Of a stretch of DNA of 64,000 nt, positions 1 through 64,000 are shown one piece after another. Every line of letters begins with the position of its first letter. Within the stretch, counting starts at the first letter, position 1. The translations under genes and the position numbers were made by a program. This stretch comes from Escherichia coli. GTDB lineage: Bacteria; Pseudomonadota; Gammaproteobacteria; Enterobacterales; Enterobacteriaceae. The stretch is from NCBI RefSeq assembly GCF_044324785.1, contig NZ_CP172127.1; one strand, 5' to 3'. A model generated the notes under the pieces. That model was not told the DNA's origin. It did not search any database and was given only the letters and a program-made list of their open reading frames with translations.

Positions 1-49
1 TTGTGGTTCCCGCCACGATAAAAACACTTCCCAGAGTTCTGTTTTTCAC
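1..49 (-). CDS. tyrP: Tyrosine-specific transporter TyrP, N-terminal 16 codons only (gene continues beyond window start)
   Basis: Reverse complement of 2..49 reads GTG AAA AAC AGA ACT CTG GGA AGT GTT TTT ATC GTG GCG GGA ACC ACA = (M)KNRTLGSVFIVAGTT, matching the TyrP N-terminus as I remember it; GTG start at 47..49. Confidence 0.7.
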   Translation of the reverse strand, partial: MKNRTLGSVFIVAGTT

Positions 50-140
50 GCTTTCTTCTGTCCTGACGATCTTTATGAGTGATATCTGCGGCGCAGGTTA
101 AGGCATAACGGCTGCTTCGTCAAACCGGCGTTACATATGG

Positions 141-158
141 TGTAAATATAAATGTACA
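141..158. promoter_or_regulatory. TyrR box (TGTAAA-N6-TGTACA) in the tyrP/yecH divergent control region
   Basis: Sequence tgtaaatataaatgtaca fits the TGTAAA-N6-TTTACA TyrR consensus; located about 90 bp upstream of the tyrP start. Confidence 0.55.
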
Positions 159-238
159 ATAAAATGCGTTCAGTCCTGCGCTGGCGCAAAGTCTTGGTAA
201 ACGGCAATCGCTACGCTAGCTTTTTTTGAGGAGGAACG

Positions 239-478
239 ATGGACTCTATTCACGGTCATGAAGTGTTAAATATGATGATTGAATCAGGTGAGCAATATAC
301 GCATGCCAGTCTGGAAGCTGCGATTAAAGCGCGTTTTGGTGAACAGGCACGTTTTCACACTTGCTCGGCAGAAGGGATGACAGCGGGAGAGCTGGTAGCG
401 TTTCTGGCAGCAAAAGGCAAATTTATACCTTCGGAAGAAGGTTTTTCGACCGATCAGAGTAAGATTTGCCGTCACTGA
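239..478 (+). CDS. yecH: DUF2492-family protein YecH
   Basis: ORF track 239..478, 79 aa; sequence recognised as YecH; synteny next to ftnA. Confidence 0.85.
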   Translation: MDSIHGHEVLNMMIESGEQYTHASLEAAIKARFGEQARFHTCSAEGMTAGELVAFLAAKGKFIPSEEGFSTDQSKICRH

Positions 479-485
479 TTTGAAA

Positions 486-508
486 CGGCGGCAGTAAACC
501 TGCCGCCG
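486..508. terminator. GC-rich hairpin between convergent yecH and ftnA (9-bp stem cggcggcag / ctgccgccg)
   Basis: Inverted repeat read directly from the sequence; sits between two convergent stop codons. Confidence 0.5.
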
Positions 509-515
509 GAGAACA

Positions 516-1013
516 TTAGTTTTGTGTGTCGAGGGTGGAGAGTTCTTTGTCGATAAAATACAAACCTTCGCCGCTTTTGCCTGCCAGGCTTAATTTATCA
601 ATAATCGATTTGAACAGTTTCTCTTCTTCATGCTGCTCAGAAACATACCATTGCAGGAAATTAAATGTTGGGTAGTCCTGATTGGTCATTGCAGCATGAG
701 CCAGTTCGTTAATTTTCTGCGTGATTAATTGTTCGTGTTTATAGGTTTCCTGGAATAATTCATCAAGTGAGGAATATTCAGCAAACGGAGATTCAACGGT
801 ATTAATACGCGGTAAGTTGCCGGTATCAGTCAGATAATCAAACAGACGCTGCATATGCGTCATCTCTTCCTGGGCGTGGCGGCGCAGGAACGCGGCAGCA
901 CCTTCGAAGGTATGATAGCTGCACCAGGCGCTCATTTGCTGATAAAGCAGTGAAGAGTACAGTTCCAGGTTCATCTGCTCATTAAGTTTTTCAATCATTT
1001 CTGGTTTCAGCAT
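516..1013 (-). CDS. ftnA: Ferritin FtnA (iron storage)
   Basis: ORF track 516..1028; start trimmed to [13 protein letters not shown] (165 aa), ferritin-like sequence. Confidence 0.93.
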
Positions 1014-1184
1014 GATAGTGCTCCACAAAGGTTATATTTGTTGCTGTGGCGTCACTATAATTTGTTATTTTATTATTTGCAAAAGGTAAAATATAAACTT
1101 CATTTATTAAAAATACGAATGGGAATAAAACGCATTACCGCTATTTATTTAATCAGCGAAGATCTCCCTCGCTGATTAAAACAT

Positions 1185-1508
1185 TTAGAGAAAGACAGGG
1201 AAGGCGGAATGATGGCACTGATATGACAAAGTGAATTCCGTATTCAAACATAAGGAACCCGCAAAGAGGCTACAGTTGCCTACTGGCTGACCAAAGGGGA
1301 TAGCGTGGGTATAGCCTTCCTGCTGGCATGCGCGATCGGCGATCCCGCGACTGACATAACGATCGGTACGGGCATGCTGCAAAAAAGCCTGATCATAAAC
1401 CAACCGAACAATACCTGTTGCCGCGTCAACTTCGCCCACATGAGCCTGGCGAGTTACTGTGCACCCCGCCAGCGTTATTAATGAAAGAGTCAGAATCAGA
1501 AGTCTCAT
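1185..1508 (-). CDS. yecR: Lipoprotein YecR
   Basis: ORF track, 107 aa, lipobox LAGC near N-terminus; synteny. Confidence 0.85.
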   Translation of the reverse strand: MRLLILTLSLITLAGCTVTRQAHVGEVDAATGIVRLVYDQAFLQHARTDRYVSRGIADRACQQEGYTHAIPFGQPVGNCSLFAGSLCLNTEFTLSYQCHHSAFPVFL

Positions 1509-1769
1509 GGTCCAGCCAGAAGAGTAAAAGAAAGCAGTATTTTACGCGTTACAGCGCTGCGACAATGGCCGGAAAAGACGCCTGGCAGGCGCTATTTCTT
1601 GCCATCTGTATGTGTCAGAAAGGGGGGGCTGCTTTTTGATTATCATTTTTATAACATTAAAGAGGTATTTGTGTGATTTGCATCACATAAAGATTGATTT
1701 TTGTGATGGTTGTCATATTATAAGCGCAAAGACAATAACACCTGCATAACAAATAGTCGGAGTGCCGCG

Positions 1770-1856
1770 ATGAAACTGCGCAAGATCCTGAAAAGTATGT
1801 TCAATAACTATTGCAAGACGTTCAAAGACGTACCGCCAGGCAATATGTTCCGATAA
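1770..1856 (+). CDS. azuC: Small protein AzuC (28 aa)
   Basis: ATG at 1770, reads MKLRKILKSMFNNYCKTFKDVPPGNMFR then TAA; too short for the ORF track; followed by a terminator. Confidence 0.75.
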   Translation: MKLRKILKSMFNNYCKTFKDVPPGNMFR

Positions 1857-1857
1857 C

Positions 1858-1884
1858 AAAAAACCTGCTCCGGCAGGTTTTTTT
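1858..1884 (+). terminator. Rho-independent terminator after azuC
   Basis: Stem acctgc / gcaggt followed by a run of 7 T. Confidence 0.7.
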
Positions 1885-1970
1885 GTGTCCTGATGACAGT
1901 GGATGTGACTATCGCTGAAGATGTAAAGCCGCTACTATAACGGCTTTCAAAATGCTATCAGGAGTTTACG

Positions 1971-2222
1971 ATGTCCCAGCCGCTGAATGCCGATCAGGAA
2001 CTGGTTTCTGATGTGGTTGCTTGCCAGTTGGTTATCAAACAAATTCTCGACGTTCTGGATGTAATCGCGCCCGTTGAAGTTCGCGAAAAAATGTCCAGCC
2101 AGCTGAAGAATATCGACTTTACTCACCATCCCGCTGCCGCAGACCCGGTCACCATGCGGGCAATCCAAAAAGCCATCGCGCTGATTGAACTCAAGTTTAC
2201 CCCACAGGGTGAATCCCATTAA
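1971..2222 (+). CDS. yecJ: DUF2766-family protein YecJ
   Basis: ORF track 83 aa; synteny between azuC and ftnB. Confidence 0.85.
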
Positions 2223-2223
2223 A

Positions 2224-2259
2224 AAACCGCTGCTTCAAAAAGATGAGGCAGCGGTTTCT
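2224..2259. terminator. Hairpin with flanking A and T tracts between convergent yecJ and ftnB (likely bidirectional terminator)
   Basis: aaaccgctgc ... gcagcggttt inverted repeat. Confidence 0.5.
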
Positions 2260-2299
2260 CAAAAACTTCATCGGCGCAATGCATTAGCGCCGATGATGA

Positions 2300-2803
2300 T
2301 CAATGCAGCTGATGCGACACGACATTCAGAACATGTTGGTCGGTCTGCACAGGGCACATACCAGCAAGTTTCGCACTGCGCACTTCATCAAGAATGGTTT
2401 GCAGCAACAGGCCATCATGCTGTTGTTCTTTTTCCAGATCGCGCAGGAAATTGACGGTTGAATCATCATTCAGTTCTTTAGCTTCATCGGCTAACTGTGC
2501 CAGCGTGCTTGAACGTTGCTCGTATTCTTCCATCGTTTTTTGGAAAAGTTCTTCCAGTGAGTTCAGTTTTTCACCGGGAACATCAATGGCTTTAACGATG
2601 GGAGTAGCGCCGACACTCTTCATAAAGTTAAACATGCGCATCATTTGGGTCACGTTACTCTGTGCCTGGGCGCGAAGGAAAGTGGCGGTGCCGTTCAGAC
2701 TCTGTTCAGAACACCAGTTACTCAGGTGAAGGTAGAGATTGGATGCGTAAAACTCGCGGTTCATTTGAGAGTTGAGTTTGAGAAGCATTCCAGCGGTTGC
2801 CAT
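2300..2803 (-). CDS. ftnB: Ferritin-like protein FtnB
   Basis: ORF track 167 aa, ferritin-like. Confidence 0.9.
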
Positions 2804-3599
2804 ACCTAATATCCTTATATCCAGAAGTGGAGAGGTGCAAGATAAATCAAAACACCATAATTACTGTTTGCAGAATAATTCCTTTCTGCCGGTCCGAAAT
2901 GTGATCGTGGAGTCAATTCTGACGATGATCTGAAATAAGAATAACGTCTGAACGGGTATAAGAAAATGCTTAAATCATCAAGTTTATATATTTTTACATT
3001 TCATTGATGAAATCAATGTAACTGCAATGAATTTTAATGATAGTGCTTTTTGTATCTTGTTGATATTAATCAATGAATTTGAATTCATGATGAAGTGATG
3101 ATTTTATAAAACGTTTTTTCATTTTTGCGAGATGGCTCTCATTATACGTGTTCTGTTAATTAATGAGCACAGTGATAATTAATGACGAAATGAATGACGC
3201 GCTTTTTCCACATCTTTGAGTTGCGGTTATTACACCATTTCAAAAACTCAACGCCAGGTAATGCGGCCTATTGACTGGTTAAAAAGAAGACATCCCGCAT
3301 GGGTACCAAAGACAACAAGGATTTCCAGGCTAATCTTATGGATTAATCTGCTGCGCGCTCGTTGATTTGTCTGACAAATAAGCTTTTCCTTATGTCTTTT
3401 CCCGCTAAATTTATGCACGTTCTCACTGTAATTCTGCGATGTGATATTGCTCTCCTATGGAGAATTAATTTCTCGCTAAAACTATGTCAACACGGTCACT
3501 TATCTTTTAGTTAAAAGGTAATGCTTTGTTTTCCGATTAATTTAACGAAAGTCATTCGTTTTTGCCCTACACAAAACGACACTAAAGCTGGAGAGAACC

Positions 3600-4589
3600 A
3601 TGCACAAATTTACTAAAGCCCTGGCAGCCATTGGTCTGGCAGCCGTTATGTCACAATCCGCTATGGCGGAGAACCTGAAGCTCGGTTTCCTGGTGAAGCA
3701 ACCGGAAGAGCCGTGGTTCCAGACCGAATGGAAGTTTGCCGATAAAGCCGGGAAGGATTTAGGGTTTGAAGTTATTAAGATTGCCGTGCCGGATGGCGAA
3801 AAAACATTGAACGCTATCGACAGCCTGGCTGCCAGTGGCGCGAAAGGTTTCGTTATTTGTACTCCGGACCCGAAACTCGGCTCTGCCATCGTGGCGAAAG
3901 CGCGTGGCTACAATATGAAAGTCATTGCCGTGGATGACCAGTTTGTTAACGCCAAAGGCAAGCCAATGGATACCGTTCCGCTGGTGATGATGGCAGCGAC
4001 CAAAATTGGCGAACGTCAGGGCCAGGAACTGTATAAAGAGATGCAGAAACGTGGCTGGGATGTCAAAGAAAGCGCGGTGATGGCGATTACCTCCAACGAA
4101 CTGGATACGGCTCGTCGCCGTACTACGGGTTCTATGGATGCGCTGAAAGCGGCAGGATTCCCGGAAAAACAAATTTATCAGGTACCTACCAAATCTAACG
4201 ACATCCCGGGGGCATTTGACGCTGCCAACTCAATGCTGGTTCAACATCCGGAAGTTAAACATTGGCTGATCGTCGGTATGAACGACAGCACCGTGCTGGG
4301 CGGCGTACGCGCGACGGAAGGTCAGGGCTTTAAAGCGGCCGATATTATCGGTATCGGTATTAACGGTGTGGATGCGGTGAGCGAACTGTCTAAGGCACAG
4401 GCAACCGGCTTCTACGGATCACTGCTGCCAAGCCCGGACGTACATGGTTATAAGTCCAGCGAAATGCTTTACAACTGGGTCGCAAAAGGTGTTGAACCGA
4501 CCAAATTCACCGAAGTTACCGACGTGGTGCTGATCACGCGTGACAACTTTAAAGAAGAACTGGAGAAAAAAGGGTTAGGCGGTAAGTAA
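3600..4589 (+). CDS. araF: L-arabinose ABC transporter periplasmic binding protein AraF
   Basis: ORF track 329 aa with signal peptide; araFGH operon context. Confidence 0.95.
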   Translation: MHKFTKALAAIGLAAVMSQSAMAENLKLGFLVKQPEEPWFQTEWKFADKAGKDLGFEVIKIAVPDGEKTLNAIDSLAASGAKGFVICTPDPKLGSAIVAKARGYNMKVIAVDDQFVNAKGKPMDTVPLVMMAATKIGERQGQELYKEMQKRGWDVKESAVMAITSNELDTARRRTTGSMDALKAAGFPEKQIYQVPTKSNDIPGAFDAANSMLVQHPEVKHWLIVGMNDSTVLGGVRATEGQGFKAADIIGIGINGVDAVSELSKAQATGFYGSLLPSPDVHGYKSSEMLYNWVAKGVEPTKFTEVTDVVLITRDNFKEELEKKGLGGK

Positions 4590-4658
4590 TCTGCCGAAAA
4601 AATTCCCCTCTGCATGATGCAGAGGGGGTGTGAACGACCAGTGATTCACGGAGACGTT

Positions 4659-6173
4659 ATGCAACAGTCTACCCCGTATCTCTCATTTCGCGGCATCGGT
4701 AAAACGTTTCCCGGCGTTAAGGCGCTGACGGATATTAGTTTTGACTGCTATGCCGGTCAGGTTCATGCGTTGATGGGTGAAAATGGCGCAGGAAAATCAA
4801 CTCTCTTAAAAATCCTCAGCGGCAACTATGCGCCAACCACGGGTTCTGTAGTGATTAATGGGCAGGAAATGTCCTTTTCCGACACAACCGCAGCACTTAA
4901 CGCGGGTGTGGCGATTATTTACCAGGAACTGCATCTCGTGCCGGAAATGACCGTCGCGGAAAACATCTATCTCGGCCAGCTGCCGCATAAAGGCGGCATT
5001 GTGAATCGCTCATTGCTGAATTATGAGGCGGGTTTACAACTTAAACATCTTGGTATGGATATTGACCCGGACACGCCGCTGAAATATCTCTCCATTGGTC
5101 AGTGGCAGATGGTTGAAATTGCCAAAGCGCTGGCGCGTAACGCCAAAATTATCGCTTTTGATGAGCCAACCAGCTCCCTCTCTGCCCGTGAAATCGACAA
5201 TCTTTTCCGCGTAATTCGTGAACTGCGAAAAGAGGGGCGGGTGATCTTATACGTTTCTCACCGTATGGAAGAAATATTTGCCCTAAGCGATGCCATCACC
5301 GTCTTTAAAGATGGGCGTTATGTCAAAACCTTTACCGATATGCAGCAGGTTGACCACGACGCCCTGGTGCAGGCGATGGTCGGGCGCGACATCGGCGATA
5401 TCTACGGCTGGCAACCGCGTAGTTATGGCGAGGAGCGCCTGCGTCTTGATGCTGTGAAAGCGCCAGGCGTGCGTACGCCAATAAGTCTGGCGGTTCGCAG
5501 TGGAGAAATTGTCGGTCTGTTTGGTCTGGTCGGGGCAGGGCGTAGCGAATTAATGAAAGGCATGTTTGGCGGTACGCAAATCACCGCCGGTCAGGTTTAT
5601 ATCGACCAACAGCCGATTGATATTCGTAAACCGAGCCACGCTATTGCCGCAGGCATGATGCTCTGCCCGGAAGATCGCAAAGCGGAAGGCATTATTCCTG
5701 TGCACTCCGTTCGCGACAATATCAACATCAGTGCCAGACGCAAACATGTGCTCGGCGGTTGTGTAATCAACAACGGTTGGGAAGAAAACAATGCCGATCA
5801 CCACATTCGTTCGCTCAACATCAAAACGCCGGGCGCAGAGCAACTGATCATGAATCTTTCAGGCGGAAATCAGCAAAAAGCCATTCTGGGCCGCTGGTTA
5901 TCGGAAGAGATGAAGGTCATTTTGCTGGATGAACCTACGCGCGGCATTGATGTTGGTGCTAAGCACGAAATATATAACGTAATTTATGCGCTGGCGGCGC
6001 AGGGTGTGGCGGTGCTGTTTGCCTCCAGCGACTTACCTGAAGTCCTCGGCGTTGCCGACCGGATTGTGGTGATGCGGGAAGGCGAAATCGCCGGTGAATT
6101 GTTACACGAGCAGGCAGATGAGCGTCAGGCACTGAGCCTTGCGATGCCTAAAGTCAGCCAGGCAGTTGCCTGA
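4659..6173 (+). CDS. araG: L-arabinose ABC transporter ATP-binding protein AraG (tandem ABC domains)
   Basis: ORF track 4614..6173; start trimmed to [10 protein letters not shown] (504 aa); two Walker A motifs ([18 protein letters not shown]). Confidence 0.93.
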
Positions 6174-6187
6174 GTAAGGAGAGTATG

Positions 6188-9540
<3,353 letters not shown>

Positions 9541-9546
9541 GTGCGG

Positions 9547-9975
9547 TTAATCTCCCGTAAGTGGAACTAACAGCACATCGACCTCACTTGAGGCAATCAC
9601 TCTTTTCGCCGAGCAGGATGCTCGCGAAAAGAAACTGTGATTGTGATTACCGCAAATCACCAAATCGAAATGATATTTGCGACAAACTTCCAGAATATGT
9701 TCGCTTAACTCACCGTAGGCAATAAACGTCTTGTCAACGGGATACCCCGCATCCTGAATTAACTTATCAAGAAAGCTTTGCGTTTCTTCCTGCATCACGC
9801 TGCGTAAATCTTCAAGCATCGGCGCAGCTAATTGATTGTACATTTCCGGGTCGGAAGCGAGAGTAATTAAACTGATGTGTCCCTTTACTGGCCTGGCGAT
9901 AGATACCGCTTTTGCCAGCAGTTGCTGACTTTCCGGTGTAACCGCAACGGCGACAAGAATATTGCTATAGCTCAT
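9547..9975 (-). CDS. uspC: Universal stress protein UspC
   Basis: ORF track 142 aa; Usp-family sequence; synteny. Confidence 0.9.
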   Translation of the reverse strand: MSYSNILVAVAVTPESQQLLAKAVSIARPVKGHISLITLASDPEMYNQLAAPMLEDLRSVMQEETQSFLDKLIQDAGYPVDKTFIAYGELSEHILEVCRKYHFDLVICGNHNHSFFSRASCSAKRVIASSEVDVLLVPLTGD

Positions 9976-10755
9976 AACCTGTTCCTTATTCTGTGAACTT
10001 CAGGTGACATTAAAGCTTTACTCCTAATGGAGAAACGACGCAATCCCAACTCAGTCAAACAGGTAAATATTAGTCTGATTATTAGTAAAGACAATTAATC
10101 AATCACTCTCGGTGATCATATGATTTCAACTGTAATTATAAGAAAATAATGTACTGATTCTCCATATTAAACAAGTGGTTAATATATGTAAAACATTTTA
10201 TTAACATTAAGTTGATTGTTGCCTTTCTTTGTATTTAATTAGTTTGTTGTGCGGTAAGTGTCTGTTTAAAAATAGCTTATCTGGTATTGCATTAAAGCAA
10301 TTATTTATAGCAGATGATTATTTACGGTGAGTTATTTTAACTGTGCGCAACATCCCATTTCGATTATTCCTGTTTCATTTTTGCTTGCTAGAGTCGCGAA
10401 AAACTTTTTAACAGATTGAAATACACCCAAAACAAAAGTATGACTTATACATTTATGTTAAGTAATTGAGCGTTTTGTGTGATCTGTATCACACATTATT
10501 GAAAATCGCAGCCCCCCTCCGTTGTATGTGAGTGTAGTGACGAGTAAAGTTGCGTCGATTTAGGAAAAATCTTAGATAAGTGTAAAGAACCCCTTCTATT
10601 TGTAAGGACTTATTGAATCCCAAAAAGGGGCTCTGCCTGTTGCAGCTTATCGCAACTATTCTAATGCTAATTATTTTTTACCGGGGCTTCCCGGCGACAT
10701 CACGGGGTGCGGTGAGACCGCATAAAAATAAAGTTGGTTATTCTGGGTGGGAATA

Positions 10756-11106
10756 ATGCATACCTCCGAGTTGCTGAAACACATTTATGACATCAACTTG
10801 TCATATTTACTACTTGCACAGCGTCTGATTGTTCAGGACAAAGCGTCCGCAATGTTTCGTCTCGGCATAAATGAAGAAATGGCGACAACGTTAGCGGCAC
10901 TGACTCTTCCGCAAATGGTTAAGCTGGCAGAAACCAATCAACTGGTTTGTCACTTTCGTTTTGACAGCCACCAGACGATTACTCAGTTGACGCAAGATTC
11001 CCGCGTTGACGATCTCCAGCAAATTCATACCGGCATCATGCTCTCAACACGCTTGCTGAATGATGTTAATCAGCCTGAAGAAGCGCTGCGCAAGAAAAGG
11101 GCCTGA
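10756..11106 (+). CDS. flhD: Flagellar master regulator subunit FlhD
   Basis: ORF track 10747..11106; start MHTSELLKH (116 aa). Confidence 0.95.
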
Positions 11107-11108
11107 TC

Positions 11109-11687
11109 ATGAGTGAAAAAAGCATTGTTCAGGAAGCGCGGGATATTCAGCTGGCAATGGAATTGATCACCCTGGGCGCTCGTTTGCAGATGCTGGAAAG
11201 CGAAACACAGTTAAGCCGCGGACGCCTGATAAAACTCTATAAAGAACTGCGCGGAAGCCCACCGCCGAAAGGCATGCTGCCATTCTCAACCGACTGGTTT
11301 ATGACCTGGGAACAAAACGTTCATGCTTCGATGTTCTGTAACGCATGGCAGTTTTTACTGAAAACCGGCTTGTGTAATGGCGTCGATGCGGTGATCAAAG
11401 CCTACCGTTTATACCTTGAACAGTGCCCGCAAGCAGAAGACGGACCGCTGCTGGCATTAACCCGTGCCTGGACATTGGTGCGGTTTGTTGAAAGTGGATT
11501 ACTGCAACTTTCCAGCTGCAACTGCTGCGGCGGCAATTTTATTACCCACGCTCACCAGCCTGTTGGCAGCTTTGCCTGCAGCTTATGTCAGCCGCCATCC
11601 CGGGCAGTAAAAAGACGTAAACTTTCCCAGAATCCTGCCGATATTATCCCACAACTGCTGGATGAACAGAGAGTACAGGCTGTTTAA
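11109..11687 (+). CDS. flhC: Flagellar master regulator subunit FlhC
   Basis: ORF track 192 aa; Cys cluster C..C..C..C near C-terminus. Confidence 0.95.
11618..11644 (+). promoter_or_regulatory. Sigma28 (FliA) promoter inside the flhC 3' end: TAAACTTT-N11-GCCGATAT
   Basis: taaacttt (11618..11625), 11-nt spacer, gccgatat (11637..11644); close to the TAAAGTTT-N11-GCCGATAA consensus. Confidence 0.6.
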
Positions 11688-11745
11688 CTGATACGGTGTG
11701 GCGCAACATTCCAGCAGCGGTAACGACGTACCGCTGCTTTTTTTT
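11650..11745 (+). ncRNA. motR: Probable MotR sRNA (motA 5' UTR-derived, sigma28-dependent), ending at the terminator after flhC
   Basis: Sigma28 promoter at 11618..11644 and terminator at 11714..11745 define a transcript of about 95 nt overlapping the flhC stop; matches my recollection of MotR; ends not mapped. Confidence 0.45.
11714..11745 (+). terminator. Rho-independent terminator downstream of flhC (stem gcagcggta / taccgctgc, 8 T)
   Basis: Read directly from sequence. Confidence 0.8.
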
Positions 11746-11813
11746 GCCCCAATCGCGCGTTAACGCCTGACGACTGAACATCCTGTCATGGTCAACAGTG
11801 GAAGGATGATGTC

Positions 11814-12697
11814 GTGCTTATCTTATTAGGTTACCTGGTTGTTCTCGGTACAGTTTTCGGCGGTTATTTGATGACCGGTGGAAGCCTTGGAGCACTCTAT
11901 CAACCCGCTGAACTGGTGATTATTGCCGGTGCAGGGATTGGGTCATTTATCGTCGGCAATAATGGCAAAGCGATTAAAGGCACGCTGAAGGCGCTGCCGT
12001 TGCTGTTTCGTCGCTCCAAATACACCAAAGCAATGTATATGGATCTGCTGGCTCTGCTTTATCGGTTGATGGCGAAATCGCGGCAGATGGGGATGTTTTC
12101 GCTGGAACGTGATATTGAAAATCCCCGTGAGAGCGAGATCTTCGCCAGCTACCCACGCATCCTTGCGGATAGCGTCATGCTTGATTTTATCGTCGATTAT
12201 CTGCGTCTGATTATCAGCGGTCACATGAACACCTTCGAAATCGAAGCCCTGATGGATGAAGAGATTGAGACGCACGAAAGCGAGGCAGAAGTCCCGGCGA
12301 ACAGTCTGGCGCTGGTCGGGGACTCACTTCCGGCGTTTGGTATTGTCGCGGCTGTGATGGGGGTCGTTCACGCGTTAGGTTCAGCCGATCGTCCTGCCGC
12401 CGAGCTGGGGGCGCTTATCGCACATGCGATGGTGGGGACTTTCCTCGGTATTTTATTGGCTTACGGATTTATATCTCCATTAGCGAGTGTTTTACGTCAG
12501 AAAAGCGCCGAAACCAGCAAAATGATGCAATGCGTCAAAGTCACACTGCTTTCTAATCTGAACGGTTACGCACCGCCTATCGCCGTTGAGTTTGGTCGCA
12601 AAACGCTCTATTCCAGCGAACGTCCATCGTTTATTGAACTGGAAGAGCATGTGCGTGCGGTGAAAAATCCGCAACAACAGACGACAACCGAGGAAGC

Positions 12698-12701
<4 letters not shown>
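11814..12701 (+). CDS. motA: Flagellar motor stator protein MotA
   Basis: ORF track 295 aa. Confidence 0.95.
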
Positions 12702-15593
<2,892 letters not shown>

Positions 15594-15613
15594 ATGAGTA
15601 AAAAGGTAACAAT

Positions 15614-16117
15614 ATGACCGGTATGACGAATGTAACAAAGCTGGCCAGCGAGCCGTCAGGCCAGGAATTTCTGGTATTTACCCTTGGTGATGAAGAGTAC
15701 GGTATTGATATCCTGAAAGTGCAGGAGATCCGTGGCTACGATCAGGTAACACGGATTGCGAACACGCCAGCGTTTATCAAAGGCGTCACGAATCTGCGCG
15801 GCGTTATTGTGCCGATTGTCGACTTACGAATTAAGTTCAGCCAGGTGGATGTGGACTATAACGACAACACGGTAGTTATCGTCCTGAATCTCGGACAGCG
15901 GGTGGTCGGCATCGTGGTTGACGGCGTTTCAGACGTGCTTTCATTGACGGCGGAGCAAATTCGTCCGGCACCGGAATTTGCCGTGACGCTTTCAACAGAA
16001 TATCTCACTGGACTGGGCGCACTGGGCGACCGGATGTTGATTCTGGTGAACATCGAAAAACTGCTGAACAGCGAAGAGATGGCGCTGTTAGATAGCGCGG
16101 CGTCAGAAGTGGCGTAA
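15614..16117 (+). CDS. cheW: Chemotaxis coupling protein CheW
   Basis: ORF track 167 aa. Confidence 0.95.
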
Positions 16118-16145
16118 TTCTCCTGATTTCCTCAATTGAAATGAA

Positions 16146-16172
16146 CCCGATGATCTGCACATCGGGTTTTTT
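16146..16172 (+). terminator. Rho-independent terminator after cheW
   Basis: Stem cccgatg / catcggg followed by TTTTTT. Confidence 0.75.
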
Positions 16173-16203
16173 ATTTCAATTTAGCGGTAGGTGGCATCAG
16201 CAA

Positions 16204-16230
16204 TAAAGTTTCCCCCCTCCTTGCCGATAA
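16204..16230 (+). promoter_or_regulatory. Sigma28 (FliA) promoter of the tar-tap-cheRBYZ operon: TAAAGTTT-N11-GCCGATAA
   Basis: Exact consensus match, about 30 bp upstream of the tar start. Confidence 0.8.
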
Positions 16231-16261
16231 CGAGATCAACTTGTTTTCAGGAAGGTGCCTT

Positions 16262-17923
16262 ATGATTAACCGTATCCGCGTAGTCACGCTGTTGGTAATG
16301 GTGCTGGGGGTATTCGCACTGTTACAGCTTATTTCCGGCAGTCTGTTTTTTTCTTCCCTTCACCATAGCCAGAAGAGCTTTGTGGTTTCCAATCAATTAC
16401 GGGAACAGCAGGGCGAGCTGACGTCAACCTGGGATTTAATGCTGCAAACGCGCATTAACCTGAGTCGTTCAGCGGTACGGATGATGATGGATTCCTCAAA
16501 TCAACAAAGTAACGCCAAAGTTGAATTACTCGATAGCGCCAGGAAAACATTGGCCCAGGCAGCGACTCATTATAAAAAATTCAAAAGCATGGCACCGTTA
16601 CCTGAAATGGTCGCTACCAGTCGTAATATTGATGAAAAATATAAAAACTATCACACAGCGTTAACTGAACTGATTGATTATCTTGATTATGGCAATACTG
16701 GAGCTTATTTCGCTCAGCCAACCCAGGGAATGCAAAATGCAATGGGCGAAGCGTTTGCTCAGTACGCCCTCAGCAGTGAAAAACTGTATCGCGATATCTT
16801 CACTGACAACGCAGATGATTACCGATTTGCCCAGTGGCAACTGGCGGTTATTGCGCTGGTGGTGGTATTGATTCTGCTGGTGGCGTGGTACGGCATTCGC
16901 CGTATGTTGCTTACACCGCTGGCAAAAATTATTGCTCACATTCGCGAAATCGCCGGTGGTAACCTGGCGAATACCCTGACCATTGACGGGCGCAGTGAAA
17001 TGGGCGACCTGGCGCAGAGCGTTTCACATATGCAACGCTCTTTGACTGACACCGTCACTCATGTGCGTGAAGGTTCAGATGCCATCTATGCCGGTACCCG
17101 TGAAATTGCGGCGGGCAACACCGATCTTTCCTCCCGTACTGAACAGCAGGCATCCGCGCTGGAAGAAACTGCCGCCAGCATGGAGCAGCTCACTGCGACA
17201 GTGAAGCAAAACGCCGATAACGCCCGCCAGGCCTCGCAACTGGCGCAAAGTGCCTCCGATACCGCCCAGCATGGCGGCAAAGTAGTGGATGGCGTAGTGA
17301 AAACGATGCATGAGATCGCCGATAGTTCGAAGAAAATTGCCGACATTATCAGCGTTATCGATGGTATTGCCTTCCAGACTAATATCCTCGCGTTGAATGC
17401 CGCTGTTGAAGCCGCGCGTGCGGGTGAACAGGGCCGTGGTTTTGCCGTGGTGGCGGGCGAAGTGCGTAATCTTGCCAGTCGCAGTGCCCAGGCGGCAAAA
17501 GAGATCAAAGCCCTCATTGAAGACTCCGTCTCGCGCGTTGATACCGGTTCGGTGCTGGTCGAAAGCGCCGGGGAAACAATGAACAATATCGTCAATGCTG
17601 TCACTCGCGTGACTGACATTATGGGCGAGATTGCATCGGCATCGGATGAACAGAGCCGTGGCATCGATCAAGTCGCATTGGCGGTTTCGGAAATGGATCG
17701 CGTCACGCAACAGAACGCATCGCTGGTGCAGGAATCAGCTGCCGCCGCAGCTGCGCTGGAAGAACAGGCCAGTCGTTTAACGCAAGCGGTTTCCGCGTTT
17801 CGTCTGGCAGCCAGCCCACTCACCAATAAACCGCAAACACCATCCCGTCCTGCCAGTGAGCAACCACCGGCACAGCCACGACTGCGAATTGCTGAACAAG
17901 ATCCAAACTGGGAAACATTTTGA
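16262..17923 (+). CDS. tar: Methyl-accepting chemotaxis protein II (aspartate/maltose receptor) Tar
   Basis: ORF track 16241..17923; start MINRIRVVT (553 aa). Confidence 0.93.
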
Positions 17924-17968
17924 CGAGTATTTACTAACGCGGTCATTGCCGCCTGATGGGGAGCGTTG

Positions 17969-19570
17969 ATGTTTAATCGTATTCGAATTTCGACCACGCT
18001 GTTTTTAATTTTGATTCTCTGCGGGATCTTGCAGATTGGCAGTAACGGCATGTCTTTTTGGGCATTTCGCGACGATTTGCAACGACTGAATCAGGTCGAG
18101 CAGAGCAATCAGCAACGTGCGGCATTAGCGCAAACTCGGGCGGTAATGTTACAGGCCAGTACCGCGCTGAACAAAGCGGGCACTCTGACGGCGCTTAGCT
18201 ATCCGGCGGATGACATTAAAACGTTGATGACGACGGCGCGCGCCAGTCTGACGCAATCCACCACGCTGTTTAAAAGTTTTATGGCGATGACTGCGGGCAA
18301 CGAGCACGTCAGGGCATTGCAAAAAGAGACGGAGAAAAGTTTTGCCCGCTGGCACAACGATCTCGAACATCAGGCGACCTGGCTTGAAAGTAATCAACTT
18401 TCGGATTTCCTTACTGCGCCGGTGCAGGGATCACAGAATGCGTTTGACGTTAACTTTGAGGCCTGGCAGCTGGAGATCAACCATGTGCTGGAAGCCGCCA
18501 GTGCGCAAAGCCAGCGTAACTATCAGATTTCGGCGCTGGTGTTTATCAGCATGATTATTGTTGCGGCGATCTACATCAGCAGTGCGCTGTGGTGGACGCG
18601 CAAGATGATTGTTCAACCACTGGCCATTATCGGTAGCCATTTTGACAGCATTGCTGCGGGTAATCTGGCGCGTCCGATTGCGGTATATGGTCGTAATGAG
18701 ATCACCGCCATTTTTGCCAGCCTGAAGACCATGCAGCAGGCTTTGCGTGGGACGGTGAGTGATGTGCGTAAGGGAAGCCAGGAGATGCACATTGGTATCG
18801 CGGAGATTGTCGCAGGCAATAACGATCTCTCAAGTCGTACCGAACAGCAGGCGGCATCGCTGGCACAAACGGCCGCCAGTATGGAGCAATTAACCGCCAC
18901 GGTAGGGCAAAACGCCGATAACGCACGACAGGCGTCGGAACTGGCAAAAAATGCCGCGACAACGGCGCAGGCGGGCGGTGTTCAGGTTAGTACCATGACT
19001 CACACCATGCAGGAGATCGCCACCAGCTCGCAAAAAATTGGCGACATTATCAGCGTTATCGACGGCATTGCTTTCCAGACCAATATTCTGGCCCTGAATG
19101 CGGCAGTGGAAGCGGCTCGCGCCGGAGAGCAGGGGCGTGGTTTTGCGGTAGTGGCAGGTGAAGTGCGCAATCTTGCCAGCCGTAGCGCCCAGGCAGCAAA
19201 AGAGATCAAAGGGCTGATCGAAGAGTCAGTCAATCGTGTCCAGCAGGGTTCGAAACTGGTGAATAACGCCGCCGCGACCATGACCGATATTGTCAGTTCG
19301 GTGACCCGCGTGAACGACATTATGGGAGAAATTGCTTCGGCGTCGGAAGAACAACGGCGGGGGATTGAGCAGGTTGCGCAGGCTGTCAGCCAGATGGATC
19401 AGGTGACACAGCAGAACGCCTCGCTGGTAGAAGAAGCGGCGGCGGCAACGGAACAACTGGCGAACCAGGCTGACCATCTTTCGTCGCGTGTGGCGGTATT
19501 TACCCTTGAAGAACATGAAGTAGCACGACATGAGTCGGCGCAGTTACATTTTGCGCCAGTGGTATCCTGA
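17969..19570 (+). CDS. tap: Methyl-accepting chemotaxis protein IV (dipeptide receptor) Tap
   Basis: ORF track 17966..19570; start MFNRIRIST (533 aa). Confidence 0.93.
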   Translation: MFNRIRISTTLFLILILCGILQIGSNGMSFWAFRDDLQRLNQVEQSNQQRAALAQTRAVMLQASTALNKAGTLTALSYPADDIKTLMTTARASLTQSTTLFKSFMAMTAGNEHVRALQKETEKSFARWHNDLEHQATWLESNQLSDFLTAPVQGSQNAFDVNFEAWQLEINHVLEAASAQSQRNYQISALVFISMIIVAAIYISSALWWTRKMIVQPLAIIGSHFDSIAAGNLARPIAVYGRNEITAIFASLKTMQQALRGTVSDVRKGSQEMHIGIAEIVAGNNDLSSRTEQQAASLAQTAASMEQLTATVGQNADNARQASELAKNAATTAQAGGVQVSTMTHTMQEIATSSQKIGDIISVIDGIAFQTNILALNAAVEAARAGEQGRGFAVVAGEVRNLASRSAQAAKEIKGLIEESVNRVQQGSKLVNNAAATMTDIVSSVTRVNDIMGEIASASEEQRRGIEQVAQAVSQMDQVTQQNASLVEEAAAATEQLANQADHLSSRVAVFTLEEHEVARHESAQLHFAPVVS

Positions 19571-19588
19571 AGTGATTGAGAAGGCGCT

Positions 19589-20449
19589 ATGACTTCATCT
19601 CTGCCCTGTGGGCAAACGTCTTTATTGTTACAGATGACCGAGCGCCTGGCGCTTTCCGACGCGCATTTTCGGCGGATAAGTCAATTGATCTATCAACGAG
19701 CCGGGATCGTCCTGGCCGACCATAAACGCGACATGGTTTACAACCGACTGGTTCGTCGTTTGCGTTCGCTGGGACTGACGGATTTCGGCCATTACTTGAA
19801 CTTGCTGGAATCTAATCAGCACAGCGGTGAGTGGCAGGCGTTTATCAATTCGCTGACCACGAATCTGACGGCTTTTTTCCGTGAGGCGCATCATTTTCCT
19901 CTGCTCGCGGATCACGCCCGGCGTCGTTCTGGCGAGTATCGCGTATGGAGCGCGGCGGCTTCGACCGGCGAAGAGCCGTACAGCATTGCGATGACGCTGG
20001 CTGACACATTGGGCACCGCGCCCGGACGCTGGAAAGTGTTTGCCAGCGACATTGACACCGAAGTGCTGGAAAAAGCCAGAAGCGGTATTTATCGCCATGA
20101 AGAGCTGAAAAATCTGACGCCGCAGCAACTGCAGCGGTACTTCATGCGAGGGACGGGACCGCATCAAGGGCTGGTACGCGTGCGTCAGGAATTGGCGAAT
20201 TATGTTGATTTTGCCCCGCTGAATTTACTGGCGAAACAGTACACCGTGCCGGGGCCGTTTGATGCGATCTTCTGTCGTAACGTCATGATCTACTTCGATC
20301 AAACTACCCAGCAGGAGATTTTGCGCCGCTTTGTTCCGCTCCTTAAACCCGACGGATTGCTGTTTGCGGGTCACTCTGAAAACTTTAGCCACCTTGAGCG
20401 CCGCTTCACGCTGCGTGGTCAGACGGTGTATGCGCTAAGTAAGGATTAA
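19589..20449 (+). CDS. cheR: Chemotaxis protein methyltransferase CheR
   Basis: ORF track 286 aa. Confidence 0.95.
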
Positions 20450-20451
20450 CG

Positions 20452-21905
<1,454 letters not shown>

Positions 21906-21915
21906 GGATGCGACT

Positions 21916-22560
21916 ATGATGCAACCATCAATCAAACCTGCTGACGAGCATTCAGCTGGCGATATCATTGCGCGCATCGGCAGCCTGACGCGTATGCTGC
22001 GCGACAGTTTGCGGGAGCTGGGGCTGGATCAGGCCATTGCCGAAGCGGCGGAAGCCATCCCCGATGCGCGCGATCGTTTGTACTATGTTGTGCAGATGAC
22101 CGCCCAGGCTGCGGAGCGGGCGCTGAACAGTGTTGAGGCGTCACAACCGCATCAGGATCAAATGGAGAAATCAGCAAAAGCGTTAACCCAACGTTGGGAT
22201 GACTGGTTTGCCGATCCGATTGACCTTGCCGACGCCCGTGAACTGGTAACAGATACGCGGCAATTTCTGGCAGATGTACCCGCACATACCAGCTTTACTA
22301 ACGCGCAACTGCTGGAAATCATGATGGCGCAGGATTTTCAGGATCTCACCGGGCAGGTTATTAAGCGGATGATGGATGTCATTCAGGAGATCGAACGTCA
22401 GTTGCTGATGGTGCTGTTGGAAAACATCCCGGAACAGGAGTCGCGTCCAAAACGTGAAAACCAGAGTTTGCTTAATGGACCTCAGGTCGATACCAGCAAA
22501 GCCGGTGTGGTAGCCAGTCAGGATCAGGTGGACGATTTGTTGGATAGTCTTGGATTTTGA
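21916..22560 (+). CDS. cheZ: CheY-P phosphatase CheZ
   Basis: ORF track 21886..22560 (TTG-initiated frame); ATG at 21916 gives [10 protein letters not shown] (214 aa). Confidence 0.93.
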
Positions 22561-22568
22561 TTTGTATT

Positions 22569-22633
22569 GCCTGATGTGGCGTGACTACGTCATATCAGGC
22601 GGTCGGATAACGCGATGACGCCGCATCCGACAA
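22569..22633. repeat. REP/BIME element (two REP-like palindromic units) between cheZ and flhB
   Basis: gcctgatgtggcgtgactacgtcatatcaggc followed by ggtcggataacgcgatgacgccgcatccgacaa, resembling the enterobacterial REP consensus. Confidence 0.6.
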
Positions 22634-22761
22634 ACGCACATTATGCTTGATGTGTGGCAGCAAAAGCCCTAAATCCCGCCTGTTTTGCCTCTTACTCAAA
22701 CCATTGAACGCTTTGCGCTCTGGCATCATTTACGCTTAATACTCTTTCCAGGATTGGCGAC

Positions 22762-23910
22762 GTGTCTGACGAGAGCGACGACAAAACAGAAGCCCCCACA
22801 CCTCACCGACTAGAAAAAGCGCGGGAAGAGGGGCAAATCCCGCGTTCTCGTGAACTGACTTCACTGCTGATTTTGGTGGTGGGCGTTAGTGTTATCTGGT
22901 TTGGCGGTGTGTCGCTGGCCCGTCGATTGTCGGGCATGCTCTCCGCTGGGCTGCATTTTGATCACAGTATTATCAATGACCCAAATCTGATCCTCGGGCA
23001 GATTATTCTGCTGATCAGAGAAGCCATGCTGGCGCTGCTGCCACTGATTAGCGGCGTGGTGCTGGTGGCGCTCATTTCTCCGGTCATGCTGGGAGGGCTG
23101 GTATTTAGCGGCAAATCCTTGCAGCCGAAGTTTTCCAAACTCAACCCGCTACCGGGCATTAAACGGATGTTCTCGGCACAGACTGGCGCGGAGTTGCTTA
23201 AGGCAATTTTGAAAACCATCCTGGTTGGCAGCGTGACGGGATTTTTTCTCTGGCATCACTGGCCGCAGATGATGCGCTTAATGGCCGAGTCTCCGATTAC
23301 CGCCATGGGTAATGCGATGGATCTGGTAGGGCTATGCGCGCTGCTGGTGGTACTTGGTGTTATTCCGATGGTGGGATTTGACGTCTTTTTCCAAATCTTC
23401 AGCCACCTGAAAAAGCTGCGAATGTCGCGGCAGGATATTCGTGATGAGTTCAAACAAAGCGAAGGCGATCCTCATGTTAAAGGGCGGATCCGTCAGATGC
23501 AGCGAGCTGCCGCGCGGCGTCGGATGATGGCCGATGTGCCGAAAGCGGATGTCATTGTCAATAACCCGACCCACTATTCGGTAGCGTTGCAGTATGACGA
23601 AAACAAAATGAGCGCACCGAAAGTGGTCGCTAAAGGTGCAGGGCTGGTCGCGCTGCGCATTCGTGAAATTGGCGCTGAAAATAACGTCCCTACGCTTGAA
23701 GCGCCGCCGCTGGCGCGAGCGCTGTATCGACATGCGGAGATCGGTCAACAAATCCCGGGTCAACTGTACGCCGCGGTGGCGGAAGTGCTGGCCTGGGTCT
23801 GGCAACTGAAACGCTGGCGTCTGGCTGGTGGACAGCGCCCTGTACAACCTACTCATCTTCCGGTGCCGGAAGCCCTGGATTTTATTAACGAGAAACCGAC
23901 CCATGAGTAA
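22762..23910 (+). CDS. flhB: Flagellar export apparatus protein FlhB
   Basis: ORF track 382 aa (GTG start), conserved NPTH autocleavage motif present. Confidence 0.95.
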   Translation: MSDESDDKTEAPTPHRLEKAREEGQIPRSRELTSLLILVVGVSVIWFGGVSLARRLSGMLSAGLHFDHSIINDPNLILGQIILLIREAMLALLPLISGVVLVALISPVMLGGLVFSGKSLQPKFSKLNPLPGIKRMFSAQTGAELLKAILKTILVGSVTGFFLWHHWPQMMRLMAESPITAMGNAMDLVGLCALLVVLGVIPMVGFDVFFQIFSHLKKLRMSRQDIRDEFKQSEGDPHVKGRIRQMQRAAARRRMMADVPKADVIVNNPTHYSVALQYDENKMSAPKVVAKGAGLVALRIREIGAENNVPTLEAPPLARALYRHAEIGQQIPGQLYAAVAEVLAWVWQLKRWRLAGGQRPVQPTHLPVPEALDFINEKPTHE

Positions 23911-25981
23911 TCTGGCCGCGATGCTGCGCCTGCCTGCAAACCTGAAATCGACACAATGGCAGATCCTTGCCGGACCGATTTTGATCCTGCTGATCTTGTC
24001 GATGATGGTGCTGCCACTGCCCGCATTCATACTCGACCTGCTGTTTACCTTCAATATTGCCTTGTCGATCATGGTGTTGCTGGTGGCGATGTTTACCCAG
24101 CGCACGCTTGAGTTTGCTGCGTTTCCGACCATTCTGTTGTTTACCACGCTGTTGCGTCTGGCACTTAACGTGGCTTCAACCCGTATCATTTTGATGGAAG
24201 GGCATACCGGCGCGGCGGCGGCTGGGAAGGTGGTCGAAGCGTTCGGTCACTTCCTCGTTGGTGGCAATTTTGCTATCGGTATCGTGGTGTTCGTCATTCT
24301 CGTGATCATCAACTTTATGGTTATCACCAAAGGTGCCGGGCGTATTGCGGAAGTGGGCGCGCGCTTTGTTCTCGATGGTATGCCGGGTAAGCAGATGGCG
24401 ATTGACGCCGACCTTAACGCCGGATTGATTGGTGAAGATGAGGCGAAAAAACGCCGCTCCGAAGTGACTCAGGAAGCCGATTTTTACGGCTCAATGGACG
24501 GGGCAAGTAAATTTGTTCGCGGCGATGCCATCGCCGGGATCCTCATCATGGTCATTAACGTTGTCGGCGGGTTGCTGGTCGGCGTGCTGCAACATGGCAT
24601 GAGCATGGGACACGCCGCGGAAAGTTATACGCTATTGACCATTGGCGACGGTCTGGTGGCACAAATCCCGGCGCTGGTGATTTCTACCGCCGCGGGGGTC
24701 ATCGTTACGCGTGTCAGCACCGATCAGGATGTTGGCGAGCAGATGGTGAATCAGCTTTTCAGTAACCCGAGCGTTATGTTGTTAAGTGCCGCCGTGCTCG
24801 GTTTACTCGGCCTGGTGCCTGGAATGCCGAACCTGGTATTTTTGCTGTTCACTGCCGGATTGCTGGGGCTGGCCTGGTGGATCCGCGGACGCGAACAAAA
24901 AGCGCCTGCCGAACCAAAACCGGTAAAAATGGCAGAGAATAATGCCGTTGTCGAAGCGACGTGGAACGATGTACAACTGGAAGATTCTCTGGGAATGGAA
25001 GTGGGTTATCGACTGATCCCGATGGTCGATTTCCAGCAGGATGGTGAGTTGCTGGGCCGTATACGCAGTATTCGCAAGAAATTTGCCCAGGAGATGGGGT
25101 TTCTGCCGCCGGTGGTGCACATTCGCGACAATATGGATCTGCAACCTGCCCGCTATCGCATTTTGATGAAAGGCGTGGAGATAGGCAGTGGTGATGCTTA
25201 TCCGGGGCGTTGGTTGGCGATTAACCCTGGTACCGCTGCCGGGACGTTACCTGGTGAGGCGACCGTCGATCCGGCATTTGGCCTGAATGCTATCTGGATT
25301 GAAAGTGCGCTTAAAGAACAGGCGCAGATTCAGGGGTACACCGTGGTTGAGGCCAGCACGGTGGTGGCAACGCATCTTAACCACCTCATTAGCCAGCATG
25401 CCGCAGAGCTGTTTGGTCGTCAGGAGGCGCAACAGCTGTTGGATCGCGTCGCCCAAGAGATGCCAAAGCTGACGGAAGATCTCGTTCCTGGCGTCGTCAC
25501 GCTCACCACACTGCATAAAGTGCTGCAAAATCTGCTCGATGAAAAAGTACCGATTCGCGATATGCGCACCATTCTCGAAACGCTGGCGGAACATGCGCCC
25601 ATCCAAAGCGATCCACATGAATTAACCGCCGTCGTGCGCGTGGCGTTGGGACGGGCGATTACCCAGCAGTGGTTTCCTGGCAAAGATGAAGTTCATGTTA
25701 TTGGCCTCGATACACCGCTGGAACGTTTGTTGCTACAGGCGTTGCAGGGCGGGGGCGGACTGGAGCCAGGGCTGGCGGATCGTTTACTGGCGCAAACTCA
25801 GGAAGCGCTATCCCGTCAGGAGATGTTGGGTGCGCCGCCAGTTTTATTGGTGAACCACGCGCTGCGACCATTATTGTCTCGCTTCCTGCGCCGCAGCCTG
25901 CCGCAGTTAGTGGTGCTGTCGAATCTGGAACTGTCTGATAACCGACATATCCGCATGACGGCGACAATTGGCGGTAAATGA
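23903..25981 (+). CDS. flhA: Flagellar export apparatus protein FlhA
   Basis: ORF track 23828..25981; start MSNLAAMLRLP at 23903 (692 aa); overlaps flhB by 8 nt. Confidence 0.95.
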   Translation: MSNLAAMLRLPANLKSTQWQILAGPILILLILSMMVLPLPAFILDLLFTFNIALSIMVLLVAMFTQRTLEFAAFPTILLFTTLLRLALNVASTRIILMEGHTGAAAAGKVVEAFGHFLVGGNFAIGIVVFVILVIINFMVITKGAGRIAEVGARFVLDGMPGKQMAIDADLNAGLIGEDEAKKRRSEVTQEADFYGSMDGASKFVRGDAIAGILIMVINVVGGLLVGVLQHGMSMGHAAESYTLLTIGDGLVAQIPALVISTAAGVIVTRVSTDQDVGEQMVNQLFSNPSVMLLSAAVLGLLGLVPGMPNLVFLLFTAGLLGLAWWIRGREQKAPAEPKPVKMAENNAVVEATWNDVQLEDSLGMEVGYRLIPMVDFQQDGELLGRIRSIRKKFAQEMGFLPPVVHIRDNMDLQPARYRILMKGVEIGSGDAYPGRWLAINPGTAAGTLPGEATVDPAFGLNAIWIESALKEQAQIQGYTVVEASTVVATHLNHLISQHAAELFGRQEAQQLLDRVAQEMPKLTEDLVPGVVTLTTLHKVLQNLLDEKVPIRDMRTILETLAEHAPIQSDPHELTAVVRVALGRAITQQWFPGKDEVHVIGLDTPLERLLLQALQGGGGLEPGLADRLLAQTQEALSRQEMLGAPPVLLVNHALRPLLSRFLRRSLPQLVVLSNLELSDNRHIRMTATIGGK

Positions 25982-26373
25982 TGAGAACCTTATTAGCAAT
26001 ATTATTGTTTCCGCTGCTGGTGCAAGCCGCCGGGGAGGGGATGTGGCAGGCAAGTAGTGTCGGAATTACGCTAAATCACCGTGGTGAGTCGATGTCGTCA
26101 GCGCCTCTTTCTACTCGACAACCTGCTGCAGGATTGATGACGCTGGTGGCGTGGCGTTATCAGCTTATCGGCCCGACACCTGCAGGACTGCGGGTTCGCT
26201 TGTGTTCACAATCTCGTTGTGTCGAATTAGATGGGCAGAGCGGAACCACCGTGGCCTTTTCCGGTATAGCGGCAGCAGAACCGTTGCGCTTTATCTGGGA
26301 AGTGCCTGGCGGTGGGCGGTTAATTCCGCCGCTAAAGGTACAACGTAATGAAGTGATTGTGAATTATCGTTAA
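25981..26373 (+). CDS. flhE: Flagellar protein FlhE
   Basis: ORF track 25978..26373; signal peptide; start overlaps flhA stop. Confidence 0.9.
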   Translation: MRTLLAILLFPLLVQAAGEGMWQASSVGITLNHRGESMSSAPLSTRQPAAGLMTLVAWRYQLIGPTPAGLRVRLCSQSRCVELDGQSGTTVAFSGIAAAEPLRFIWEVPGGGRLIPPLKVQRNEVIVNYR

Positions 26374-26376
26374 TGA

Positions 26377-26412
26377 TAAAAAAGCCGATGTCTGCCATGA
26401 CATCGGCTTTTG
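26377..26412. terminator. Bidirectional rho-independent terminator between convergent flhE and argS
   Basis: A-tract, stem gccgatgtc / gacatcggc, T-tract. Confidence 0.75.
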
Positions 26413-26425
26413 CCGTATAACGCGA

Positions 26426-28159
26426 TTACATACGCTCTACTGTCTCAATACCCAGCGTATCCAGACCCAGTTTCAGCGTCTTCGCCGTCAGTTGTGCCAG
26501 TTTCAGACGGCTGTTACGCACTTCTTCGTTTTCTGCGCTGAGGATCGGGCAGTGCTCGTAGAAACCAGAGAACAGACCGGCCAGATCGTACAGGTAAGCA
26601 CACATTACATGCGGCGTGCCTTCACGGGCAACCACGGTGAGGGTTTCTTCAAACTGCAGCAGGCGAGCTGCCAGTTGCGCTTCACGATCTTCACGGATGA
26701 TAACCGGAGCTGCAGCCAGTTGCTCTTCGTCAATTTCTGCTTTACGGAACACGGACAATACACGCGTGTAAGCATACTGCATGTATGGCGCGGTATTACC
26801 CTCAAACGCCAGCATGTTGTCCCAGTCGAAGATGTAGTCGGTAGTGCGGTTTTTGGAGAGATCTGCATATTTCACCGCACCAATACCAACCGCGTTAGCC
26901 AGTTTTTCCAGCTCGTCGGCTGGCATGTCCGGGTTTTTCTCTGCCACCAGACGGCGTGCGCGTTCCAGGGCTTCATCCAGCAGATCGGCCAGTTTCACCG
27001 TACCGCCAGCACGGGTTTTGAACGGTTTGCCGTCTTTACCCAGCATCATGCCGAACATGTGGTGTTCCAGCGGTACGGATTCCGGTACATAGCCTGCTTT
27101 GCGGACGATAGCCCACGCCTGCATCAGGTGTTGATGCTGACGGGAGTCGATGTAATACAGCACGCGATCGGCATGCAGTGTTTCATAACGATATTTCGCA
27201 CAGGCGATATCAGTGGTGGTGTAGAGATAGCCGCCATCTTTCTTCTGAATGATCACGCCCATCGGTTCGCCTTCCTTGTTTTTGAACTCATCAAGGAATA
27301 CGACGGTCGCGCCTTCGCTTTCTACTGCGAGACCTTTGGCTTTGAGATCTGCCACGATACCCGGCAGCATCGGGTTATAGAGGCTTTCGCCCATCACGTC
27401 ATCACGGGTCAGAGTCACGTTGAGACGATCGTAGGTGATCTGGTTCTGCGTCATGGTGATGTCGACCAGTTTGCGCCACATCTCGCGGAAATATTCGTCA
27501 CCGCTTTGCAGTTTTACCACGTAGTTACGTGCGCGCTCGGCGAACTCTTCATCTTCATCGTAATGCTTTTTCGCATCGCGGTAGAAACCTTCAAGGTCAG
27601 CCAGCTCCATTTCACCGGCGTTTTCCTGCTGCTGCTTTTCCAGCCATGCAATCAGCATACCGAACTGAGTGCCCCAGTCGCCGACGTGGTTTGCGCGAAT
27701 CACTTTGTGACCGAGGAACTCCAGAGTACGCACTGCTGCGTCACCAATAATGGTAGAGCGCAGGTGACCAACGTGCATCTCTTTCGCCACGTTTGGCGCA
27801 GAGTAGTCAACCACAATGGTCTGTTTTTCCGGCGTAGCAACACCGAGACGATCGGACGCCAGCGCCTGCTGAACATGTTCAGCCAGGAATGCCGGATCAA
27901 GGAAAATGTTGATAAAGCCAGGACCGGCGATCTCAACTTTGCTGGCGATACCGTTAAGATCCAGATGAGTCAGCACCTGCTCTGCTAATTGTCGCGGTGC
28001 CATACCCAGTTTTTTAGCAACTGCCATCATGCCGTTAGCCTGATAGTCGCCGAACTGAACTTTTGCTGACTGACGAACCTGCGGTTCGCAATCCGCAGGC
28101 GCGCCTGCCGCAATCATGGCCTGACGGACTTTTTCTGAGAGAAGAGCCTGAATATTCAC
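26426..28159 (-). CDS. argS: Arginine--tRNA ligase ArgS
   Basis: ORF track 577 aa; class I aaRS HIGH-type motif HVGH present. Confidence 0.97.
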
Positions 28160-28374
28160 CGGAATACCTTACATTGATGAAGCGAGCAAAAATTACCCGC
28201 ACCAGTTAAAGAAATTAGGGCGGGAGTATACTGCAAATGGCTGTTTTCGTCAGCAACGTGCGCGTGGCGTATTGCCGTTTTCACTATTGCATCAGAAGCG
28301 GCGTGAAATCAGCGGTTGGTTGGCGCAGGGCAACAGGGTAAATTAACGCTTTTACTGAAAGACGAAGAGTGATT

Positions 28375-28941
28375 ATGGCGAACTGGCAATCTATCGACGA
28401 GCTGCAGGATATTGCATCGGATTTACTGCGATTTACCCACGCATTAGATGAACTTTCCCGCCGTCTGGGGTTGGATATCACTCCGCTGACTGCCGATCAC
28501 ATTTCTTTGCGTTGCCATCAAAACGCCACTGCTGAGCGCTGGCGTCGCGGGTTTGAACAGTGCGGCGAGCTTTTGTCAGAAAATATGATCAATGGCAGGC
28601 CGATTTGTCTGTTTAAATTGCATGAACCGGTACAGGTTGCGCACTGGCAGTTTTCCATTGTGGAGCTACCGTGGCCCGGGGAAAAACGTTACCCGCACGA
28701 AGGTTGGGAACATATTGAAATCGTTCTGCCGGGTGATCCAGAAACGCTGAATGCCCGTGCGCTGGCATTGCTTTCTGATGAAGGACTCAGCCTGCCGGGG
28801 ATCTCAGTTAAAACCAGTTCGCCAAAAGGTGAGCATGAGCGATTACCGAATCCGACGCTGGCGGTCACCGATGGCAAAACGACCATTAAATTTCATCCGT
28901 GGTCCATTGAAGAGATCGTTGCCAGCGAGCAGTCGGCGTAA
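28375..28941 (+). CDS. yecM: VOC/glyoxalase-like protein YecM
   Basis: ORF track 28369..28941; start MANWQSIDE (188 aa). Confidence 0.88.
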   Translation: MANWQSIDELQDIASDLLRFTHALDELSRRLGLDITPLTADHISLRCHQNATAERWRRGFEQCGELLSENMINGRPICLFKLHEPVQVAHWQFSIVELPWPGEKRYPHEGWEHIEIVLPGDPETLNARALALLSDEGLSLPGISVKTSSPKGEHERLPNPTLAVTDGKTTIKFHPWSIEEIVASEQSA

Positions 28942-28945
28942 TTAA

Positions 28946-29701
<756 letters not shown>

Positions 29702-29747
29702 TTTTTACCGTTGCATCATGTCGCCCAATATGATGCTTGCTCGTACC

Positions 29748-29781
29748 AGGCCCCTGCAATTTCAACAGGGGCCTTTTTTTA
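29748..29781 (+). terminator. Rho-independent terminator after cutC
   Basis: Stem aggcccctg / caggggcct followed by TTTTTTT. Confidence 0.8.
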
Positions 29782-30086
29782 TCCCCGAGAAGTATAAAAA
29801 ACGAACGATTTCCGTGATCAGTTGAGCGCGTGACAGTGCGCATAGCGTTGTGCTAAAAATTTTTATATATTCATATTAATTATGTAATTTAAATTACTAA
29901 AACTGACAAATATATATTCTAAATAACAACTGGGTTATTCCTTAGCAATTAATGATTACATTGTAATAAATCATATTCTTTATCGATTATTTCAGGCAGT
30001 GTTGTGCCGAATTATGCAAGCGGTCAATTCGTTGTATATTTAATTATACAATGATTTCGGTGTTCTGGAATTAATTAGAGGAATCT

Positions 30087-31187
30087 ATGCGAGGGAAAAA
30101 ACGCATTGGGTTATTGTTTTTGCTGATAACGGTTGTGGTTGGTGGCGGCGGGTTATTACTGGCGCAAAAAGCCTTACATAAAACGTCGGATACCGCATTT
30201 TGCCTTTCCTGCCACTCGATGAGTAAACCTTTTGAGGAATATCAGGGAACTGTCCACTTTTCTAACCAGAAAGGGATACGTGCGGAATGTGCCGATTGCC
30301 ATATTCCAAAGTCAGGGATGGATTATTTATTTGCTAAATTAAAAGCTTCTAAAGATATTTATCATGAATTTGTTAGCGGCAAAATAGACAGTGACGATAA
30401 GTTCGAAGCGCATCGTCAGGAAATGGCCGAAACAGTATGGAAAGAATTAAAAGCAACTGATTCTGCAACGTGTCGTAGTTGCCATTCTTTTGATGCCATG
30501 GATATTGCCTCGCAAAGTGAATCTGCGCAGAAAATGCATAACAAAGCGCAAAAGGACGGCGAAACCTGTATCGATTGTCATAAAGGCATTGCCCATTTTC
30601 CACCAGAAATAAAAATGGATGACAACGCGGCGCATGAGCTGGAAAGTCAGGCCGCTACTTCAGTTACCAATGGCGCACATATTTATCCTTTCAAACCTTC
30701 TCGTATAGGCGAACTGGCTACCGTGAATCCTGGTACCGATCTCACCGTCGTTGATACCAGTGGCAAACAGCCGATCGTTTTGTTGCAGGGTTATCAAATG
30801 CAGGGCAGTGAAAACACGCTCTACCTGGCGGCAGGTCAACGGCTGGCGCTAGCCACATTAAGTGAAGAAGGTATCAAGGCGCTGACGGTAAACGGGGAAT
30901 GGCAGGCTGACGAGTACGGCAATCAATGGCGTCAGGCGTCTTTACAGGGTGTGCTTACCGATCCCGCATTAGCGGACCGTAAACCGCTATGGCAATACGC
31001 TGAAAAACTTGACGATACCTATTGCGCTGGTTGCCATGCGCCTATTGCCGCCGACCATTACACCGTCAATGCTTGGCCGTCCATTGCCAAAGGTATGGGT
31101 GCGCGAACCAGCATGAGCGAAAACGAACTGGACATTTTGACGCGGTACTTCCAGTACAACGCCAAAGATATTACCGAGAAACAGTGA
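30087..31187 (+). CDS. torY: Pentaheme c-type cytochrome TorY (NapC/NirT family)
   Basis: ORF track 366 aa; multiple CxxCH heme-binding motifs. Confidence 0.93.
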
Positions 31188-31211
31188 TCCTCGTTGATCA
31201 GGGAGGAAGTT

Positions 31212-33641
31212 ATGACATTAACAAGACGTGAATTTATTAAACACAGCGGTATTGCCGCTGGGGCGCTGGTGGTGACATCGGCTGCACCGCTACCCGCATG
31301 GGCAGAAGAGAAGGGTGGCAAAATCCTCACCGCGGGCCGTTGGGGAGCGATGAACGTAGAAGTGAAGGACGGCAAGATTGTTTCTTCGACAGGCGCGCTG
31401 GCGAAAACCATACCGAACTCCTTACAGTCTACGGCGGCGGATCAGGTACACACCACGGCGCGTATTCAGCATCCGATGGTGAGAAAAAGCTATCTCGATA
31501 ATCCACTGCAACCAGCGAAAGGTCGTGGCGAAGATACCTATGTACAGGTGAGCTGGGAACACGTATTAAAACTGATTCATGAGCAACACGATCGTATTCG
31601 TAAAGCTAACGGACCATCGGCCATTTTTGCCGGATCTTACGGCTGGCGATCTTCTGGCGTGTTGCATAAAGCGCAAACCTTACTGCAACGTTATATGAAC
31701 CTAGCGGGCGGTTATTCCGGGCATAGCGGCGATTATTCAACCGGGGCGGCACAGGTGATCATGCCGCATGTGGTCGGTTCTGTAGAGGTGTATGAACAGC
31801 AGACCTCCTGGCCGCTGATTCTGGAAAACAGCCAGGTTGTGGTGCTGTGGGGGATGAACCCGCTGAATACCTTAAAAATTGCCTGGAGCAGTACCGATGA
31901 GCAAGGGCTGGAATACTTCCATCAGCTGAAAAAATCTGGCAAACCAGTGATTGCCATTGATCCTATCCGCTCCGAAACCATCGAATTCTTTGGCGATAAT
32001 GCCACCTGGATCGCGCCGAATATGGGCACCGACGTGGCTCTGATGTTAGGTATCGCGCATACCCTGATGACACAAAGCAAACACGATAAAGTGTTCCTTG
32101 AAAAATACACCACCGGGTATCCGCAGTTTGAAGAGTATCTGACAGGTAAGAGCGATAATACGCCGAAGAGCGCGGCCTGGGCGGCGGAAATTACTGGCAT
32201 ACCGGAAGCGCAGATAGTCAAACTCGCTGAACTGATGGCGGCAAATCGCACAATGCTGATGGCAGGCTGGGGAATTCAGCGCCAGCAATATGGTGAACAG
32301 AAACACTGGATGCTGGTGACGCTGGCGGCGATGTTAGGGCAGATTGGTACACCGGGCGGCGGTTTTGGTTTCTCTTATCATTACTCCAACGGTGGCAACC
32401 CGACGCGTGTTGGCGGCGTGCTGCCGGAAATGTCTGCGGCGATTGCCGGACAGGCCAGCGAGGCCGCTGATGATGGCGGAATGACGGCGATTCCTGTTGC
32501 CCGTATCGTTGATGCGCTGGAAAATCCTGGCGGCAAATATCAGCATAACGGTAAAGAACAAACGTATCCGAATATCAAAATGATCTGGTGGGCGGGTGGC
32601 GGTAACTTTACCCATCACCAGGATACTAATCGTCTGATCAAAGCATGGCAGAAACCGGAGATGATCGTCGTTTCTGAATGCTACTGGACCGCAGCTGCTA
32701 AACATGCAGATATCGTATTACCGATCACCACATCGTTTGAGCGCAATGACTTGACGATGACCGGTGATTACAGCAACCAGCATATTGTGCCGATGAAGCA
32801 GGCTGTTGCTCCGCAATTTGAAGCGCGAAACGATTTTGATGTGTTTGCCGATCTTGCGGAATTACTCAAACCTGGCGGAAAAGAGATCTATACCGAAGGT
32901 AAAGATGAAATGGCGTGGCTGAAATTTTTCTATGATGCCGCTCAGAAAGGTGCCCGTGCGCAACGCGTCACTATGCCAATGTTTAATGCCTTCTGGCAGC
33001 AAAATAAACTGATCGAAATGCGCCGCAGCGAGAAGAACGAACAGTACGTTCGTTATGGTGATTTCCGCGCCGATCCGGTGAAAAATGCGCTGGGTACGCC
33101 AAGCGGCAAAATTGAGATTTACTCCAAAACGCTGGAAAAATTTGGCTATAAGGATTGCCCGGCACACCCAACCTGGCTTGCGCCTGATGAGTGGAAAGGT
33201 TCCGCCGACGAGAAGCAGTTGCAGCTTCTGACCGCACATCCGGCACACCGTTTACACAGTCAGCTTAACTATGCGGAACTGCGTAAAAAATATGCGGTTG
33301 CCGATCGTGAACCGATCACTATTCACACCGAAGATGCTGCTCGCTTTGGTATTGCGAATGGCGATCTGGTGCGTGTCTGGAACAAACGTGGTCAGATTCT
33401 GACAGGCGCGGTGGTGACTGACGGGATCAAAAAAGGCGTGGTATGCGTGCATGAAGGTGCATGGCCAGATCTGGAAAATGGCTTGTGTAAAAACGGCAGT
33501 GCGAACGTGTTAACGGCGGATATCCCCAGCTCTCAGCTGGCAAATGCCTGTGCCGGTAACTCTGCGCTGGTGTATATCGAAAAATATACGGGCAATGCAC
33601 CGAAGTTAACGGCGTTTGATCAGCCAGCTGTTCAGGCATAA
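31212..33641 (+). CDS. torZ: Trimethylamine-N-oxide reductase 2, molybdoenzyme TorZ (Tat signal)
   Basis: ORF track 31194..33641; start [10 protein letters not shown] at 31212 (809 aa) with twin-arginine motif. Confidence 0.93.
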
Positions 33642-33692
33642 GACGTGAAAAGCGCCCGGAAACGGGCGCTGAGGTTATGCAAACGTAAAACT

Positions 33693-33791
33693 GCCTGATG
33701 CGCTATGCTTATAAGGCCTACATAGTCCCTGCAATATATTGAATTAGCAAGATTTTGTAGGCCGGATAAGGCGTTCACGCCGCATCCGGCA
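33693..33791. repeat. REP/BIME element between convergent torZ and cmoB
   Basis: gtaggccggataaggcgttcacgccgcatccggca is a near-consensus REP; a second degenerate unit lies upstream. Confidence 0.7.
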
Positions 33792-33805
33792 GTAATACCA
33801 GACCT

Positions 33806-35953
<2,148 letters not shown>

Positions 35954-36005
35954 ACAAACTCCCTTTAAAATGGCCGATGGCACCTGTCTATGATAGGTGG
36001 CAAAT

Positions 36006-36824
36006 TCAGAAAAGAGAAGATTGCTGTGGAATAGCCGGAACTGCTCCGATCTCTGGAAGCGTTTTACGTAAGTCTTCCCACAGGGTATGTACCAGTTCCG
36101 GGGCCTGGGCAATATCTGGCGTATGTAAAAAAAGATAAGGCGTAGTGGTCTGATGCCACTGCGCTAATTTTTGTAACCAGACCTGAAATAATTCCCGGTT
36201 TTGCGTCATATCATCACTACCGATAAAACGGATCAGCGGATTTGTCGCCGTCAGTACAGCATGTACCGGAACTTTAGGTTTTTTTCGTTGAGCGTCGCGA
36301 ATAGCTTCACTGTGTGGACGTGCTGCATGAACCGGGCGGCTGTCTAAAATCACCCGATTAACGCCGCGCTGATGTAAACCGCGATTAAGTGTTTGTTCCT
36401 CTTCCCCTTTGGCGAAAAACTGTGGATGGCGGACTTCCACACCATAATTAAACTCGCCGGGAAGAGAGTCGAGAAAATGCCAAAGCGCAGGCAGATCCCG
36501 TGGGCCAAATGTGGCAGGCAGTTGCAGCCAGTATTGCCCAATGCGCGGCGCTAACGGTGACATGCGGGTCAAAAATTCAGTCACTAAATCATCGCAATGC
36601 CGTAATGCTGCCTGATGCGAAATGGTCGCCGGAAACTTAAAACAGAAGCGAAAATTATCTGTGGTCTGCTCACGCCAGCGCAGGACAACCTCGGATTTCG
36701 GCAGGGCGTAAAGCGTGGTGTTGCCCTCCACACAGTTAAAGTGGCGGGCATACTCTTCAAGGCTGGTGATCCCCAACCGCACCCATTTAGGATGCGACCA
36801 TTGCGGCAGACCGATGTAAATCAT
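36006..36824 (-). CDS. yecE: DUF72-family protein YecE
   Basis: ORF track 272 aa. Confidence 0.9.
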
Positions 36825-37387
36825 AATGCGTGGAGGATCTCTTCCACACTGCGCACACGGGCGATGCGTGGGTAGATATGGGTGATGCTGTTATTGTGCT
36901 GCTCGGCGCTGGCGGCGCTGCAGGCGTCTTCGGCAATCACCAGATTAAAACCGAGTTCCCAGGCATTGCGGGCGGTGGATTCAACACCGATATTGGTCGA
37001 GATCCCACATAATACTATTGTATCGATACCCCGGCGGCGTAATTGCAACTCCAGATCCGTACCGTAAAACGCACCCCATTGACGTTTGATGATTTCGATA
37101 TCACTGTCAGTTGCACCTAATGCAGCAGGATGTTGCCACCAGTTTTCGGGCAACACTTTAGCGGGGGAAGGGGCATCAACCGGCTGTTTTAATGCTTCGG
37201 CATAATCGGCAGACCAGCCAACGCGCACCAGAAACACGGGCTGACCGCTGGCGCGAAATTTCGCCGCCAGCTGCCCGGCGCGAATAACCACCTCATCGGC
37301 AGTATGTGGACCTCCGGCAAAAGGTAAGATGCCTTCTTGTAAATCAATCACCACCAGCGCGGTGGTTTTAGCATTAAGTTCAAGCAT
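36821..37387 (-). CDS. yecD: Isochorismatase-family hydrolase YecD
   Basis: ORF track 36821..37402; start [15 protein letters not shown] (188 aa). Confidence 0.9.
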
Positions 37388-37696
37388 GATGACTCCTGAC
37401 AAAACAAAATCGTGCCTCTCACCTTAATGCGATTAGCCGATGGCGGAACGACAAATTTTGTTAATTTTTATGAGTTCGGGCAACACCTTTATAGCAAACT
37501 GGCGTAGAGTCTGATTTCAGGCCCGATATAAAGTGGTAACGAGGCGTTCCAGCGCGGGCCAGGCTCTTACGGTGCGGCAGAATTTCCAGTATAATAGCCG
37601 CCTTTTTTCATTCAGTTGTGACATACAGCTAACGCTGCGACTTGGTCACCTGCGCAGCAGGGGGCATCCGCCGGCAGCTAAGTTAAGGGATATCTC

Positions 37697-39469
37697 ATGC
37701 GTACAGAATATTGTGGACAGCTCCGTTTGTCCCACGTGGGGCAGCAGGTGACTCTGTGTGGTTGGGTCAACCGTCGTCGTGATCTTGGTAGCCTGATCTT
37801 CATCGATATGCGCGACCGCGAAGGTATCGTGCAGGTATTTTTCGATCCGGATCGTGCGGACGCGTTAAAGCTGGCCTCTGAACTGCGTAATGAGTTCTGC
37901 ATTCAGGTCACGGGCACCGTACGTGCGCGTGACGAAAAAAATATTAACCGCGATATGGCGACCGGCGAAATCGAAGTGCTGGCGTCCTCGCTGACTATCA
38001 TCAACCGCGCAGATGTTCTGCCGCTTGACTCTAACCACGTCAACACCGAAGAAGCGCGTCTGAAATACCGCTACCTCGACCTGCGTCGCCCGGAAATGGC
38101 TCAGCGCCTGAAAACCCGCGCTAAAATCACCAGCCTGGTGCGCCGTTTTATGGATGACCACGGCTTCCTCGACATCGAAACTCCGATGCTGACCAAAGCC
38201 ACGCCGGAAGGCGCGCGTGACTACCTGGTGCCTTCTCGTGTGCACAAAGGTAAATTCTACGCACTGCCGCAATCCCCGCAGTTGTTCAAACAGCTGCTGA
38301 TGATGTCCGGCTTTGACCGTTACTATCAGATCGTTAAATGCTTCCGTGACGAAGACCTGCGCGCTGATCGTCAGCCTGAATTTACTCAGATCGATGTGGA
38401 AACTTCTTTCATGACCGCGCCGCAAGTGCGTGAAGTGATGGAAGCGCTGGTGCGTCATCTGTGGCTGGAAGTGAAGGGCGTGGATCTGGGTGATTTCCCG
38501 GTAATGACCTTTGCAGAAGCAGAACGCCGTTATGGTTCTGATAAACCGGATCTGCGTAACCCGATGGAACTGACCGACGTTGCCGATCTGCTGAAATCCG
38601 TTGAATTTGCAGTATTTGCAGGTCCGGCGAACGATCCGAAAGGCCGTGTTGCCGCTCTGCGTGTTCCGGGTGGCGCATCGCTGACCCGTAAACAGATCGA
38701 CGAATACGGTAACTTCGTTAAAATCTACGGCGCGAAAGGTCTGGCTTACATCAAAGTTAACGAACGCACGAAAGGTCTGGAAGGTATCAACAGCCCGGTA
38801 GCGAAGTTCCTTAATGCAGAAATCATCGAAGCCATCCTGGATCGTACTGCCGCGCAAGATGGCGATATGATTTTCTTCGGTGCCGACAACAAGAAAATTG
38901 TTGCCGACGCGATGGGTGCACTGCGCCTGAAAGTGGGTAAAGACCTTGGTCTGACCGACGAAAGCAAATGGGCACCGCTGTGGGTTATCGACTTCCCGAT
39001 GTTTGAAGACGACGGTGAAGGCGGCCTGACGGCAATGCACCATCCGTTCACCTCACCGAAAGACATGACTGCTGCAGAACTGAAAGCTGCACCAGAAAAT
39101 GCGGTGGCGAACGCTTACGATATGGTCATCAATGGTTACGAAGTGGGCGGTGGTTCAGTACGTATCCATAATGGTGATATGCAGCAGACGGTGTTTGGTA
39201 TTCTGGGTATCAACGAAGAGGAACAGCGCGAGAAATTCGGCTTCCTGCTCGACGCCCTGAAATACGGTACTCCGCCGCACGCAGGTCTGGCATTCGGTCT
39301 TGACCGTCTGACCATGCTGCTGACCGGCACCGACAATATCCGTGACGTTATCGCCTTCCCGAAAACCACGGCGGCAGCATGTCTGATGACTGAAGCACCG
39401 AGCTTTGCTAACCCGACTGCACTGGCTGAGCTGAGCATTCAGGTTGTGAAGAAGGCAGAGAATAACTGA
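37697..39469 (+). CDS. aspS: Aspartate--tRNA ligase AspS
   Basis: ORF track 590 aa. Confidence 0.97.
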
Positions 39470-39586
39470 TATGACTCAAATACACGAAATCATTCGCGTT
39501 GCATCGAGGCGGCAACTGAGTGAACTCCCATGAGCATAGATAACTATGTGAATGGGATGAGCGAAGGCAGTCAACGAAGAGGCAGC

Positions 39587-40039
39587 GTGAAGGATAAAGT
39601 GTATAAGCGTCCCGTTTCGATCTTAGTGGTCATCTATGCACAAGATACGAAACGGGTGCTGATGTTGCAGCGGCGTGACGATCCCGATTTCTGGCAGTCG
39701 GTAACCGGCAGCGTGGAAGAGGGTGAAACCGCGCCGCAAGCTGCCATGCGCGAAGTAAAGGAAGAGGTCACCATCGATGTTGTCGCTGAACAACTGACCT
39801 TAATTGACTGTCAGCGCACGGTAGAATTTGAAATTTTTTCACATTTACGTCATCGCTATGCGCCGGGCGTGACGCGTAATACGGAATCATGGTTCTGTCT
39901 TGCGCTCCCGCACGAACGCCAGGTCGTCTTCACTGAACATCTGGCCTACAAGTGGCTTGATGCGCCTGCTGCGGCGGCGCTCACTAAGTCCTGGAGCAAC
40001 CGGCAGGCGATTGAACAGTTTGTCATTAACGCTGCCTGA
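39587..40039 (+). CDS. nudB: Dihydroneopterin triphosphate diphosphatase NudB (Nudix)
   Basis: ORF track 39530..40039; GTG start at 39587 (150 aa); Nudix box [21 protein letters not shown]. Confidence 0.9.
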
Positions 40040-40067
40040 ACAGGCAGGGCTATCTGGAGATATTTTT

Positions 40068-40808
40068 ATGGCAGGTCATAGTAAATGGGCCAACACCAGA
40101 CATCGTAAAGCTGCGCAGGATGCTAAGCGCGGTAAAATCTTCACTAAAATCATTCGTGAGCTGGTAACTGCAGCTAAGCTCGGCGGTGGCGATCCGGACG
40201 CTAACCCGCGTCTGCGTGCAGCAATTGATAAAGCATTGTCTAACAACATGACCCGTGACACTCTGAACCGCGCAATTGCACGTGGTGTGGGCGGTGATGA
40301 TGATGCAAACATGGAAACCATCATCTACGAAGGTTACGGTCCTGGCGGCACGGCAATCATGATTGAATGTCTGTCTGACAACCGCAACCGTACCGTTGCT
40401 GAAGTGCGTCATGCATTCAGCAAATGTGGCGGTAACCTCGGTACTGATGGTTCCGTAGCTTATCTGTTCAGCAAAAAAGGCGTGATCTCCTTCGAGAAAG
40501 GCGATGAAGACACCATCATGGAAGCAGCACTGGAAGCAGGTGCTGAAGACGTTGTGACCTATGATGACGGCGCGATTGATGTCTACACTGCATGGGAAGA
40601 AATGGGTAAAGTGCGCGACGCTCTGGAAGCGGCAGGTCTGAAAGCAGACAGCGCGGAAGTTTCCATGATCCCGTCCACCAAAGCTGATATGGATGCAGAA
40701 ACCGCACCGAAACTGATGCGTCTGATCGATATGCTGGAAGATTGCGACGACGTGCAGGAAGTCTACCATAACGGTGAAATCTCTGATGAGGTTGCAGCGA
40801 CTCTCTGA
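40068..40808 (+). CDS. yebC: YebC/PmpR-family transcriptional regulator
   Basis: ORF track 39900..40808; start [14 protein letters not shown] at 40068 (246 aa). Confidence 0.93.
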
Positions 40809-40842
40809 TGGGGCCTGCTAAACAGCAAAACGGAGACGCGTG

Positions 40843-41364
40843 ATGGCTATTATTCTCGGCATTGACCCGGGTTCGCGCGTGACCGGCTATGGCGTCATCC
40901 GCCAGGTAGGCAGGCAATTGTCCTACCTGGGTAGCGGATGCATACGCACCAAAGTGGATGATTTACCGTCTCGTCTGAAGCTCATCTATGCGGGCGTGAC
41001 GGAAATCATCACCCAGTTCCAGCCTGATTATTTCGCCATTGAACAAGTCTTTATGGCGAAGAACGCTGACTCAGCCCTGAAACTGGGTCAGGCGCGCGGC
41101 GTGGCGATTGTGGCGGCGGTGAATCAGGAATTACCAGTATTTGAATACGCGGCACGTCAGGTAAAGCAAACGGTGGTAGGTATTGGTAGTGCCGAAAAAA
41201 GCCAGGTGCAGCATATGGTCCGCACCTTGCTGAAACTGCCCGCTAACCCGCAGGCGGACGCCGCCGATGCGTTAGCTATCGCGATTACCCACTGCCACGT
41301 CAGTCAGAATGCGATGCAGATGAGCGAATCGCGGCTGAACCTGGCGAGAGGGCGACTGCGTTAA
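40843..41364 (+). CDS. ruvC: Holliday junction resolvase RuvC
   Basis: ORF track 40840..41364 (173 aa). Confidence 0.95.
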
Positions 41365-41365
41365 G

Positions 41366-41968
41366 TTATACCGCCTCGGTCAGTTCCGGCTGAGGCGTTT
41401 CCACTCCCTCCGCATGAATCAACACCAAACCCGGATGATGCCACAAACTGGCTGGCGTGACGGTTTTACGCTCCCACGGAATAGAACCTAAGAACCAGAA
41501 TTTCCAGAAAGTGAGTTTTGCATTCGGATTGCTATTTAACAGTTCTCCAAACGTCTCTATTTCACCCACCGGAATACATAGCGCCTCTTTATAAATATCA
41601 AAAACAAATTTTGAACAGAACTGGCGCGAAGATTCGTATTTAAAACCGGTGTGGTAAAGTTTGCGTAACCGGGAGGGAACCTGTTCAACAATTCGTTGTT
41701 TTTGTTGTTGTGTTAGCCCGGCGTCTAATCGTTTTATAGCATAGCGTTGATTAGCAGAACGTTTAATAAAACGAGACAGCGTGGTGATAGTTGAAAGGGG
41801 AACCCGGCTTTCTGCAACCAGGAAGTCTTCACCGTTATGACCGATAATGATCCCGACGTGATTACTCCAGCAATTTGATGCAGCTGATATTTGACCAAAT
41901 AAGGCAGCACCTATACATGTAAAGACGATATCACCAATTTCATATTCAGCAGGGTAATTAATATTCAT
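41366..41968 (-). CDS. yebB: DUF830-family protein YebB
   Basis: ORF track 41366..42067; start trimmed to [10 protein letters not shown] (200 aa). Confidence 0.8.
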
Positions 41969-42173
41969 GTTGTCATTCCATTGAAATAGATATGAATATA
42001 CGTAATAGCATAAATAATTTATTTTTTCAGGAGGCGCAATGTATATTTTAATTACGCATTTCTTCACTGAATATGTAATATTTAAATATTTGCTTCCAAT
42101 ATAACCTGTAGAAAAAATTCTACTGCGTCATTTTTCAGAACATCGGGACGCCTCGCAAGTTTTCTTCATCCTT

Positions 42174-42193
42174 CGCTGGATATCTATCCAGCA
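42174..42193. promoter_or_regulatory. LexA (SOS) box upstream of ruvAB: CTGG-N8-CCAG core
   Basis: cgctggatatctatccagca; palindromic CTG-N10-CAG pattern 50 bp upstream of ruvA. Confidence 0.7.
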
Positions 42194-42242
42194 TTTTTTT
42201 ATCATACAGCATTATCTTTGATTCATTACGCAGGAGCGTCAT

Positions 42243-42854
42243 GTGATAGGCAGACTCAGAGGCATCATCATTGAAAAACAACCCCCGCTGGTGTTAATTG
42301 AAGTGGGCGGCGTAGGCTATGAAGTGCATATGCCGATGACCTGTTTTTATGAACTCCCTGAAGCGGGTCAGGAAGCGATCGTTTTCACCCACTTTGTGGT
42401 GCGTGAAGACGCGCAATTGCTGTACGGTTTTAACAATAAACAAGAGCGCACGTTGTTCAAAGAGTTGATCAAAACCAACGGCGTCGGCCCGAAGTTGGCG
42501 CTGGCGATCCTCTCTGGAATGTCAGCGCAGCAGTTCGTTAATGCCGTTGAGCGTGAAGAAGTGGGGGCGCTGGTGAAACTGCCGGGTATTGGCAAAAAAA
42601 CCGCCGAACGCTTGATTGTTGAAATGAAAGACCGATTTAAAGGTTTGCATGGCGATCTCTTTACGCCAGCCGCCGACCTGGTACTCACATCACCTGCCAG
42701 CCCGGCGACCGACGATGCTGAACAGGAAGCGGTTGCCGCGCTGGTGGCGCTGGGCTATAAACCACAAGAAGCAAGCCGCATGGTGAGCAAAATCGCTCGC
42801 CCTGACGCCAGCAGTGAAACATTAATTCGCGAAGCCCTACGCGCCGCGTTATGA
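42243..42854 (+). CDS. ruvA: Holliday junction branch migration protein RuvA
   Basis: ORF track 203 aa (GTG start). Confidence 0.95.
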
Positions 42855-42859
42855 GGTAA

Positions 42860-43873
<1,014 letters not shown>

Positions 43874-44004
43874 GTCGGATTGGTCGCTCGCGGTGCATCC
43901 GACACTGGCAGTGTTGCCTGATGCGCCGCTATTCGCGTCTTATCAGGCATATACCAGAGATAGCGAACCATAGGTCGGATAAGGCGCTCGCGCCGCATCC
44001 GACA
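43874..44004. repeat. BIME cluster of three REP-like palindromic units between ruvB and znuB
   Basis: gtcggattggtcgctcgcggtgcatccgaca / gcctgatgcgccgctattcgcgtcttatcaggc / gtcggataaggcgctcgcgccgcatccgaca. Confidence 0.7.
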
Positions 44005-44022
44005 AATGTGTTCAGCGATAGA

Positions 44023-44808
44023 TTAGCTGGCTTGCTTTTTCATCATACTGATAATAAATAACAGTGCCGCACATAGCACCACCGACGGACCCGCCGGCGT
44101 ATCGTAAAATGCGGAAAAGGTTAAACCGCCAGTTACTGCCACCATTCCCACCAAAACAGCGACACCGGCCATCTGTTCCGGCGTGCGGGCAAAGCGACGC
44201 GCAGTAGCTGCAGGAATAATTAGCAACGAAGTAATAATCAACGCGCCGACAAATTTCATCGCTACACCAATCGTCAATGCCGTCACCAGCATCAACAACA
44301 ATTTCACGCGCTGTAATTTCACTCCATCAACAAACGCCAGATCCGGGCTAATCGTCATCGACAGCAAATTGCGCCATTGCCAGAACAAAATCGCCACCAC
44401 GATGACCACGCCAATTGCAATAGAGATGAGATCTTCTGGCGTCACTGCCAGCAAATCACCGAACAGGTAAGCCATCAAATCAACACGAATATTAGACATC
44501 AGACTAACGACAACCAGGCCCAGCGACAGGGCACTGTGCGCCATAATCCCTAATAACGTGTCGATCGCCAGCTGTGGACGCTTCTCCAGCCATACCAGAC
44601 CGCCCGCCAGCAGCAGCGTAACTGCAATCACCGCATAGAATGGATTCACGTCCAGCAACAAACCAAACGCGACGCCAAGTAATGAGGCATGAGCCAGCGT
44701 ATCACCGAAATAAGACATACGACGCCAGACCACAAACGAACCCAGCGGACCCGCGGCACAGGCGAGCATGATCCCGGCTAACCAACCGGGAAATAATAAT
44801 TCAATCAT
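44023..44808 (-). CDS. znuB: Zinc ABC transporter permease ZnuB
   Basis: ORF track 261 aa. Confidence 0.95.
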
Positions 44809-45560
44809 GAGCGATCATTTCCCCGACGCAAAACAATTCGTCCCTGTAAATCGTGACGATGATTATGATGATGGCGATAGATACCCAGTTGTTCAGCACC
44901 ACGAGGACCAAACATAGAAATAAACTCCGGATGCAGGGAAACAACTTCCGGTGTACCGGAACAACAAATGTGGTGATTCAGGCAAAGCACTTCATCGGTT
45001 TTTGCCATTACCAGATGCAGATCGTGAGAGACCATTAAAACGCCACAATCCAGTTCGCGACGCAACTGGTCAATAAGGTCATATAACGCCACCTGACCAT
45101 TCACATCCACGCCCTGAGTGGGTTCATCCAGCACTAATAATTGCGGTCGATTTAACAATGCTCGCGCTAACAATACACGCTGTGTTTCGCCACCCGAGAG
45201 CTTTTGCATCGGTGCGTTAATCAGATGCCCGGCCTGGACACGTTTCAGTGCAGGCAAAATATCTTCTTTATGTGTGCCAGGGCGTAAGCGTAAAAAACGG
45301 TTTACGGTCAGTGGCAACGTGGTGTCGAGATACAGCTTCTGCGGTACATAGCCGATGCGCAGTTTTCCGTTGCGCTTGATAACCCCTTCATCGGGTGTTA
45401 CCAGCCCGAGCACTACCCGTACCAGTGTCGACTTACCTGCGCCATTTGGCCCAAGTAAAGTCAAAATTTTTCCAGGTTTAAGTTCCAGCGACACATCAGA
45501 GAGGACGCGGCGTTGGCCAAAAGAAACCGAGACATTTTCCAGGGAAACCAGACTTGTCAT
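44805..45560 (-). CDS. znuC: Zinc ABC transporter ATP-binding protein ZnuC
   Basis: ORF track 251 aa; Walker [10 protein letters not shown]. Confidence 0.95.
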
Positions 45561-45586
45561 GTTAATTTTAGTCTTGCAGTAGTCAT

Positions 45587-45609
45587 GAAATGTTATAATA
45601 TCACACTTC
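45587..45609. promoter_or_regulatory. Zur box in the znuCB/znuA divergent promoter region
   Basis: gaaatgttataatatcacacttc resembles the GAAATGTTATA-N-TATAACATTTC Zur operator consensus. Confidence 0.65.
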
Positions 45610-45638
45610 TCATATTCATTACGATGATTGGTCGCATT

Positions 45639-46571
45639 ATGTTACATAAAAAAACGCTTCTTTTCGCAGCATTATCCGCCGCTCTCTGGGGCGGTGCAAC
45701 ACAGGCCGCAGATGCTGCCGTTGTCGCTTCGCTTAAACCCGTTGGGTTCATCGCTTCTGCCATTGCTGATGGGGTAACAGAAACGGAGGTTTTACTACCT
45801 GACGGCGCTTCAGAACATGATTATTCACTGCGTCCATCAGATGTAAAACGCTTACAGAACGCGGACTTAGTCGTTTGGGTTGGCCCGGAGATGGAAGCGT
45901 TCATGCAAAAACCGGTAAGTAAATTACCTGAAGCGAAACAGGTAACGATTGCGCAGCTAGAGAATGTGAAACCGCTGCTGATGAAAAGTATTCACGGCGA
46001 TGATGATGATCACGACCACGCGGAAAAAAGTGACGAAGATCACCATCACGGCGATTTCAACATGCATCTTTGGCTTTCCCCAGAGATAGCGCGGGCTACA
46101 GCGGTTGCAATCCATGGAAAATTAGTGGAACTTATGCCGCAAAGTCGAGCCAAACTTGACGCCAACCTGAAGGATTTTGAGGCACAATTAGCCTCAACCG
46201 AAAAGCAGGTTGGTAACGAGCTCGCGCCGCTCAAGGGGAAAGGTTATTTCGTTTTTCACGATGCTTACGGCTATTTCGAAAAACAGTTCGGACTGACACC
46301 GCTTGGTCATTTTACCGTTAACCCTGAGATTCAACCTGGCGCGCAGCGTTTACATGAAATAAGAACACAGTTGGTTGAGCAAAAAGCAACCTGCGTTTTT
46401 GCTGAGCCACAGTTCAGGCCAGCGGTCGTTGAGAGCGTCGCACGAGGGACATCCGTTCGTATGGGAACGTTGGATCCCCTGGGGACGAATATCAAACTGG
46501 GTAAAACAAGCTATTCAGAATTCCTGAATCAATTAGCCAACCAGTATGCGAGCTGCCTGAAAGGAGATTAA
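45639..46571 (+). CDS. znuA: Zinc ABC transporter periplasmic binding protein ZnuA (His-rich loop)
   Basis: ORF track 45513..46571; start [10 protein letters not shown] at 45639 (310 aa); His/Asp-rich segment [21 protein letters not shown]. Confidence 0.93.
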
Positions 46572-46586
46572 TGAGGAAGTGATTAC

Positions 46587-47909
46587 GTGCAACAGATAGC
46601 CCGCTCTGTCGCCCTGGCGTTTAATAATTTACCGCGACCACACCGCGTTATGTTGGGGTCGCTCACCGTTCTTACTCTGGCCGTCGCTGTCTGGCGGCCC
46701 TATGTTTATCACCGCGATGCCACGCCAATTGTCAAAACCATTGAGCTGGAACAGAACGAAATTCGTTCGCTCTTACCTGAAGCCAGTGAGCCGATTGATC
46801 AAGCTGCACAAGAAGATGAAGCCATTCCCCAGGATGAACTGGATGACAAAATCGCCGGTGAAGCGGGCGTGCATGAATATGTTGTTTCCACTGGCGATAC
46901 GCTAAGCAGCATTCTCAATCAGTATGGTATTGATATGGGTGATATCACCCAACTGGCTGCTGCCGACAAAGAATTGCGTAACCTGAAAATCGGTCAACAA
47001 CTCTCCTGGACATTAACCGCGGACGGCGAACTGCAGCGCCTCACTTGGGAAGTGTCTCGTCGTGAAACCCGAACCTATGACCGTACTGCCGCTAACGGTT
47101 TTAAAATGACCAGCGAAATGCAGCAAGGAGAGTGGGTTAACAATCTGCTGAAAGGTACCGTCGGGGGAAGCTTTGTTGCCAGCGCCAGAAACGCCGGTTT
47201 AACCAGCGCTGAAGTGAGCGCAGTGATTAAAGCCATGCAGTGGCAAATGGATTTCCGCAAACTGAAAAAAGGCGATGAATTTGCGGTGTTAATGTCACGA
47301 GAAATGCTTGATGGTAAACGTGAGCAAAGCCAGCTGCTGGGCGTACGTTTGCGTTCAGAAGGTAAAGATTATTACGCAATCCGCGCTGAAGATGGCAAAT
47401 TCTACGATCGTAACGGTACTGGTCTGGCGAAAGGATTCTTGCGATTCCCGACGGCGAAACAGTTCCGTATCTCGTCTAACTTTAACCCGCGTCGTACTAA
47501 TCCGGTGACTGGTCGTGTTGCGCCACACAGAGGTGTTGATTTCGCCATGCCACAGGGTACGCCGGTGCTTTCAGTGGGTGACGGTGAAGTGGTGGTTGCC
47601 AAACGCAGTGGCGCAGCAGGTTATTATGTGGCTATTCGTCATGGTCGCAGCTACACCACGCGTTATATGCACTTGCGCAAGATCCTGGTGAAACCGGGAC
47701 AGAAGGTGAAACGTGGCGACCGTATCGCGCTTTCCGGTAATACCGGACGTTCAACCGGGCCGCATCTGCACTATGAAGTATGGATAAACCAGCAGGCCGT
47801 AAACCCGCTGACGGCAAAACTGCCGCGTACCGAAGGGCTGACCGGCTCCGATCGTCGCGAATTCCTGGCGCAGGCCAAAGAGATTGTGCCGCAGCTACGG
47901 TTTGATTAA
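46587..47909 (+). CDS. mepM: Murein DD-endopeptidase MepM (LysM + M23 peptidase)
   Basis: ORF track 440 aa. Confidence 0.93.
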
Positions 47910-47924
47910 TTAACATCCATTCGC

Positions 47925-47956
47925 AGCCGGTACGCAGTCAGTACCGGCTTTTTTTA
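47925..47956 (+). terminator. Rho-independent terminator after mepM
   Basis: Stem agccggtac / gtaccggct followed by TTTTTTT. Confidence 0.8.
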
Positions 47957-48028
47957 TTTGGTGCGGGGCAAGTTGCGCCGCTACACTATCACCAGATTGA
48001 TTTTTGCCTTATCCGAAACTGGAAAAGC

Positions 48029-49000
48029 ATGGAAACGAAAAAAAATAATAGCGAATACATTCCTGAGTTTGATAAATCCTTTCGCCACACGCGCTACTGG
48101 GGAGCATGGCTGGGCGTAGCAGCGATGGCGGGTATCGCTTTAACGCCGCCAAAGTTTCGCGACCCCATTCTGGCACGGCTGGGACGTTTTGCCGGACGAC
48201 TGGGAAAAAGCTCACGCCGTCGTGCGTTAATCAATTTGTCGCTCTGCTTTCCAGAACGTAGTGAAGCTGAACGCGAAGCGATTGTTGATGAGATGTTTGC
48301 CACCGCGCCGCAAGCGATGGCAATGATGGCTGAGTTGGCAATACGCGGGCCGGAGAAAATTCAGCCGCGCGTTGACTGGCAAGGGCTGGAGATCATCGAA
48401 GAGATGCGACGTAATAACGAGAAAGTGATCTTTCTGGTGCCGCACGGTTGGGCCGTCGATATTCCCGCCATGCTGATGGCCTCGCAAGGGCAGAAAATGG
48501 CAGCGATGTTCCATAATCAGGGCAACCCGGTTTTTGATTATGTCTGGAACACGGTGCGTCGTCGTTTTGGCGGTCGTCTGCATGCGAGAAATGATGGTAT
48601 TAAACCATTCATCCAGTCGGTACGTCAGGGCTACTGGGGATATTATTTACCCGATCAGGATCATGGCCCAGAGCACAGCGAATTTGTTGATTTCTTTGCC
48701 ACCTATAAAGCGACGTTGCCCGCGATTGGTCGTTTGATGAAAGTGTGTCGTGCGCGCGTTGTACCGCTGTTTCCGATTTATGATGGCAAGACGCATCGCC
48801 TGACGATTCAGGTGCGCCCACCGATGGATGATCTGTTAGAGGCGGATGATCATACGATTGCGCGGCGGATGAATGAAGAAGTCGAGATTTTTGTTGGTCC
48901 GCGACCAGAACAATACACCTGGATATTAAAATTGCTGAAAACTCGCAAACCGGGCGAAATCCAACCGTATAAGCGCAAAGATCTTTATCCCATCAAATAA
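48029..49000 (+). CDS. lpxM: Lipid A myristoyltransferase LpxM (MsbB)
   Basis: ORF track 323 aa. Confidence 0.95.
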
Positions 49001-49090
49001 AAAAAGCCTCTCGCGAGGAGAGGCTTCCGCCGTGTGATAAGTTCAAGTTTGCTTCAGAAGATTCGAAATCTGTTGAACTATCATTGAACT

Positions 49091-49125
49091 GTAGGCCGGA
49101 TGAGGCGTTTTCGCCGCATCCGGCA
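49091..49125. repeat. REP element between convergent lpxM and pykA
   Basis: gtaggccggatgaggcgttttcgccgcatccggca, near-consensus REP. Confidence 0.7.
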
Positions 49126-49131
49126 ACGTAC

Positions 49132-50574
49132 TTACTCTACCGTTAAAATACGCGTGGTATTAGTAGAACCCACGGTACTCATCACGTCGCCCTGGGTGAC
49201 AATCACCAGGTCACCAGACATCAAGTAACCTTTATCGCGCAGCAGATTAACCGCTTCGCTGGCAGCTGCTACGCCGTCATTAGCGCTATCGAAGTGCACC
49301 GGCGTAACGCCGCGATAGAGAGCAGTCAGGTTCAGCGTACGTTCATGACGTGACATGGCGAAAATCGGCAGACCGGAGCTGATACGGGAGGTCATCAGCG
49401 CGGTACGACCCGATTCGGTCATGGTGATGATCGCCGTAACGCCTTTCAGGTGGTTAGCCGCGTACATTGCTGACATGGCAATAGCTTCTTCCACATTGTC
49501 GAACTGCACGTCCAGACGGTGTTTAGAAACGTTGATGCTCGGGATTTTTTCCGCACCCAGGCAAACGCGCGCCATGGCTGCAACAGTTTCTGAAGGATAC
49601 TGACCAGCAGCAGTTTCTGCGGACAGCATCACAGCGTCAGTACCATCCAGAACGGCGTTTGCTACGTCCATGACTTCTGCACGCGTCGGCATCGGGTTAG
49701 TAATCATTGACTCCATCATCTGGGTCGCCGTGATTACTGCGCGGTTAAGCTGACGCGCACGACGGATCAATGCTTTCTGAATGCCGACCAGTTCCGGATC
49801 GCCAATTTCCACACCGAGGTCGCCGCGAGCAACCATTACCACGTCAGAGGCGAGGATGATGTCATCCATTGCATCCTGGCTGCAAACGGCTTCCGCACGT
49901 TCAACCTTGGCAACAATTTTCGCATCACATCCTGCATCGCGTGCCAGCCGACGGGCATAGTTCAGATCTTCGCCGCAGCGTGGGAAGGAGACAGCCAGGT
50001 AATCTACGCCAATTAACGCCGCAGTCTTAATGTCTGCTTTGTCTTTTTCGGTCAGCGCTTCAGCCGACAAACCGCCGCCAAGTTTGTTGATACCTTTATT
50101 GTTGGAGAGGGGACCACCGACGGTCACTTCGGTGAACACTTTCATACCCTGAACTTCCAGTACTTTTAACTGAACGCGACCATCGTCCAGCAGCAGGATG
50201 TCACCAGGCACAACGTCAGCAGGCAGGCCTTTGTAGTCGATACCGACTTTTTCTTTGTCGCCTTCACCTTTACCCAGGTTGGCGTCGAGCAGGAATTTAT
50301 CCCCGATATTGAGGAAAACTTTGCCTTCTTTAAAGGTGGATACACGGATTTTGGGCCCCTGGAGGTCACCCAGAATAGCCACATGACGCCCCAGTTTTGC
50401 GGCAATCTCACGAACTTTATCCGCGCGCATTTTGTGATCTTCAGGCGAGCCGTGAGAAAAGTTCATACGTACAACGTTTGCACCCGCTGCGATAACTTTT
50501 TCAAGGTTATTATCGCGATCTGTTGCTGGGCCTAACGTGGTAACGATTTTTGTTCTGCGAAGCCTTCTGGACAT
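49132..50574 (-). CDS. pykA: Pyruvate kinase II PykA
   Basis: ORF track 49132..50715; start [19 protein letters not shown] at 50574 (480 aa). Confidence 0.95.
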
Positions 50575-50701
50575 GTAATACTCCGTTGACTGAAACAACC
50601 AGGTGTTGCTTGAACATGAAATCCGAATGAAATAACGCCGCGATGGCGATAAATTAATCTCATTCGGATGTCGTATAAGATTAGAACAGTGACAGTCGCT
50701 T

Positions 50702-51571
50702 TTAGCGATCGTCACTTAAATTAAGTAACTGCTTATCAAAACGCGATTCCTTCAGCGCTTCCTTGACCCGCTTCAAGTTATCTCTGAATTTTGCACCGCG
50801 TCGCAAAGTAAATCCTGTCGCCAGCACATCTATCACGGTCAGCTGTGCAAGTCGAGAAACCATGGGCATATAAATGTCAGTATCTTCCGGTACGTCGAGG
50901 GTAATTGCCAGCGTTGCTTCCCGGGCGAGCGGGGTACCCGCAGAGGTGAGGGCAATCACCATGGCGTCGTTTTCGCGAGCCAGCTGCGCCAGCTCGACCA
51001 GATTTTTTGTTCTTCCAGTGTGAGAAATCAGCACCACCACGTCTCCGTCGCTACAATTCATACAACTCATGCGTTGCAGCACGATATCATCGGAGTACAC
51101 CACCGGAACATTAAAACGAAAGAACTTATTCATCGCATCGTGGGCAACGGCGGCTGAAGAGCCTAATCCGAAAAAGGCGATTTTTTTTGCCTGAGTGAGC
51201 AAGTCGACGGCGCGGTTGATGGCAGATTTATCCAGTGAATGACGGACATGATCGAGCGTTGCCATTGCGGACTCAAATATTTTCCCCGTGTATGATTCAA
51301 CGCTGTCATCTTCATTGACGTTGCGATTAACATAGGGAGTGCCATTCGCCAGACTTTGTGCCAGATGAAGTTTAAAATCAGGAAAACCGCGCGTGTCCAT
51401 GCTGCGACAGAAACGATTCACCGTCGGTTCGCTAACATTGGCTTCCAGCGCCAGAGCAGCAATACTCGAATGGATCGCGTTATCGGGCGAAGCCAGAATG
51501 ACCTCGGCAACTTTGCGCTCTGATTTGCTCAAATGTTCCAGCTGAGACTGGATTTTTTCCAGCATATTCAT
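50702..51571 (-). CDS. hexR: RpiR-family transcriptional regulator HexR
   Basis: ORF track 289 aa; HTH + SIS domain. Confidence 0.93.
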
Positions 51572-51908
51572 GATGTAAAGAGACTCACGGGTAATGACGA
51601 TTTCCGCACTGAAAGAAATCGAAATGCAGTTTTGTCAGATATTACGCCTGTGTGCTGTGTTAATGACAAAAGCAGATAAAAAAGTTGTTATTTTTTTTCA
51701 TAACATGATCAGTGTCAGATTTTTACCCAATGGAAAACGATGATTTTTTTATCAGTTTTGCCGCACTTTGCGCGCTTTTACCGTAATCGCACGGGTGGAT
51801 AAGCGTTTACAGTTTTCGCAAGCTCGTAAAAGCAGTACAGTGCACCGTAAGAAAATTACAAGTATACCCTGGCTTAAGTACCGGGATAGTTAACTTAAGG
51901 AGAATGAC

Positions 51909-53384
51909 ATGGCGGTAACGCAAACAGCCCAGGCCTGTGACCTGGTCATTTTCGGCGCGAAAGGCGACCTTGCGCGTCGTAAATTGCTGCCTTCCCTGTA
52001 TCAACTGGAAAAAGCCGGTCAGCTCAACCCGGACACCCGGATTATCGGCGTAGGGCGTGCTGACTGGGATAAAGCGGCTTATACCAAAGTTGTCCGCGAG
52101 GCGCTCGAAACTTTCATGAAAGAAACCATTGATGAAGGTTTATGGGACACCCTGAGTGCACGTCTGGATTTTTGTAATCTCGATGTCAATGACACTGCTG
52201 CATTCAGCCGTCTCGGCGCGATGCTGGATCAAAAAAATCGTATCACCATTAACTACTTTGCCATGCCGCCCAGCACTTTTGGCGCAATTTGCAAAGGGCT
52301 TGGTGAGGCAAAACTGAATGCTAAACCGGCACGCGTAGTCATGGAGAAACCGCTGGGGACGTCGCTGGCGACCTCGCAGGAAATCAATGATCAGGTTGGC
52401 GAATACTTCGAGGAGTGCCAGGTTTACCGTATCGACCACTATCTTGGTAAAGAAACGGTGCTGAACCTGTTGGCGCTGCGTTTTGCTAACTCCCTGTTTG
52501 TGAATAACTGGGACAATCGCACCATTGATCATGTTGAGATTACCGTGGCAGAAGAAGTGGGGATCGAAGGGCGCTGGGGCTATTTTGATAAAGCCGGTCA
52601 GATGCGCGACATGATCCAGAACCACCTGCTGCAAATTCTTTGCATGATTGCGATGTCTCCGCCGTCTGACCTGAGTGCAGACAGCATCCGCGATGAAAAA
52701 GTGAAAGTACTGAAGTCTCTGCGCCGCATTGACCGCTCCAACGTGCGCGAAAAAACCGTACGCGGGCAATATACAGCGGGCTTCGCCCAGGGCAAAAAAG
52801 TGCCGGGATATCTGGAAGAAGAGGGCGCGAACAAGAGCAGCAATACAGAAACCTTCGTGGCGATCCGCGTCGACATTGATAACTGGCGCTGGGCCGGTGT
52901 GCCATTCTACCTGCGTACTGGTAAACGTCTGCCGACCAAATGTTCTGAAGTCGTGGTCTATTTCAAAACACCTGAACTGAATCTGTTTAAAGAGTCTTGG
53001 CAGGATCTGCCGCAGAATAAACTGACTATCCGTCTGCAACCTGATGAAGGCGTGGATATCCAGGTACTAAATAAAGTTCCTGGCCTTGACCATAAACATA
53101 ACCTGCAAATCACCAAGCTGGATCTGAGCTATTCAGAAACCTTTAATCAAACGCATCTGGCAGATGCCTATGAACGTCTGCTGCTGGAAACCATGCGTGG
53201 TATTCAGGCACTGTTCGTACGTCGCGATGAAGTGGAAGAAGCCTGGAAATGGGTAGACTCCATTACTGAAGCGTGGGCGATGGACAATGATGCGCCGAAA
53301 CCGTATCAGGCCGGAACCTGGGGACCCGTTGCCTCAGTGGCGATGATTACCCGTGATGGTCGTTCCTGGAATGAGTTTGAGTAA
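51909..53384 (+). CDS. zwf: Glucose-6-phosphate 1-dehydrogenase Zwf
   Basis: ORF track 491 aa. Confidence 0.97.
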
Positions 53385-53410
53385 TATCTGCGCTCATCCT
53401 TTATGGTTAT

Positions 53411-53424
53411 TTTACCGGTAACAT
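53411..53424. promoter_or_regulatory. Perfect palindrome TTACCGGTAA (possible GntR-type operator) downstream of zwf / upstream of edd
   Basis: tttaccggtaacat contains a 10-bp perfect palindrome; the edd-eda operon is gluconate/GntR controlled; operator assignment is from memory and unverified. Confidence 0.4.
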
Positions 53425-53463
53425 GATCTTGCACAGATTGTAGAACAATTTTTACACTTTCAG

Positions 53464-53497
53464 GCCTCGTGCGGATTCACCCACGAGGCTTTTTTTA
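53464..53497 (+). terminator. Rho-independent terminator after zwf
   Basis: Stem gcctcgtg / cacgaggc followed by TTTTTTT. Confidence 0.75.
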
Positions 53498-53618
53498 TTA
53501 CACTGACTGAAACGTTTTTGCCCTATGAGCTCCGGTTACAGGCGTTTCAGTCATAAATCCTCTGAATGAAACGCGTTGTGAATCATCCTGCTCTGACAAC
53601 TCAATTTCAGGAGCCTTT

Positions 53619-55430
53619 ATGAACCCACAATTGTTACGCGTAACAAATCGAATCATTGAACGTTCGCGCGAGACTCGCTCTGCTTATCTCGCCCGGATAG
53701 AACAAGCGAAAACTTCGACCGTTCATCGTTCGCAGTTGGCATGCGGTAACCTGGCACACGGTTTCGCTGCCTGCCAGCCAGAAGACAAAGCCTCTTTGAA
53801 AAGCATGTTGCGTAACAATATCGCCATCATCACCTCCTATAACGACATGCTCTCCGCTCACCAGCCTTATGAACACTATCCAGAAATCATTCGTAAAGCC
53901 CTGCATGAAGCAAATGCGGTTGGTCAGGTTGCGGGCGGTGTTCCGGCGATGTGTGATGGTGTCACCCAGGGGCAGGATGGAATGGAATTGTCGCTGTTAA
54001 GCCGCGAAGTGATTGCGATGTCTGCGGCGGTGGGGCTGTCCCATAACATGTTTGATGGTGCGCTGTTCCTCGGTGTGTGCGACAAGATTGTCCCGGGTCT
54101 GACGATGGCAGCCCTGTCGTTTGGGCATTTGCCTGCGGTGTTTGTGCCGTCTGGACCGATGGCAAGCGGTTTGCCAAATAAAGAAAAAGTGCGTATTCGC
54201 CAGCTTTATGCCGAAGGTAAAGTGGACCGCATGGCATTACTGGAGTCAGAGGCCGCGTCTTATCATGCGCCGGGAACATGTACTTTCTACGGTACTGCCA
54301 ACACCAACCAGATGGTGGTGGAGTTTATGGGGATGCAGTTGCCAGGCTCTTCTTTTGTTCATCCGGACTCTCCGCTGCGCGATGCTTTGACCGCTGCAGC
54401 TGCGCGCCAGGTTACGCGCATGACCGGTAATGGTAATGAATGGATGCCGATCGGTAAGATGATCGATGAGAAAGTGGTGGTGAACGGTATCGTTGCACTG
54501 CTGGCGACCGGTGGTTCCACTAACCACACAATGCACCTGGTGGCGATGGCACGCGCGGCCGGTATTCAGATTAACTGGGATGACTTCTCTGACCTTTCTG
54601 ATGTTGTACCGCTGATGGCACGTCTCTACCCGAACGGTCCGGCCGATATTAACCACTTCCAGGCGGCAGGTGGCGTACCGGTTCTGGTGCGTGAACTGCT
54701 CAAAGCAGGCCTGCTGCATGAAGATGTCAATACGGTGGCAGGCTTTGGTCTGTCTCGTTATACCCTTGAACCATGGCTGAATAATGGTGAACTGGACTGG
54801 CGGGAAGGGGCGGAAAAATCACTCGACAGCAATGTGATCGCTTCCTTCGAACAACCTTTCTCTCATCATGGTGGGACAAAAGTGTTAAGCGGTAACCTGG
54901 GCCGTGCGGTTATGAAAACCTCTGCCGTGCCGGTTGAGAACCAGGTGATTGAAGCGCCTGCGGTTGTTTTTGAAAGCCAGCATGACGTTATGCCGGCCTT
55001 TGAAGCGGGTTTGCTGGACCGCGATTGTGTCGTTGTTGTCCGTCATCAGGGGCCAAAAGCGAACGGAATGCCAGAATTACATAAACTCATGCCGCCACTT
55101 GGTGTATTATTGGACCGGTGTTTCAAAATTGCGTTAGTTACTGATGGACGACTCTCCGGCGCTTCAGGTAAAGTGCCGTCAGCTATCCACGTAACACCAG
55201 AAGCCTACGATGGCGGGCTGCTGGCAAAAGTGCGCGACGGGGACATCATTCGTGTGAATGGACAGACAGGCGAACTGACGCTGCTGGTAGACGAAGCGGA
55301 ACTGGCTGCTCGCGAACCACACATTCCTGACCTGAGCGCGTCACGCGTGGGAACAGGACGTGAATTATTCAGCGCCTTGCGTGAAAAACTGTCCGGTGCC
55401 GAACAGGGCGCAACCTGTATCACTTTTTAA
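53619..55430 (+). CDS. edd: Phosphogluconate dehydratase Edd (Entner-Doudoroff)
   Basis: ORF track 603 aa. Confidence 0.97.
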
Positions 55431-55466
55431 GACGACAAATTTGTAATCAGGCGAGAGAAAACTCTG

Positions 55467-56108
55467 ATGAAAAACTGGAAAACAAGTGCAGAATCAATCC
55501 TGACCACCGGCCCGGTTGTACCGGTTATCGTGGTAAAAAAACTGGAACACGCGGTGCCGATGGCAAAAGCGTTGGTTGCTGGTGGGGTGCGCGTTCTGGA
55601 AGTGACTCTGCGTACCGAGTGTGCAGTTGACGCTATCCGTGCTATCGCCAAAGAAGTGCCTGAAGCGATTGTGGGTGCCGGTACGGTGCTGAATCCACAG
55701 CAGCTGGCAGAAGTCACCGAAGCGGGTGCACAGTTCGCAATTAGCCCGGGGCTGACCGAGCCGCTGCTGAAGGCTGCTACCGAAGGGACTATTCCTCTGA
55801 TTCCGGGGATCAGCACTGTTTCCGAACTGATGCTGGGTATGGACTACGGTTTGAAAGAGTTCAAATTCTTCCCGGCTGAAGCTAACGGCGGTGTGAAAGC
55901 CCTGCAGGCGATCGCGGGTCCGTTCTCCCAGGTCCGTTTCTGCCCGACGGGTGGTATTTCTCCGGCTAACTACCGTGACTACCTGGCGCTGAAAAGCGTG
56001 CTGTGCATCGGTGGTTCCTGGCTGGTTCCGGCAGATGCGCTGGAAGCGGGCGATTACGACCGCATTACTAAGCTGGCGCGTGAAGCTGTAGAAGGCGCTA
56101 AGCTGTAA
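55467..56108 (+). CDS. eda: KHG/KDPG aldolase Eda
   Basis: ORF track 213 aa. Confidence 0.97.
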
Positions 56109-56113
56109 AAGTC

Positions 56114-56143
56114 AAAATGCCCGATCGAGGATCGGGCATTTTT
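56114..56143. terminator. Bidirectional rho-independent terminator between convergent eda and purT
   Basis: A-tract, stem atgcccgatc / gatcgggcat, T-tract. Confidence 0.8.
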
Positions 56144-56162
56144 GTAGCGTTTTTCGCCGGGG

Positions 56163-57341
56163 TTAAGCTTGTACTTTTATCTGTGCTGCGGCGTGCTTTG
56201 CGCGCTCAATCGCTTCATCAACACTCTCTGCAGTAGCCAGTGCCACCCCCAGACGACGGCTGCCATCAATTTCCGGCTTACCAAATAAACGAATCTGTAG
56301 GCCTGCGCCTACGGCATTCTGCACATTATCAAACGTGACATTCTGACTGGTCAGTTGTGGCAGGATAACGGCAGAAGCTGCAGGACCATACTGACGGATC
56401 CCGCCAACCGGAAGTCCGAGGAAGGCACGTACATGCAGGGCAAACTCCGAGAGATCCTGAGAAATTAACGTCACCATCCCGGTATCATGTGGGCGAGGGG
56501 AGACCTCACTGAAAATCACCTCATCACCACAGACAAACAGCTCGACACCAAACAGACCATAACCGCCCAGTGCCAGCACCACTTTACGGGCAATCTCTTG
56601 CGCACGCTCCAGAGCAAGCGGGCTCATTTGCTGTGGTTGCCAGGATTCACGGTAGTCGCCATCTTCCTGGCGATGACCTACCGGTGCACAGAAATGGACG
56701 CCATCCACCGCGCTGACGGTTAGCAGGGTAATTTCGAAGTCAAACTTAACGACGCCTTCAACAATTACGCGGCCCGCTCCGGCGCGACCGCCTTGCTGAG
56801 CGTACTCCCATGCCTGAGCAAGTTGCTCTGCAGAGCGAATAAACGTCTGCCCCTTGCCGGAGGAACTCATCACCGGTTTAACAATACAGGGGTAGCCAAT
56901 GGCGGCAACCGCCTCGCGGAAAAGGTTTTCGCTATCGGCAAAACGATAAGTGGAAGTGGGCAGCTGCAGCTCTTCTGCCGCCAGGCGACGAATACCCTCG
57001 CGATTCATCGTTAATTTCGTTGCGCGAGCGCAGGGGACAACATTCAGCCCTTCCTCTTCAAGTTGGATCAGCATATCGGTGGCAATAGCTTCGATCTCCG
57101 GCATGATATAATGTGGTTTTTCCAGTTCAACCACACGGCGTAATGCATCACCATCAAGCATATTAATGACATGGGAGCGATGCGCGACATGCATGGCTGG
57201 TGCGTCGGCATAGCGATCAACGGCAATCACTTCTACGCCGAGACGCTGACACTCGATTGCCACTTCTTTACCCAGTTCACCGGAGCCTAATAACATCACG
57301 CGAGTTGCTGCCGGACGCAGCGCAGTGCCTAATAACGTCAT
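56163..57341 (-). CDS. purT: Formate-dependent phosphoribosylglycinamide formyltransferase PurT
   Basis: ORF track 392 aa; ATP-grasp. Confidence 0.95.
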
Positions 57342-57378
57342 AACGAATATCCCCTGATTAATTCCGCGCGCAGTATAA

Positions 57379-57394
57379 ACGAAAACGTTTGCGC
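57379..57394. promoter_or_regulatory. PurR operator (PUR box) upstream of purT
   Basis: acgaaaacgtttgcgc matches the ACGCAAACGTTTTCGT-type palindrome. Confidence 0.7.
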
Positions 57395-57437
57395 GTGTCT
57401 TTATTGCTGATGTTGATTTCCCAACCGAAAAGAAATA

Positions 57438-57457
57438 TACTGTATAAAATCACAGTT
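57438..57457. promoter_or_regulatory. LexA (SOS) box upstream of yebG: CTGT-N8-ACAG
   Basis: tactgtataaaatcacagtt, 18 bp upstream of the yebG start. Confidence 0.8.
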
Positions 57458-57474
57458 ATTATGAGAGGCTGCAA

Positions 57475-57765
57475 ATGGCGGTTGAAGTTAAATACGTAGT
57501 CATTCGTGAGGGCGAAGAGAAAATGTCGTTTACCAGCAAAAAGGAAGCCGATGCTTATGACAAAATGCTTGATACGGCGGATCTGCTTGACACCTGGCTG
57601 ACAAATTCTCCAGTGCAAATGGAAGACGAGCAACGTGAAGCCCTTTCGCTATGGCTGGCAGAACAAAAAGATGTGCTGAGCACCATTCTGAAAACCGGCA
57701 AATTACCGTCCCCACAGGTCGTCGGTGCTGAATCCGAAGAGGAAGATGCCTCACACGCGGCCTGA
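57475..57765 (+). CDS. yebG: DNA damage-inducible protein YebG
   Basis: ORF track 96 aa. Confidence 0.92.
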   Translation: MAVEVKYVVIREGEEKMSFTSKKEADAYDKMLDTADLLDTWLTNSPVQMEDEQREALSLWLAEQKDVLSTILKTGKLPSPQVVGAESEEEDASHAA

Positions 57766-57783
57766 AGCAACTTGCGCTCCTGA

Positions 57784-58188
<405 letters not shown>

Positions 58189-58514
58189 TGGCCTCTGATA
58201 ATTCGATTGACCGTCGGCGGATGCGGCGCGAGTGCCTGGTCCGCCCTACAAGGCACCTCAATCGGAGGCCTGAGAAGACGCAACAGCGTCGCATCGGGCA
58301 ATCAGCATCAAACAATGCCACTCAAAACGTCAAATTACTTTCACCTAAAATACCCTTATCACCTGATATACAGTGAACACCTTACCTGGCGCGAATTTCT
58401 TTGAATAACGGCCTGCCGACCCGCTTATTTGCGCATCTTTTGTCTCGATATACATTTTCTGACATCCTCATCCGCTATGCTACAGGCACTAAAAATGGTT
58501 ATTGAGGAGCAAAT

Positions 58515-59174
58515 ATGGCTAACTGGTTAAATCAACTGCAATCCCTGCTTGGGCAAAGCAGTTCTTCTACCTCCTCGTCTGCGGATCAGGGATTGGGCAA
58601 ACTTTTAGTGCCTGGCGCATTAGGCGGACTGGCTGGGCTGCTGGTCGCAAATAAATCAGCACGTAAACTTCTTACGAAATATGGCACCAACGCGTTGCTG
58701 GTTGGCGGCGGAGCGGTAGCGGGTACGGTGCTGTGGAATAAATACAAAGATAAAATTCGCGCGGCGCATCAGGACGAACCGCAGTTTGGCGTGCAGAGTA
58801 CGCCGCTGGATGAGCGTACGAAACGTTTGATCCTTGCGCTGGTCTTTGCCGCTAAAAGTGATGGTCATATTGATGCCAAAGAACGTGCGGCAATCGACCA
58901 GCAATTGCGTGAAGCCGGCGTGGAAGAGCAGGGGCGTGTACTCATTGAGCAGGCAATCGAACAACCGCTGGATCCACAACGCCTGGCTACCGGGGTCCGC
59001 AATGAAGAAGAGGCGTTGGAAATCTATTTCCTGAGCTGCGCGGCTATTGATATTGACCATTTTATGGAACGCAGTTACCTGAATGCACTGGGTGACGCGC
59101 TGAAAATCCCGCAGGATGTTCGTGAAGGCATTGAACGCGATCTCGAACAGCAAAAACGCACTTTGGCGGAATAA
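58515..59174 (+). CDS. yebE: DUF533-family inner membrane protein YebE
   Basis: ORF track 219 aa. Confidence 0.9.
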
Positions 59175-59182
59175 TTCCGCTC

Positions 59183-59219
59183 TCTGGATAGCCTGAAGTT
59201 GACGATTTCGGGCTATCCA
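59183..59219. terminator. Hairpin immediately downstream of yebE (tctggatagcc ... ggctatccaga), no clear T-tract
   Basis: 11-bp inverted repeat read from sequence. Confidence 0.45.
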
Positions 59220-59280
59220 GAACCGCACAGCCATTTGAGCAGGCTGATTTTCTCTGTCTGCATAACATTCGATATCCGCG

Positions 59281-59500
59281 CCATTACCTGTCATCATGTG
59301 ACTGCTCCCCGCCCTGTCGGGCGAGGCTTCCCACTTCTTAAGCCGCAACCGTCTGTGTGACGGATTTACGCTGGCCTCCATGGGCAGAAACGACGAGTCC
59401 CGCCGCTTGTAATTCCAGTATGCCCTTGCGTTTGATGTTGAGCGCCGCGTTGATATCGCGGTCATGTTCAACTCCACACTCTGGACACTGCCAGATGCGC
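59281..59500 (-). ncRNA. Predicted TnpB guide RNA (omegaRNA / right-end RNA): scaffold overlapping the tnpB 3' end and right-end hairpin, guide from adjacent flank
   Basis: Inferred from the established architecture of TnpB systems (omegaRNA encoded at the tnpB 3' end through the IS right end); not directly visible as a gene; boundaries are approximate. Confidence 0.3.
59307..59326. repeat. Subterminal imperfect hairpin at the tnpB-proximal IS end (ccccgccc tgtc gggcgagg)
   Basis: 5-bp GC stem + mismatch + 2 bp; same motif and orientation as the hairpin at the other end. Confidence 0.7.
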
Positions 59501-60507
59501 TTATGTAATGGCATCTCCGACATTTTGTGACCGCAGCAGTGGCAGGTCTTCGAACTGGCGAACCATTGATCCAGTTTCACCAGATGCACACCTTTCTCTG
59601 TTGCTTTGTATTCCAGTTTTGTGATGAATCCAGACCATCCAGCATCGCCTATCGCACGAGCCAGATGGTGATTTTTCATCATATTTGCCGTTTTCAATGT
59701 CTCGACAATTACCGCTTGGTTTTCGTCAACAATTGCGCGAGATAACTTGTGCTGGAAATCGGCACGGGCACTAGCTACCCGTTCGTGAACGGCTGCAAGT
59801 TGTATTCTGGCTTTGCGCCTGTTTGCGCTCCCTTTTTTCTTACGGGACAGTGCTTTCTGCTTCCGGCGCAGGTTGCGACTTGCATTGATTAGGTGGCGGG
59901 GACTGGCAATTTTATTGCCGTCCGATTTGATGACAAAATGCGCCAGCCCCATATCCAGCCCTGTCACATTTGATATCAGTGCGGGCTTTGCCGGCGCTTC
60001 CATCCCGTCGTCACAGAGTAACGACGCGTAGTATTTCCCGGTTGCGCTGCGGCTCAACGTGATACTTTTCAGCATTCCCGTAATTTCACGATGTAAACGC
60101 GCTTCAATCGGCAAGATTTTCGGTATTTTTATCGCACCATCAAGGACTTTTATGCCAACACAATGATAGCTCGATTGTCTGCCGTGTTTACTTTTAAAGG
60201 TTGGTTTACCTGCTTTCAGTTTCGGATTGAAAAAGTTAGAAAAAGCCACGTCGAGGTTAATTACCGCCTGCTGCAACGCAATAGAATCATATTCTTTAAG
60301 CCATCCATACCGGCGGGATTTCTTCGCCACTGCAAGCAGTGGTTTGAGGTCTTTACGCGGGTTTAAATTTACGCGGTGCCGCTGGTAAGAATGTTTCTTG
60401 ATATGCAGAGCTTTGTTGTACGCAAAACGCACTGCACCGAACTGGGCGTTGATAAATTCAGCCTGTTCTGGTGTCGGGTAGATGCGTACTTTTGTTGCTC
60501 TTAACAT
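59338..60507 (-). CDS. tnpB: TnpB (IS605 OrfB-family RNA-guided endonuclease; RuvC-like + zinc finger)
   Basis: ORF track 389 aa; N-terminus MLRATKVRIYPTPEQ is classic TnpB; RuvC-I D in GLDMGL, RuvC-II E in VIVETL, zinc finger CHCCGH...CPECG, RuvC-III DRDINAALNI; ATG start. Confidence 0.92.
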   Translation of the reverse strand: MLRATKVRIYPTPEQAEFINAQFGAVRFAYNKALHIKKHSYQRHRVNLNPRKDLKPLLAVAKKSRRYGWLKEYDSIALQQAVINLDVAFSNFFNPKLKAGKPTFKSKHGRQSSYHCVGIKVLDGAIKIPKILPIEARLHREITGMLKSITLSRSATGKYYASLLCDDGMEAPAKPALISNVTGLDMGLAHFVIKSDGNKIASPRHLINASRNLRRKQKALSRKKKGSANRRKARIQLAAVHERVASARADFQHKLSRAIVDENQAVIVETLKTANMMKNHHLARAIGDAGWSGFITKLEYKATEKGVHLVKLDQWFASSKTCHCCGHKMSEMPLHKRIWQCPECGVEHDRDINAALNIKRKGILELQAAGLVVSAHGGQRKSVTQTVAA

Positions 60508-60529
60508 AATCAGCGCTCATTGATATAAT
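60501..60529 (+). promoter_or_regulatory. Putative sigma70 promoter for tnpA (-35 TTAACA at 60501..60506, 17-nt spacer, extended -10 TGaTATAAT at 60521..60529)
   Basis: Consensus -10 TATAAT with upstream TG; followed by SD aggtgg at 60549..60554 and a TTG start at 60564. Confidence 0.45.
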
Positions 60530-60535
60530 GCTTTT

Positions 60536-60563
60536 ATTTTAACACTTTAGGTGGATATATCAA
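60536..60563 (-). promoter_or_regulatory. Putative sigma70 promoter for tnpB (-35 TTGATA at 60558..60563, 16-nt spacer, -10 TAAAAT at 60536..60541, minus strand)
   Basis: Hexamers read from sequence; no experimental support. Confidence 0.4.
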
Positions 60564-60989
60564 TTGAGTAATCATGATGATTTACTGGCGGGATTTCTCC
60601 GCAAACGACACAGTGTCAGTAAGCTGGTTGTGCACCTTATTTTTACGACAAAGTATCGACGCAAACTATTCGACAGTCAGATGATCGCTCAGTTGCGTGA
60701 GGCTTTTGGCTCCGCTGCGGCAAAGCTTGAATGCGAAATTATTGAGATGGACGGGGAGCCAGACCATGTACACCTGCTGGTTGCCTACCCGCCAAAACTG
60801 GCGGTCAGTGTGATGGTCAATAATTTAAAATCGGTATCATCACGTTTGCTACGCCAGCAGAACGCGCATTTACGTATGCAGAGTAAAACGGGGCTTTTGT
60901 GGTCGAGATCGTACTTTGTCTGTAGCACCGGAGAGGCAACGATTGAAACGCTCAGAGCCTACGTTCAGAGTCAGTCAACACCTGATTGA
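60564..60989 (+). CDS. tnpA: TnpA (IS200-type Y1 HUH single-strand transposase)
   Basis: ORF track 141 aa; HUH motif HVHLL; C-terminal catalytic Tyr region SRSYFVCSTG; conserved TTKYRR; probable TTG start preceded by AGGTGG. Confidence 0.9.
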   Translation: MSNHDDLLAGFLRKRHSVSKLVVHLIFTTKYRRKLFDSQMIAQLREAFGSAAAKLECEIIEMDGEPDHVHLLVAYPPKLAVSVMVNNLKSVSSRLLRQQNAHLRMQSKTGLLWSRSYFVCSTGEATIETLRAYVQSQSTPD

Positions 60990-60994
60990 TCTTT

Positions 60995-61011
60995 AAAGCC
61001 CTGCGGGCTTT
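60995..61011 (+). terminator. Rho-independent terminator after tnpA (aaagccc tgc gggcttt + T)
   Basis: 7-bp stem, 3-nt loop, T-run; read from sequence. Confidence 0.6.
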
Positions 61012-61022
61012 TCGCCTTATAT

Positions 61023-61043
61023 CCCCGCCCGCATTGGGCGAGG
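61023..61043. repeat. Subterminal imperfect hairpin at the tnpA-proximal IS end (ccccgccc gcatt gggcgagg)
   Basis: Same stem sequence and mismatch position as the hairpin at 59307..59326. Confidence 0.7.
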
Positions 61044-61118
61044 GTTTACGGCGTTTTTCGCTAAGCAATGACTACCCTGTTTCGCTTGCATCTCCGGTGA
61101 GTTTTGCCACCCTTATAA

Positions 61119-63865
<2,747 letters not shown>

Positions 63866-63888
63866 GGCATGCTCCAGGCCGAAAAAGC

Positions 63889-64000
63889 CTAGCGTAATGG
63901 AATGATATCGCCTTGCCAACCCTGTGATGAACGCTGACCGACTAACAATAATGAACCACGATCGGCGCGAACGATGAGACGACCATGTTCATCCCATAGT
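63889..64000 (-). CDS. yobB: C-terminal fragment of an upstream ORF (probably yobB, C-N hydrolase family), truncated by the window end
   Basis: Minus-strand frame reads ...LWDEHGRLIVRADRGSLLLVGQRSSQGWQGDIIPLR then TAG (stop at 63889..63891); identity from K-12 synteny only. Confidence 0.35.
   Translation of the reverse strand, partial: LWDEHGRLIVRADRGSLLLVGQRSSQGWQGDIIPLR

Follow-up and report, generated by a model that had tools for sequence, protein, structure and literature searches.

Repressors of the LacI/GalR family can act through more than one operator. In the gal system, a repressor of this family uses the operators OE and OI, which stand on either side of the promoter and leave it uncovered, and OI lies inside galE; the three lac operators O1, O2 and O3 provide a further multi-operator parallel to the locus described here. 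GntR of E. coli is listed in the LacI family and acts as a repressor of gntT through a widely separated pair of operators with a 16-bp motif, for which Peekhaus and Conway reportedly proposed looping. At targets of the gntKU type, GntR sites with the same motif stand in tandem or overlap, with an offset of 13 bp at gntK of MG1655, and this arrangement is common for GntR regulons (PMC4052901).

GntR control of edd is already known. For the edd promoter P1, it was reportedly established by Egan et al. in 1992, and GntR sites at eddp are presumably listed in RegulonDB and EcoCyc. A GntR regulog of Enterobacteriales is contained in RegPrecise, where a RegPrecise-based supplement lists the regulog without individual sites. 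GntR has been described as a repressor of edd-eda (PMC13386637), and inactivation of gntR activates the Entner-Doudoroff pathway (PMC6637570). A full-text search for the operator sequences returned knockout primers only.

We analyzed a stretch of 64,000 nucleotides of E. coli DNA, which is called the window in this text as a whole, and in which an initial annotation had noticed a perfect 10-bp palindrome, TTACCGGTAA, between zwf and edd. We put at about 0.8 the probability that this palindrome is the core of an operator, O1, for GntR at P1 of edd-eda, that O1 is paired with a second operator, O2, and that loop-type repression is the likeliest mode of action. O1 is in this respect an ordinary regulatory site of a known regulon. 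With gntT, edd would share GntR as the repressor, the 16-bp motif and the wide separation of the two operators, although the spacing is 141 bp at gntT (positions 1084 and 1225 of locus L082) and 222 bp at edd. The distal operator lies at about +125 to +130 in both, namely at about +127 in gntT (an estimate for which the -10 element was taken as TATCAT, following the preprint cited below) and at +129.5 in edd. Whereas the strong operator of gntT overlaps the -10 element, neither predicted operator of edd touches the core promoter, one being centered at -93.5, within the zwf 3' UTR, and the other being part of the coding sequence. In this bracketing of the promoter, with the inner operator within the first structural gene (edd codons 5-10), edd O1/O2 are like gal OE/OI. 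The gal loop is, however, about 113 bp in size and HU-dependent, while that of edd would be about 222 bp, and we know of no architectural protein for it. Unlike the gntKU type, edd of Enterobacteriaceae has one of its two sites on each side of the promoter.

Identification of the palindrome as a predicted GntR operator

The 401 bases at 53300-53700 were matched in 5,425 of 5,426 complete E. coli genomes with 95-99.8% identity, and the RefSeq annotation under these matches places zwf and edd there. The zwf-edd intergenic DNA differs from that of MG1655 (NC_000913.3) at 2 positions; MG1655 coordinates were obtained as 1988223 minus the window position. The features of the region are collected in Table 1. 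The Edd protein of the window (53619-55427) is 100% identical, over the best segment, to that of a representative of Escherichia whittamii (L002). The intergenic DNA (53300-53700) is closer to E. coli, with a best identity of 99.8% and none listed higher among the 5,426 complete genomes, and several intergenic positions of the E. whittamii locus differ from the window. On the other side of zwf, a 289-aa ORF (50702-51571, - strand) is divergent from zwf, and MG1655 annotates yebK, encoding a HexR-like regulator, at that place; local regulation of zwf in Enterobacteriales has been attributed to HexR.

Table 1. Positions of genes and of observed and predicted signals around the zwf-edd junction (+1 is the mapped edd-eda transcription start; a dot marks features without a strand)
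Feature	Window position	Strand	Relative to +1	Remarks
zwf ORF	51909-53384			stop TAA at 53382-53384; name from the RefSeq annotation under the match
O1, upstream predicted GntR operator, ATTTTACCGGTAACAT	53409-53424	.	-101 to -86, center -93.5	core TTACCGGTAA at 53412-53421; within the zwf 3' UTR
Flank GATCT	53425-53429	.		contains a Dam GATC site; abuts O1; invariant in the 61-sequence alignment
Spacer of fixed length and variable sequence	53430-53461	+		conserved A/T block AATTTTT at 53447-53453 (-63 to -57)
zwf Rho-independent terminator	53462-53496	+		stem 53462-53474 / 53480-53491, loop 53475-53479, T-tract to 53496
edd P1 -35, TTCACC	53476-53481	+		hairpin loop and first bases of the right arm; 17 bp ahead of the -10
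edd P1 -10, TACACT	53499-53504	+		6-11 nt upstream of the mapped start
Cra (FruR)-like operator, ACTGAAACGTTTTTGC	53506-53521	.	center +4.5	at edd P1
edd-eda transcription start	53510	+	+1	SMRT-Cappable-seq operon b1851/b1850, MG1655 1934713 (PMC6131387)
edd ORF	53619-55430			name from the RefSeq annotation under the match
O2, downstream predicted GntR operator, TTGTTACGCGTAACAA	53631-53646	.	+122 to +137, center +129.5	edd codons 5-10
eda ORF	55467-56108			

As the initial annotation had stated, the palindrome lies between the zwf stop codon (53384) and a genuine terminator, inside the reported stretch of 53405-53430. It occurs in a single copy in the window (53412-53421), in which 0.03 copies of this exact 10-mer are expected. 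Palindromy by itself is not beyond chance: 57 perfect 10-bp palindromes were observed in the window against about 62 expected, and 16-bp near-palindromes numbered 28 against about 24. What lies beyond chance is the exact 10-mer sequence, together with the match to the GntR operator motif and the conservation described below.

The 16 bp of O1 agree at 15 of 16 positions, that is, with one mismatch, with ATGTTACCGGTAACAT, which we take to be the operator consensus of E. coli GntR and which was then checked against known GntR targets of MG1655. This check located ATGTTACCCGTATCAT upstream of gntT and two overlapping sites, 13 bp apart, just before gntK. The GntR operator of gntT is reportedly traced, in a cell-free study, to Peekhaus and Conway in 1998. 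In that preprint the gntT 16-mer is cited as a GntR operator, and cell-free repression was relieved by gluconate (bioRxiv 10.1101/2023.01.10.523462). A GntR matrix was trained on the gntT and gntK sites and on sites upstream of edd in distant Enterobacterales, with O1 left out. With this matrix, O1 scored 22.2 bits and ranked first among 63,985 window positions. The mapped start of edd-eda follows 94 bp downstream, which places O1 in the regulatory region of a gene of the gluconate regulon.

LacI-type operators typically span 16 bp and have CG at their center. By its sequence, O1 is a full operator of this type, 16 bp with a central CG, and is predicted to be recognized by GntR. The palindrome had initially been likened to half-sites of the GntR family and linked to edd. 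The link to GntR and edd stands, with one mismatch to the consensus, the top matrix match and invariance in 61 sequences, but the family and the half-sites do not, GntR being a LacI/GalR-family protein and the site a full 16-bp operator. Operators of the winged-helix GntR family (FadR/HutC type) have only the name and a short palindrome in common with O1, and such an operator was rejected, since GntR is in the LacI family and the motif is the same as in the gntT and gntK operators.

The GATCT next to O1 is not accounted for by the GntR matrix and has no counterpart beside other GntR sites. An overlapping tandem GntR site formed through the invariant ATGATCT was considered and rejected, as the matrix scores were negative at offsets of 12-16; by matrix scores across the edd region of Enterobacteriaceae, no overlapping second GntR site was found at O1 or O2. 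No motif of CRP, HexR, KdgR, PhoB or IHF fits, by eye, in 53425-53475, and an Rfam search of the site gave no match to a known RNA element.

Conservation was examined in loci collected by a scan for Edd, which with one genome per species yielded 80 loci. The 60 Enterobacteriaceae loci among them, from Escherichia, Citrobacter, Klebsiella, Enterobacter, Kluyvera, Buttiauxella, Cedecea, Mangrovibacter, Shimwellia and others, were analyzed together with the window (61 sequences). The comparison across Enterobacteriaceae, which the initial annotation had suggested as a check, found O1 invariant: the block of O1 and GATCT, TTTTACCGGTAACATGATCT, is identical in 61/61 sequences and lies 197-220 bp ahead of the edd ATG. 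On its zwf side the DNA is unalignable and differs in length, with 12 to 170 bp between the zwf stop and O1 in these sequences. Because the block is invariant beside unalignable DNA of varying length, a chance palindrome is ruled out. Canonical GntR sites are also present upstream of edd in several other Enterobacterales.

The edd promoter P1 within the zwf terminator

The terminator that had been placed after the palindrome proved genuine in its fold, its covariation and a mapped 3' end at 53496. A 126-nt stretch folds with -33.9 kcal/mol (z -4.9). Compensatory changes were found in 6 of the 12 stem pairs, and 92% of the cells were paired in comparison with 45-72% in slid controls. By SMRT-Cappable-seq of MG1655, the zwf transcript begins at 1936374 and has its 3' end at 1934727 (Yan et al. 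2018, PMC6131387), and the latter corresponds to window position 53496, the last T of the tract. Among the reads that start at the zwf transcription start (n = 41), 14 stop at the terminator and 4 continue beyond it (PMC6131387).

The mapped edd-eda start falls 14 nt beyond the zwf 3' end. Upstream of this mapped 5' triphosphate end, P1 consists of sigma-70 hexamers (8/12 match) with 17-bp spacing, and the 17-bp spacer is made up of the right arm of the terminator and its T-tract. Although the stem arms covary, the loop sequence GGATTCACC, which carries the -35 element, is nearly invariant, and TTATTACACT at the -10 element is nearly invariant as well. With the zwf 3' end mapped to 53496 and the start of edd-eda to 53510, edd P1 is nested in the zwf terminator. 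A single 45-bp stretch has two functions here (53476-53504): it forms a structure in the zwf RNA, and its DNA is read as the edd promoter. A consensus scan of 53300-53700 for promoters and terminators reported neither. This is consistent with the 8/12 match of the promoter being below the 9/12 rule of the scan, and the terminator was missed by the simple scan probably owing to its bulged stem or to a fold in which the stem runs on into the T-tract.

Comparison with the mapped edd start, a second check suggested at the outset, puts the center of O1 at -93.5. The position of the palindrome upstream of a terminator had been regarded as unusual for a site that regulates edd. This position is no paradox, since an operator works at the DNA level and the terminator itself houses P1; the real oddity is the distance of O1 from the start. 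Between O1 and P1, the length of the DNA is kept: the distance from the O1 center to the end of the -10 element is 87-88 bp in 58 of the 61 sequences, and several columns of the spacer are only 33-56% identical. The conserved block AATTTTT in the spacer (53447-53453) is a possible UP element. A further promoter, TTGCAC at 53430-35 with TACACT at 53454-59, was proposed by eye and rejected. It is not conserved (MG1655 has TTGCGC and other genera differ), its transcripts would hit the terminator directly, and the start was mapped at 53510 instead.

The Cra-like site at P1 has 3 mismatches from GCTGAAACGTTTCAGC, which we take to be the Cra consensus, and the block CTGAAG-CGATTTTGCC at this site is conserved across genera. 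In a review, the Cra sites of edd-eda are described as overlapping or following the RNA polymerase site (PMC4393010), and the predicted operator fits this placement. At +4.5, it may provide promoter-proximal repression that is independent of GntR. Farther into the leader, the stretch at 53590-53613, right before the edd ribosome-binding site, is better conserved than the remaining leader. It reads GGACAGATAAAT-TTNAGGAG in most genera and CTGACAACTCAATTTCAGGAG in the window.

A predicted operator pair around P1 and its proposed action

The second rank in the window with the GntR matrix was held by O2 with 20.0 bits, and the third rank reached only 13.8 bits. In the 61 sequences, Leu6 of edd is encoded by TTA in 61/61, although six codons are possible, Val8 by GTA in 61/61, and Thr9 by ACA in 59/61, while Arg7 is encoded by CGC or CGG only. 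In contrast, the third positions of the codons neighboring O2 are just 36-79% identical. Over the whole of edd, 387 degenerate codons encode an invariant amino acid; 13 of them are fully frozen, and 2 of these 13 are inside O2. The frozen synonymous codons, which are rare ones, therefore point to O2 as a predicted operator that is written into the coding sequence.

O1 and O2 are thus located on either side of P1, 222 bp apart, and each of the 61 Enterobacteriaceae sequences contains the pair. The unusual distance of O1 from the start (-93.5) is explained by this partner in edd at +129.5. In other Enterobacterales (Serratia sp., Rahnella, Proteus, Xenorhabdus and Erwinia), one or two canonical sites lie 58-155 bp before edd, and where the sites upstream of edd are in tandem outside Enterobacteriaceae, their offset is 14-15 bp (L068, L076, L078, L080 and L081). 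A simple motif check did not find zwf upstream of edd in most of these other Enterobacterales, and their loci have no GntR site in the N-terminal edd codons; in several loci of Serratia, Yersinia and Rahnella, no GntR site was found within -500 to +300. Judging from these sequences, the split layout that brackets the promoter appears to be specific to Enterobacteriaceae, where edd follows zwf.

The distances between O1 and O2 fall into 209-214, 218-223 and 232 bp, and none was found at 215-217 or 224-231 bp. Testing the 12 distinct lengths for phasing gave R = 0.50 (P ~0.014), a result that is broad in period and based on phylogenetically non-independent lengths in clusters that spread by up to 6 bp, and helical phasing of the two operators is suggestive only.

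From the observed sequence match, conservation, transcript ends and paired layout, we infer the occupancy by GntR, the looping and the release by the inducer as follows. Because its center is at -93.5, O1 lies at too great a distance upstream to repress by simply occluding RNA polymerase, and because neither operator overlaps the core promoter, repression through O1 and O2 would need looping or a roadblock. Without gluconate, GntR dimers would be bound at both O1 and O2. These dimers would most likely associate, by which, much as with GalR at OE and OI, P1 would be enclosed in a loop of about 222 bp and initiation would be blocked, and O2 may additionally block elongation. Gluconate would free GntR, and P1 would then fire. 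The GntR genetics mentioned above fit this explanation; we know of no report of tetramer formation by GntR.

A more far-reaching proposal, which we regard as tentative and rather doubtful, is that in Enterobacteriaceae P1 in the terminator is silenced solely by the GntR-GntR loop of about 222 bp between the zwf 3' UTR and edd codons 5-10, that the loop also insulates edd from zwf read-through, and that this layout took the place of the promoter-proximal tandem sites found in other Enterobacterales. If this were true and had never been demonstrated, edd would provide a second natural bracketing loop of the gal type, and the evolution of the 5' leader would be constrained by helical phase.

Alternative readings and consequences

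The same site could instead work mainly as a roadblock, at which GntR bound in the zwf 3' UTR would halt the zwf polymerase before it reads through into edd-eda. O1 does lie within transcribed zwf DNA upstream of the terminator, and because zwf read-through exists (14 reads end and 4 pass), gating it by gluconate could pay. We nevertheless consider this reading unlikely. A roadblock needs no fixed 87-88 bp to the P1 -10 element, yet this spacing is kept in sequences in which 12 to 170 bp separate the zwf stop from O1; moreover, O2 would be better placed for the purpose, being downstream of both transcription sources, and the terminator already stops most transcripts. An operator acting on read-through had also been offered in the initial annotation, which was right in that zwf read-through exists but leaves the fixed spacing between operator and promoter unexplained. 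A roadblock is compatible with the loop model and is possible as a side effect of it.

That O1 is used chiefly by another regulator, either IdnR (GntH) or a protein that needs the GATCT flank, appears very improbable to us. IdnR is the closest paralogue of GntR, and the sites of the two are cross-recognized (PMC4052901), but the site in the idn region of MG1655 fits the matrix worse (15.4 bits) than O1 (22.2 bits), and IdnR would act there in addition to GntR rather than in its place. The invariance of GATCT, which the GntR matrix leaves unexplained, would suit a protein of the second kind, although none of the CRP, HexR, KdgR, PhoB and IHF motifs fits the flank by eye. The earlier suggestion of a different factor thus found no support except, possibly, from the paralogue IdnR. 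That the site has no operator role, being a chance palindrome or an RNA element in the 3' UTR of zwf, would agree with the chance rate of 10-bp palindromes (57 against about 62 expected) but is effectively refuted by the conservation pattern, in which O1 is invariant in 61 sequences of many genera beside freely varying DNA where a structural RNA would be expected to show covariation. The lack of an Rfam match, the match to the GntR motif and the twin site at +129.5 also speak against it.

As a GntR operator paired with O2, O1 would account for the induction of the Entner-Doudoroff pathway by gluconate in E. coli and related bacteria. Three signals are accommodated within 100 bp, namely the terminator, the promoter inside the terminator and the predicted repressor site upstream. 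The layout also bears on the design of constructs. Replacement of the "edd promoter" with the usual homology arms retains both GntR sites, as do the primers of PMC4172795. In reporter fusions that end before +140, O2 is lost, and recoding of edd codons 5-10 would destroy the predicted operator.

A second cluster of frozen synonymous codons was observed inside edd, at codons 485-502 (~55071-55124), where CCA, GAA, AAA, GTA TTA TTG GAC and TTC are kept. This cluster is located just upstream of a mapped transcription start for eda alone at 55117 (MG1655 1933106), and a further eda start is mapped at 55181 (MG1655 1933042). The sequence TATTAT at 55105-55110 looks like the -10 element of an internal eda promoter.

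Follow-up and report, generated by a model that had tools for sequence, protein, structure and literature searches.

PurR and LexA operators in the divergent purT-yebG spacer, and a LexA operator upstream of ruvAB, in an Escherichia coli chromosome segment

The PurR operator of purT and the LexA operator of yebG, together with their regulation, are already known for E. coli K-12 and Salmonella. In K-12, ChIP-chip revealed a PurR peak with its motif at purT both with and without adenine, and purT was found to be a direct target of PurR repression that is derepressed when purR is deleted (Cho et al. 2011, PMC3159470); at 14 of the 32 PurR-regulated promoters the motif was situated between the -10 and -35 elements (PMC3159470). 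Sort-Seq has been carried out on both promoters of the K-12 purT-yebG spacer (Belliveau et al. 2018, PMC6003448), which identified at purT a repressor site between -35 and -10 that appeared with adenine and was lost in a purR deletion, and on which PurR was pulled down, and at yebG a LexA site and an RNA polymerase site with induction by mitomycin C, the figure title speaking of 'directional regulatory features'. UV induction of yebG has also been observed in K-12, where yebF depends fully and yebE partly on LexA (Thomassen et al. 2010, PMC3009722), indicating that the yebG box controls more than yebG. The Salmonella yebG has one SOS box 17 bp from the ATG, as in the sequence described below, and is induced 41-fold (PMC8072944), and a 2019 review of the SOS response includes yebG and ruvAB among the genes with known SOS boxes (PMC6590174). 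We found no literature on yebG and purT as a 'divergent' pair, although the region is treated explicitly in PMC6003448. The regulation by adenine and by mitomycin C that a first-pass annotation of the present DNA had proposed for study has therefore already been measured on the K-12 purT-yebG region (PMC6003448; PMC3159470).

The window, by which we mean the whole 64-kb stretch of DNA analysed, is an E. coli-type chromosome segment that is collinear with K-12 at about 98% identity; by alignment, it maps to 1,925,985-1,989,729 of K-12 MG1655 in reversed orientation. Of 5426 complete E. coli genomes, 5425 contain the 2.2-kb purT-yebG stretch at 95-99% identity, and their RefSeq annotation gives the genes the same names. 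The genes at this locus are as follows.

56163..57341, minus strand: purT, formate-dependent GAR transformylase, 392 aa (open reading frame; NCBIfam equivalog NF006766, 655 bits; E. coli annotation)
57475..57765, plus strand: yebG, 96 aa (open reading frame; NCBIfam equivalog YebG, 206 bits)
57820..58188, plus strand: yebF (open reading frame; YebF equivalog; K-12 annotation)
58515..59174, plus strand: yebE (open reading frame; K-12 annotation)
57475..59174, plus strand: yebG-yebF-yebE, located 3' of the LexA-controlled promoter

Neighbouring products were named by NCBIfam equivalogs as Eda, YebF and a TnpB. As purT starts with an ATG at 57341 (minus strand) and yebG with one at 57475 (plus strand), the divergent spacer extends from 57342 to 57474, exactly the 133 bp that the first-pass annotation had reported. 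It is identical to that of K-12 at 131 of 133 bases (98.5%), the two single-base differences being at 57394 and at 57421, the latter of which falls in the yebG promoter spacer and leaves the LexA box unchanged. Spacers 100% identical to that of the window were found in some E. coli genomes.

Other features were noticed elsewhere in the window. Between yebE and ptrB, a 1763-bp insertion relative to K-12 (59298-61060) was recognized as an IS200/IS605-family element, with tnpB and tnpA as listed below. At 26384-26422, 39 bp between argS and flhE replace about 770 bp of K-12 (1,961,799-1,962,568; yecV, yecT), and the hairpin-like sequence AAAAAGCCGATGTC...GACATCGGCTTTT is found around this position. 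The window lacks the IS1 copy (IS1H) that K-12 MG1655 carries upstream of flhDC, and the alignment blocks join directly at 10450-10457. Three Rfam matches above the gathering threshold, to MicL, C0465 and ES036/CssrF, have no relation to the purT-yebG operators.

59338-60507, minus strand: tnpB, 389 aa (RNA-guided TnpB family, 342 bits)
60564-60989, plus strand: tnpA, divergent from tnpB (IS200 transposase, 142 bits)
29473-29780, plus strand: MicL sRNA (Rfam, 368 bits)
16137-16214, minus strand: C0465 (Rfam, 98 bits)
33714-33755, minus strand: ES036/CssrF (Rfam, 48 bits)

Candidate operators were scored with symmetrised, leave-one-out log-odds matrices, the PurR matrix being built from 27 sites (the 28 in Table 1 of PMC3159470 with purT removed) and the LexA matrix from 16 sites (the 18 boxes 5' of UV-induced genes in Table 4 of PMC3009722 with yebG and ruvA removed). 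Weight matrices were used because a search of the window for the ideal 20-mer TACTGTATATATATACAGTA with up to 3 mismatches gave no match and thereby missed the yebG box, which differs from the ideal at 5 positions. The bare CTGT-N8-ACAG core matched 2 times in the window versus 0.53 expected and is thus unspecific alone, and allowing 3 mismatches or fewer to the ideal PUR palindrome gave 1 match versus 0.56 expected, which is likewise uninformative. With the matrices, scores of 21.26 bits for the purT PUR box, 21.36 bits for the yebG LexA box and 19.30 bits for the ruvA LexA box were obtained, for which 0.0018, 0.0026 and 0.011 matches, respectively, are expected per 64-kb window. These three boxes were the top matrix matches in the 64 kb with a lead of at least 7 bits, and the next-best matches were at chance level, namely 13.86 bits (0.44 expected) for PurR, inside tar by coordinate mapping, and 12.26 bits (0.51 expected) for LexA. 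All three scores are in the range seen for published functional sites: the purT box ranks 6th among the 28 published PurR sites scored, level with purHD, and the yebG box 10th among the 18 of the published LexA set. The PurR and LexA matrix scan that had been put forward as a check on the first-pass annotation thus returned high scores, not low ones.

A consensus promoter scan revealed exactly two promoter-like sites in the spacer, one per gene, which represent matches to the consensus and not mapped starts. Together with the two operators, the elements are arranged in the following order.

57372..57377, minus strand: purT -10 hexamer TATACT (promoter scan, consensus match; 0.98 column identity in 58 species)
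57379..57394, unstranded: PurR operator (PUR box) ACGAAAACGTTTGCGC (sequence read; 21.26 bits), within the 18 bp that separate the -35 and -10 hexamers of purT
57396..57401, minus strand: purT -35 hexamer AAGACA (promoter scan, consensus match; 0.84 column identity)
57413..57418, plus strand: yebG -35 hexamer TTGATT (promoter scan, consensus match)
57436..57441, plus strand: yebG -10 hexamer TATACT (promoter scan, consensus match; 0.97 column identity)
57438..57457, unstranded: LexA operator (SOS box) TACTGTATAAAATCACAGTT (sequence read; 21.36 bits), 17 bp 5' of the yebG ATG

The -35 hexamers of purT and yebG are 11 bp apart and face away from each other, i.e., the two promoters stand back to back. 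Every coordinate in the first-pass annotation agreed with our reading of the sequence. Its statement that the two boxes are 44 bp apart is right as the step from 57394 to 57438, but 43 bp separate the box edges, and the distance from centre to centre is 61 bp.

The PUR box, located 37 bp from the purT ATG, is a 16-bp imperfect palindrome like ACGNAAACGTTTGCNT, with a central CG and 2 mismatches to the ideal; the palindrome previously proposed for purT at this position is therefore upheld, albeit as an imperfect one, in view of its high matrix score and its position in the purT promoter. By the promoter scan, it is placed to block the promoter of a purine gene, and Sort-Seq in K-12 positioned the -10 and -35 elements around the purT PurR site in the same manner (PMC6003448). 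The last base of the box (57394, position 16) is C in the window and T in K-12, which costs 2.5 bits (from 23.8 to 21.3) and reduces the symmetry from 7 to 6 of the 8 pairs; it is the only local operator difference. Among the 28 published PurR sites, 21 have T at position 16. The K-12 purT box, which ends in ...GCGT, equals the ChIP-chip motif ACGAAAACGTTTGCGT, whereas the box in the window is the identical 16-mer to the listed purHD operator ACGAAAACGTTTGCGC (PMC3159470 Table 1). Both alleles are common in relatives: C occurs in the GTDB E. coli reference, E. albertii and several Klebsiella, and T in E. whittamii, Citrobacter and Kosakonia.

The LexA box of yebG has its CTGT-N8-ACAG core at 57440-57455, with an AT-rich centre, inside the 20-bp site. 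The yebG hexamers are separated by 17 bp, and the box shares its first 4 bases with the -10-like TATACT, itself a consensus match. The high matrix score and this location in the yebG promoter bear out the earlier assignment of an SOS box to yebG, and the same sequence is given for yebG in Table 4 of PMC3009722. As to the register of the promoter, the yebG RNA polymerase site has been placed 9 bp downstream of its position in an older computational annotation (PMC6003448). The TTGA, the 17-bp spacer and the TATACT kept out to Erwinia favour the register TTGATT/TATACT, as far as can be judged from sequence; the LexA box overlaps the polymerase site in either of the two registers, which are 9 bp apart. 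It was also noticed that the centre of the box (57450-57451) varies in Escherichia, being ...AAAATCACAG in the window and K-12 (21.4 bits), ...AAAAATACAG in locus L002 (26.8 bits) and ...AAAATTACAG in loci L003-L005 (23.7 bits). In Salmonella, a comparable single-base polymorphism in the yebG box influences how large the yebG-ON subpopulation is (PMC8072944).

The second SOS box that had been pointed out upstream of ruvAB was found at the position claimed.

42174..42193, unstranded: LexA operator of ruvAB, CGCTGGATATCTATCCAGCA (19.30 bits), 49 bp 5' of the ruvA GTG (42243, RuvA equivalog)

Its sequence is the same as that in Table 4 of PMC3009722. It likewise has an AT-rich centre inside a 20-bp site, its arms are CTGG and CCAG, a tolerated variant shared with cho, and it overlaps a -35-like TGGATA, again a consensus match. 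Several further observations concern the immediate surroundings of this box. It doubles as a hairpin with a 7-bp stem, GCTGGAT-ATCT-ATCCAGC, followed by ATTTTTTTAT (42175-42201), which was terminator-like in a scan and has, as RNA, a folding energy of -10.6 kcal/mol (z = -5.5). Coordinate mapping from K-12 places this hairpin about 70 bp 3' of yobI, a small gene on the same strand, for which it might also serve as terminator. Adjoining the box and overlapping a -10-like TATCAT is a weak LexA-like sequence, CATTTTTTTATCATACAGCA, at 42192-42211, with a score of 8.0 bits, which is at chance level (3.3 expected). A second possible SOS box is said to have been discussed in early ruv papers.

To follow these elements across species, one genome per species was searched with YebG as the query, and in the resulting 80 loci, from Escherichia to Yersinia, purT was located and the spacer was scanned with the same matrices. 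Of these loci, 58 have the compact divergent purT-yebG layout; they range from Escherichia to members of Erwinia and Pantoea, and their spacers measure 128-141 bp, except for one of 261 bp in a Klebsiella. In all 58, the position of the PUR box is kept, the best PurR site scoring 18.8-23.8 bits at a distance of 35-43 bp to the purT ATG; the best LexA site scored 17.4-29.8 bits at 14-19 bp from the yebG ATG. Over these species, mean column identity to the window reached 0.94 in the PurR box, 0.996 in the CTGT and ACAG arms and 0.97-0.98 in the two -10 hexamers, as opposed to 0.475 in the remaining spacer; the TTGA of the yebG -35 hexamer is kept out to Erwinia and Pantoea. The distance between the two boxes in the compact loci is usually 42-45 bp (range, 41-55 bp), with 51-55 bp in four loci (E. 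whittamii, Superficieibacter). The Klebsiella with the longest spacer is K. spallanzanii (L048), in which about 126 bp are present in excess of the usual length of about 135 bp, and both boxes are intact at 170 bp from each other.

A LexA box of 17.4-29.8 bits is conserved 5' of yebG, 14-38 bp from the ATG, in 79 of the 80 loci, the exception being Yersinia nurmii (L054), with a best LexA site of 7.9 bits. In 16 loci of Yersinia, Serratia and Edaphovirga, purT and yebG are separated by approximately 1.6-1.8 kb and the boxes by 1548-1759 bp (among them L053, L055, L056, L058-L061, L065-L068, L071, L075, L078 and L081); in these, the PurR box still adjoins purT (20-24 bits) and the LexA box still adjoins yebG (18-29 bits). 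In the two loci examined for the intervening DNA, L065 and L078 (one Serratia, one Yersinia pestis), it contains a gene for a 460-aa protein in the same orientation as yebG, and the Y. pestis protein (L078) is a DbpA RNA helicase equivalog (783 bits). In the other six loci (L054, L072-L074, L077 and L079), purT was not found within 2 kb upstream of yebG. Since each box keeps to its own gene whatever the box spacing, from 41 bp to 1.7 kb over about 80 species, these results suggest that the boxes are independent modules and not parts of a coupled switch.

Taken together, the assignments of the PurR box to purT and of the two LexA boxes to yebG and ruvAB are supported, and it is very probable that the spacer holds two independent, back-to-back promoters under simple repression, with a separate SOS promoter at ruvAB. 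The present analysis contributes the sequences, the scores, the placement relative to consensus hexamers and the conservation, and the binding and regulation come from published K-12 work on identical or near-identical sequence; we infer that binding and regulation are the same in this strain and that the modules do not communicate. By this model, each of two independent sigma-70 promoters would have one repressor operator at which polymerase is blocked. On the purT side, read leftward, the PurR box would fill the spacer between AAGACA and TATACT, and when purines are plentiful, PurR with its corepressor hypoxanthine or guanine would exclude polymerase. On the side of yebG, yebF and yebE, read rightward, the LexA box would overlap the -10 hexamer and the likely transcription start, so that a LexA dimer would block initiation; upon DNA damage, RecA-stimulated self-cleavage of LexA would lift the block at yebG. 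The ruvAB box (42174-42193) would operate by the same LexA mechanism at its separate promoter.

The proximity of the two operators raises the question of whether they form an integrated switch, in which PurR affects yebG, or LexA or yebG transcription affects purT, and purine supply is thereby linked to the damage response. Such an arrangement would be in keeping with the compact layout, with boxes usually 42-45 bp apart in Enterobacteriaceae and Erwiniaceae, with the mere 11 bp between the -35 hexamers, and with the location of the PurR box at about -54 to -69 relative to the inferred start of yebG, near the reach of the polymerase alpha subunits. We consider it very improbable, however, since the spacing of the boxes varies up to the 170 bp of K. 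spallanzanii, both boxes are retained where dbpA splits purT from yebG in Yersinia and Serratia, and conservation is low between the promoter elements; moreover, Sort-Seq reported solely directional, gene-specific features (PMC6003448), and the main text of the study on the PurR regulon makes no mention of yebG (PMC3159470). A milder form, in which the neighbouring promoter is slightly adjusted either by PurR occupying its site some 60 bp 5' of the yebG start or by divergent yebG transcription after LexA cleavage, has an equally slim chance of being correct; at the position just mentioned, a small effect of the bound PurR box on yebG is at most conceivable. If so, a faint link between purine status and yebG would exist in Enterobacteriaceae and Erwiniaceae and would have been lost in the examined Yersinia and Serratia species with dbpA. 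The phrase 'packed side by side' in the first-pass annotation is accordingly adequate as a description of the layout, but the evidence points to two independent modules and not to an integrated purine and DNA-damage switch.

Short degenerate consensus sequences can be matched by accident, and the counts for the bare core and for the PUR palindrome might suggest that at least one of the three boxes is a functionless match. The odds of this appear negligible, as the full matrices predict only 0.002-0.01 such matches per window, with the gap of at least 7 bits to the next match, the sites lie in promoters of known regulon members, the purT and yebG boxes are near-invariant in 58 species, and published, experimentally supported sites are matched exactly or bar one base. 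Chance and cross-talk were therefore rejected as the main explanations on account of matrix scores, conservation and variable box spacing. That one base, the C at 57394, could make repression of purT somewhat weaker than in K-12, to judge from the score. A weakening strong enough to matter, leaving purT partly constitutive, would accord with the prevalence of T in the published sites and K-12 and with the loss in score and symmetry, but is unlikely, because the remaining 21.3 bits still rank 6th among 28, the same 16-mer is the operator of purHD, and the C allele is found in the GTDB E. coli reference, E. albertii, several Klebsiella and others. Its wide occurrence in relatives suggests a tolerated variant.

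Two points of wider bearing emerge: real operators can be called correctly from raw sequence, and two operators lying side by side in one spacer are not necessarily coupled in function, as each box tracks its own gene over about 80 species.

Compared with the described systems, the locus has the same genes, 133-bp spacer, LexA box and promoter hexamers as the K-12 purT-yebG region (PMC6003448, PMC3159470). PurR operators situated between -35 and -10, e.g., those of purHD and cvpA-purF, are likewise 16-bp imperfect palindromes with a central CG; unlike these, the PUR box in the window is dedicated to one gene, namely purT, which is a formate-dependent alternative to purN. With the gammaproteobacterial SOS boxes (consensus TACTG(TA)5CAGTA; recA, sulA, umuDC, ruvAB), the yebG box shares the CTGT-N8-ACAG core, the AT-rich centre and the overlap with the promoter, and it shows no structural difference from them.

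Follow-up and report, generated by a model that had tools for sequence, protein, structure and literature searches.

Does the 3' end of a tnpB gene lodged between yebE and ptrB of Escherichia coli specify the guide RNA (omegaRNA) of the protein that the gene encodes, and if so, what would that RNA target? The question is raised by a 64,000-nt stretch of DNA (GCF_044324785.1, NZ_CP172127.1), analysed over its whole length and called the window here. Its gene order is the chromosomal purT-yebG-yebF-yebE, followed by the insertion and ptrB; yebE ends at 59174 and ptrB starts at 61146, and two divergent open reading frames, tnpB (59338..60507, minus strand) and tnpA (60564..60989, plus strand), lie between them. 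In RefSeq, identical copies of tnpB are labelled 'RNA-guided endonuclease InsQ/TnpB family protein' and identical copies of tnpA 'IS200/IS605-like element ISEc46 family transposase'. A literature search for ISEc46 yielded mobile-element inventories only, and found no functional work on it. Elsewhere in this neighbourhood, the yebF-yebE gap (58170..58318) has two minus-strand matches to naRNA4, which score 28 and 25 bits, under the threshold of 59.5, and resemble REP-type palindromic repeats.

The borders of the insertion were obtained by comparison with an empty site (L001). In a base-by-base alignment, the window is the same as the empty site up to 59297 and again from 61061. Together with the RefSeq annotation, this defines a complete ISEc46-family insertion sequence (IS200/IS605, divergent tnpA and tnpB) of 1763 bp at 59298..61060, on the minus strand. 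The insertion neither added nor removed target bases, and there is no target duplication. The empty yebE-ptrB site reads ...CTGTCATCAT|CTAAGCAATG..., or ...GTCATTGCTTAG|ATGATGACAGGTAATGGCGC... on the minus strand. Terminal inverted repeats are absent, subterminal hairpins are present on one strand and the insertion lies 3' of a fixed short sequence, as is characteristic of IS200/IS605 elements. The original prediction had set the right end near 59297 and had drawn the guide, as the reverse complement of 59281..59296, from the 16 nt of yebE-side flank. The end is indeed close to that position and the choice of flank stands; because the exact last base of the element is 59298, and not 59297, the guide shifts by one base to 59282..59297.

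The yebE-ptrB spacer is uninterrupted in most E. coli genomes. When complete E. coli genomes were searched with an 80-nt probe across the junction (coverage of at least 80%), 5025 of 5426 (~93%) carried the empty junction, and about 400 carry the insertion at this site. Over 59240..59297, the flank matches the empty allele of strain 8A at every base. Strain N3 (NZ_CP031609) is one carrier of the element. Copies of the element occur at several sites on chromosomes and plasmids, which argues for recent mobility. One plasmid copy matched the window as far as 61071, 11 nt past the end of the element, and read-through excision from an alternative site was considered. The plasmid flank is GCGTTAG|, so that only TTAG and chance similarity are common to the two, and the shared flank was discarded.

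Some further sequences related to the element were encountered. A 1960-bp contig filed under Collinsella sp. MAG (JAIJJM010000608.1) has the window's element at 99% identity between the same two E. coli flanks, on the yebE and the ptrB side; probably, E. coli DNA was mis-binned into this MAG. A 38-nt remnant of the right end (hairpin and tail, 100% identical) is found in many E. coli plasmids. In plasmid NZ_CP029181.1 it lies at 1501..1538, directly after the apparent end of another insertion sequence, the first gene of which starts ~60 nt from the remnant on the other strand, and a hok/gef gene follows ~300 nt downstream of the remnant. Just after yebE in the window, a perfect 10-bp inverted repeat (ctggatagcc ... 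ggctatccag) spans 59184..59220, ~78 nt past the right end in the predicted direction of guide RNA transcription; no T run follows it on either strand.

Relatives of the element were collected with TnpB in a scan of one genome per species, which returned 80 loci with 63-99% identity in Photorhabdus, Serratia, Rahnella, Pantoea, Idiomarina, Halomonas/Vreelandella, Vibrio, Shewanella and other hosts. The last 220 nt of tnpB and the downstream sequence were aligned for all loci, and the final alignment held 68 distinct sequences. Similarity ends abruptly after ...GAGCAGTCAC in every locus (~75 loci), and the flanks beyond are unrelated; in all 68 distinct relatives the terminal bases are (A/G)GTCAC, and no similarity remains past them. 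The sequence past the right end differs between insertions, as would be expected of a guide.

The tnpB stop and the subterminal hairpin of the original prediction were both located where it had placed them. The hairpin (ccccgccc-tgtc-gggcgagg; 59307..59326, minus strand), identified as an inverted repeat and recovered in the RNA consensus described below, is separated by 11 nt from the TAA stop at 59338..59340 and is a predicted single-stranded DNA binding site for TnpA. The two ends have similar hairpins on the minus strand, each with one T left unpaired (CC-T-CGCCC ... GGGCG-GG). The ptrB-side border lies 16-17 nt 5' of its hairpin, and the yebE-side border lies 9-10 nt 3' of its hairpin. 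In IS608, cleavage at the left takes place outside the element, 19 nt 5' of the left hairpin, and cleavage at the right takes place within it, 10 nt 3' of the right hairpin (PMC3201880). Since the hairpin-to-border spacings follow IS608, the minus strand was taken as the active 'top' strand, with the left end at 61060 and the 3' end of tnpB at the right end. The left end (60990..61060, minus strand; hairpin at 61023..61044) was delimited from the empty site, the flanks of relatives and this IS608-like geometry. That the insertion sequence has its right end on the side of the tnpB 3' end, as had been proposed, and not its left, which would have refuted the original prediction, is supported by the hairpin-border geometry and by the conservation of TTAG at the opposite end.

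TTAG (ctaa on the plus strand) adjoins the left end at 61061..61064. Among 55 distinct left flanks of relatives it was found in 54, the other having TTAA, and positions further out were unconstrained. The rule by which left flanks were detected demanded TTAG or TTAA and had set six cases aside; all six of these also carry TTAG, so that all 61 flanks have one or other tetranucleotide and there is no counter-example. TTAG is assigned as the TnpA target. At the right end, a 9-nt tail (AGCAGUCAC; 59298..59306, minus strand) separates the hairpin from the guide, is nearly invariant in the 68 relatives and contains the predicted right-end cleavage site TCAC (59301-59298). The 33-nt sequence of the right end is unique in the 64-kb window, where 0 matches were expected. 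Under the positional pairing rule of the IS608 structures, which agrees in outline with PMC3201880, TTAG would fit the tetranucleotide AAAC 5' of the left hairpin and TCAC would fit GAAG 5' of the right hairpin.

The ends of several relatives are rearranged. One locus (L077, 1921..2010) has a tandem duplication of the left end, with two copies of GCAAAACCCGCGTAAACCCTCGCCCAATCGGGCGGGGATATAAGC 43 nt apart. The left-end hairpin is broken in its loop in six loci (L008, L014, L021, L025, L027 and L035), with unrelated sequence starting GAGGGTGTCGCAAAAG next to the break. The right-end hairpin of L045 (3551..3667) is likewise broken in the loop, and the same GAGGGTGTCGCAAAAG foreign sequence follows. 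As this foreign sequence recurs at different loci, it suggests either that another element inserts into the hairpins of these seven loci or that their ends are recombinant.

The unpaired T, the cleavage spacing and the tetranucleotide 5' of the hairpin foot all follow IS608 rules. The conserved sequence and structure might therefore serve TnpA only, as single-stranded DNA signals of the right end (the hairpin, the guide tetranucleotide GAAG and TCAC) with no function as RNA; the right-end hairpin and tail can be explained in this way without invoking any RNA.

A consensus RNA structure was computed with RNAalifold from the 68 distinct sequences. It comprises 34 pairs in five helices (P1-P5) within a predicted omegaRNA scaffold of ~111 nt at 59298..59408 on the minus strand (-111..-1, where position -1 is 59298), which extends over the last 23 codons of tnpB, its stop and the right end. 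It was compared with a control in which the pairing partners were slid by 1-3 columns. In the 68 relatives, 98.0% of cells were paired, compared with 34-52% after sliding. Two-sided changes were found at 19 of the 34 pairs, in 217 cells, compared with 18-47 cells after sliding. None of 500 shuffles was as good as the observed pairing. Having been derived from the same alignment, the structure has an advantage in the sliding control. Even so, many pairs are represented by several Watson-Crick types; the variants of one helix, for example, include CCGUC/GACGG, CUGGC/GCCAG, CUCGAU/AUCGAG, CCGGU/ACCGG and CUUGU/ACAAG.

P1 (59408-59402 with 59394-59388; -111..-105 with -97..-91) shows two-sided changes at four of its seven pairs and encloses a nearly invariant 7-nt loop, GGGACUC (59401-59395; -104..-98). 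P2 is a long-range helix of CCCAU with GUGGG (59384-59380 with 59334-59330; -87..-83 with -37..-33) that encloses P3 and P4; 99.7% of its cells are paired, and its variants among relatives include CCCA/UGGG, CUUA/UAAG and CCAA/UUGG. P3 (59376-59370 with 59346-59341; -79..-73 with -49..-44) and P4 (59363-59359 with 59353-59349; -66..-62 with -56..-52; loop ACACA), both from the RNAalifold consensus, together have two-sided changes at 8 of 11 pairs. P5, from the same consensus, is the right-end hairpin (59326-59319 with 59314-59307; -29..-22 with -17..-10), with a GACA tetraloop at -21..-18. The tail (59306-59298; -9..-1) completes the scaffold. All of these elements are read on the minus strand.

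A candidate pseudoknot, also on the minus strand, would join GACU in the P1 loop to AGUC in the tail (59399-59396 with 59303-59300; -102..-99 with -6..-3). It is paired in 97% of cells, with two-sided changes at none of its pairs and a U-U mismatch at the second pair in five relatives. Both strands are nearly invariant, and the pseudoknot is therefore compatible with the alignment without proof from covariation.

Other candidate pairings were rejected. In a predicted helix further upstream (59513-59510 with 59424-59421), two-sided changes are confined to a single pair and the others vary on one side; with almost no covariation, this helix was left out of the RNA. A pairing of UCUGC (~59388-59384) with GCAG of the tail is lost in relatives that have CAAAGC or GAGAAG. 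An all-against-all scan of alignment columns for additional pseudoknots returned mainly isolated pairs of shared ancestry, and its one usable pair (176-193) extends P4. In a group of relatives from Halomonas, Vreelandella, Idiomarina and Aliidiomarina (L058, L063, L064, L066, L069-L073 and L076-L083), the loop of the right-end hairpin is 13-16 nt longer and contains an extra small hairpin (e.g., GUGGCGCUUUAGCGCUU).

Because TnpA would be reason enough for the right-end hairpin to be conserved, P5 by itself is no evidence for an RNA. Most of the covariation, however, is in P1-P4, which lie 44-111 nt inside the element, whereas a 45-nt right end is enough for a robust TnpA complex in IS608 (PMC3201880). 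P1-P4 moreover coincide with stems of the RNA that was solved with a homologous TnpB. A role confined to TnpA is consequently very improbable as an account of the whole conserved region.

The scaffold and the coding sequence overlap over the last 23 codons of tnpB, and three observations bear on whether the constraint there would be on RNA rather than on coding. Pairing is kept in this segment while the protein varies freely (...KSVTQTVAA, ...KSGSVPVAA, ...KPGHAPAAA). Third codon positions, with an entropy of 1.17 bits upstream, have only 0.81 bits within the overlap. In a clade from Shewanella, Vibrio, Idiomarina and Marinospirillum (L046, L049, L050 and L052-L056), a 1-nt deletion near -98 ends TnpB ~19 residues early (...AAGQSFLLMEAA), and P3 and P4 are kept with compensatory changes even though they are non-coding in that clade.

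A covariance model was then built from 57 relatives, with the window and every sequence at least 93% identical to it in this stretch excluded. In the 64-kb window it matched once, over 59412..59298 of the minus strand (126 bits, E ~9e-27); this match is full length and has its 3' end exactly at the border, 59298. The match and the uniqueness of the 33-nt right end put the feature far outside chance expectation. In the loci of the relatives, each match falls at the 3' end of the local tnpB match and none has a second one; most of these matches are expected by construction, since the model was built from those sequences. With the conserved structure and the match to the border, the proposed overlap of the RNA scaffold with the tnpB 3' end and with the element's right end was borne out.

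The search with covariance models of known omegaRNA families, suggested with the original prediction, was less productive: no Rfam family scored above threshold in permissive scans over 4 kb and over 271 nt. Two sub-threshold hits were the only ones, HgcC with 15.2 bits (threshold 50) and sot0042 with 11.7 bits (threshold 88), and they fall on the hairpin and tail, on the correct strand. Folding of the single sequence gave z = -1.6 for a stretch of 153 nt, which is uninformative, and it was for this reason that comparative analysis was needed.

A longer stretch of 233 nt does fold better than shuffles (z = -3.0), and the structure is located at the 3' end of a gene. Both would be expected if it were a stabiliser or terminator at the 3' terminus of tnpB mRNA with no guide function. 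Against this, a site scan found no terminator-like site there, and the last hairpin is followed by AGCAGUCAC and not by a U run. Nor would a stabiliser be expected to have a nearly invariant tail and P1 loop, or conservation that ends exactly at the border of the element. We regard this explanation as scarcely credible.

The preferred explanation for these observations is that 59298..59408 (minus strand) is the omegaRNA scaffold of the ISEc46-family TnpB and that 59282..59297 supplies its guide, and we consider this highly probable. Transcription, processing by TnpB, guide length, use of TTAG by TnpB and cleavage are assigned by analogy with the close homologue ISDra2. In ISDra2, the RNA is formed by the 3' end of tnpB and the right end, with ~16 nt of flank as the guide, and the motif beside the TnpB target is the same as the TnpA target (PMC8612924). 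The predicted guide, derived here from the border and the ISDra2 guide length, would be AUGAUGACAGGUAAUG (16 nt from the yebE-side flank, 59282..59297, minus strand; a 20-nt version would reach 59278), or, as DNA, ATGATGACAGGTAATG, the reverse complement of 59282..59297. The target-adjacent motif, which the original prediction had left open, is by the same analogy predicted to be 5'-TTAG, i.e., 61061..61064 on the minus strand.

The predicted target is therefore 5'-TTAG-ATGATGACAGGTAATG in the rejoined donor site. The guide matches the empty allele perfectly, and on the minus strand the empty site has TTAG directly 5' of the guide match (TTAG|ATGATGACAGGTAATGGCGC). This agrees with the earlier proposal that the natural target is the rejoined empty donor site. 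Where the element is present, TCAC, with two mismatches relative to TTAG, comes before the guide match. As TCAC and not TTAG precedes the match, the occupied site is predicted to be spared by its own nuclease.

In the proposed mechanism, transcription of tnpB, or transcription from an internal start, would run through the right end into the yebE-side flank. A promoter-like site upstream of tnpB (TTGATA-16-TAAAAT, 10/12 matches, with TG; 60536..60563, minus strand), found by consensus scan only, is a possible source of the transcript that would yield the omegaRNA. Two strong promoter-like sites, based on consensus matching only, point in opposite directions in the 56-bp spacer between tnpA and tnpB (60501..60563); each has TG, and the matches number 11/12 for the plus-strand site and 10/12 for the minus-strand site. 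TnpB would bind the structured 3' part of the transcript and trim it to a scaffold of ~111-116 nt with ~16 nt of flank. P1-P5 would act as ISDra2 stems 1, 2, 3a, 3b and 4, and the short pseudoknot would join the P1 loop to the bases before the guide. Excision of the minus ('top') strand by TnpA would restore the donor joint, ...GCTTAG|ATGATGACAGGTAATG..., where the TnpB-RNA complex would read TTAG beside the target, pair its guide with the flank and cut. Recombination with a sister copy after the cut would then reinstate the element (homing).

This mechanism depends on both proteins being active. The 389-residue TnpB, a predicted RNA-guided endonuclease by its open reading frame, PDB match and protein families (NCBIfam guided_TnpB, 342 bits, in agreement with Pfam), aligns over its full length to ISDra2 TnpB in the PDB (E 3.6e-74). 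The RuvC triad is kept, with D185, E269 and D351 opposite D191, E278 and D361 of ISDra2 TnpB, and both CxxC pairs of the zinc finger are present (C322/C325/C341/C344). TnpA is a Y1 (HUH) transposase of 141 residues with a TTG start. It scores 142 bits against NCBIfam transpos_IS200 (cut-off 55), and its HUH motif (H68/H70), Y133 and Q137 were placed in its sequence by analogy with IS608. In one survey, the ISEc46 TnpA is called 'truncated in the N terminal' (PMC9956272). Read from the TTG start that RefSeq uses, the protein spans positions 3-125 of the 126-position profile and contains the HUH motif, Y133 and Q137, and for this reason TnpA is regarded, from its sequence, as intact; the TTG start may be what lies behind the label of truncation.

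It might nevertheless be supposed that the RNA is made and bound and that TnpB does not cut, either because it is an RNA-guided repressor or regulator or because this copy is functionally dead. TldR proteins, domesticated nuclease-dead derivatives of TnpB, reportedly use the same kind of RNA, and an N-terminally truncated TnpA, as labelled in the survey (PMC9956272), would weaken a homing cycle. The intact RuvC triad and zinc finger speak against a non-cutting TnpB, as does the presence of the gene within a complete element that has both ends. The extent of the TTG-start TnpA, with its HUH and tyrosine motifs, and the recent mobility implied by copies at several chromosomal and plasmid sites point the same way. 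A non-cutting TnpB is accordingly judged improbable, and an omegaRNA that directs cleavage is preferred.

Most of the Photorhabdus relatives have no tnpA. In these loci (L013-L035 and others), the left end lies just upstream of tnpB (~146 nt), as in IS1341-type derivatives. The relatives are multicopy per genome, with eight of the returned loci coming from P. thracensis alone, and all of those without tnpA retain TTAG and the RNA structure.

The guide matches the empty allele of ~93% of complete E. coli genomes, and therefore an active complex would cut incoming empty alleles. The chromosomal element could on this basis act as an allele-specific gene drive or recombination barrier within E. 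coli, using the 4-nt TTAG; we think this unlikely. If it were true, empty alleles that enter by conjugation or transduction would be cut, and then converted, or the recombinant blocked.

The sequence at 59298..59408 corresponds to the guide RNA that a catalogued insertion sequence would be expected to have, an ordinary and well-supported example of a known system, and general knowledge of TnpB systems is unchanged by it. In the literature searched, neither a specific description of an ISEc46 omegaRNA nor a TnpB with a TTAG motif was found (the matches to TTAG were 'TtAgo'), and no Rfam family contains the RNA. The result provides a concrete and testable guide, target and target-adjacent motif for a TnpB that is native to E. 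coli, so that homing, excision and interference can be assayed in the native host without heterologous expression. The RNA is near enough to the solved ISDra2 RNA for structure-guided mutagenesis, and because no Rfam family detects this clade, the 68-sequence covariation alignment could seed a curated RNA family.

Among known systems, the ends resemble those of IS608 of Helicobacter pylori (PMC3201880), which shares the subterminal hairpins with an unpaired T on one strand, insertion 3' of a tetranucleotide without duplication and right cleavage ~10 nt 3' of the hairpin foot. The two differ in target (TTAG here, TTAC in IS608), in right cleavage sequence (TCAC and TCAA) and in left spacing (16-17 nt and 19 nt). 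The RNA shares its strand and its place relative to tnpB with HgcC (RF00062) and sot0042 (RF02656), archaeal RNAs linked to tnpB 3' ends (PMC4615843), and also a terminal hairpin, CCnCGCCC-NNNN-GGGCGnGG, followed by GAG.AG.UCA. The scores are far under the thresholds, however, and the last hairpin and tail alone align convincingly, so the resemblance does not amount to membership of either Rfam family.

The closest counterpart is ISDra2 of Deinococcus radiodurans (PDB 8exa, 8h1j), the TnpB of which is a full-length homologue with identical catalytic residues, and the RNA likewise overlaps the tnpB 3' end and the right end, with the guide, predicted in our case, coming from the flank. The ISDra2 scaffold is 116 nt long, with stem 1 at -116..-111 with -91..-86, stem 2 at -84..-81 with -35..-32, stem 3a at -77..-71 with -48..-42, stem 3b in the stretch enclosed by 3a, and stem 4 closed by a tetraloop at -20..-17 (PMC10097598). 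P1 is the analogue of stem 1, and P2, P3, P4 and P5 lie 1-3 nt from stems 2, 3a, 3b and 4, respectively; the tetraloop is at -21..-18 here. The candidate pseudoknot (-102..-99 with -6..-3) would correspond to that of ISDra2 at -105..-103 with -5..-3 (PMC10097598). The present element differs in having TTAG (4 nt) rather than TTGAT, a tnpA that is divergent from tnpB where the two genes partly overlap in ISDra2, and a stem 1 loop of 7 nt rather than 19 nt. The guide, pseudoknot and last stem of TnpB RNA correspond to parts of the Cas12f guide RNA (PMC10097598), and by extension the same correspondence would hold for ISEc46, albeit with a single natural transcript of a transposon end in place of a single-guide RNA (sgRNA) and a CRISPR array.

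Follow-up and report, generated by a model that had tools for sequence, protein, structure and literature searches.

A complete, probably functional copy of ISEc46 between yebE and ptrB of Escherichia coli, with a predicted RNA-guided nuclease TnpB

In IS605 of Helicobacter pylori, tnpA and tnpB are divergent, like in ISEc46. In IS608, also of H. pylori, the two genes are co-directional and the right-end guide is the tetranucleotide GAAT. Rules that relate guide and cleavage tetranucleotides have been described for IS608, AAAG/TTAC being its left pair (PMC3201880). In ISDra2 of Deinococcus radiodurans, the final ~16 nt of the RNA derive from the flank, the target site doubles as TAM, and residue D191 of TnpB is required for cleavage (PMC8612924). 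A retention model has been proposed for TnpB (PMC10055086). As for E. coli, a genome study of ST38 strain 28Eco12 tabulated ISEc46 at positions 2191062..2192824, with length of 1,763 bp and flanks TCAT/CTAA (PMC6963479, 2019).

We analysed 64,000 nucleotides of an E. coli chromosome (contig NZ_CP172127.1), further referred to as the window. An element of the IS200/IS605 family had been proposed to lie between yebE and ptrB, at 59288-61062. Its limits were determined by base-by-base comparison, first with the empty site of K-12 and also with copies from four further sites, where the same length of 1,763 bp recurs. The locus was correct and both ends were displaced, by 10 and 2 bp; the intact copy spans 59298..61060 (minus strand) in the yebE-ptrB intergenic region. 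Because the active "top" strand is the minus strand of the window, position 61060 marks the left end (LE) of the element and position 59298 its right end (RE). Alignment of the locus confirmed that the site is empty in a K-12 derivative. It reads seamlessly ...CCTGTCATCAT^CTAAGCAATG..., with nothing gained or lost and no target duplication. Directly 5' of LE lies the target tetranucleotide 5'-TTAG-3' (61061..61064, minus strand; CTAA on plus), which is outside the element, being retained in the empty site. Insertion 3' of TTAG was observed at all five independent E. coli sites and in ~45 relatives from other genera. By analogy with described elements, TTAG is predicted to be both the left cleavage site and the TAM for TnpB. 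The view that no other clearly accessory DNA is present in the window agrees with a coarse check, in which positions 1-25000 were covered to at least 80% in 5,352 of 5,426 genomes and positions 25001-50000 in 4,790 of them.

Judged by sequence names and published features, the element is ISEc46: in copies 99.4-99.9% identical to it, PGAP names the transposase "IS200/IS605-like element ISEc46 family transposase", and its length, flanks and kind of site (intergenic, at ~2.19 Mb) equal those published (PMC6963479). For both TnpA and TnpB, its sequence is the allele most often met in the database, and nothing material differs. ISEc46 is already catalogued, and its yebE-ptrB insertion has been published for clone ST38 (PMC6963479). 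We consider it highly probable that 59298..61060 represents ISEc46, a member of the IS200/IS605 family with IS605-like divergent layout, in an intact and probably functional form. That its TnpA, TnpB and RNA are active we infer from the described relatives.

Both open reading frames have the position, length and strand given in the original prediction; they are uninterrupted and divergent as in IS605. The tnpA gene (60564..60989, plus strand) encodes a Y1 HUH single-strand DNA transposase of 141 aa and begins with TTG, the start also chosen by PGAP. The product scores 141.8 bits against NCBIfam transpos_IS200 (cut-off 55) and matches Pfam Y1_Tnp (6e-39). TnpB, a predicted RNA-guided endonuclease of 389 aa (59338..60507, minus strand), scores 342 bits against NCBIfam guided_TnpB (cut-off 100). 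With both scores above cut-off, the assignment to IS200/IS605 holds and the pair of reading frames is no chance occurrence. The exact TnpA sequence was found on at least 1,000 contigs, where it is named ISEc46 family transposase, and the exact TnpB sequence on 967 contigs.

Catalytic residues of the transposase are intact, as expected from the earlier reading. H68-V-H70 and Y133 of TnpA align with H64/H66 and Y127 of IS608 TnpA, and Y133 with Y132 of ISDra2 TnpA. Tyrosine Y117 (WSRSYF) was also considered as the nucleophile and ruled out, since alignment with IS608 and ISDra2 puts it at Y133 (RAYVQSQ). The similarity to IS608 TnpA is distant (E = 5e-19). The nuclease was likewise rightly described as full-length, with three RuvC motifs and zinc finger preserved. 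It is 39% identical to ISDra2 TnpB (PDB 8bf8/8exa/8h1j) over nearly full length (E = 3.6e-74). The triad D185/E269/D351 aligns with D191/E278/D361 of ISDra2, and cysteines C322, C325, C341 and C344 of the zinc finger are all found between motifs II and III. Pfam domains OrfB_IS605, Cas12f1-like_TNB and HTH_OrfB_IS605 were detected. Against NCBIfam NF038281 (IS200_TnpB, an "exception" model), TnpB reached 383.1 bits, below the cut-off of 425, and is thus named at the broader guided_TnpB level only; this miss has no bearing on family membership. Literature searched for a characterised TnpB with TTAG TAM, or for function of ISEc46 TnpA, TnpB or RNA, yielded only genome surveys that list ISEc46.

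Both ends carry subterminal imperfect hairpins of the same type, CCTCGCCC-loop-GGGCGGGG on the same strand, without terminal inverted repeats. The LE hairpin, CCTCGCCC-AATGC-GGGCGGGG with an unpaired T, was found by DNA folding at 61023..61043 (minus strand). AAAC (61044..61047) lies 5' of its foot and the cleavage site 17 nt 5' of the foot. The RE hairpin, CCTCGCCC-GACA-GGGCGGGG (59307..59326, minus strand), is indicated by folding, RNAalifold and covariation; its pair 153:173 is changed on both sides in 22 sequences. GAAG (59327..59330) is located 5' of its foot, and the right cleavage tetranucleotide TCAC (59298..59301) closes the element 9 nt 3' of the foot. This terminus (...AGTCAC) is shared by 56 of 58 relatives, and similarity ceases beyond it. 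Many relatives are devoid of tnpA, and left-end regions of the 70 collected loci are thus unequal in length. Since tnpA is missing in so many of them, a MAFFT alignment of left ends from these loci was replaced by motif search. By this search, the architecture TTAG^C(A/G)AAA...CGCCGTAAAC followed by the hairpin is kept in ~45 relatives.

The guide/cleavage pairs read from the sequence are AAAC with TTAG on the left and GAAG with TCAC on the right. ISEc46 resembles IS608 in its Y1 HUH residues, subterminal imperfect hairpins, target tetranucleotide 5' of LE and guides at the hairpin feet. On the other hand, the target is TTAG in ISEc46 and TTAC in IS608, and distances between cleavage site and hairpin foot are slightly shorter, 17 versus 19 nt on the left and 9 versus 10 nt on the right. 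The left pair AAAC/TTAG follows the AAAG/TTAC pattern of IS608, except that the Watson-Crick position is swapped.

A structured region of at least 109 nt (59298..59406, minus strand) occupies the right side of the element, where it spans the 3' end of tnpB with its stop codon and RE. RNAalifold analysis of 54 relatives yields six helices, including a pseudoknot, and this structure stops at the element boundary. The helices are 59406-03/59393-90, the pseudoknot 59399-96/59303-00, 59384-80/59334-30, 59377-70/59346-40, 59363-59/59353-49 and the RE hairpin 59326-19/59314-07, all on the minus strand. In the 54 relatives, 98.5% of cells are paired, in comparison with 32-55% when partners are slid. 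Compensatory changes affect both sides in 12 pairs, and all shuffle and slide controls are far lower. Entropy amounts to 0.29 bits in the non-coding right end versus 1.9 bits in the flank. We read these ~109 nt as a probable scaffold of omegaRNA. Rfam scan of 58400..61400 (E <= 1) gave no match to an omegaRNA family; one match, mir-4662 on the yebE terminator hairpin, was spurious. Following the ISDra2 rule, the 16-nt guide is predicted to be AUGAUGACAGGUAAUG (59282..59297, minus strand), that is, the flank 3' of RE, outside the element. Where the site is empty, in K-12, the same 16 nt stand directly after TTAG. Both TAM TTAG and guide AUGAUGACAGGUAAUG remain predictions by analogy with ISDra2. 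The two elements share the RuvC triad, the zinc finger and a structured RNA, predicted in the case of ISEc46, that extends over the tnpB 3' end and RE. They differ in TAM (predicted TTAG versus TTGAT) and in gene layout, which is divergent in ISEc46 and co-directional in ISDra2.

Taken from the described systems, the following course of transposition may be proposed. Dimeric Y1 HUH TnpA would bind the two subterminal hairpins when the top strand (minus strand of the window) is single-stranded, and cut 3' of TTAG on the left and 3' of TCAC on the right, both sites probably being recognised by pairing with the foot tetranucleotides (AAAC-TTAG, GAAG-TCAC). The element would exit as a single-stranded circle, the donor being rejoined without scar, and the circle would enter 3' of another TTAG, leaving the target unduplicated ("peel and paste"). 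The tnpB transcript might be converted to omegaRNA, in which the 3' end of tnpB and RE are followed by ~16 nt from the flank. With this RNA, TnpB would then cut TTAG followed by ATGATGACAGGTAATG. Since this is the very sequence of the empty yebE-ptrB site, that is, of the donor joint, a chromosome that has lost the element would be repaired with the sister copy as template and regain it.

We further examined distribution of ISEc46. Among 5,426 complete genomes of E. coli, 400 (~7%) have the exact yebE-ptrB junction. LE was detected in 449 genomes, ~49 of which are without that junction, and the median number of left-end places per genome is one. With 400 of 449 carriers at one site, mobility of ISEc46 looks low. 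It is possible, if rather doubtful, that the copy is a fixed passenger, descended vertically from one ancestral insertion in lineages including ST38 and effectively immobile at yebE-ptrB, regardless of what it can encode. The shared junction and the small number of carriers without it speak for such descent. Moreover, between the window copy and those of MS14384 and KK05-19 at the same locus there are 9-10 differences, per kb about as many as in flanking core genes, so the yebE-ptrB insertion looks old. The top strand sits on the leading-strand template, an orientation reported to disfavour excision, which also fits a passenger. However, eight copies at five sites, two of them plasmids, are all 1,763 bp long with both reading frames, ends and RNA structure intact, and show 1-13 differences. 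At four further sites, plasmids of 5.8 kb and 172 kb among them, the copies are >99% identical, suggesting that the family moved recently. That an insertion is old is itself compatible with an active ISEc46, because retention mediated by TnpB predicts exactly such stability.

Comparison with strain N3 bears on another explanation. The window and N3 differ at only 2 positions over ~58.0-62.0 kb, both inside the element, and by up to 17 differences per kb elsewhere in 49-64 kb. We regard it as unlikely that the occupied allele spreads by homologous recombination of its flanks, possibly as "homing" driven by TnpB, instead of transposition or pure descent. The near-identity would fit a shared tract centred on the element, and the predicted guide with TTAG exactly matches the empty allele. 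Against this, the observation concerns a single genome pair, such mosaic tracts are frequent in E. coli without any nuclease, and shared ancestry of the ~58.0-62.0 kb segment would look alike in the comparison made. A bolder version, in which yebE-ptrB::ISEc46 acts as a natural gene drive with TnpB-omegaRNA programmed against the empty allele (~92% of strains), is in our opinion still less probable. After transfer, the empty allele would be cut and repaired from the occupied copy, leaving a recombination tract. If this were true, the ~4-kb block common with N3, set in DNA of 0.5-1.7% divergence, would be its footprint.

K-12 was said to carry a copy of IS609 elsewhere. In the K-12 derivative, a different element of the same family and the same divergent layout lies between ydcL and ydcO, another locus, and consists of a tnpA pseudogene and insQ. 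Only general family resemblance favours the readings that the window element is this K-12 type IS609 or that its tnpB is a domesticated, nuclease-dead regulator of the TldR type, and we reject both as hardly credible, since InsQ (402 aa) is 28% identical to TnpB over 391 aligned positions and the K-12 record gives no second megablast match, while the RuvC triad is intact and complete ends and an intact neighbouring tnpA accompany the gene.

As a frequent, published lineage marker, which standard annotation recognises, the ISEc46 insertion carries little weight as a discovery. Its modest practical value may lie in a TAM of 4 nt, predicted as TTAG, with which a compact TnpB (389 aa) would work in the E. 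coli cytoplasm, and in a covariation-backed model of omegaRNA with a pseudoknot beside the guide. Besides, ~400 occupied and ~5,000 empty alleles, with a perfect target match, might provide a native-host system for the model of retention at the donor joint.

Among the eight copies, that of the window differs from the others at 2-10 positions, with 10 differences from the GF3-3 copy. None of the 27 variable sites falls in the non-coding terminal stretches 59298..59337 and 60990..61060, and six are located in the 56-bp spacer between tnpB and tnpA (60508..60563). In tnpB, 9 differences are non-synonymous and 8 synonymous, which indicates only moderate constraint. Consensus scan revealed putative back-to-back sigma-70-like promoters at 60501..60563, both with extended -10 TG: candidate P(tnpA) TTAACA-17-TATAAT (60501..60529, plus strand) and candidate P(tnpB) TTGATA-16-TAAAAT (60563..60536, minus strand). 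A promoter scan of the empty yebE-ptrB intergenic region of K-12 gave no candidate. One variable site, 60554, lies in a Shine-Dalgarno-like stretch GGTGG upstream of tnpA.

Comparison, base by base, with the corresponding locus of a K-12 derivative reveals a seamless empty site (...CCTGTCATCAT^CTAAGCAATG...) between yebE (58515..59174) and ptrB (61146..63206). The inserted DNA thus comprises 59298..61060, i.e. 1,763 bp. In the original prediction, an IS200/IS605 element was placed at 59288..61062, overshooting the true ends by 10 bp and 2 bp; its interpretation is supported in all points that can be checked. Both predicted ORFs are uninterrupted and divergent exactly as described, with tnpB on the minus strand (59338..60507, 389 aa) and tnpA on the plus strand (60564..60989, 141 aa, TTG start), separated by 56 bp.

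TnpA matches NCBIfam transpos_IS200 (141.8 bits, cut-off 55) and Pfam Y1_Tnp. In alignment to solved structures, H68 and H70 correspond to H64 and H66 of IS608 TnpA, and Y133 is aligned with catalytic Y127 (IS608) and Y132 (ISDra2 TnpA). TnpB scores 342 bits against guided_TnpB (cut-off 100), contains Pfam HTH_OrfB_IS605, OrfB_IS605 and Cas12f1-like_TNB matches and is 39% identical to ISDra2 TnpB (residues 4-380, E = 3.6e-74), in which E278 and D361 are catalytic. Residues D185, E269 and D351 are aligned with ISDra2 D191, E278 and D361, and cysteines C322, C325, C341 and C344 constitute the zinc finger. D191 is required in ISDra2 TnpB (PMC8612924). A copy of the K-12 element located between ydcL and ydcO, whose tnpA is a pseudogene, was rejected as identity of the inserted DNA, since InsQ of that element shares just 28% identity with the window TnpB.

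The locus was compared by megablast with 5,426 complete E. coli genomes. In near-identical copies, the transposase is named "IS200/IS605-like element ISEc46 family transposase" in RefSeq and the adjacent gene "RNA-guided endonuclease InsQ/TnpB family protein". Exact sequences of both proteins are public (967 and at least 1,000 contigs). A 120-bp probe over the yebE-side junction has a full match in 400 genomes and the ISEc46 left end is present in 449, so that about nine tenths of carriers have the element at this site. Since published ISEc46 (PMC6963479) agrees with the window copy in length (1,763 bp) and in flanks, both element and insertion are already known and their novelty is nil. The anatomy detailed below (TTAG target, guide/cleavage pairs, covariation-backed RNA with pseudoknot) is useful annotation rather than discovery.

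Copies were read at four other sites: tRNA-Arg/yfdC (strain GF3-3), near yfaY (strain L37), a 172-kb plasmid and a 5.8-kb plasmid. ISEc46 is 1,763 bp long at all four. On the tnpB-sense strand every copy is preceded by TTAG and DNA beyond the other end is unrelated from site to site, which identifies this strand (minus in the window) as the active "top" strand. The window target TTAG lies at 61061..61064, reading CTAA on the plus strand, and target duplication is absent at ISEc46 insertions. An identical imperfect hairpin, CCTCGCCC-loop-GGGCGGGG, in which one T is unpaired, is present at either end. At the left end, the tetranucleotide just 5' of the hairpin foot is AAAC, with TTAG as cleavage site; the right end pair is GAAG and TCAC. 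Compared with the left pair of IS608, AAAG/TTAC, recognised via base pairing (PMC3201880), AAAC/TTAG has a Watson-Crick position swapped on both sides.

Scanning one genome per species yielded 80 related loci (TnpB identity 63-99%) in Photorhabdus, Serratia, Rahnella, Idiomarina, Halomonas-group genera and others. The right end closes with ...AGTCAC in 56 of 58 relatives and similarity ceases immediately after; the non-coding right end has a column entropy of 0.29 bits, the flank one of 1.9 bits. The left end, TTAG followed by C(A/G)AAA...CGCCGTAAAC and the hairpin, is found in about 45 relatives. Many relatives in Photorhabdus, Idiomarina, Aliidiomarina and Halomonas-group genomes possess tnpB and the conserved right end without nearby tnpA (including loci L016, L019, L021, L024-L040, L051, L055, L058-L059 and L063-L088), and a TTAG-preceded left-end hairpin was found in about half of these. 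They look like non-autonomous tnpB-only derivatives. Multiple copies occur in several genomes, among them Photorhabdus thracensis (at least nine) and Idiomarina loihiensis (at least six).

The last ~120 nt of the element were folded by RNAalifold on 54 distinct relatives. To the predicted set of helices one short helix was added, by which the long-range pairing becomes a pseudoknot, and pairs were then counted. Standard pairs occupy 98.5% of cells, versus 32-55% with partners slid by 1-3 columns. Twelve pairs are changed on both sides (111 cells), which was reached by none of 500 shuffles. On the minus strand, helices are formed by 59406-03 with 59393-90, 59384-80 with 59334-30, 59377-70 with 59346-40 and 59363-59 with 59353-49, the pseudoknot by 59399-96 with 59303-00 (2 nt from the element end) and the right-end hairpin by 59326-19 with 59314-07; four of these six lie wholly or partly within tnpB coding sequence. 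We read this conserved structure as a predicted omegaRNA scaffold; no Rfam family matches it. By the ISDra2 rule, according to which the guide is ~16 nt of flank past the right end (PMC8612924), the predicted guide would be AUGAUGACAGGUAAUG. This sequence immediately follows TTAG in the empty K-12 allele, so the RNA would be aimed at the empty site/donor joint, as needed by the retention model (PMC10055086).

A perfect 17-bp inverted repeat at 59183..59221, just past the yebE stop codon, is probably the yebE terminator. On the tnpB strand it lies ~77-115 nt beyond the right end and could also terminate the tnpB/omegaRNA transcript. It gives the only Rfam match of the region, mir-4662, dismissed as a chance match (21.9 bits versus a gathering score of 97).

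Further, eight copies from five sites were compared. Both ORFs are intact in all, with 1-13 positions differing; tnpB differences are 9 non-synonymous and 8 synonymous, those of tnpA 1 and 3, and the terminal non-coding stretches beyond the ORFs contain none of the 27 variable sites. Six of the 27 are in the spacer (60508..60563), where density is ~10 times that elsewhere. The spacer contains back-to-back sigma-70-like promoters, both with extended -10 TG and recognised by consensus matches only: putative TTAACA-17-TATAAT towards tnpA and putative TTGATA-16-TAAAAT towards tnpB. Its variants include 60553/60554 in a Shine-Dalgarno-like stretch of tnpA, which reads GGTGG in strain N3 and the window and GGTGA in most other copies. 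Spacer variation may represent tuning of expression.

Same-locus copies in MS14384 and KK05-19 show a per-kb divergence from the window copy similar to that of flanking genes, which suggests that the yebE-ptrB insertion is old. Over 47150..64000, window and N3 differ by 0-2 positions per kb within 58-62 kb and by as many as 17 per kb to both sides; this profile marks the common segment as a mosaic block with the element at its centre. N3 is again the best complete genome for window 1-50000, at merely 98.9-99.1% identity, so the source strain is without a near-clonal relative among the 5,426 genomes. GC skew of the plus strand is positive throughout (cumulative +1.29); plus is thus leading-strand sequence, which puts the active minus strand on the leading-strand template. 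Excision and insertion of IS608 and ISDra2 are reported to be favoured by the opposite orientation. Orientation could contribute to stability of the insertion.

Full-length ISEc46 is rare on plasmids (6 of 72,556 records). About 357-380 E. coli plasmid places match the right end only, extending over at most the 3' two-thirds of tnpB. In plasmid NZ_CP021734.1 (window equivalent 59298..60113), whose copy is the one that was read, IS1 cuts the element, annotated there as partial TnpB; another match carries the annotation "zinc ribbon domain-containing protein". The predicted omegaRNA region is retained in full in the remnant, which has neither an intact nuclease nor an intact transposase. On pJNE070796_3 (5,831 bp), a small mobilisable ColE1-like plasmid (mobA, rop), complete ISEc46 directly adjoins retron Se72 reverse transcriptase and effector; this plasmid is a possible vehicle moving ISEc46 between strains. 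Relatives with ~79% identity to ISEc46 are widespread in the plasmid collection (H132-H148): a tnpB-side segment on E. coli plasmids and a tnpA-side segment on Salmonella plasmids, several hundred in number, in which the tnpB part has no annotation beyond helix-turn-helix protein.

A 1,960-bp contig labelled "MAG: Collinsella sp." (JAIJJM010000608.1) contains ISEc46 between the flanks that the window has on the yebE and ptrB sides (ATGATGACAGGTAATGGCGC... and ...GTCATTGCTTAG). This contig is E. coli DNA wrongly assigned to an actinobacterial genome bin. A locus labelled Candidatus Paceibacterota (L011), which contains a close TnpB relative (88%) of a type typical of Enterobacterales, may be a similar case. 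Between mepM and lpxM, MS14384 has a different IS200/IS605-family tnpA (237..695 of its locus L091), absent from the window, and the alignment of the two breaks there (window ~47950). Window 25001..50000 contains a short multi-copy sequence, probably REP-type repeats or tRNA; E. coli genomes have a median of 27 places that match it, and 1,488 records have at least 40.

Follow-up and report, generated by a model that had tools for sequence, protein, structure and literature searches.

A complete insertion sequence of 1,763 bp lies between yebE and ptrB in the window, by which we mean the whole 64-kb stretch of Escherichia coli DNA that was analysed. It carries a Y1 transposase gene and a tnpB gene transcribed divergently from it, and the minus strand of the window serves as its active top strand. 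The features are listed below with coordinates, strand and the evidence for each.

59298..61060, minus: complete ISEc46-type IS200/IS605 element, 1,763 bp (empty-site alignment and copies elsewhere)
61061..61064, minus: target and left cleavage site 5'-TTAG, host DNA, predicted TnpB TAM (empty site and 12 insertions)
61048..61060, minus: left-end linker CGAAAAACGCCGT, 13 nt, from the cleavage point to the guide (sequence)
61044..61047, minus: left guide GL, AAAC, immediately 5' of the foot of the left hairpin (IS608 rule and flank covariation)
61023..61043, minus: left imperfect palindrome IPL, top strand CCTCGCCC-AATGC-GGGCGGGG, with a conserved T.G mismatch (sequence)
60564..60989, plus: tnpA, Y1 (HUH) transposase, 141 aa, transcribed from the bottom strand and divergent from tnpB (profiles and structure alignments)
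60508..60563, no strand: tnpB-tnpA spacer, 56 bp, with back-to-back promoter-like sites (consensus matches only)
59338..60507, minus: tnpB, TnpB-family RNA-guided endonuclease, 389 aa, intact (profile and ISDra2 alignment)
59327..59330, minus: right guide GR, GAAG, immediately 5' of the foot of the right hairpin (IS608 rule and invariance)
59307..59326, minus: right imperfect palindrome IPR, top strand CCTCGCCC-GACA-GGGCGGGG (sequence)
59298..59301, minus: right cleavage site and transposon-encoded motif TCAC, the last 4 nt, cut 9 nt 3' of the hairpin (empty-site junction)
59298..59387, minus: 3'-terminal 90 nt, overlapping the final 16 codons of tnpB and presumed to form the 3' portion of the omega-RNA scaffold (conservation)
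59282..59297, minus: right-end flank ATGATGACAGGTAATG, predicted omega-RNA guide (analogy to ISDra2 and Geobacillus elements)
59284..59287, plus: TTAC, host DNA, a chance match; the junction lies 10 nt further on (empty site CCATTACCTGTCATCAT)

Inspection of the sequence shows one hairpin copy at the low-coordinate end of the element (CCCCGCCC at 59307..59314, loop TGTC, GGGCGAGG at 59319..59326) and a second, in the identical orientation, at the other end (CCCCGCCC at 61023..61030, loop GCATT, GGGCGAGG at 61036..61043). The pattern CCCCGCCC-N4-5-GGGCGAGG is matched twice in the 64-kb window, both times by these hairpins, versus zero matches in 100 shuffles. On the minus strand the left end reads ttag/CGAAAAACGCCGT-AAAC-CCTCGCCC-AATGC-GGGCGGGG and the right end GAAG-CCTCGCCC-GACA-GGGCGGGG-AGCAG-TCAC/, with the slash marking the cut. 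Both ends of the element thus have subterminal imperfect palindromes in the same orientation, and there are no terminal inverted repeats. A plus-strand TTAC at 59284..59287 lies exactly 19 nt upstream of the first hairpin, and CTAA at 61061..61064 (TTAG on the minus strand) lies 17 nt past the second. The hairpin sequences, positions and orientation and the TTAC and TTAG spacings had all been described in an earlier, sequence-only reading of this DNA, and each was confirmed; its proposal that an IS200/IS605-type element is recognised in single-stranded form at these subterminal hairpins is supported.

The termini were fixed to the nucleotide by comparison with an empty site. The yebE-ptrB interval was found in 5,425 of 5,426 complete E. 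coli genomes, most of which lack the element, and the interval of E. coli K-12 HMS174 (L001) served as reference. Window positions 59100..59297 align with L001 301..498 and positions 61061..61300 with L001 499..738, the empty site reading ...CCATTACCTGTCATCAT/CTAAGCAATGAC..., which places the element junctions at 59297/59298 and 61060/61061. This placement is unambiguous, because the bases flanking each junction differ between the occupied and the empty site. Both junctions fall inside the ranges in which the termini had previously been expected (59288..59297 and 61053..61062), and copies of the element at other sites match window 59298..61060. Insertion took place without target-site duplication, as it did for the derivative L027.

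A query across the 59297/59298 junction was matched in full in 400 of the 5,426 genomes, and roughly 7% of complete E. coli genomes have the element at yebE-ptrB. A shared junction on this scale would fit a copy that is fixed, vertically inherited and rarely or never moving, a reading that concerns activity rather than identity. It is favoured further by frameshifts in tnpB in some of the copies at this site (L011, L013 and L021) and by the orientation of the window copy, whose top strand is on the leading-strand template, as judged from the positive GC skew of the plus strand; this orientation has been reported as disfavoured for both excision and insertion in the IS200/IS605 family. The window copy, however, retains both genes and both ends intact. 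Several chromosomal and plasmid sites in E. coli hold copies that are 99-100% identical, and some genomes have two copies (L020 and L021 in one assembly), which points to recent movement of this type of element. The contigs found with the exact TnpA have it only at the yebE-ptrB site, the other sites having been reached through a one-residue TnpA variant. We regard a fixed copy that seldom or never moves as a live possibility, though less likely than not. Replication orientation was also considered as a check on the choice of strand and was set aside: of three chromosomal sites, two place the top strand on the leading-strand template (for the rhmR insertion, the orientation was deduced from gene order), which is too few to carry meaning, and the junction evidence outweighs it.

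The TTAG next to the left end belongs to the host. It occurs once in the empty site, as CTAAGC on the plus strand, and is not repeated at the other junction of the occupied site; it is therefore target DNA, outside the element. Matches to copies elsewhere do run through 61064, as they should if TTAG were the last four nucleotides of an element spanning 59298..61064, but this delimitation is very unlikely given the single CTAAGC of the empty site, and in the IS200/IS605 family the left cleavage site lies outside the element by definition.

The flanks were read at independent insertions of the element and its relatives in E. coli chromosomes, plasmids and viral contigs. TTAG directly adjoins the left end at 12 of 12 independent insertion sites (element and relatives with at least 69% TnpB identity). 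One is yebE-ptrB itself, another is near tRNA-Arg/yfdC, and a third lies within an IclR-family gene. The others are on an IncHI1B plasmid, on Enterobacter and Serratia plasmids, at a phage-plasmid site and at five places in viral contigs, two of them with elements whose TnpB is only about 70% identical. No base of the right flank is conserved across independent insertions. On the tnpB sense strand, TTAG precedes every left end of the window type. This identifies the minus strand of the window as the active top strand, on which the element runs from its left end at 61060 to its right end at 59298.

Two strand readings had been put forward from the sequence. The minus-strand one, with a left end near 61060 and TTAG about 17 nt from the hairpin, is the one that stands, and the plus-strand one fails. 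The latter takes the plus strand as the top strand, TTAC at 59284..59287 as the left cleavage and target site and a right end near 61060, and draws its appeal from a TTAC-hairpin spacing of 19 nt, the same as in IS608. We give it next to no credence: TTAC and the 10 nt that follow it are host DNA, unchanged in the empty site; homology among copies at other sites ends at 59298; the four plus-strand bases 5' of the hairpin, TGCT, are unable to pair with TTAC; and the tnpB 3' end, with the presumed omega-RNA, would come to lie at the wrong end. TTAC was rejected as a cleavage site on junction, flank conservation and guide pairing, and is a chance match.

The pairing rule established for IS608 of Helicobacter pylori leads to the same minus-strand assignment. 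IS608 is cleaved on the left at TTAC, 19 nt 5' of the foot of the left hairpin, and on the right at TCAA, 10 nt 3' of the hairpin at that end; the guides AAAG (GL) and GAAT (GR) stand immediately 5' of the hairpins. The pairs A+16:T-3 and A+17:T-4 join cleavage-site base 1 to guide base 2 and cleavage-site base 2 to guide base 1. In the Barabas 2008 structures, base 4 of the cleavage site reportedly pairs with base 4 of the guide, and this pairing is consistent with both IS608 ends. In the window element, AAAC/TTAG and GAAG/TCAC on the minus strand each give the three expected Watson-Crick pairs (C1:G2, C2:G1 and C4:G4, where C is the cleavage site and G the guide), those of GAAG/TCAC being T:A, C:G and C:G. 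Relative to IS608 the fourth position is changed on both partners at both ends, that is, in a compensatory manner, and the spacings are 17 nt (left) and 9 nt (right) versus 19 and 10. As the rule fits the minus strand only, the earlier statement that the sequence alone cannot decide between the strands does not hold.

Natural variation among the relatives bears out the rule. These fall into two left-end classes, and many are 1.33-kb derivatives that retain a right end, tnpB and a left end and have lost tnpA. All 12 sites with guide AAAC have TTAG as flank, and all 8 with guide GAAC have TCAG; the C2:G1 pair predicts just this switch to GAAC/TCAG, which thereby supports the IS608 rule. For one TCAG-class element the joined flanks form an uninterrupted 140-nt match in 298 plasmids, an empty site that confirms the ends of that element and shows TCAG to be target DNA. 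The right end is invariably GAAG...TCAC in relatives down to 70% TnpB identity. Changes in the hairpin stem are compensatory (C.G to A.T in L053 and L054; C.G to G.C in L040, L041 and L051), and the relatives with such changes keep the T.G mismatch.

By its RefSeq annotation the element is ISEc46, of the IS605 type within the IS200/IS605 family: near-identical TnpA copies carry the RefSeq/PGAP product name 'IS200/IS605-like element ISEc46 family transposase', and there is no detectable difference between the RefSeq-named ISEc46 and the window element. The IS605-type features found are a Y1 HUH TnpA, tnpB, palindromes in the same orientation, the lack of a target duplication, a tetranucleotide at the left end only, and guide complementarity. 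IS609 (insQ/yncK of E. coli K-12), named as a comparator in the sequence-only reading, proved to be a different element. It shares with the window element a divergent tnpA/tnpB arrangement and a similar left-end design, and its annotated ends fit the same guide rule, with flank TTAT and guide AAAA. That the window element is itself a copy of IS609, an IS605-type element annotated in K-12, can be dismissed: the lengths are close (1,748 versus 1,763 bp) and a 41-nt stretch of the left end is 80% identical, but DNA similarity is limited to those 41 nt, TnpB is 28% and TnpA 49% identical, the annotated IS609 flank is TTAT rather than TTAG, and the RefSeq label is ISEc46.

The closest mechanistic parallels are with IS608 and ISDra2. 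Like IS608, the window element has a Y1 HUH TnpA and subterminal palindromes on one strand, makes no target duplication, inserts 3' of a tetranucleotide, has a 4-nt guide on the 5' side of each hairpin for pairing with the cleavage site, and shows an asymmetric geometry in which the left cut is far 5' of its hairpin and the right cut close 3' of its own. Unlike IS608, it has TTAG rather than TTAC as target, TCAC rather than TCAA as right motif and the compensatory guides AAAC and GAAG, and the TnpA proteins are similar at family level only (E 5e-19). The tnpA and tnpB genes of IS608 are co-directional, whereas those of the window element are divergent. In ISDra2 (Deinococcus radiodurans), residues K76, F77 and Q80 of TnpB are experimentally supported TAM contacts. 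Q80 is conserved in the window TnpB as Q79, whereas K76 and F77 are replaced by S75 and I76, and the TAM and target of ISDra2 is TTGAT rather than TTAG.

Both genes are intact and of the expected families. TnpA scores 141.8 bits against NF033573 (cut-off 55), has PF01797 on record, and aligns through its HUH motif (DHVHLL) and catalytic tyrosine (RSYFV) with solved TnpA structures, including that of IS608. TnpB scores 342 bits against NF040570 (cut-off 100), has PF12323, PF01385 and PF07282 on record, and aligns over its full length with ISDra2 TnpB (E 4e-74), including the GLDMG, VETL, HDRD and CxxC..CxxC motifs. The promoter-like sites, which are consensus matches only, lie at 60501..60529 on the plus strand (TTAACA-17-TATAAT, 11/12) and at 60563..60536 on the minus strand (TTGATA-16-TAAAAT, 10/12). 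A GCCC-TGC-GGGC TTTT hairpin just past tnpA was not called by the terminator scan, and we claim no terminator there.

We propose that the window holds an intact ISEc46 in yebE-ptrB at 59298..61060 that would transpose in the manner of IS608 and ISDra2 and be retained by TnpB homing, and we place the probability of this reading at about 0.93. Movement would follow the strand-specific, single-strand 'peel and paste' route of the IS200/IS605 family. On the IS608/ISDra2 paradigm, a TnpA dimer would bind both hairpins on the single-stranded top (minus) strand, and the guides would bring TTAG/ and TCAC/ into the TnpA active sites. The top strand would then leave as a single-stranded circle with the RE-LE junction ...GTCAC/CGAAAAAC..., the flanks would reseal to ...GCTTAG/ATGATG..., and the circle could re-insert 3' of another TTAG in single-stranded DNA. 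A literature search returned no biochemical or genetic test of ISEc46.

In ISDra2 and Geobacillus elements, TnpB works with an RNA derived from the 3' end of tnpB together with the right end. The DNA immediately outside the right end supplies the guide, and the transposon target serves as TAM; TnpB cuts the resealed donor joint, and recombination restores the element. By analogy, TnpB of the window element, with an omega-RNA from the tnpB 3' end and right end, would cut the resealed donor joint GCTTAG/ATGATGACAGG (minus strand; TAM TTAG plus right flank), and recombination would restore the element. The omega-RNA would take its guide from the right flank and use TTAG as TAM. In eight elements of 78-100% identity, 80-88% of the columns in the last 90 nt are invariant versus 41-55% in the upstream coding sequence, a pattern that fits a double constraint. 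An Rfam scan of 58500..61700 (E<=1) returned neither an omega-RNA nor any IS605-related family; its single match, to mir-4662 on a terminator-like hairpin of yebE, is spurious. RNAalifold applied to the last 233 nt of eight related elements gave almost no two-sided covariation and only one-sided pair changes, because the eight sequences are too similar. With no decisive covariation, the omega-RNA is therefore one that we infer.

The two left-end classes also differ in TnpB. When 11 TTAG-class proteins (69-100% identity to the window protein) are aligned with 7 of the TCAG class, only three columns separate the classes: A59S, Y73F and I76M. In the alignment with ISDra2 TnpB, I76 corresponds to F77, S75 to K76 and Q79 to Q80, so that the three class-separating residues are at or near positions aligned with the ISDra2 TAM contacts.

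Elements of two kinds mix the classes. TnpB of L031 belongs overall to the TCAG clade (about 93% identical), yet L031 has a TTAG-type left end; it is a mosaic in which a TTAG-type patch of about 60 nt, codons 57-77, has TCAG-clade sequence on both sides. This patch, a presumed conversion tract, takes in all three class-separating codons. Simple linkage to the left end was considered as the cause of the association between residues and target and was partly rejected through L031, whose first 56 TnpB codons, between the left end and the patch, belong to the other class. In L027 and L037, TnpB is 99.5% identical to the window protein and is joined to a TCAG-type left end, and these are probably mismatched chimeras. 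It is possible, at a little short of even odds, that in this group of ISEc46-like elements the one-base switch of target and TAM from TTAG to TCAG is made jointly by a change of the TnpA guide from AAAC to GAAC and by the TnpB substitutions A59S, Y73F and I76M. The association between residues and target reflects few independent evolutionary events and is a lead, not a result.

The identification is correct but ordinary: ISEc46 is already catalogued, and in the literature it is only listed, in resistance-genome surveys. What had been an ambiguous annotation is now exact, with an element at 59298..61060, its top strand on the minus strand, a TTAG target, a TCAC right end and no target duplication. 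With the IS608 guide rule, the sequence by itself suffices to predict the ends of an E. coli element, which is useful for annotating IS200/IS605 copies and for predicting TnpB TAMs, here TTAG. Wider interest lies only in the co-variation of TnpA guide, target and three TnpB residues in sister elements. If the joint switch is real, L027, with a TTAG-type TnpB and a TCAG-type left end, would be a mismatched element unable to home, and specificity at TAM position -3 would be set by three substitutions in a close relative of ISDra2 TnpB.

Sequence alignments of the IS200/IS605-family TnpB proteins show that only three columns separate proteins of the TTAG class (left-end guide AAAC), to which the ISEc46 copy between yebE and ptrB belongs, from those of the TCAG class (left-end guide GAAC): residues 59, 73, and 76, which are Ala, Tyr, and Ile in the former vs. 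Ser, Phe, and Met in the latter. The three residues fall within tnpB codons 59-76 of the window (60280-60333), and the compared loci comprise L030-L033 and L040-L054. Residue 76 aligns with Phe77 of ISDra2 TnpB, a TAM contact. In L031, a conversion patch of about 60 nt spans exactly the codons for residues 59, 73, and 76, and L027/L037 is a chimera in which a TCAG-type left end is joined to a TTAG-type TnpB.

Many of the compared loci are 1.33-kb derivatives without tnpA, in which tnpB is still bounded by the right end and by a left end. They are common on plasmids (P1-like/IncY, IncF, and others) and in viral contigs, and 298 plasmids carry the empty site of L027. The left ends of the derivatives fall into two classes, with guide AAAC (the 4 nt directly 5′ of the hairpin) and flank TTAG vs. 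guide GAAC and flank TCAG.

Derivatives of 1.33 kb (each locus in its own coordinates)
L027, 1501-2830: 1.33-kb derivative
L030, L031, L032, L033, L037-L039, L042-L048, L050, L052: further 1.33-kb derivatives

Additional hairpins were observed next to some elements. In L032 (543-563) and L050 (3260-3280), a hairpin of the same family, TGCT-CCCCGCCCTGGCTGGGCGAGG, lies in the opposite orientation about 650 nt past the right end, and apparently marks the terminus of another related element. In L028 (1473-1500), on an IncF plasmid, only 5 nt separate the right end (...TCAC) from a second left-end-like hairpin, AAAT-CCTCGCCAATACGGATGGCGGGG, which may belong to an abutting or nested related element.

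Several copies are altered. At the yebE-ptrB site, tnpB is frameshifted in L011, L013, and L021 (tnpB region 1271-2444), with the tblastn match falling in two frames and no tnpB gene call; the Serratia copy (L026) and the L028 copy are likewise disrupted. In another yebE-ptrB copy, L006 (2978-2997), the left-end linker is CGAAACCGCCGT instead of CGAAAAACGCCGT; it has lost 1 nt and carries C in place of an A, so that the spacing from cleavage site to hairpin is 16 nt. The annotated ends of IS609 from E. coli K-12 (L035, 5162-6909) share the design of the ISEc46 copy, with flank TTAT preceding the left end, AAAA directly 5′ of the hairpin, and TCAA as the last bases of the right end.

Other sequence features of the window
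60501-60563, both strands: back-to-back promoter-like sites, 11/12 and 10/12 consensus matches
59183-59221: inverted repeat, 15-nt arms, 93% complementary, just past the yebE stop codon
61025-61035 and 61159-61169: 11-nt exact direct repeat CCGCCCGCATT, common to the left-end hairpin and the ptrB start

Both promoter-like sites, in the 56-bp tnpB-tnpA spacer, contain an extended -10 TG. The inverted repeat is probably the yebE terminator; its match to Rfam mir-4662 (21.9 bits vs. a gathering score of 97) is spurious. The 11-nt repeat is probably due to chance.

The plus strand shows a positive GC skew throughout the window (1-64000), placing the top (minus) strand of the element on the leading-strand template. 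The L034 copy near yfdC matches this orientation, and gene order puts a copy within rhmR/yfaX, an IclR-family gene, in the favoured orientation. A top strand on the leading-strand template is the orientation reported to be disfavoured for both excision and insertion of IS200/IS605 elements.

Follow-up and report, generated by a model that had tools for sequence, protein, structure and literature searches.

A probable compact bidirectional promoter between tnpB and the TTG-initiated tnpA gene of the insertion sequence ISEc46

Divergent tnpA and tnpB genes are found in IS605 of Helicobacter pylori. In Salmonella, expression of the IS200 transposase gene tnpA is controlled by a weak promoter, by a stem-loop that sequesters the Shine-Dalgarno sequence and by an antisense RNA. 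In E. coli, translation from TTG and GTG initiates with several-fold lower efficiency than from AUG. Warman et al. applied the term bidirectional promoter to divergent start sites separated by 7-25 bp; 7 bp was among the enriched spacings, which was explained by pairing between the -10 and +1 positions. Bidirectional promoters lie between divergent genes in 24% of cases (Warman et al. 2026). In the same work, five natural bidirectional promoters showed no competition at basal activity, and steric competition appeared once a -35 element was improved (Warman et al. 2026). Searches of the searchable literature turned up no account of promoters in ISEc46 or in an IS605-type divergent spacer. ISEc46 shares the organisation of IS605 and IS606, with divergent tnpA and tnpB genes, a short spacer between them, subterminal hairpins and no target duplication.

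The DNA analysed was a 64-kb stretch of an Escherichia coli genome, hereafter called the window. ISEc46, a member of the IS200/IS605 family, occupies 1763 bp of it on the minus strand (59298..61060), as delimited by its junctions with the empty site of E. coli K-12, so that the tnpB-sense or 'top' strand of the element is the minus strand of the window. The insertion point lies between yebE and ptrB. When compared with the yebE-ptrB intergenic region of E. coli K-12, the junctions 59297/59298 and 61060/61061 were clean, with no duplicated or shared bases. Of 5426 complete genomes of E. coli, approximately 450 (about 8%) had ISEc46 at this site. An Rfam scan of 58900-61400 gave a single match, a spurious miRNA on the yebE terminator hairpin that stands between yebE and ISEc46 (59183-59221), and no Rfam match for an omega RNA was found at the 3' end of tnpB.

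The tnpB gene (59338..60507, minus strand; open reading frame and RefSeq) encodes a protein of 389 amino acids of the RNA-guided endonuclease family, which scored 342 bits against NCBIfam NF040570 (cut-off 100). The tnpA gene (60564..60989, plus strand) starts with TTG and encodes a Y1 HUH transposase of 141 amino acids (RefSeq WP_000064873.1), with the RefSeq product name 'IS200/IS605-like element ISEc46 family transposase'. TnpA scored 141.8 bits against NCBIfam NF033573 (cut-off 55) and matched the solved Y1 transposases of Sulfolobus, ISHp608 and ISDra2, its relatives in the PDB being 2EC2, 2A6M and 2XM3 (E values of 1e-22 to 1e-15). The HVH motif and the C-terminal tyrosine were both present in its sequence. 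Subterminal hairpins were identified on the minus strand by DNA folding and sequence inspection at the left end (CCC.CGCCC-loop-GGGCGGGG, 61023..61044, -13.1 kcal/mol, z -2.9) and at the right end (TCGCCC-GACA-GGGCGG, 59309..59324), a CGCCC/GGGCG hairpin on the tnpB-sense strand being common to both. With its Y1 HUH transposase and subterminal hairpins, and with neither target-site duplication nor terminal inverted repeats, ISEc46 belongs to the IS200/IS605 family. The tetranucleotide TTAG preceded the left end at the two sites examined, that of the window and that of a tnpB-only copy.

The spacer between tnpB and tnpA is 56 bp long (60508-60563), with the ATG codon of tnpB at 60507 on the minus strand. 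A sequence-only reading of this region had placed back-to-back overlapping promoters in the spacer, with a TATAAT hexamer at 60524-60529 on the plus strand for tnpA and a TAAAAT hexamer at 60536-60541 on the minus strand for tnpB (ATTTTA on the plus strand), and all of these coordinates proved right in the sequence, as did the gap of 6 bp between the hexamers (60530-60535). In a consensus scan, the tnpA promoter TTAACA-17-TATAAT (60501-60529, plus strand) matched at 11 of 12 positions and the tnpB promoter TTGATA-16-TAAAAT (60563-60536, minus strand) at 10 of 12, each with a -35 element matching at five of six positions and with the TG of an extended -10. The -35 element of the tnpA promoter, TTAACA, at 60501..60506 overlaps codons 1-3 of tnpB and is followed by the extended -10 TGaTATAAT at 60521..60529. 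On the minus strand, the -35 element TTGATA of the tnpB promoter at 60558..60563 abuts the tnpA start codon, and its extended -10 TGtTAAAAT lies at 60536..60544. Transcription was predicted to start 7 nt past each -10 hexamer, at the A of 60536 (plus strand) for tnpA, giving a leader of 28 nt, and at the A of 60529 (minus strand) for tnpB, giving a leader of 22 nt; the homologous positions on the Salmonella plasmid pSLT are both mapped start sites (see below). An additional -10-like hexamer, TAAAGT, is found in the window at 60549..60544.

The predicted start sites are 7 bp apart, and the two transcripts would diverge without overlapping. The order of elements on the DNA is -35 of tnpA, -10 of tnpA, +1 of tnpB, +1 of tnpA, -10 of tnpB and -35 of tnpB. 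The overlap of the promoters is therefore as had been read, and it is supported by conservation in about 30 relatives and by the cappable-seq start sites of pSLT; the term back-to-back, however, does not hold, since each promoter spans the start site of the other and the two are crossed, with complete overlap. In this arrangement the -7 T of the tnpA hexamer TATAAT (60529) pairs with the predicted +1 A of the minus strand, and the -7 T of the minus-strand hexamer TAAAAT (60536) pairs with the predicted +1 A of the plus strand. The 22-nt leader, 6 bp and the 28-nt leader make up the 56 bp of the spacer, and two complete promoters could hardly be accommodated in much less.

In order to evaluate conservation, one genome per species was scanned for TnpA, which yielded 72 loci. 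The matches analysed further had TnpA proteins 70-94% identical to that of the window, apart from one near-duplicate at 99% (L006), and anchoring on the start codon gave 36 copies, among them that of the window and plasmid copies from Salmonella and E. coli. The matches came from Pluralibacter, Photorhabdus, Serratia, Shewanella, Vibrio, Idiomarina, Endozoicomonas, Marinospirillum and other genera, belonging to the orders Enterobacterales, Vibrionales, Alteromonadales and Oceanospirillales. The gap between the two -10 hexamers was exactly 6 bp in 27 of the 36 copies and 6-8 bp in 31, and the -35 and -10 elements were separated by 16-17 bp throughout the 36. The tnpB -35 element was invariably found at positions -6 to -1 from the tnpA start codon, as TTGATA, TTGAAA, TTTACA or TTGAAT, and the tnpA -35 element was found in nearly all relatives.

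When the 31 unique sequences were aligned, the T, A and final T of each -10 element were kept at 80-90% or more, the tnpA hexamer retaining them in 90% or more of the relatives. The tnpB hexamer was kept as TAnnnT, reading TATAAT in Idiomarina-type copies, and the minus-strand -35 columns followed the pattern TTGAnA. The variable columns (30-70%) were those of the 6-bp gap, the middles of the hexamers and the Shine-Dalgarno region. The conserved columns match exactly the key positions of sigma-70 promoters, T-12, A-11 and T-7. Because the tnpA -35 element overlaps tnpB codons, its conservation is confounded in most copies. In one type of copy (L025), extra bases set the tnpB ATG apart and the tnpA -35 element remains as a non-coding TTGATA at the right spacing, indicating that conservation there does not owe only to the tnpB codons. 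A derivative without tnpA (L005, the tnpB-only copy mentioned above), which is carried by many E. coli and Salmonella plasmids, had a tnpA -10 that has degenerated into TACAGG, and a consensus promoter was no longer present. Among more distant elements, L042 (67% TnpA identity) had 22 bp between the -10 hexamers, and L074 (35%) had a different promoter geometry and an ATG start, indicating that the exact architecture is limited to a clade with about 70% or more TnpA identity.

We consider it likely that the spacer is a compact sigma-70 bidirectional promoter at which the two polymerases would exclude each other and from which a TTG-initiated tnpA is expressed. Transcription of tnpA would begin at A60536 and that of tnpB at A60529 on the opposite strand. 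Since the promoters span each other's start sites, the two open complexes would share one melted stretch of approximately 15 bp, and from this geometry one polymerase would be expected to shut out the other. Competition would be expected at ISEc46 in particular because -35 elements matching at five of six positions, together with extended -10 elements on both sides, should place it in a high-occupancy regime. The tnpB mRNA would carry its leader of 22 nt, and the tnpA mRNA, with a leader of 28 nt and an AGGTGG Shine-Dalgarno sequence, would be translated from the TTG at 60564. Translation of TnpA would be held low by the TTG or GTG codon, and it is plausible that either the weak codon or polymerase exclusion sets the level of TnpA.

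The same reading had proposed that tnpA begins with TTG at 60564 preceded by AGGTGG, and both points were supported. The tnpA frame is closed upstream by an in-frame TAA at 60540..60542 (plus strand); the first canonical in-frame start after it is the TTG at 60564-60566 and the next is a GTG at codon 23 (60630). AGGTGG was found at 60549..60554 on the plus strand, 9 nt before the TTG, and similar G-rich motifs lie 9-10 nt before the start codon throughout the relatives. RefSeq annotates the identical TTG start. Similarity to NF033573 and to TnpA proteins of solved structure sets in at residues 13-15, so that a start further downstream would remove the first strand of the TnpA fold. Among seven enterobacterial copies, the differences per site in codons 2-23 were 0.04, 0.12 and 0.49 at the first, second and third positions, respectively, and this third-position bias indicates that these codons are translated. 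The N-terminus MSNH was also conserved.

TTG was the start codon of the 11 enterobacterial copies and GTG that of the remaining 25; none of the 36 began with ATG. This clade-wide use of TTG and GTG suggests, as far as sequence comparison can tell, that selection has favoured a poorly initiated transposase. The TTG may instead be real but its weakness unselected, a historical accident of the clade that does nothing to limit the transposase. Only TTG and GTG were seen and they are split along the phylogeny, so that a single change may account for them, and the distant relative L074 uses ATG. However, the first base of the codon has changed between T and G, yet it is A in none of the 36 copies, although conservation of the neighbouring non-coding columns reaches only 30-70%; L042 also starts with TTG in spite of a different N-terminus. 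We regard an unselected TTG as somewhat unlikely, though a serious alternative. A hairpin in the tnpA leader was considered as a further means of control. In ISEc46 the Shine-Dalgarno sequence and the TTG fold into a hairpin of -15.4 kcal/mol (z -1.9), which is absent from the Salmonella copy (z +0.9); no consensus pairs were found in an alignment of 23 relatives, and a hairpin sequestering the Shine-Dalgarno sequence was rejected as a family feature.

Salmonella virulence plasmids carry a copy of the element, 82% identical and adjoining spvD, for which transcription start sites can be compared. In the pSLT copy, tnpB is truncated to its N-terminal 116 codons and the tnpA -10 is TATATT without TG, differing from ISEc46. 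Middlemiss et al. 2023 mapped start sites of S. Typhimurium SL1344 by cappable-seq, the plasmid positions being those of NC_017720.1 (PMC10268837); Table S1 of that paper gives the positions without read counts. In the tnpA direction (minus strand of the record), starts are listed at 68149, 68148, 68145, 68144, 68137 and 68128, and in the tnpB direction (plus strand of the record) at 68143-68148, 68152-68155, 68161 and 68165-68167, nearly all of those in the spacer being flagged as members of divergent pairs (PMC10268837, Table S1). It is only as rows of this supplementary table that the start sites of the pSLT spacer are recorded in the literature. After coordinate conversion, the position 7 nt past the tnpA -10 (TATATT) was 68145 and that 7 nt past TAAAAT was 68152. 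Both are among the mapped starts, 68145 on the minus and 68152 on the plus strand of the record, lying 7 bp apart and flagged 'divergent pair'. The homologous spacer is thus active in both directions.

The pSLT spacer as a whole is a strong hot spot of start sites, with approximately 20% of strand positions mapped compared with a two-plasmid average of about 0.7%, a background that we estimated from published totals. The tnpB-direction starts comprise 16 positions within 25 nt and form three clusters, each 7 nt past a TAnnnT hexamer: TAACAT, TAAAAT and a minus-strand TATATT overlapping the tnpA -10. Because the tnpB-direction starts are so many, the match at the predicted tnpB position is weak evidence by itself, and the hexamers named here may not be the dominant ones. 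A tnpB-only copy was also sought on pCol1B9 of SL1344, and none was found in its first 50 kb.

These data bear on a second alternative, in which the spacer is an A+T-rich 'promoter island' and the named promoters are part of a diffuse set firing in both directions, no geometry being functionally special. The three tnpB-direction clusters, each placed 7 nt past a TAnnnT hexamer, and the six tnpA-direction starts of pSLT agree with such an island, as do the extra TAAAGT of the window (60549..60544) and the general richness of plasmid DNA in start sites of this kind (PMC10268837). Across the wide divergence of the relatives, however, the 6-bp gap, the key positions of the hexamers and the positions of the -35 elements were conserved and the neighbouring bases were not. 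Moreover, the extra Salmonella hexamers, TAACAT and the minus-strand TATATT, were not conserved in the family, and the named ISEc46 sites were by far the best matches, both with TG. A promoter island is thus an unlikely account of the spacer.

The promoter pair was also rare by composition. Only six sites matching at 10 or more of 12 positions were found on both strands of the whole 64-kb window, and among these six the tnpA/tnpB pair was the only one with an extended -10 TG and the only divergent pair. When the 76-bp segment (71% A+T) was shuffled, a site of at least 11 on one strand together with one of at least 10 on the other occurred in 18 of 100,000 shuffles. Being rare in composition-matched shuffles and unique in 64 kb, the pair indicates that the promoter signal is not a by-product of A+T richness. 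It is accordingly very unlikely that the hexamers are chance occurrences and that transcription comes from yebE or ptrB read-through or from intragenic promoters; consensus scans alone are no proof of function and the spacer is 71% A+T, but the shuffle probability is about 2e-4, the architecture is conserved, start sites are mapped in the homologous pSLT spacer and the terminator hairpin at 59183-59221 separates yebE from ISEc46. A translation start of tnpA further downstream, at CTG 60585 or GTG 60630, with the first 7-22 codons an untranslated leader, has nothing but the rarity of TTG starts in its favour and is hardly credible against homology from residues 13-15, the codon-position bias, the conserved MSNH and the Shine-Dalgarno sequence 9 nt before the TTG.

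Other features of the spacer were analysed. Among the non-coding parts of the spacer, conservation in the alignment of relatives was highest for the block TCAGCGCTCAT (60510..60520; consensus TCAGYGCTCAT), which lies between the -35 and -10 elements of the tnpA promoter. The block keeps a constant distance to the promoters and not to the tnpB ATG, and only half of the relatives have it in palindromic form. No conserved RNA structure was found in the relatives in the tnpB leader around CAGYGCTCA. The promoter model leaves this block unexplained. A perfect 9-bp inverted repeat, ATTGATATA/TATATCAAT (60519-27 / 60556-64), was considered as an operator and rejected, as only a near-identical enterobacterial subclade keeps it and the Salmonella, p20AR0300A and marine copies lack it; the repeat probably reflects the likeness of the -35 to the extended -10. 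An upstream ATG at 60520 (minus strand) was likewise rejected as the start of tnpB, since its frame varies among the relatives and it is lost in four of 31.

A further-reaching interpretation is that the crossed pair is a selected, exclusive switch between transposase, for excision, and TnpB with its guide RNA, for re-insertion by homing, only one of them being transcribed from a given DNA copy at any one time, in which the ratio would be set by the quality of the hexamers and the TTG or GTG codon and CAGYGCTCA (60511-60519) would be the operator of a factor biasing the choice. We regard this as speculative and improbable. The compact bidirectional promoter with a TTG-initiated tnpA is the reading that we prefer. 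TnpB, from which Cas12 descends, originates in IS200/IS605 elements, and the balance between transposase and nuclease is poorly known. An exclusive promoter pair combined with a weak transposase start codon would offer a concrete and easily testable model of the balance of TnpA and TnpB. The spacer would also be a natural example, strong on both sides, of bidirectional promoters with a 7-bp spacing, the rarer class. In practical terms, the analysis provides start-site and start-codon annotation for an element that about 8% of the complete genomes of E. coli carry.

Low synthesis of the Y1 transposase at translation initiation is the presumed aim in both IS200 and ISEc46. The means differ, since ISEc46 has a near-consensus tnpA promoter, a weak start codon and no leader structure conserved in the family. 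In soxR/soxS and acrR/acrA, divergent mRNAs arise from overlapping promoters as in ISEc46, and polymerases compete once one side is strengthened. Those promoters, however, are under the control of the dedicated regulators SoxR and AcrR, and their starts are 10-23 bp apart, compared with the 7 bp predicted for ISEc46.

In the bidirectional promoters of Warman et al. (2020/2021), each strand carries a sigma-70 -10 element, and key positions or start sites pair reciprocally; the ISEc46 spacer has the same arrangement. By its predicted starts (60536 on the plus and 60529 on the minus strand) it would fall in the 7-bp class, the mapped divergent pair being that of pSLT. In the common class the starts are 18 bp apart and the -10 region is shared, whereas ISEc46 has separate -10 elements 6 bp apart, each lying within the initial transcribed region of the other promoter. 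The -35 elements of the described class are typically weak; ISEc46, in contrast, has good -35 elements and extended -10 elements on both sides. Furthermore, the architecture of ISEc46 is conserved across a clade of insertion sequences and is not an incidental by-product of symmetry. The ISEc46 spacer is probably, and with good support, an instance of an already described type of promoter.

Within the spacer between the divergent tnpB and tnpA genes of ISEc46, the non-coding block with the strongest conservation was TCAGCGCTCAT (window 60510-60520), which reads CAGYGCTCA in relatives. Among the relatives compared, this block was more strongly conserved than the promoter hexamers, and its spacing was constant relative to the promoters but not relative to the tnpB ATG. 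A conserved RNA structure was looked for around the block and none was found. The ATG within the block shares the tnpB frame (MSAE-MLKA...) in Idiomarina copies of the element (L020-L023 and L033) and in similar copies, whose TnpB may therefore have four additional residues. In ISEc46, the same ATG is out of the tnpB frame and starts a 20-codon ORF overlapping the tnpB start.

A perfect 9-bp inverted repeat, ATTGATATA / TATATCAAT, was located at window 60519-60527 and 60556-60564, covering the tnpA -10 and the tnpB -35 as well as the first base of the tnpA start codon TTG; it was retained in the close enterobacterial subclade only. The tnpA leader RNA of ISEc46 (plus strand, 60550-60586) can adopt a predicted fold that pairs the Shine-Dalgarno (SD) sequence and TTG with codons 5-8; over the 75 nt folded, the energy was -15.4 kcal/mol (z -1.9). 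No support for this pairing was found in the Salmonella copy or family-wide.

Outside the element, a hairpin with a 15-bp stem lies directly after yebE (window 59183-59221). K-12 has the same hairpin, which identifies it as the yebE terminator and places it outside ISEc46; an Rfam match of this hairpin to mir-4662 was rejected as spurious. A TTAACA-18-TATAAT arrangement was also seen on the minus strand at 62665-62694, inside and antisense to ptrB, and it was the only other 11/12 promoter-like site within the 64-kb window.

Several homologous copies of the element have decayed. In Photorhabdus namnaonensis (L013), codon 7 of tnpA is an in-frame stop; for the Photobacterium damselae plasmid copy (L004) the alignment points to a frameshift, and in E. 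coli p20AR0300A (L002) tnpB is frameshifted and tnpA truncated. The promoter hexamers were retained in all three. A tnpB-only derivative was identified on E. coli plasmid pZ1323CEC0001-2 (L005, 2141-2320) and on many IncI/IncF plasmids (matches H54-H61 and H85-H94). Its homology to the window ends at about 60545, the deletion having removed tnpA, the tnpA SD and the tnpB -35. The left end is joined about 70 bp upstream of tnpB, with the flank CTAA (TTAG on the top strand), and the former tnpA -10 has decayed to TACAGG.

The Salmonella virulence plasmids (L003 and L078) carry a copy of 82% identity adjoining spvD, in which tnpB is truncated to a 'helix-turn-helix' remnant of 116 aa. The tnpA gene is annotated as intact on the S. 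Enteritidis plasmid; on pSLT it is without annotation, and the match there is 1 base shorter. The spacer of this copy is still a hot spot, with start sites mapped in either direction.
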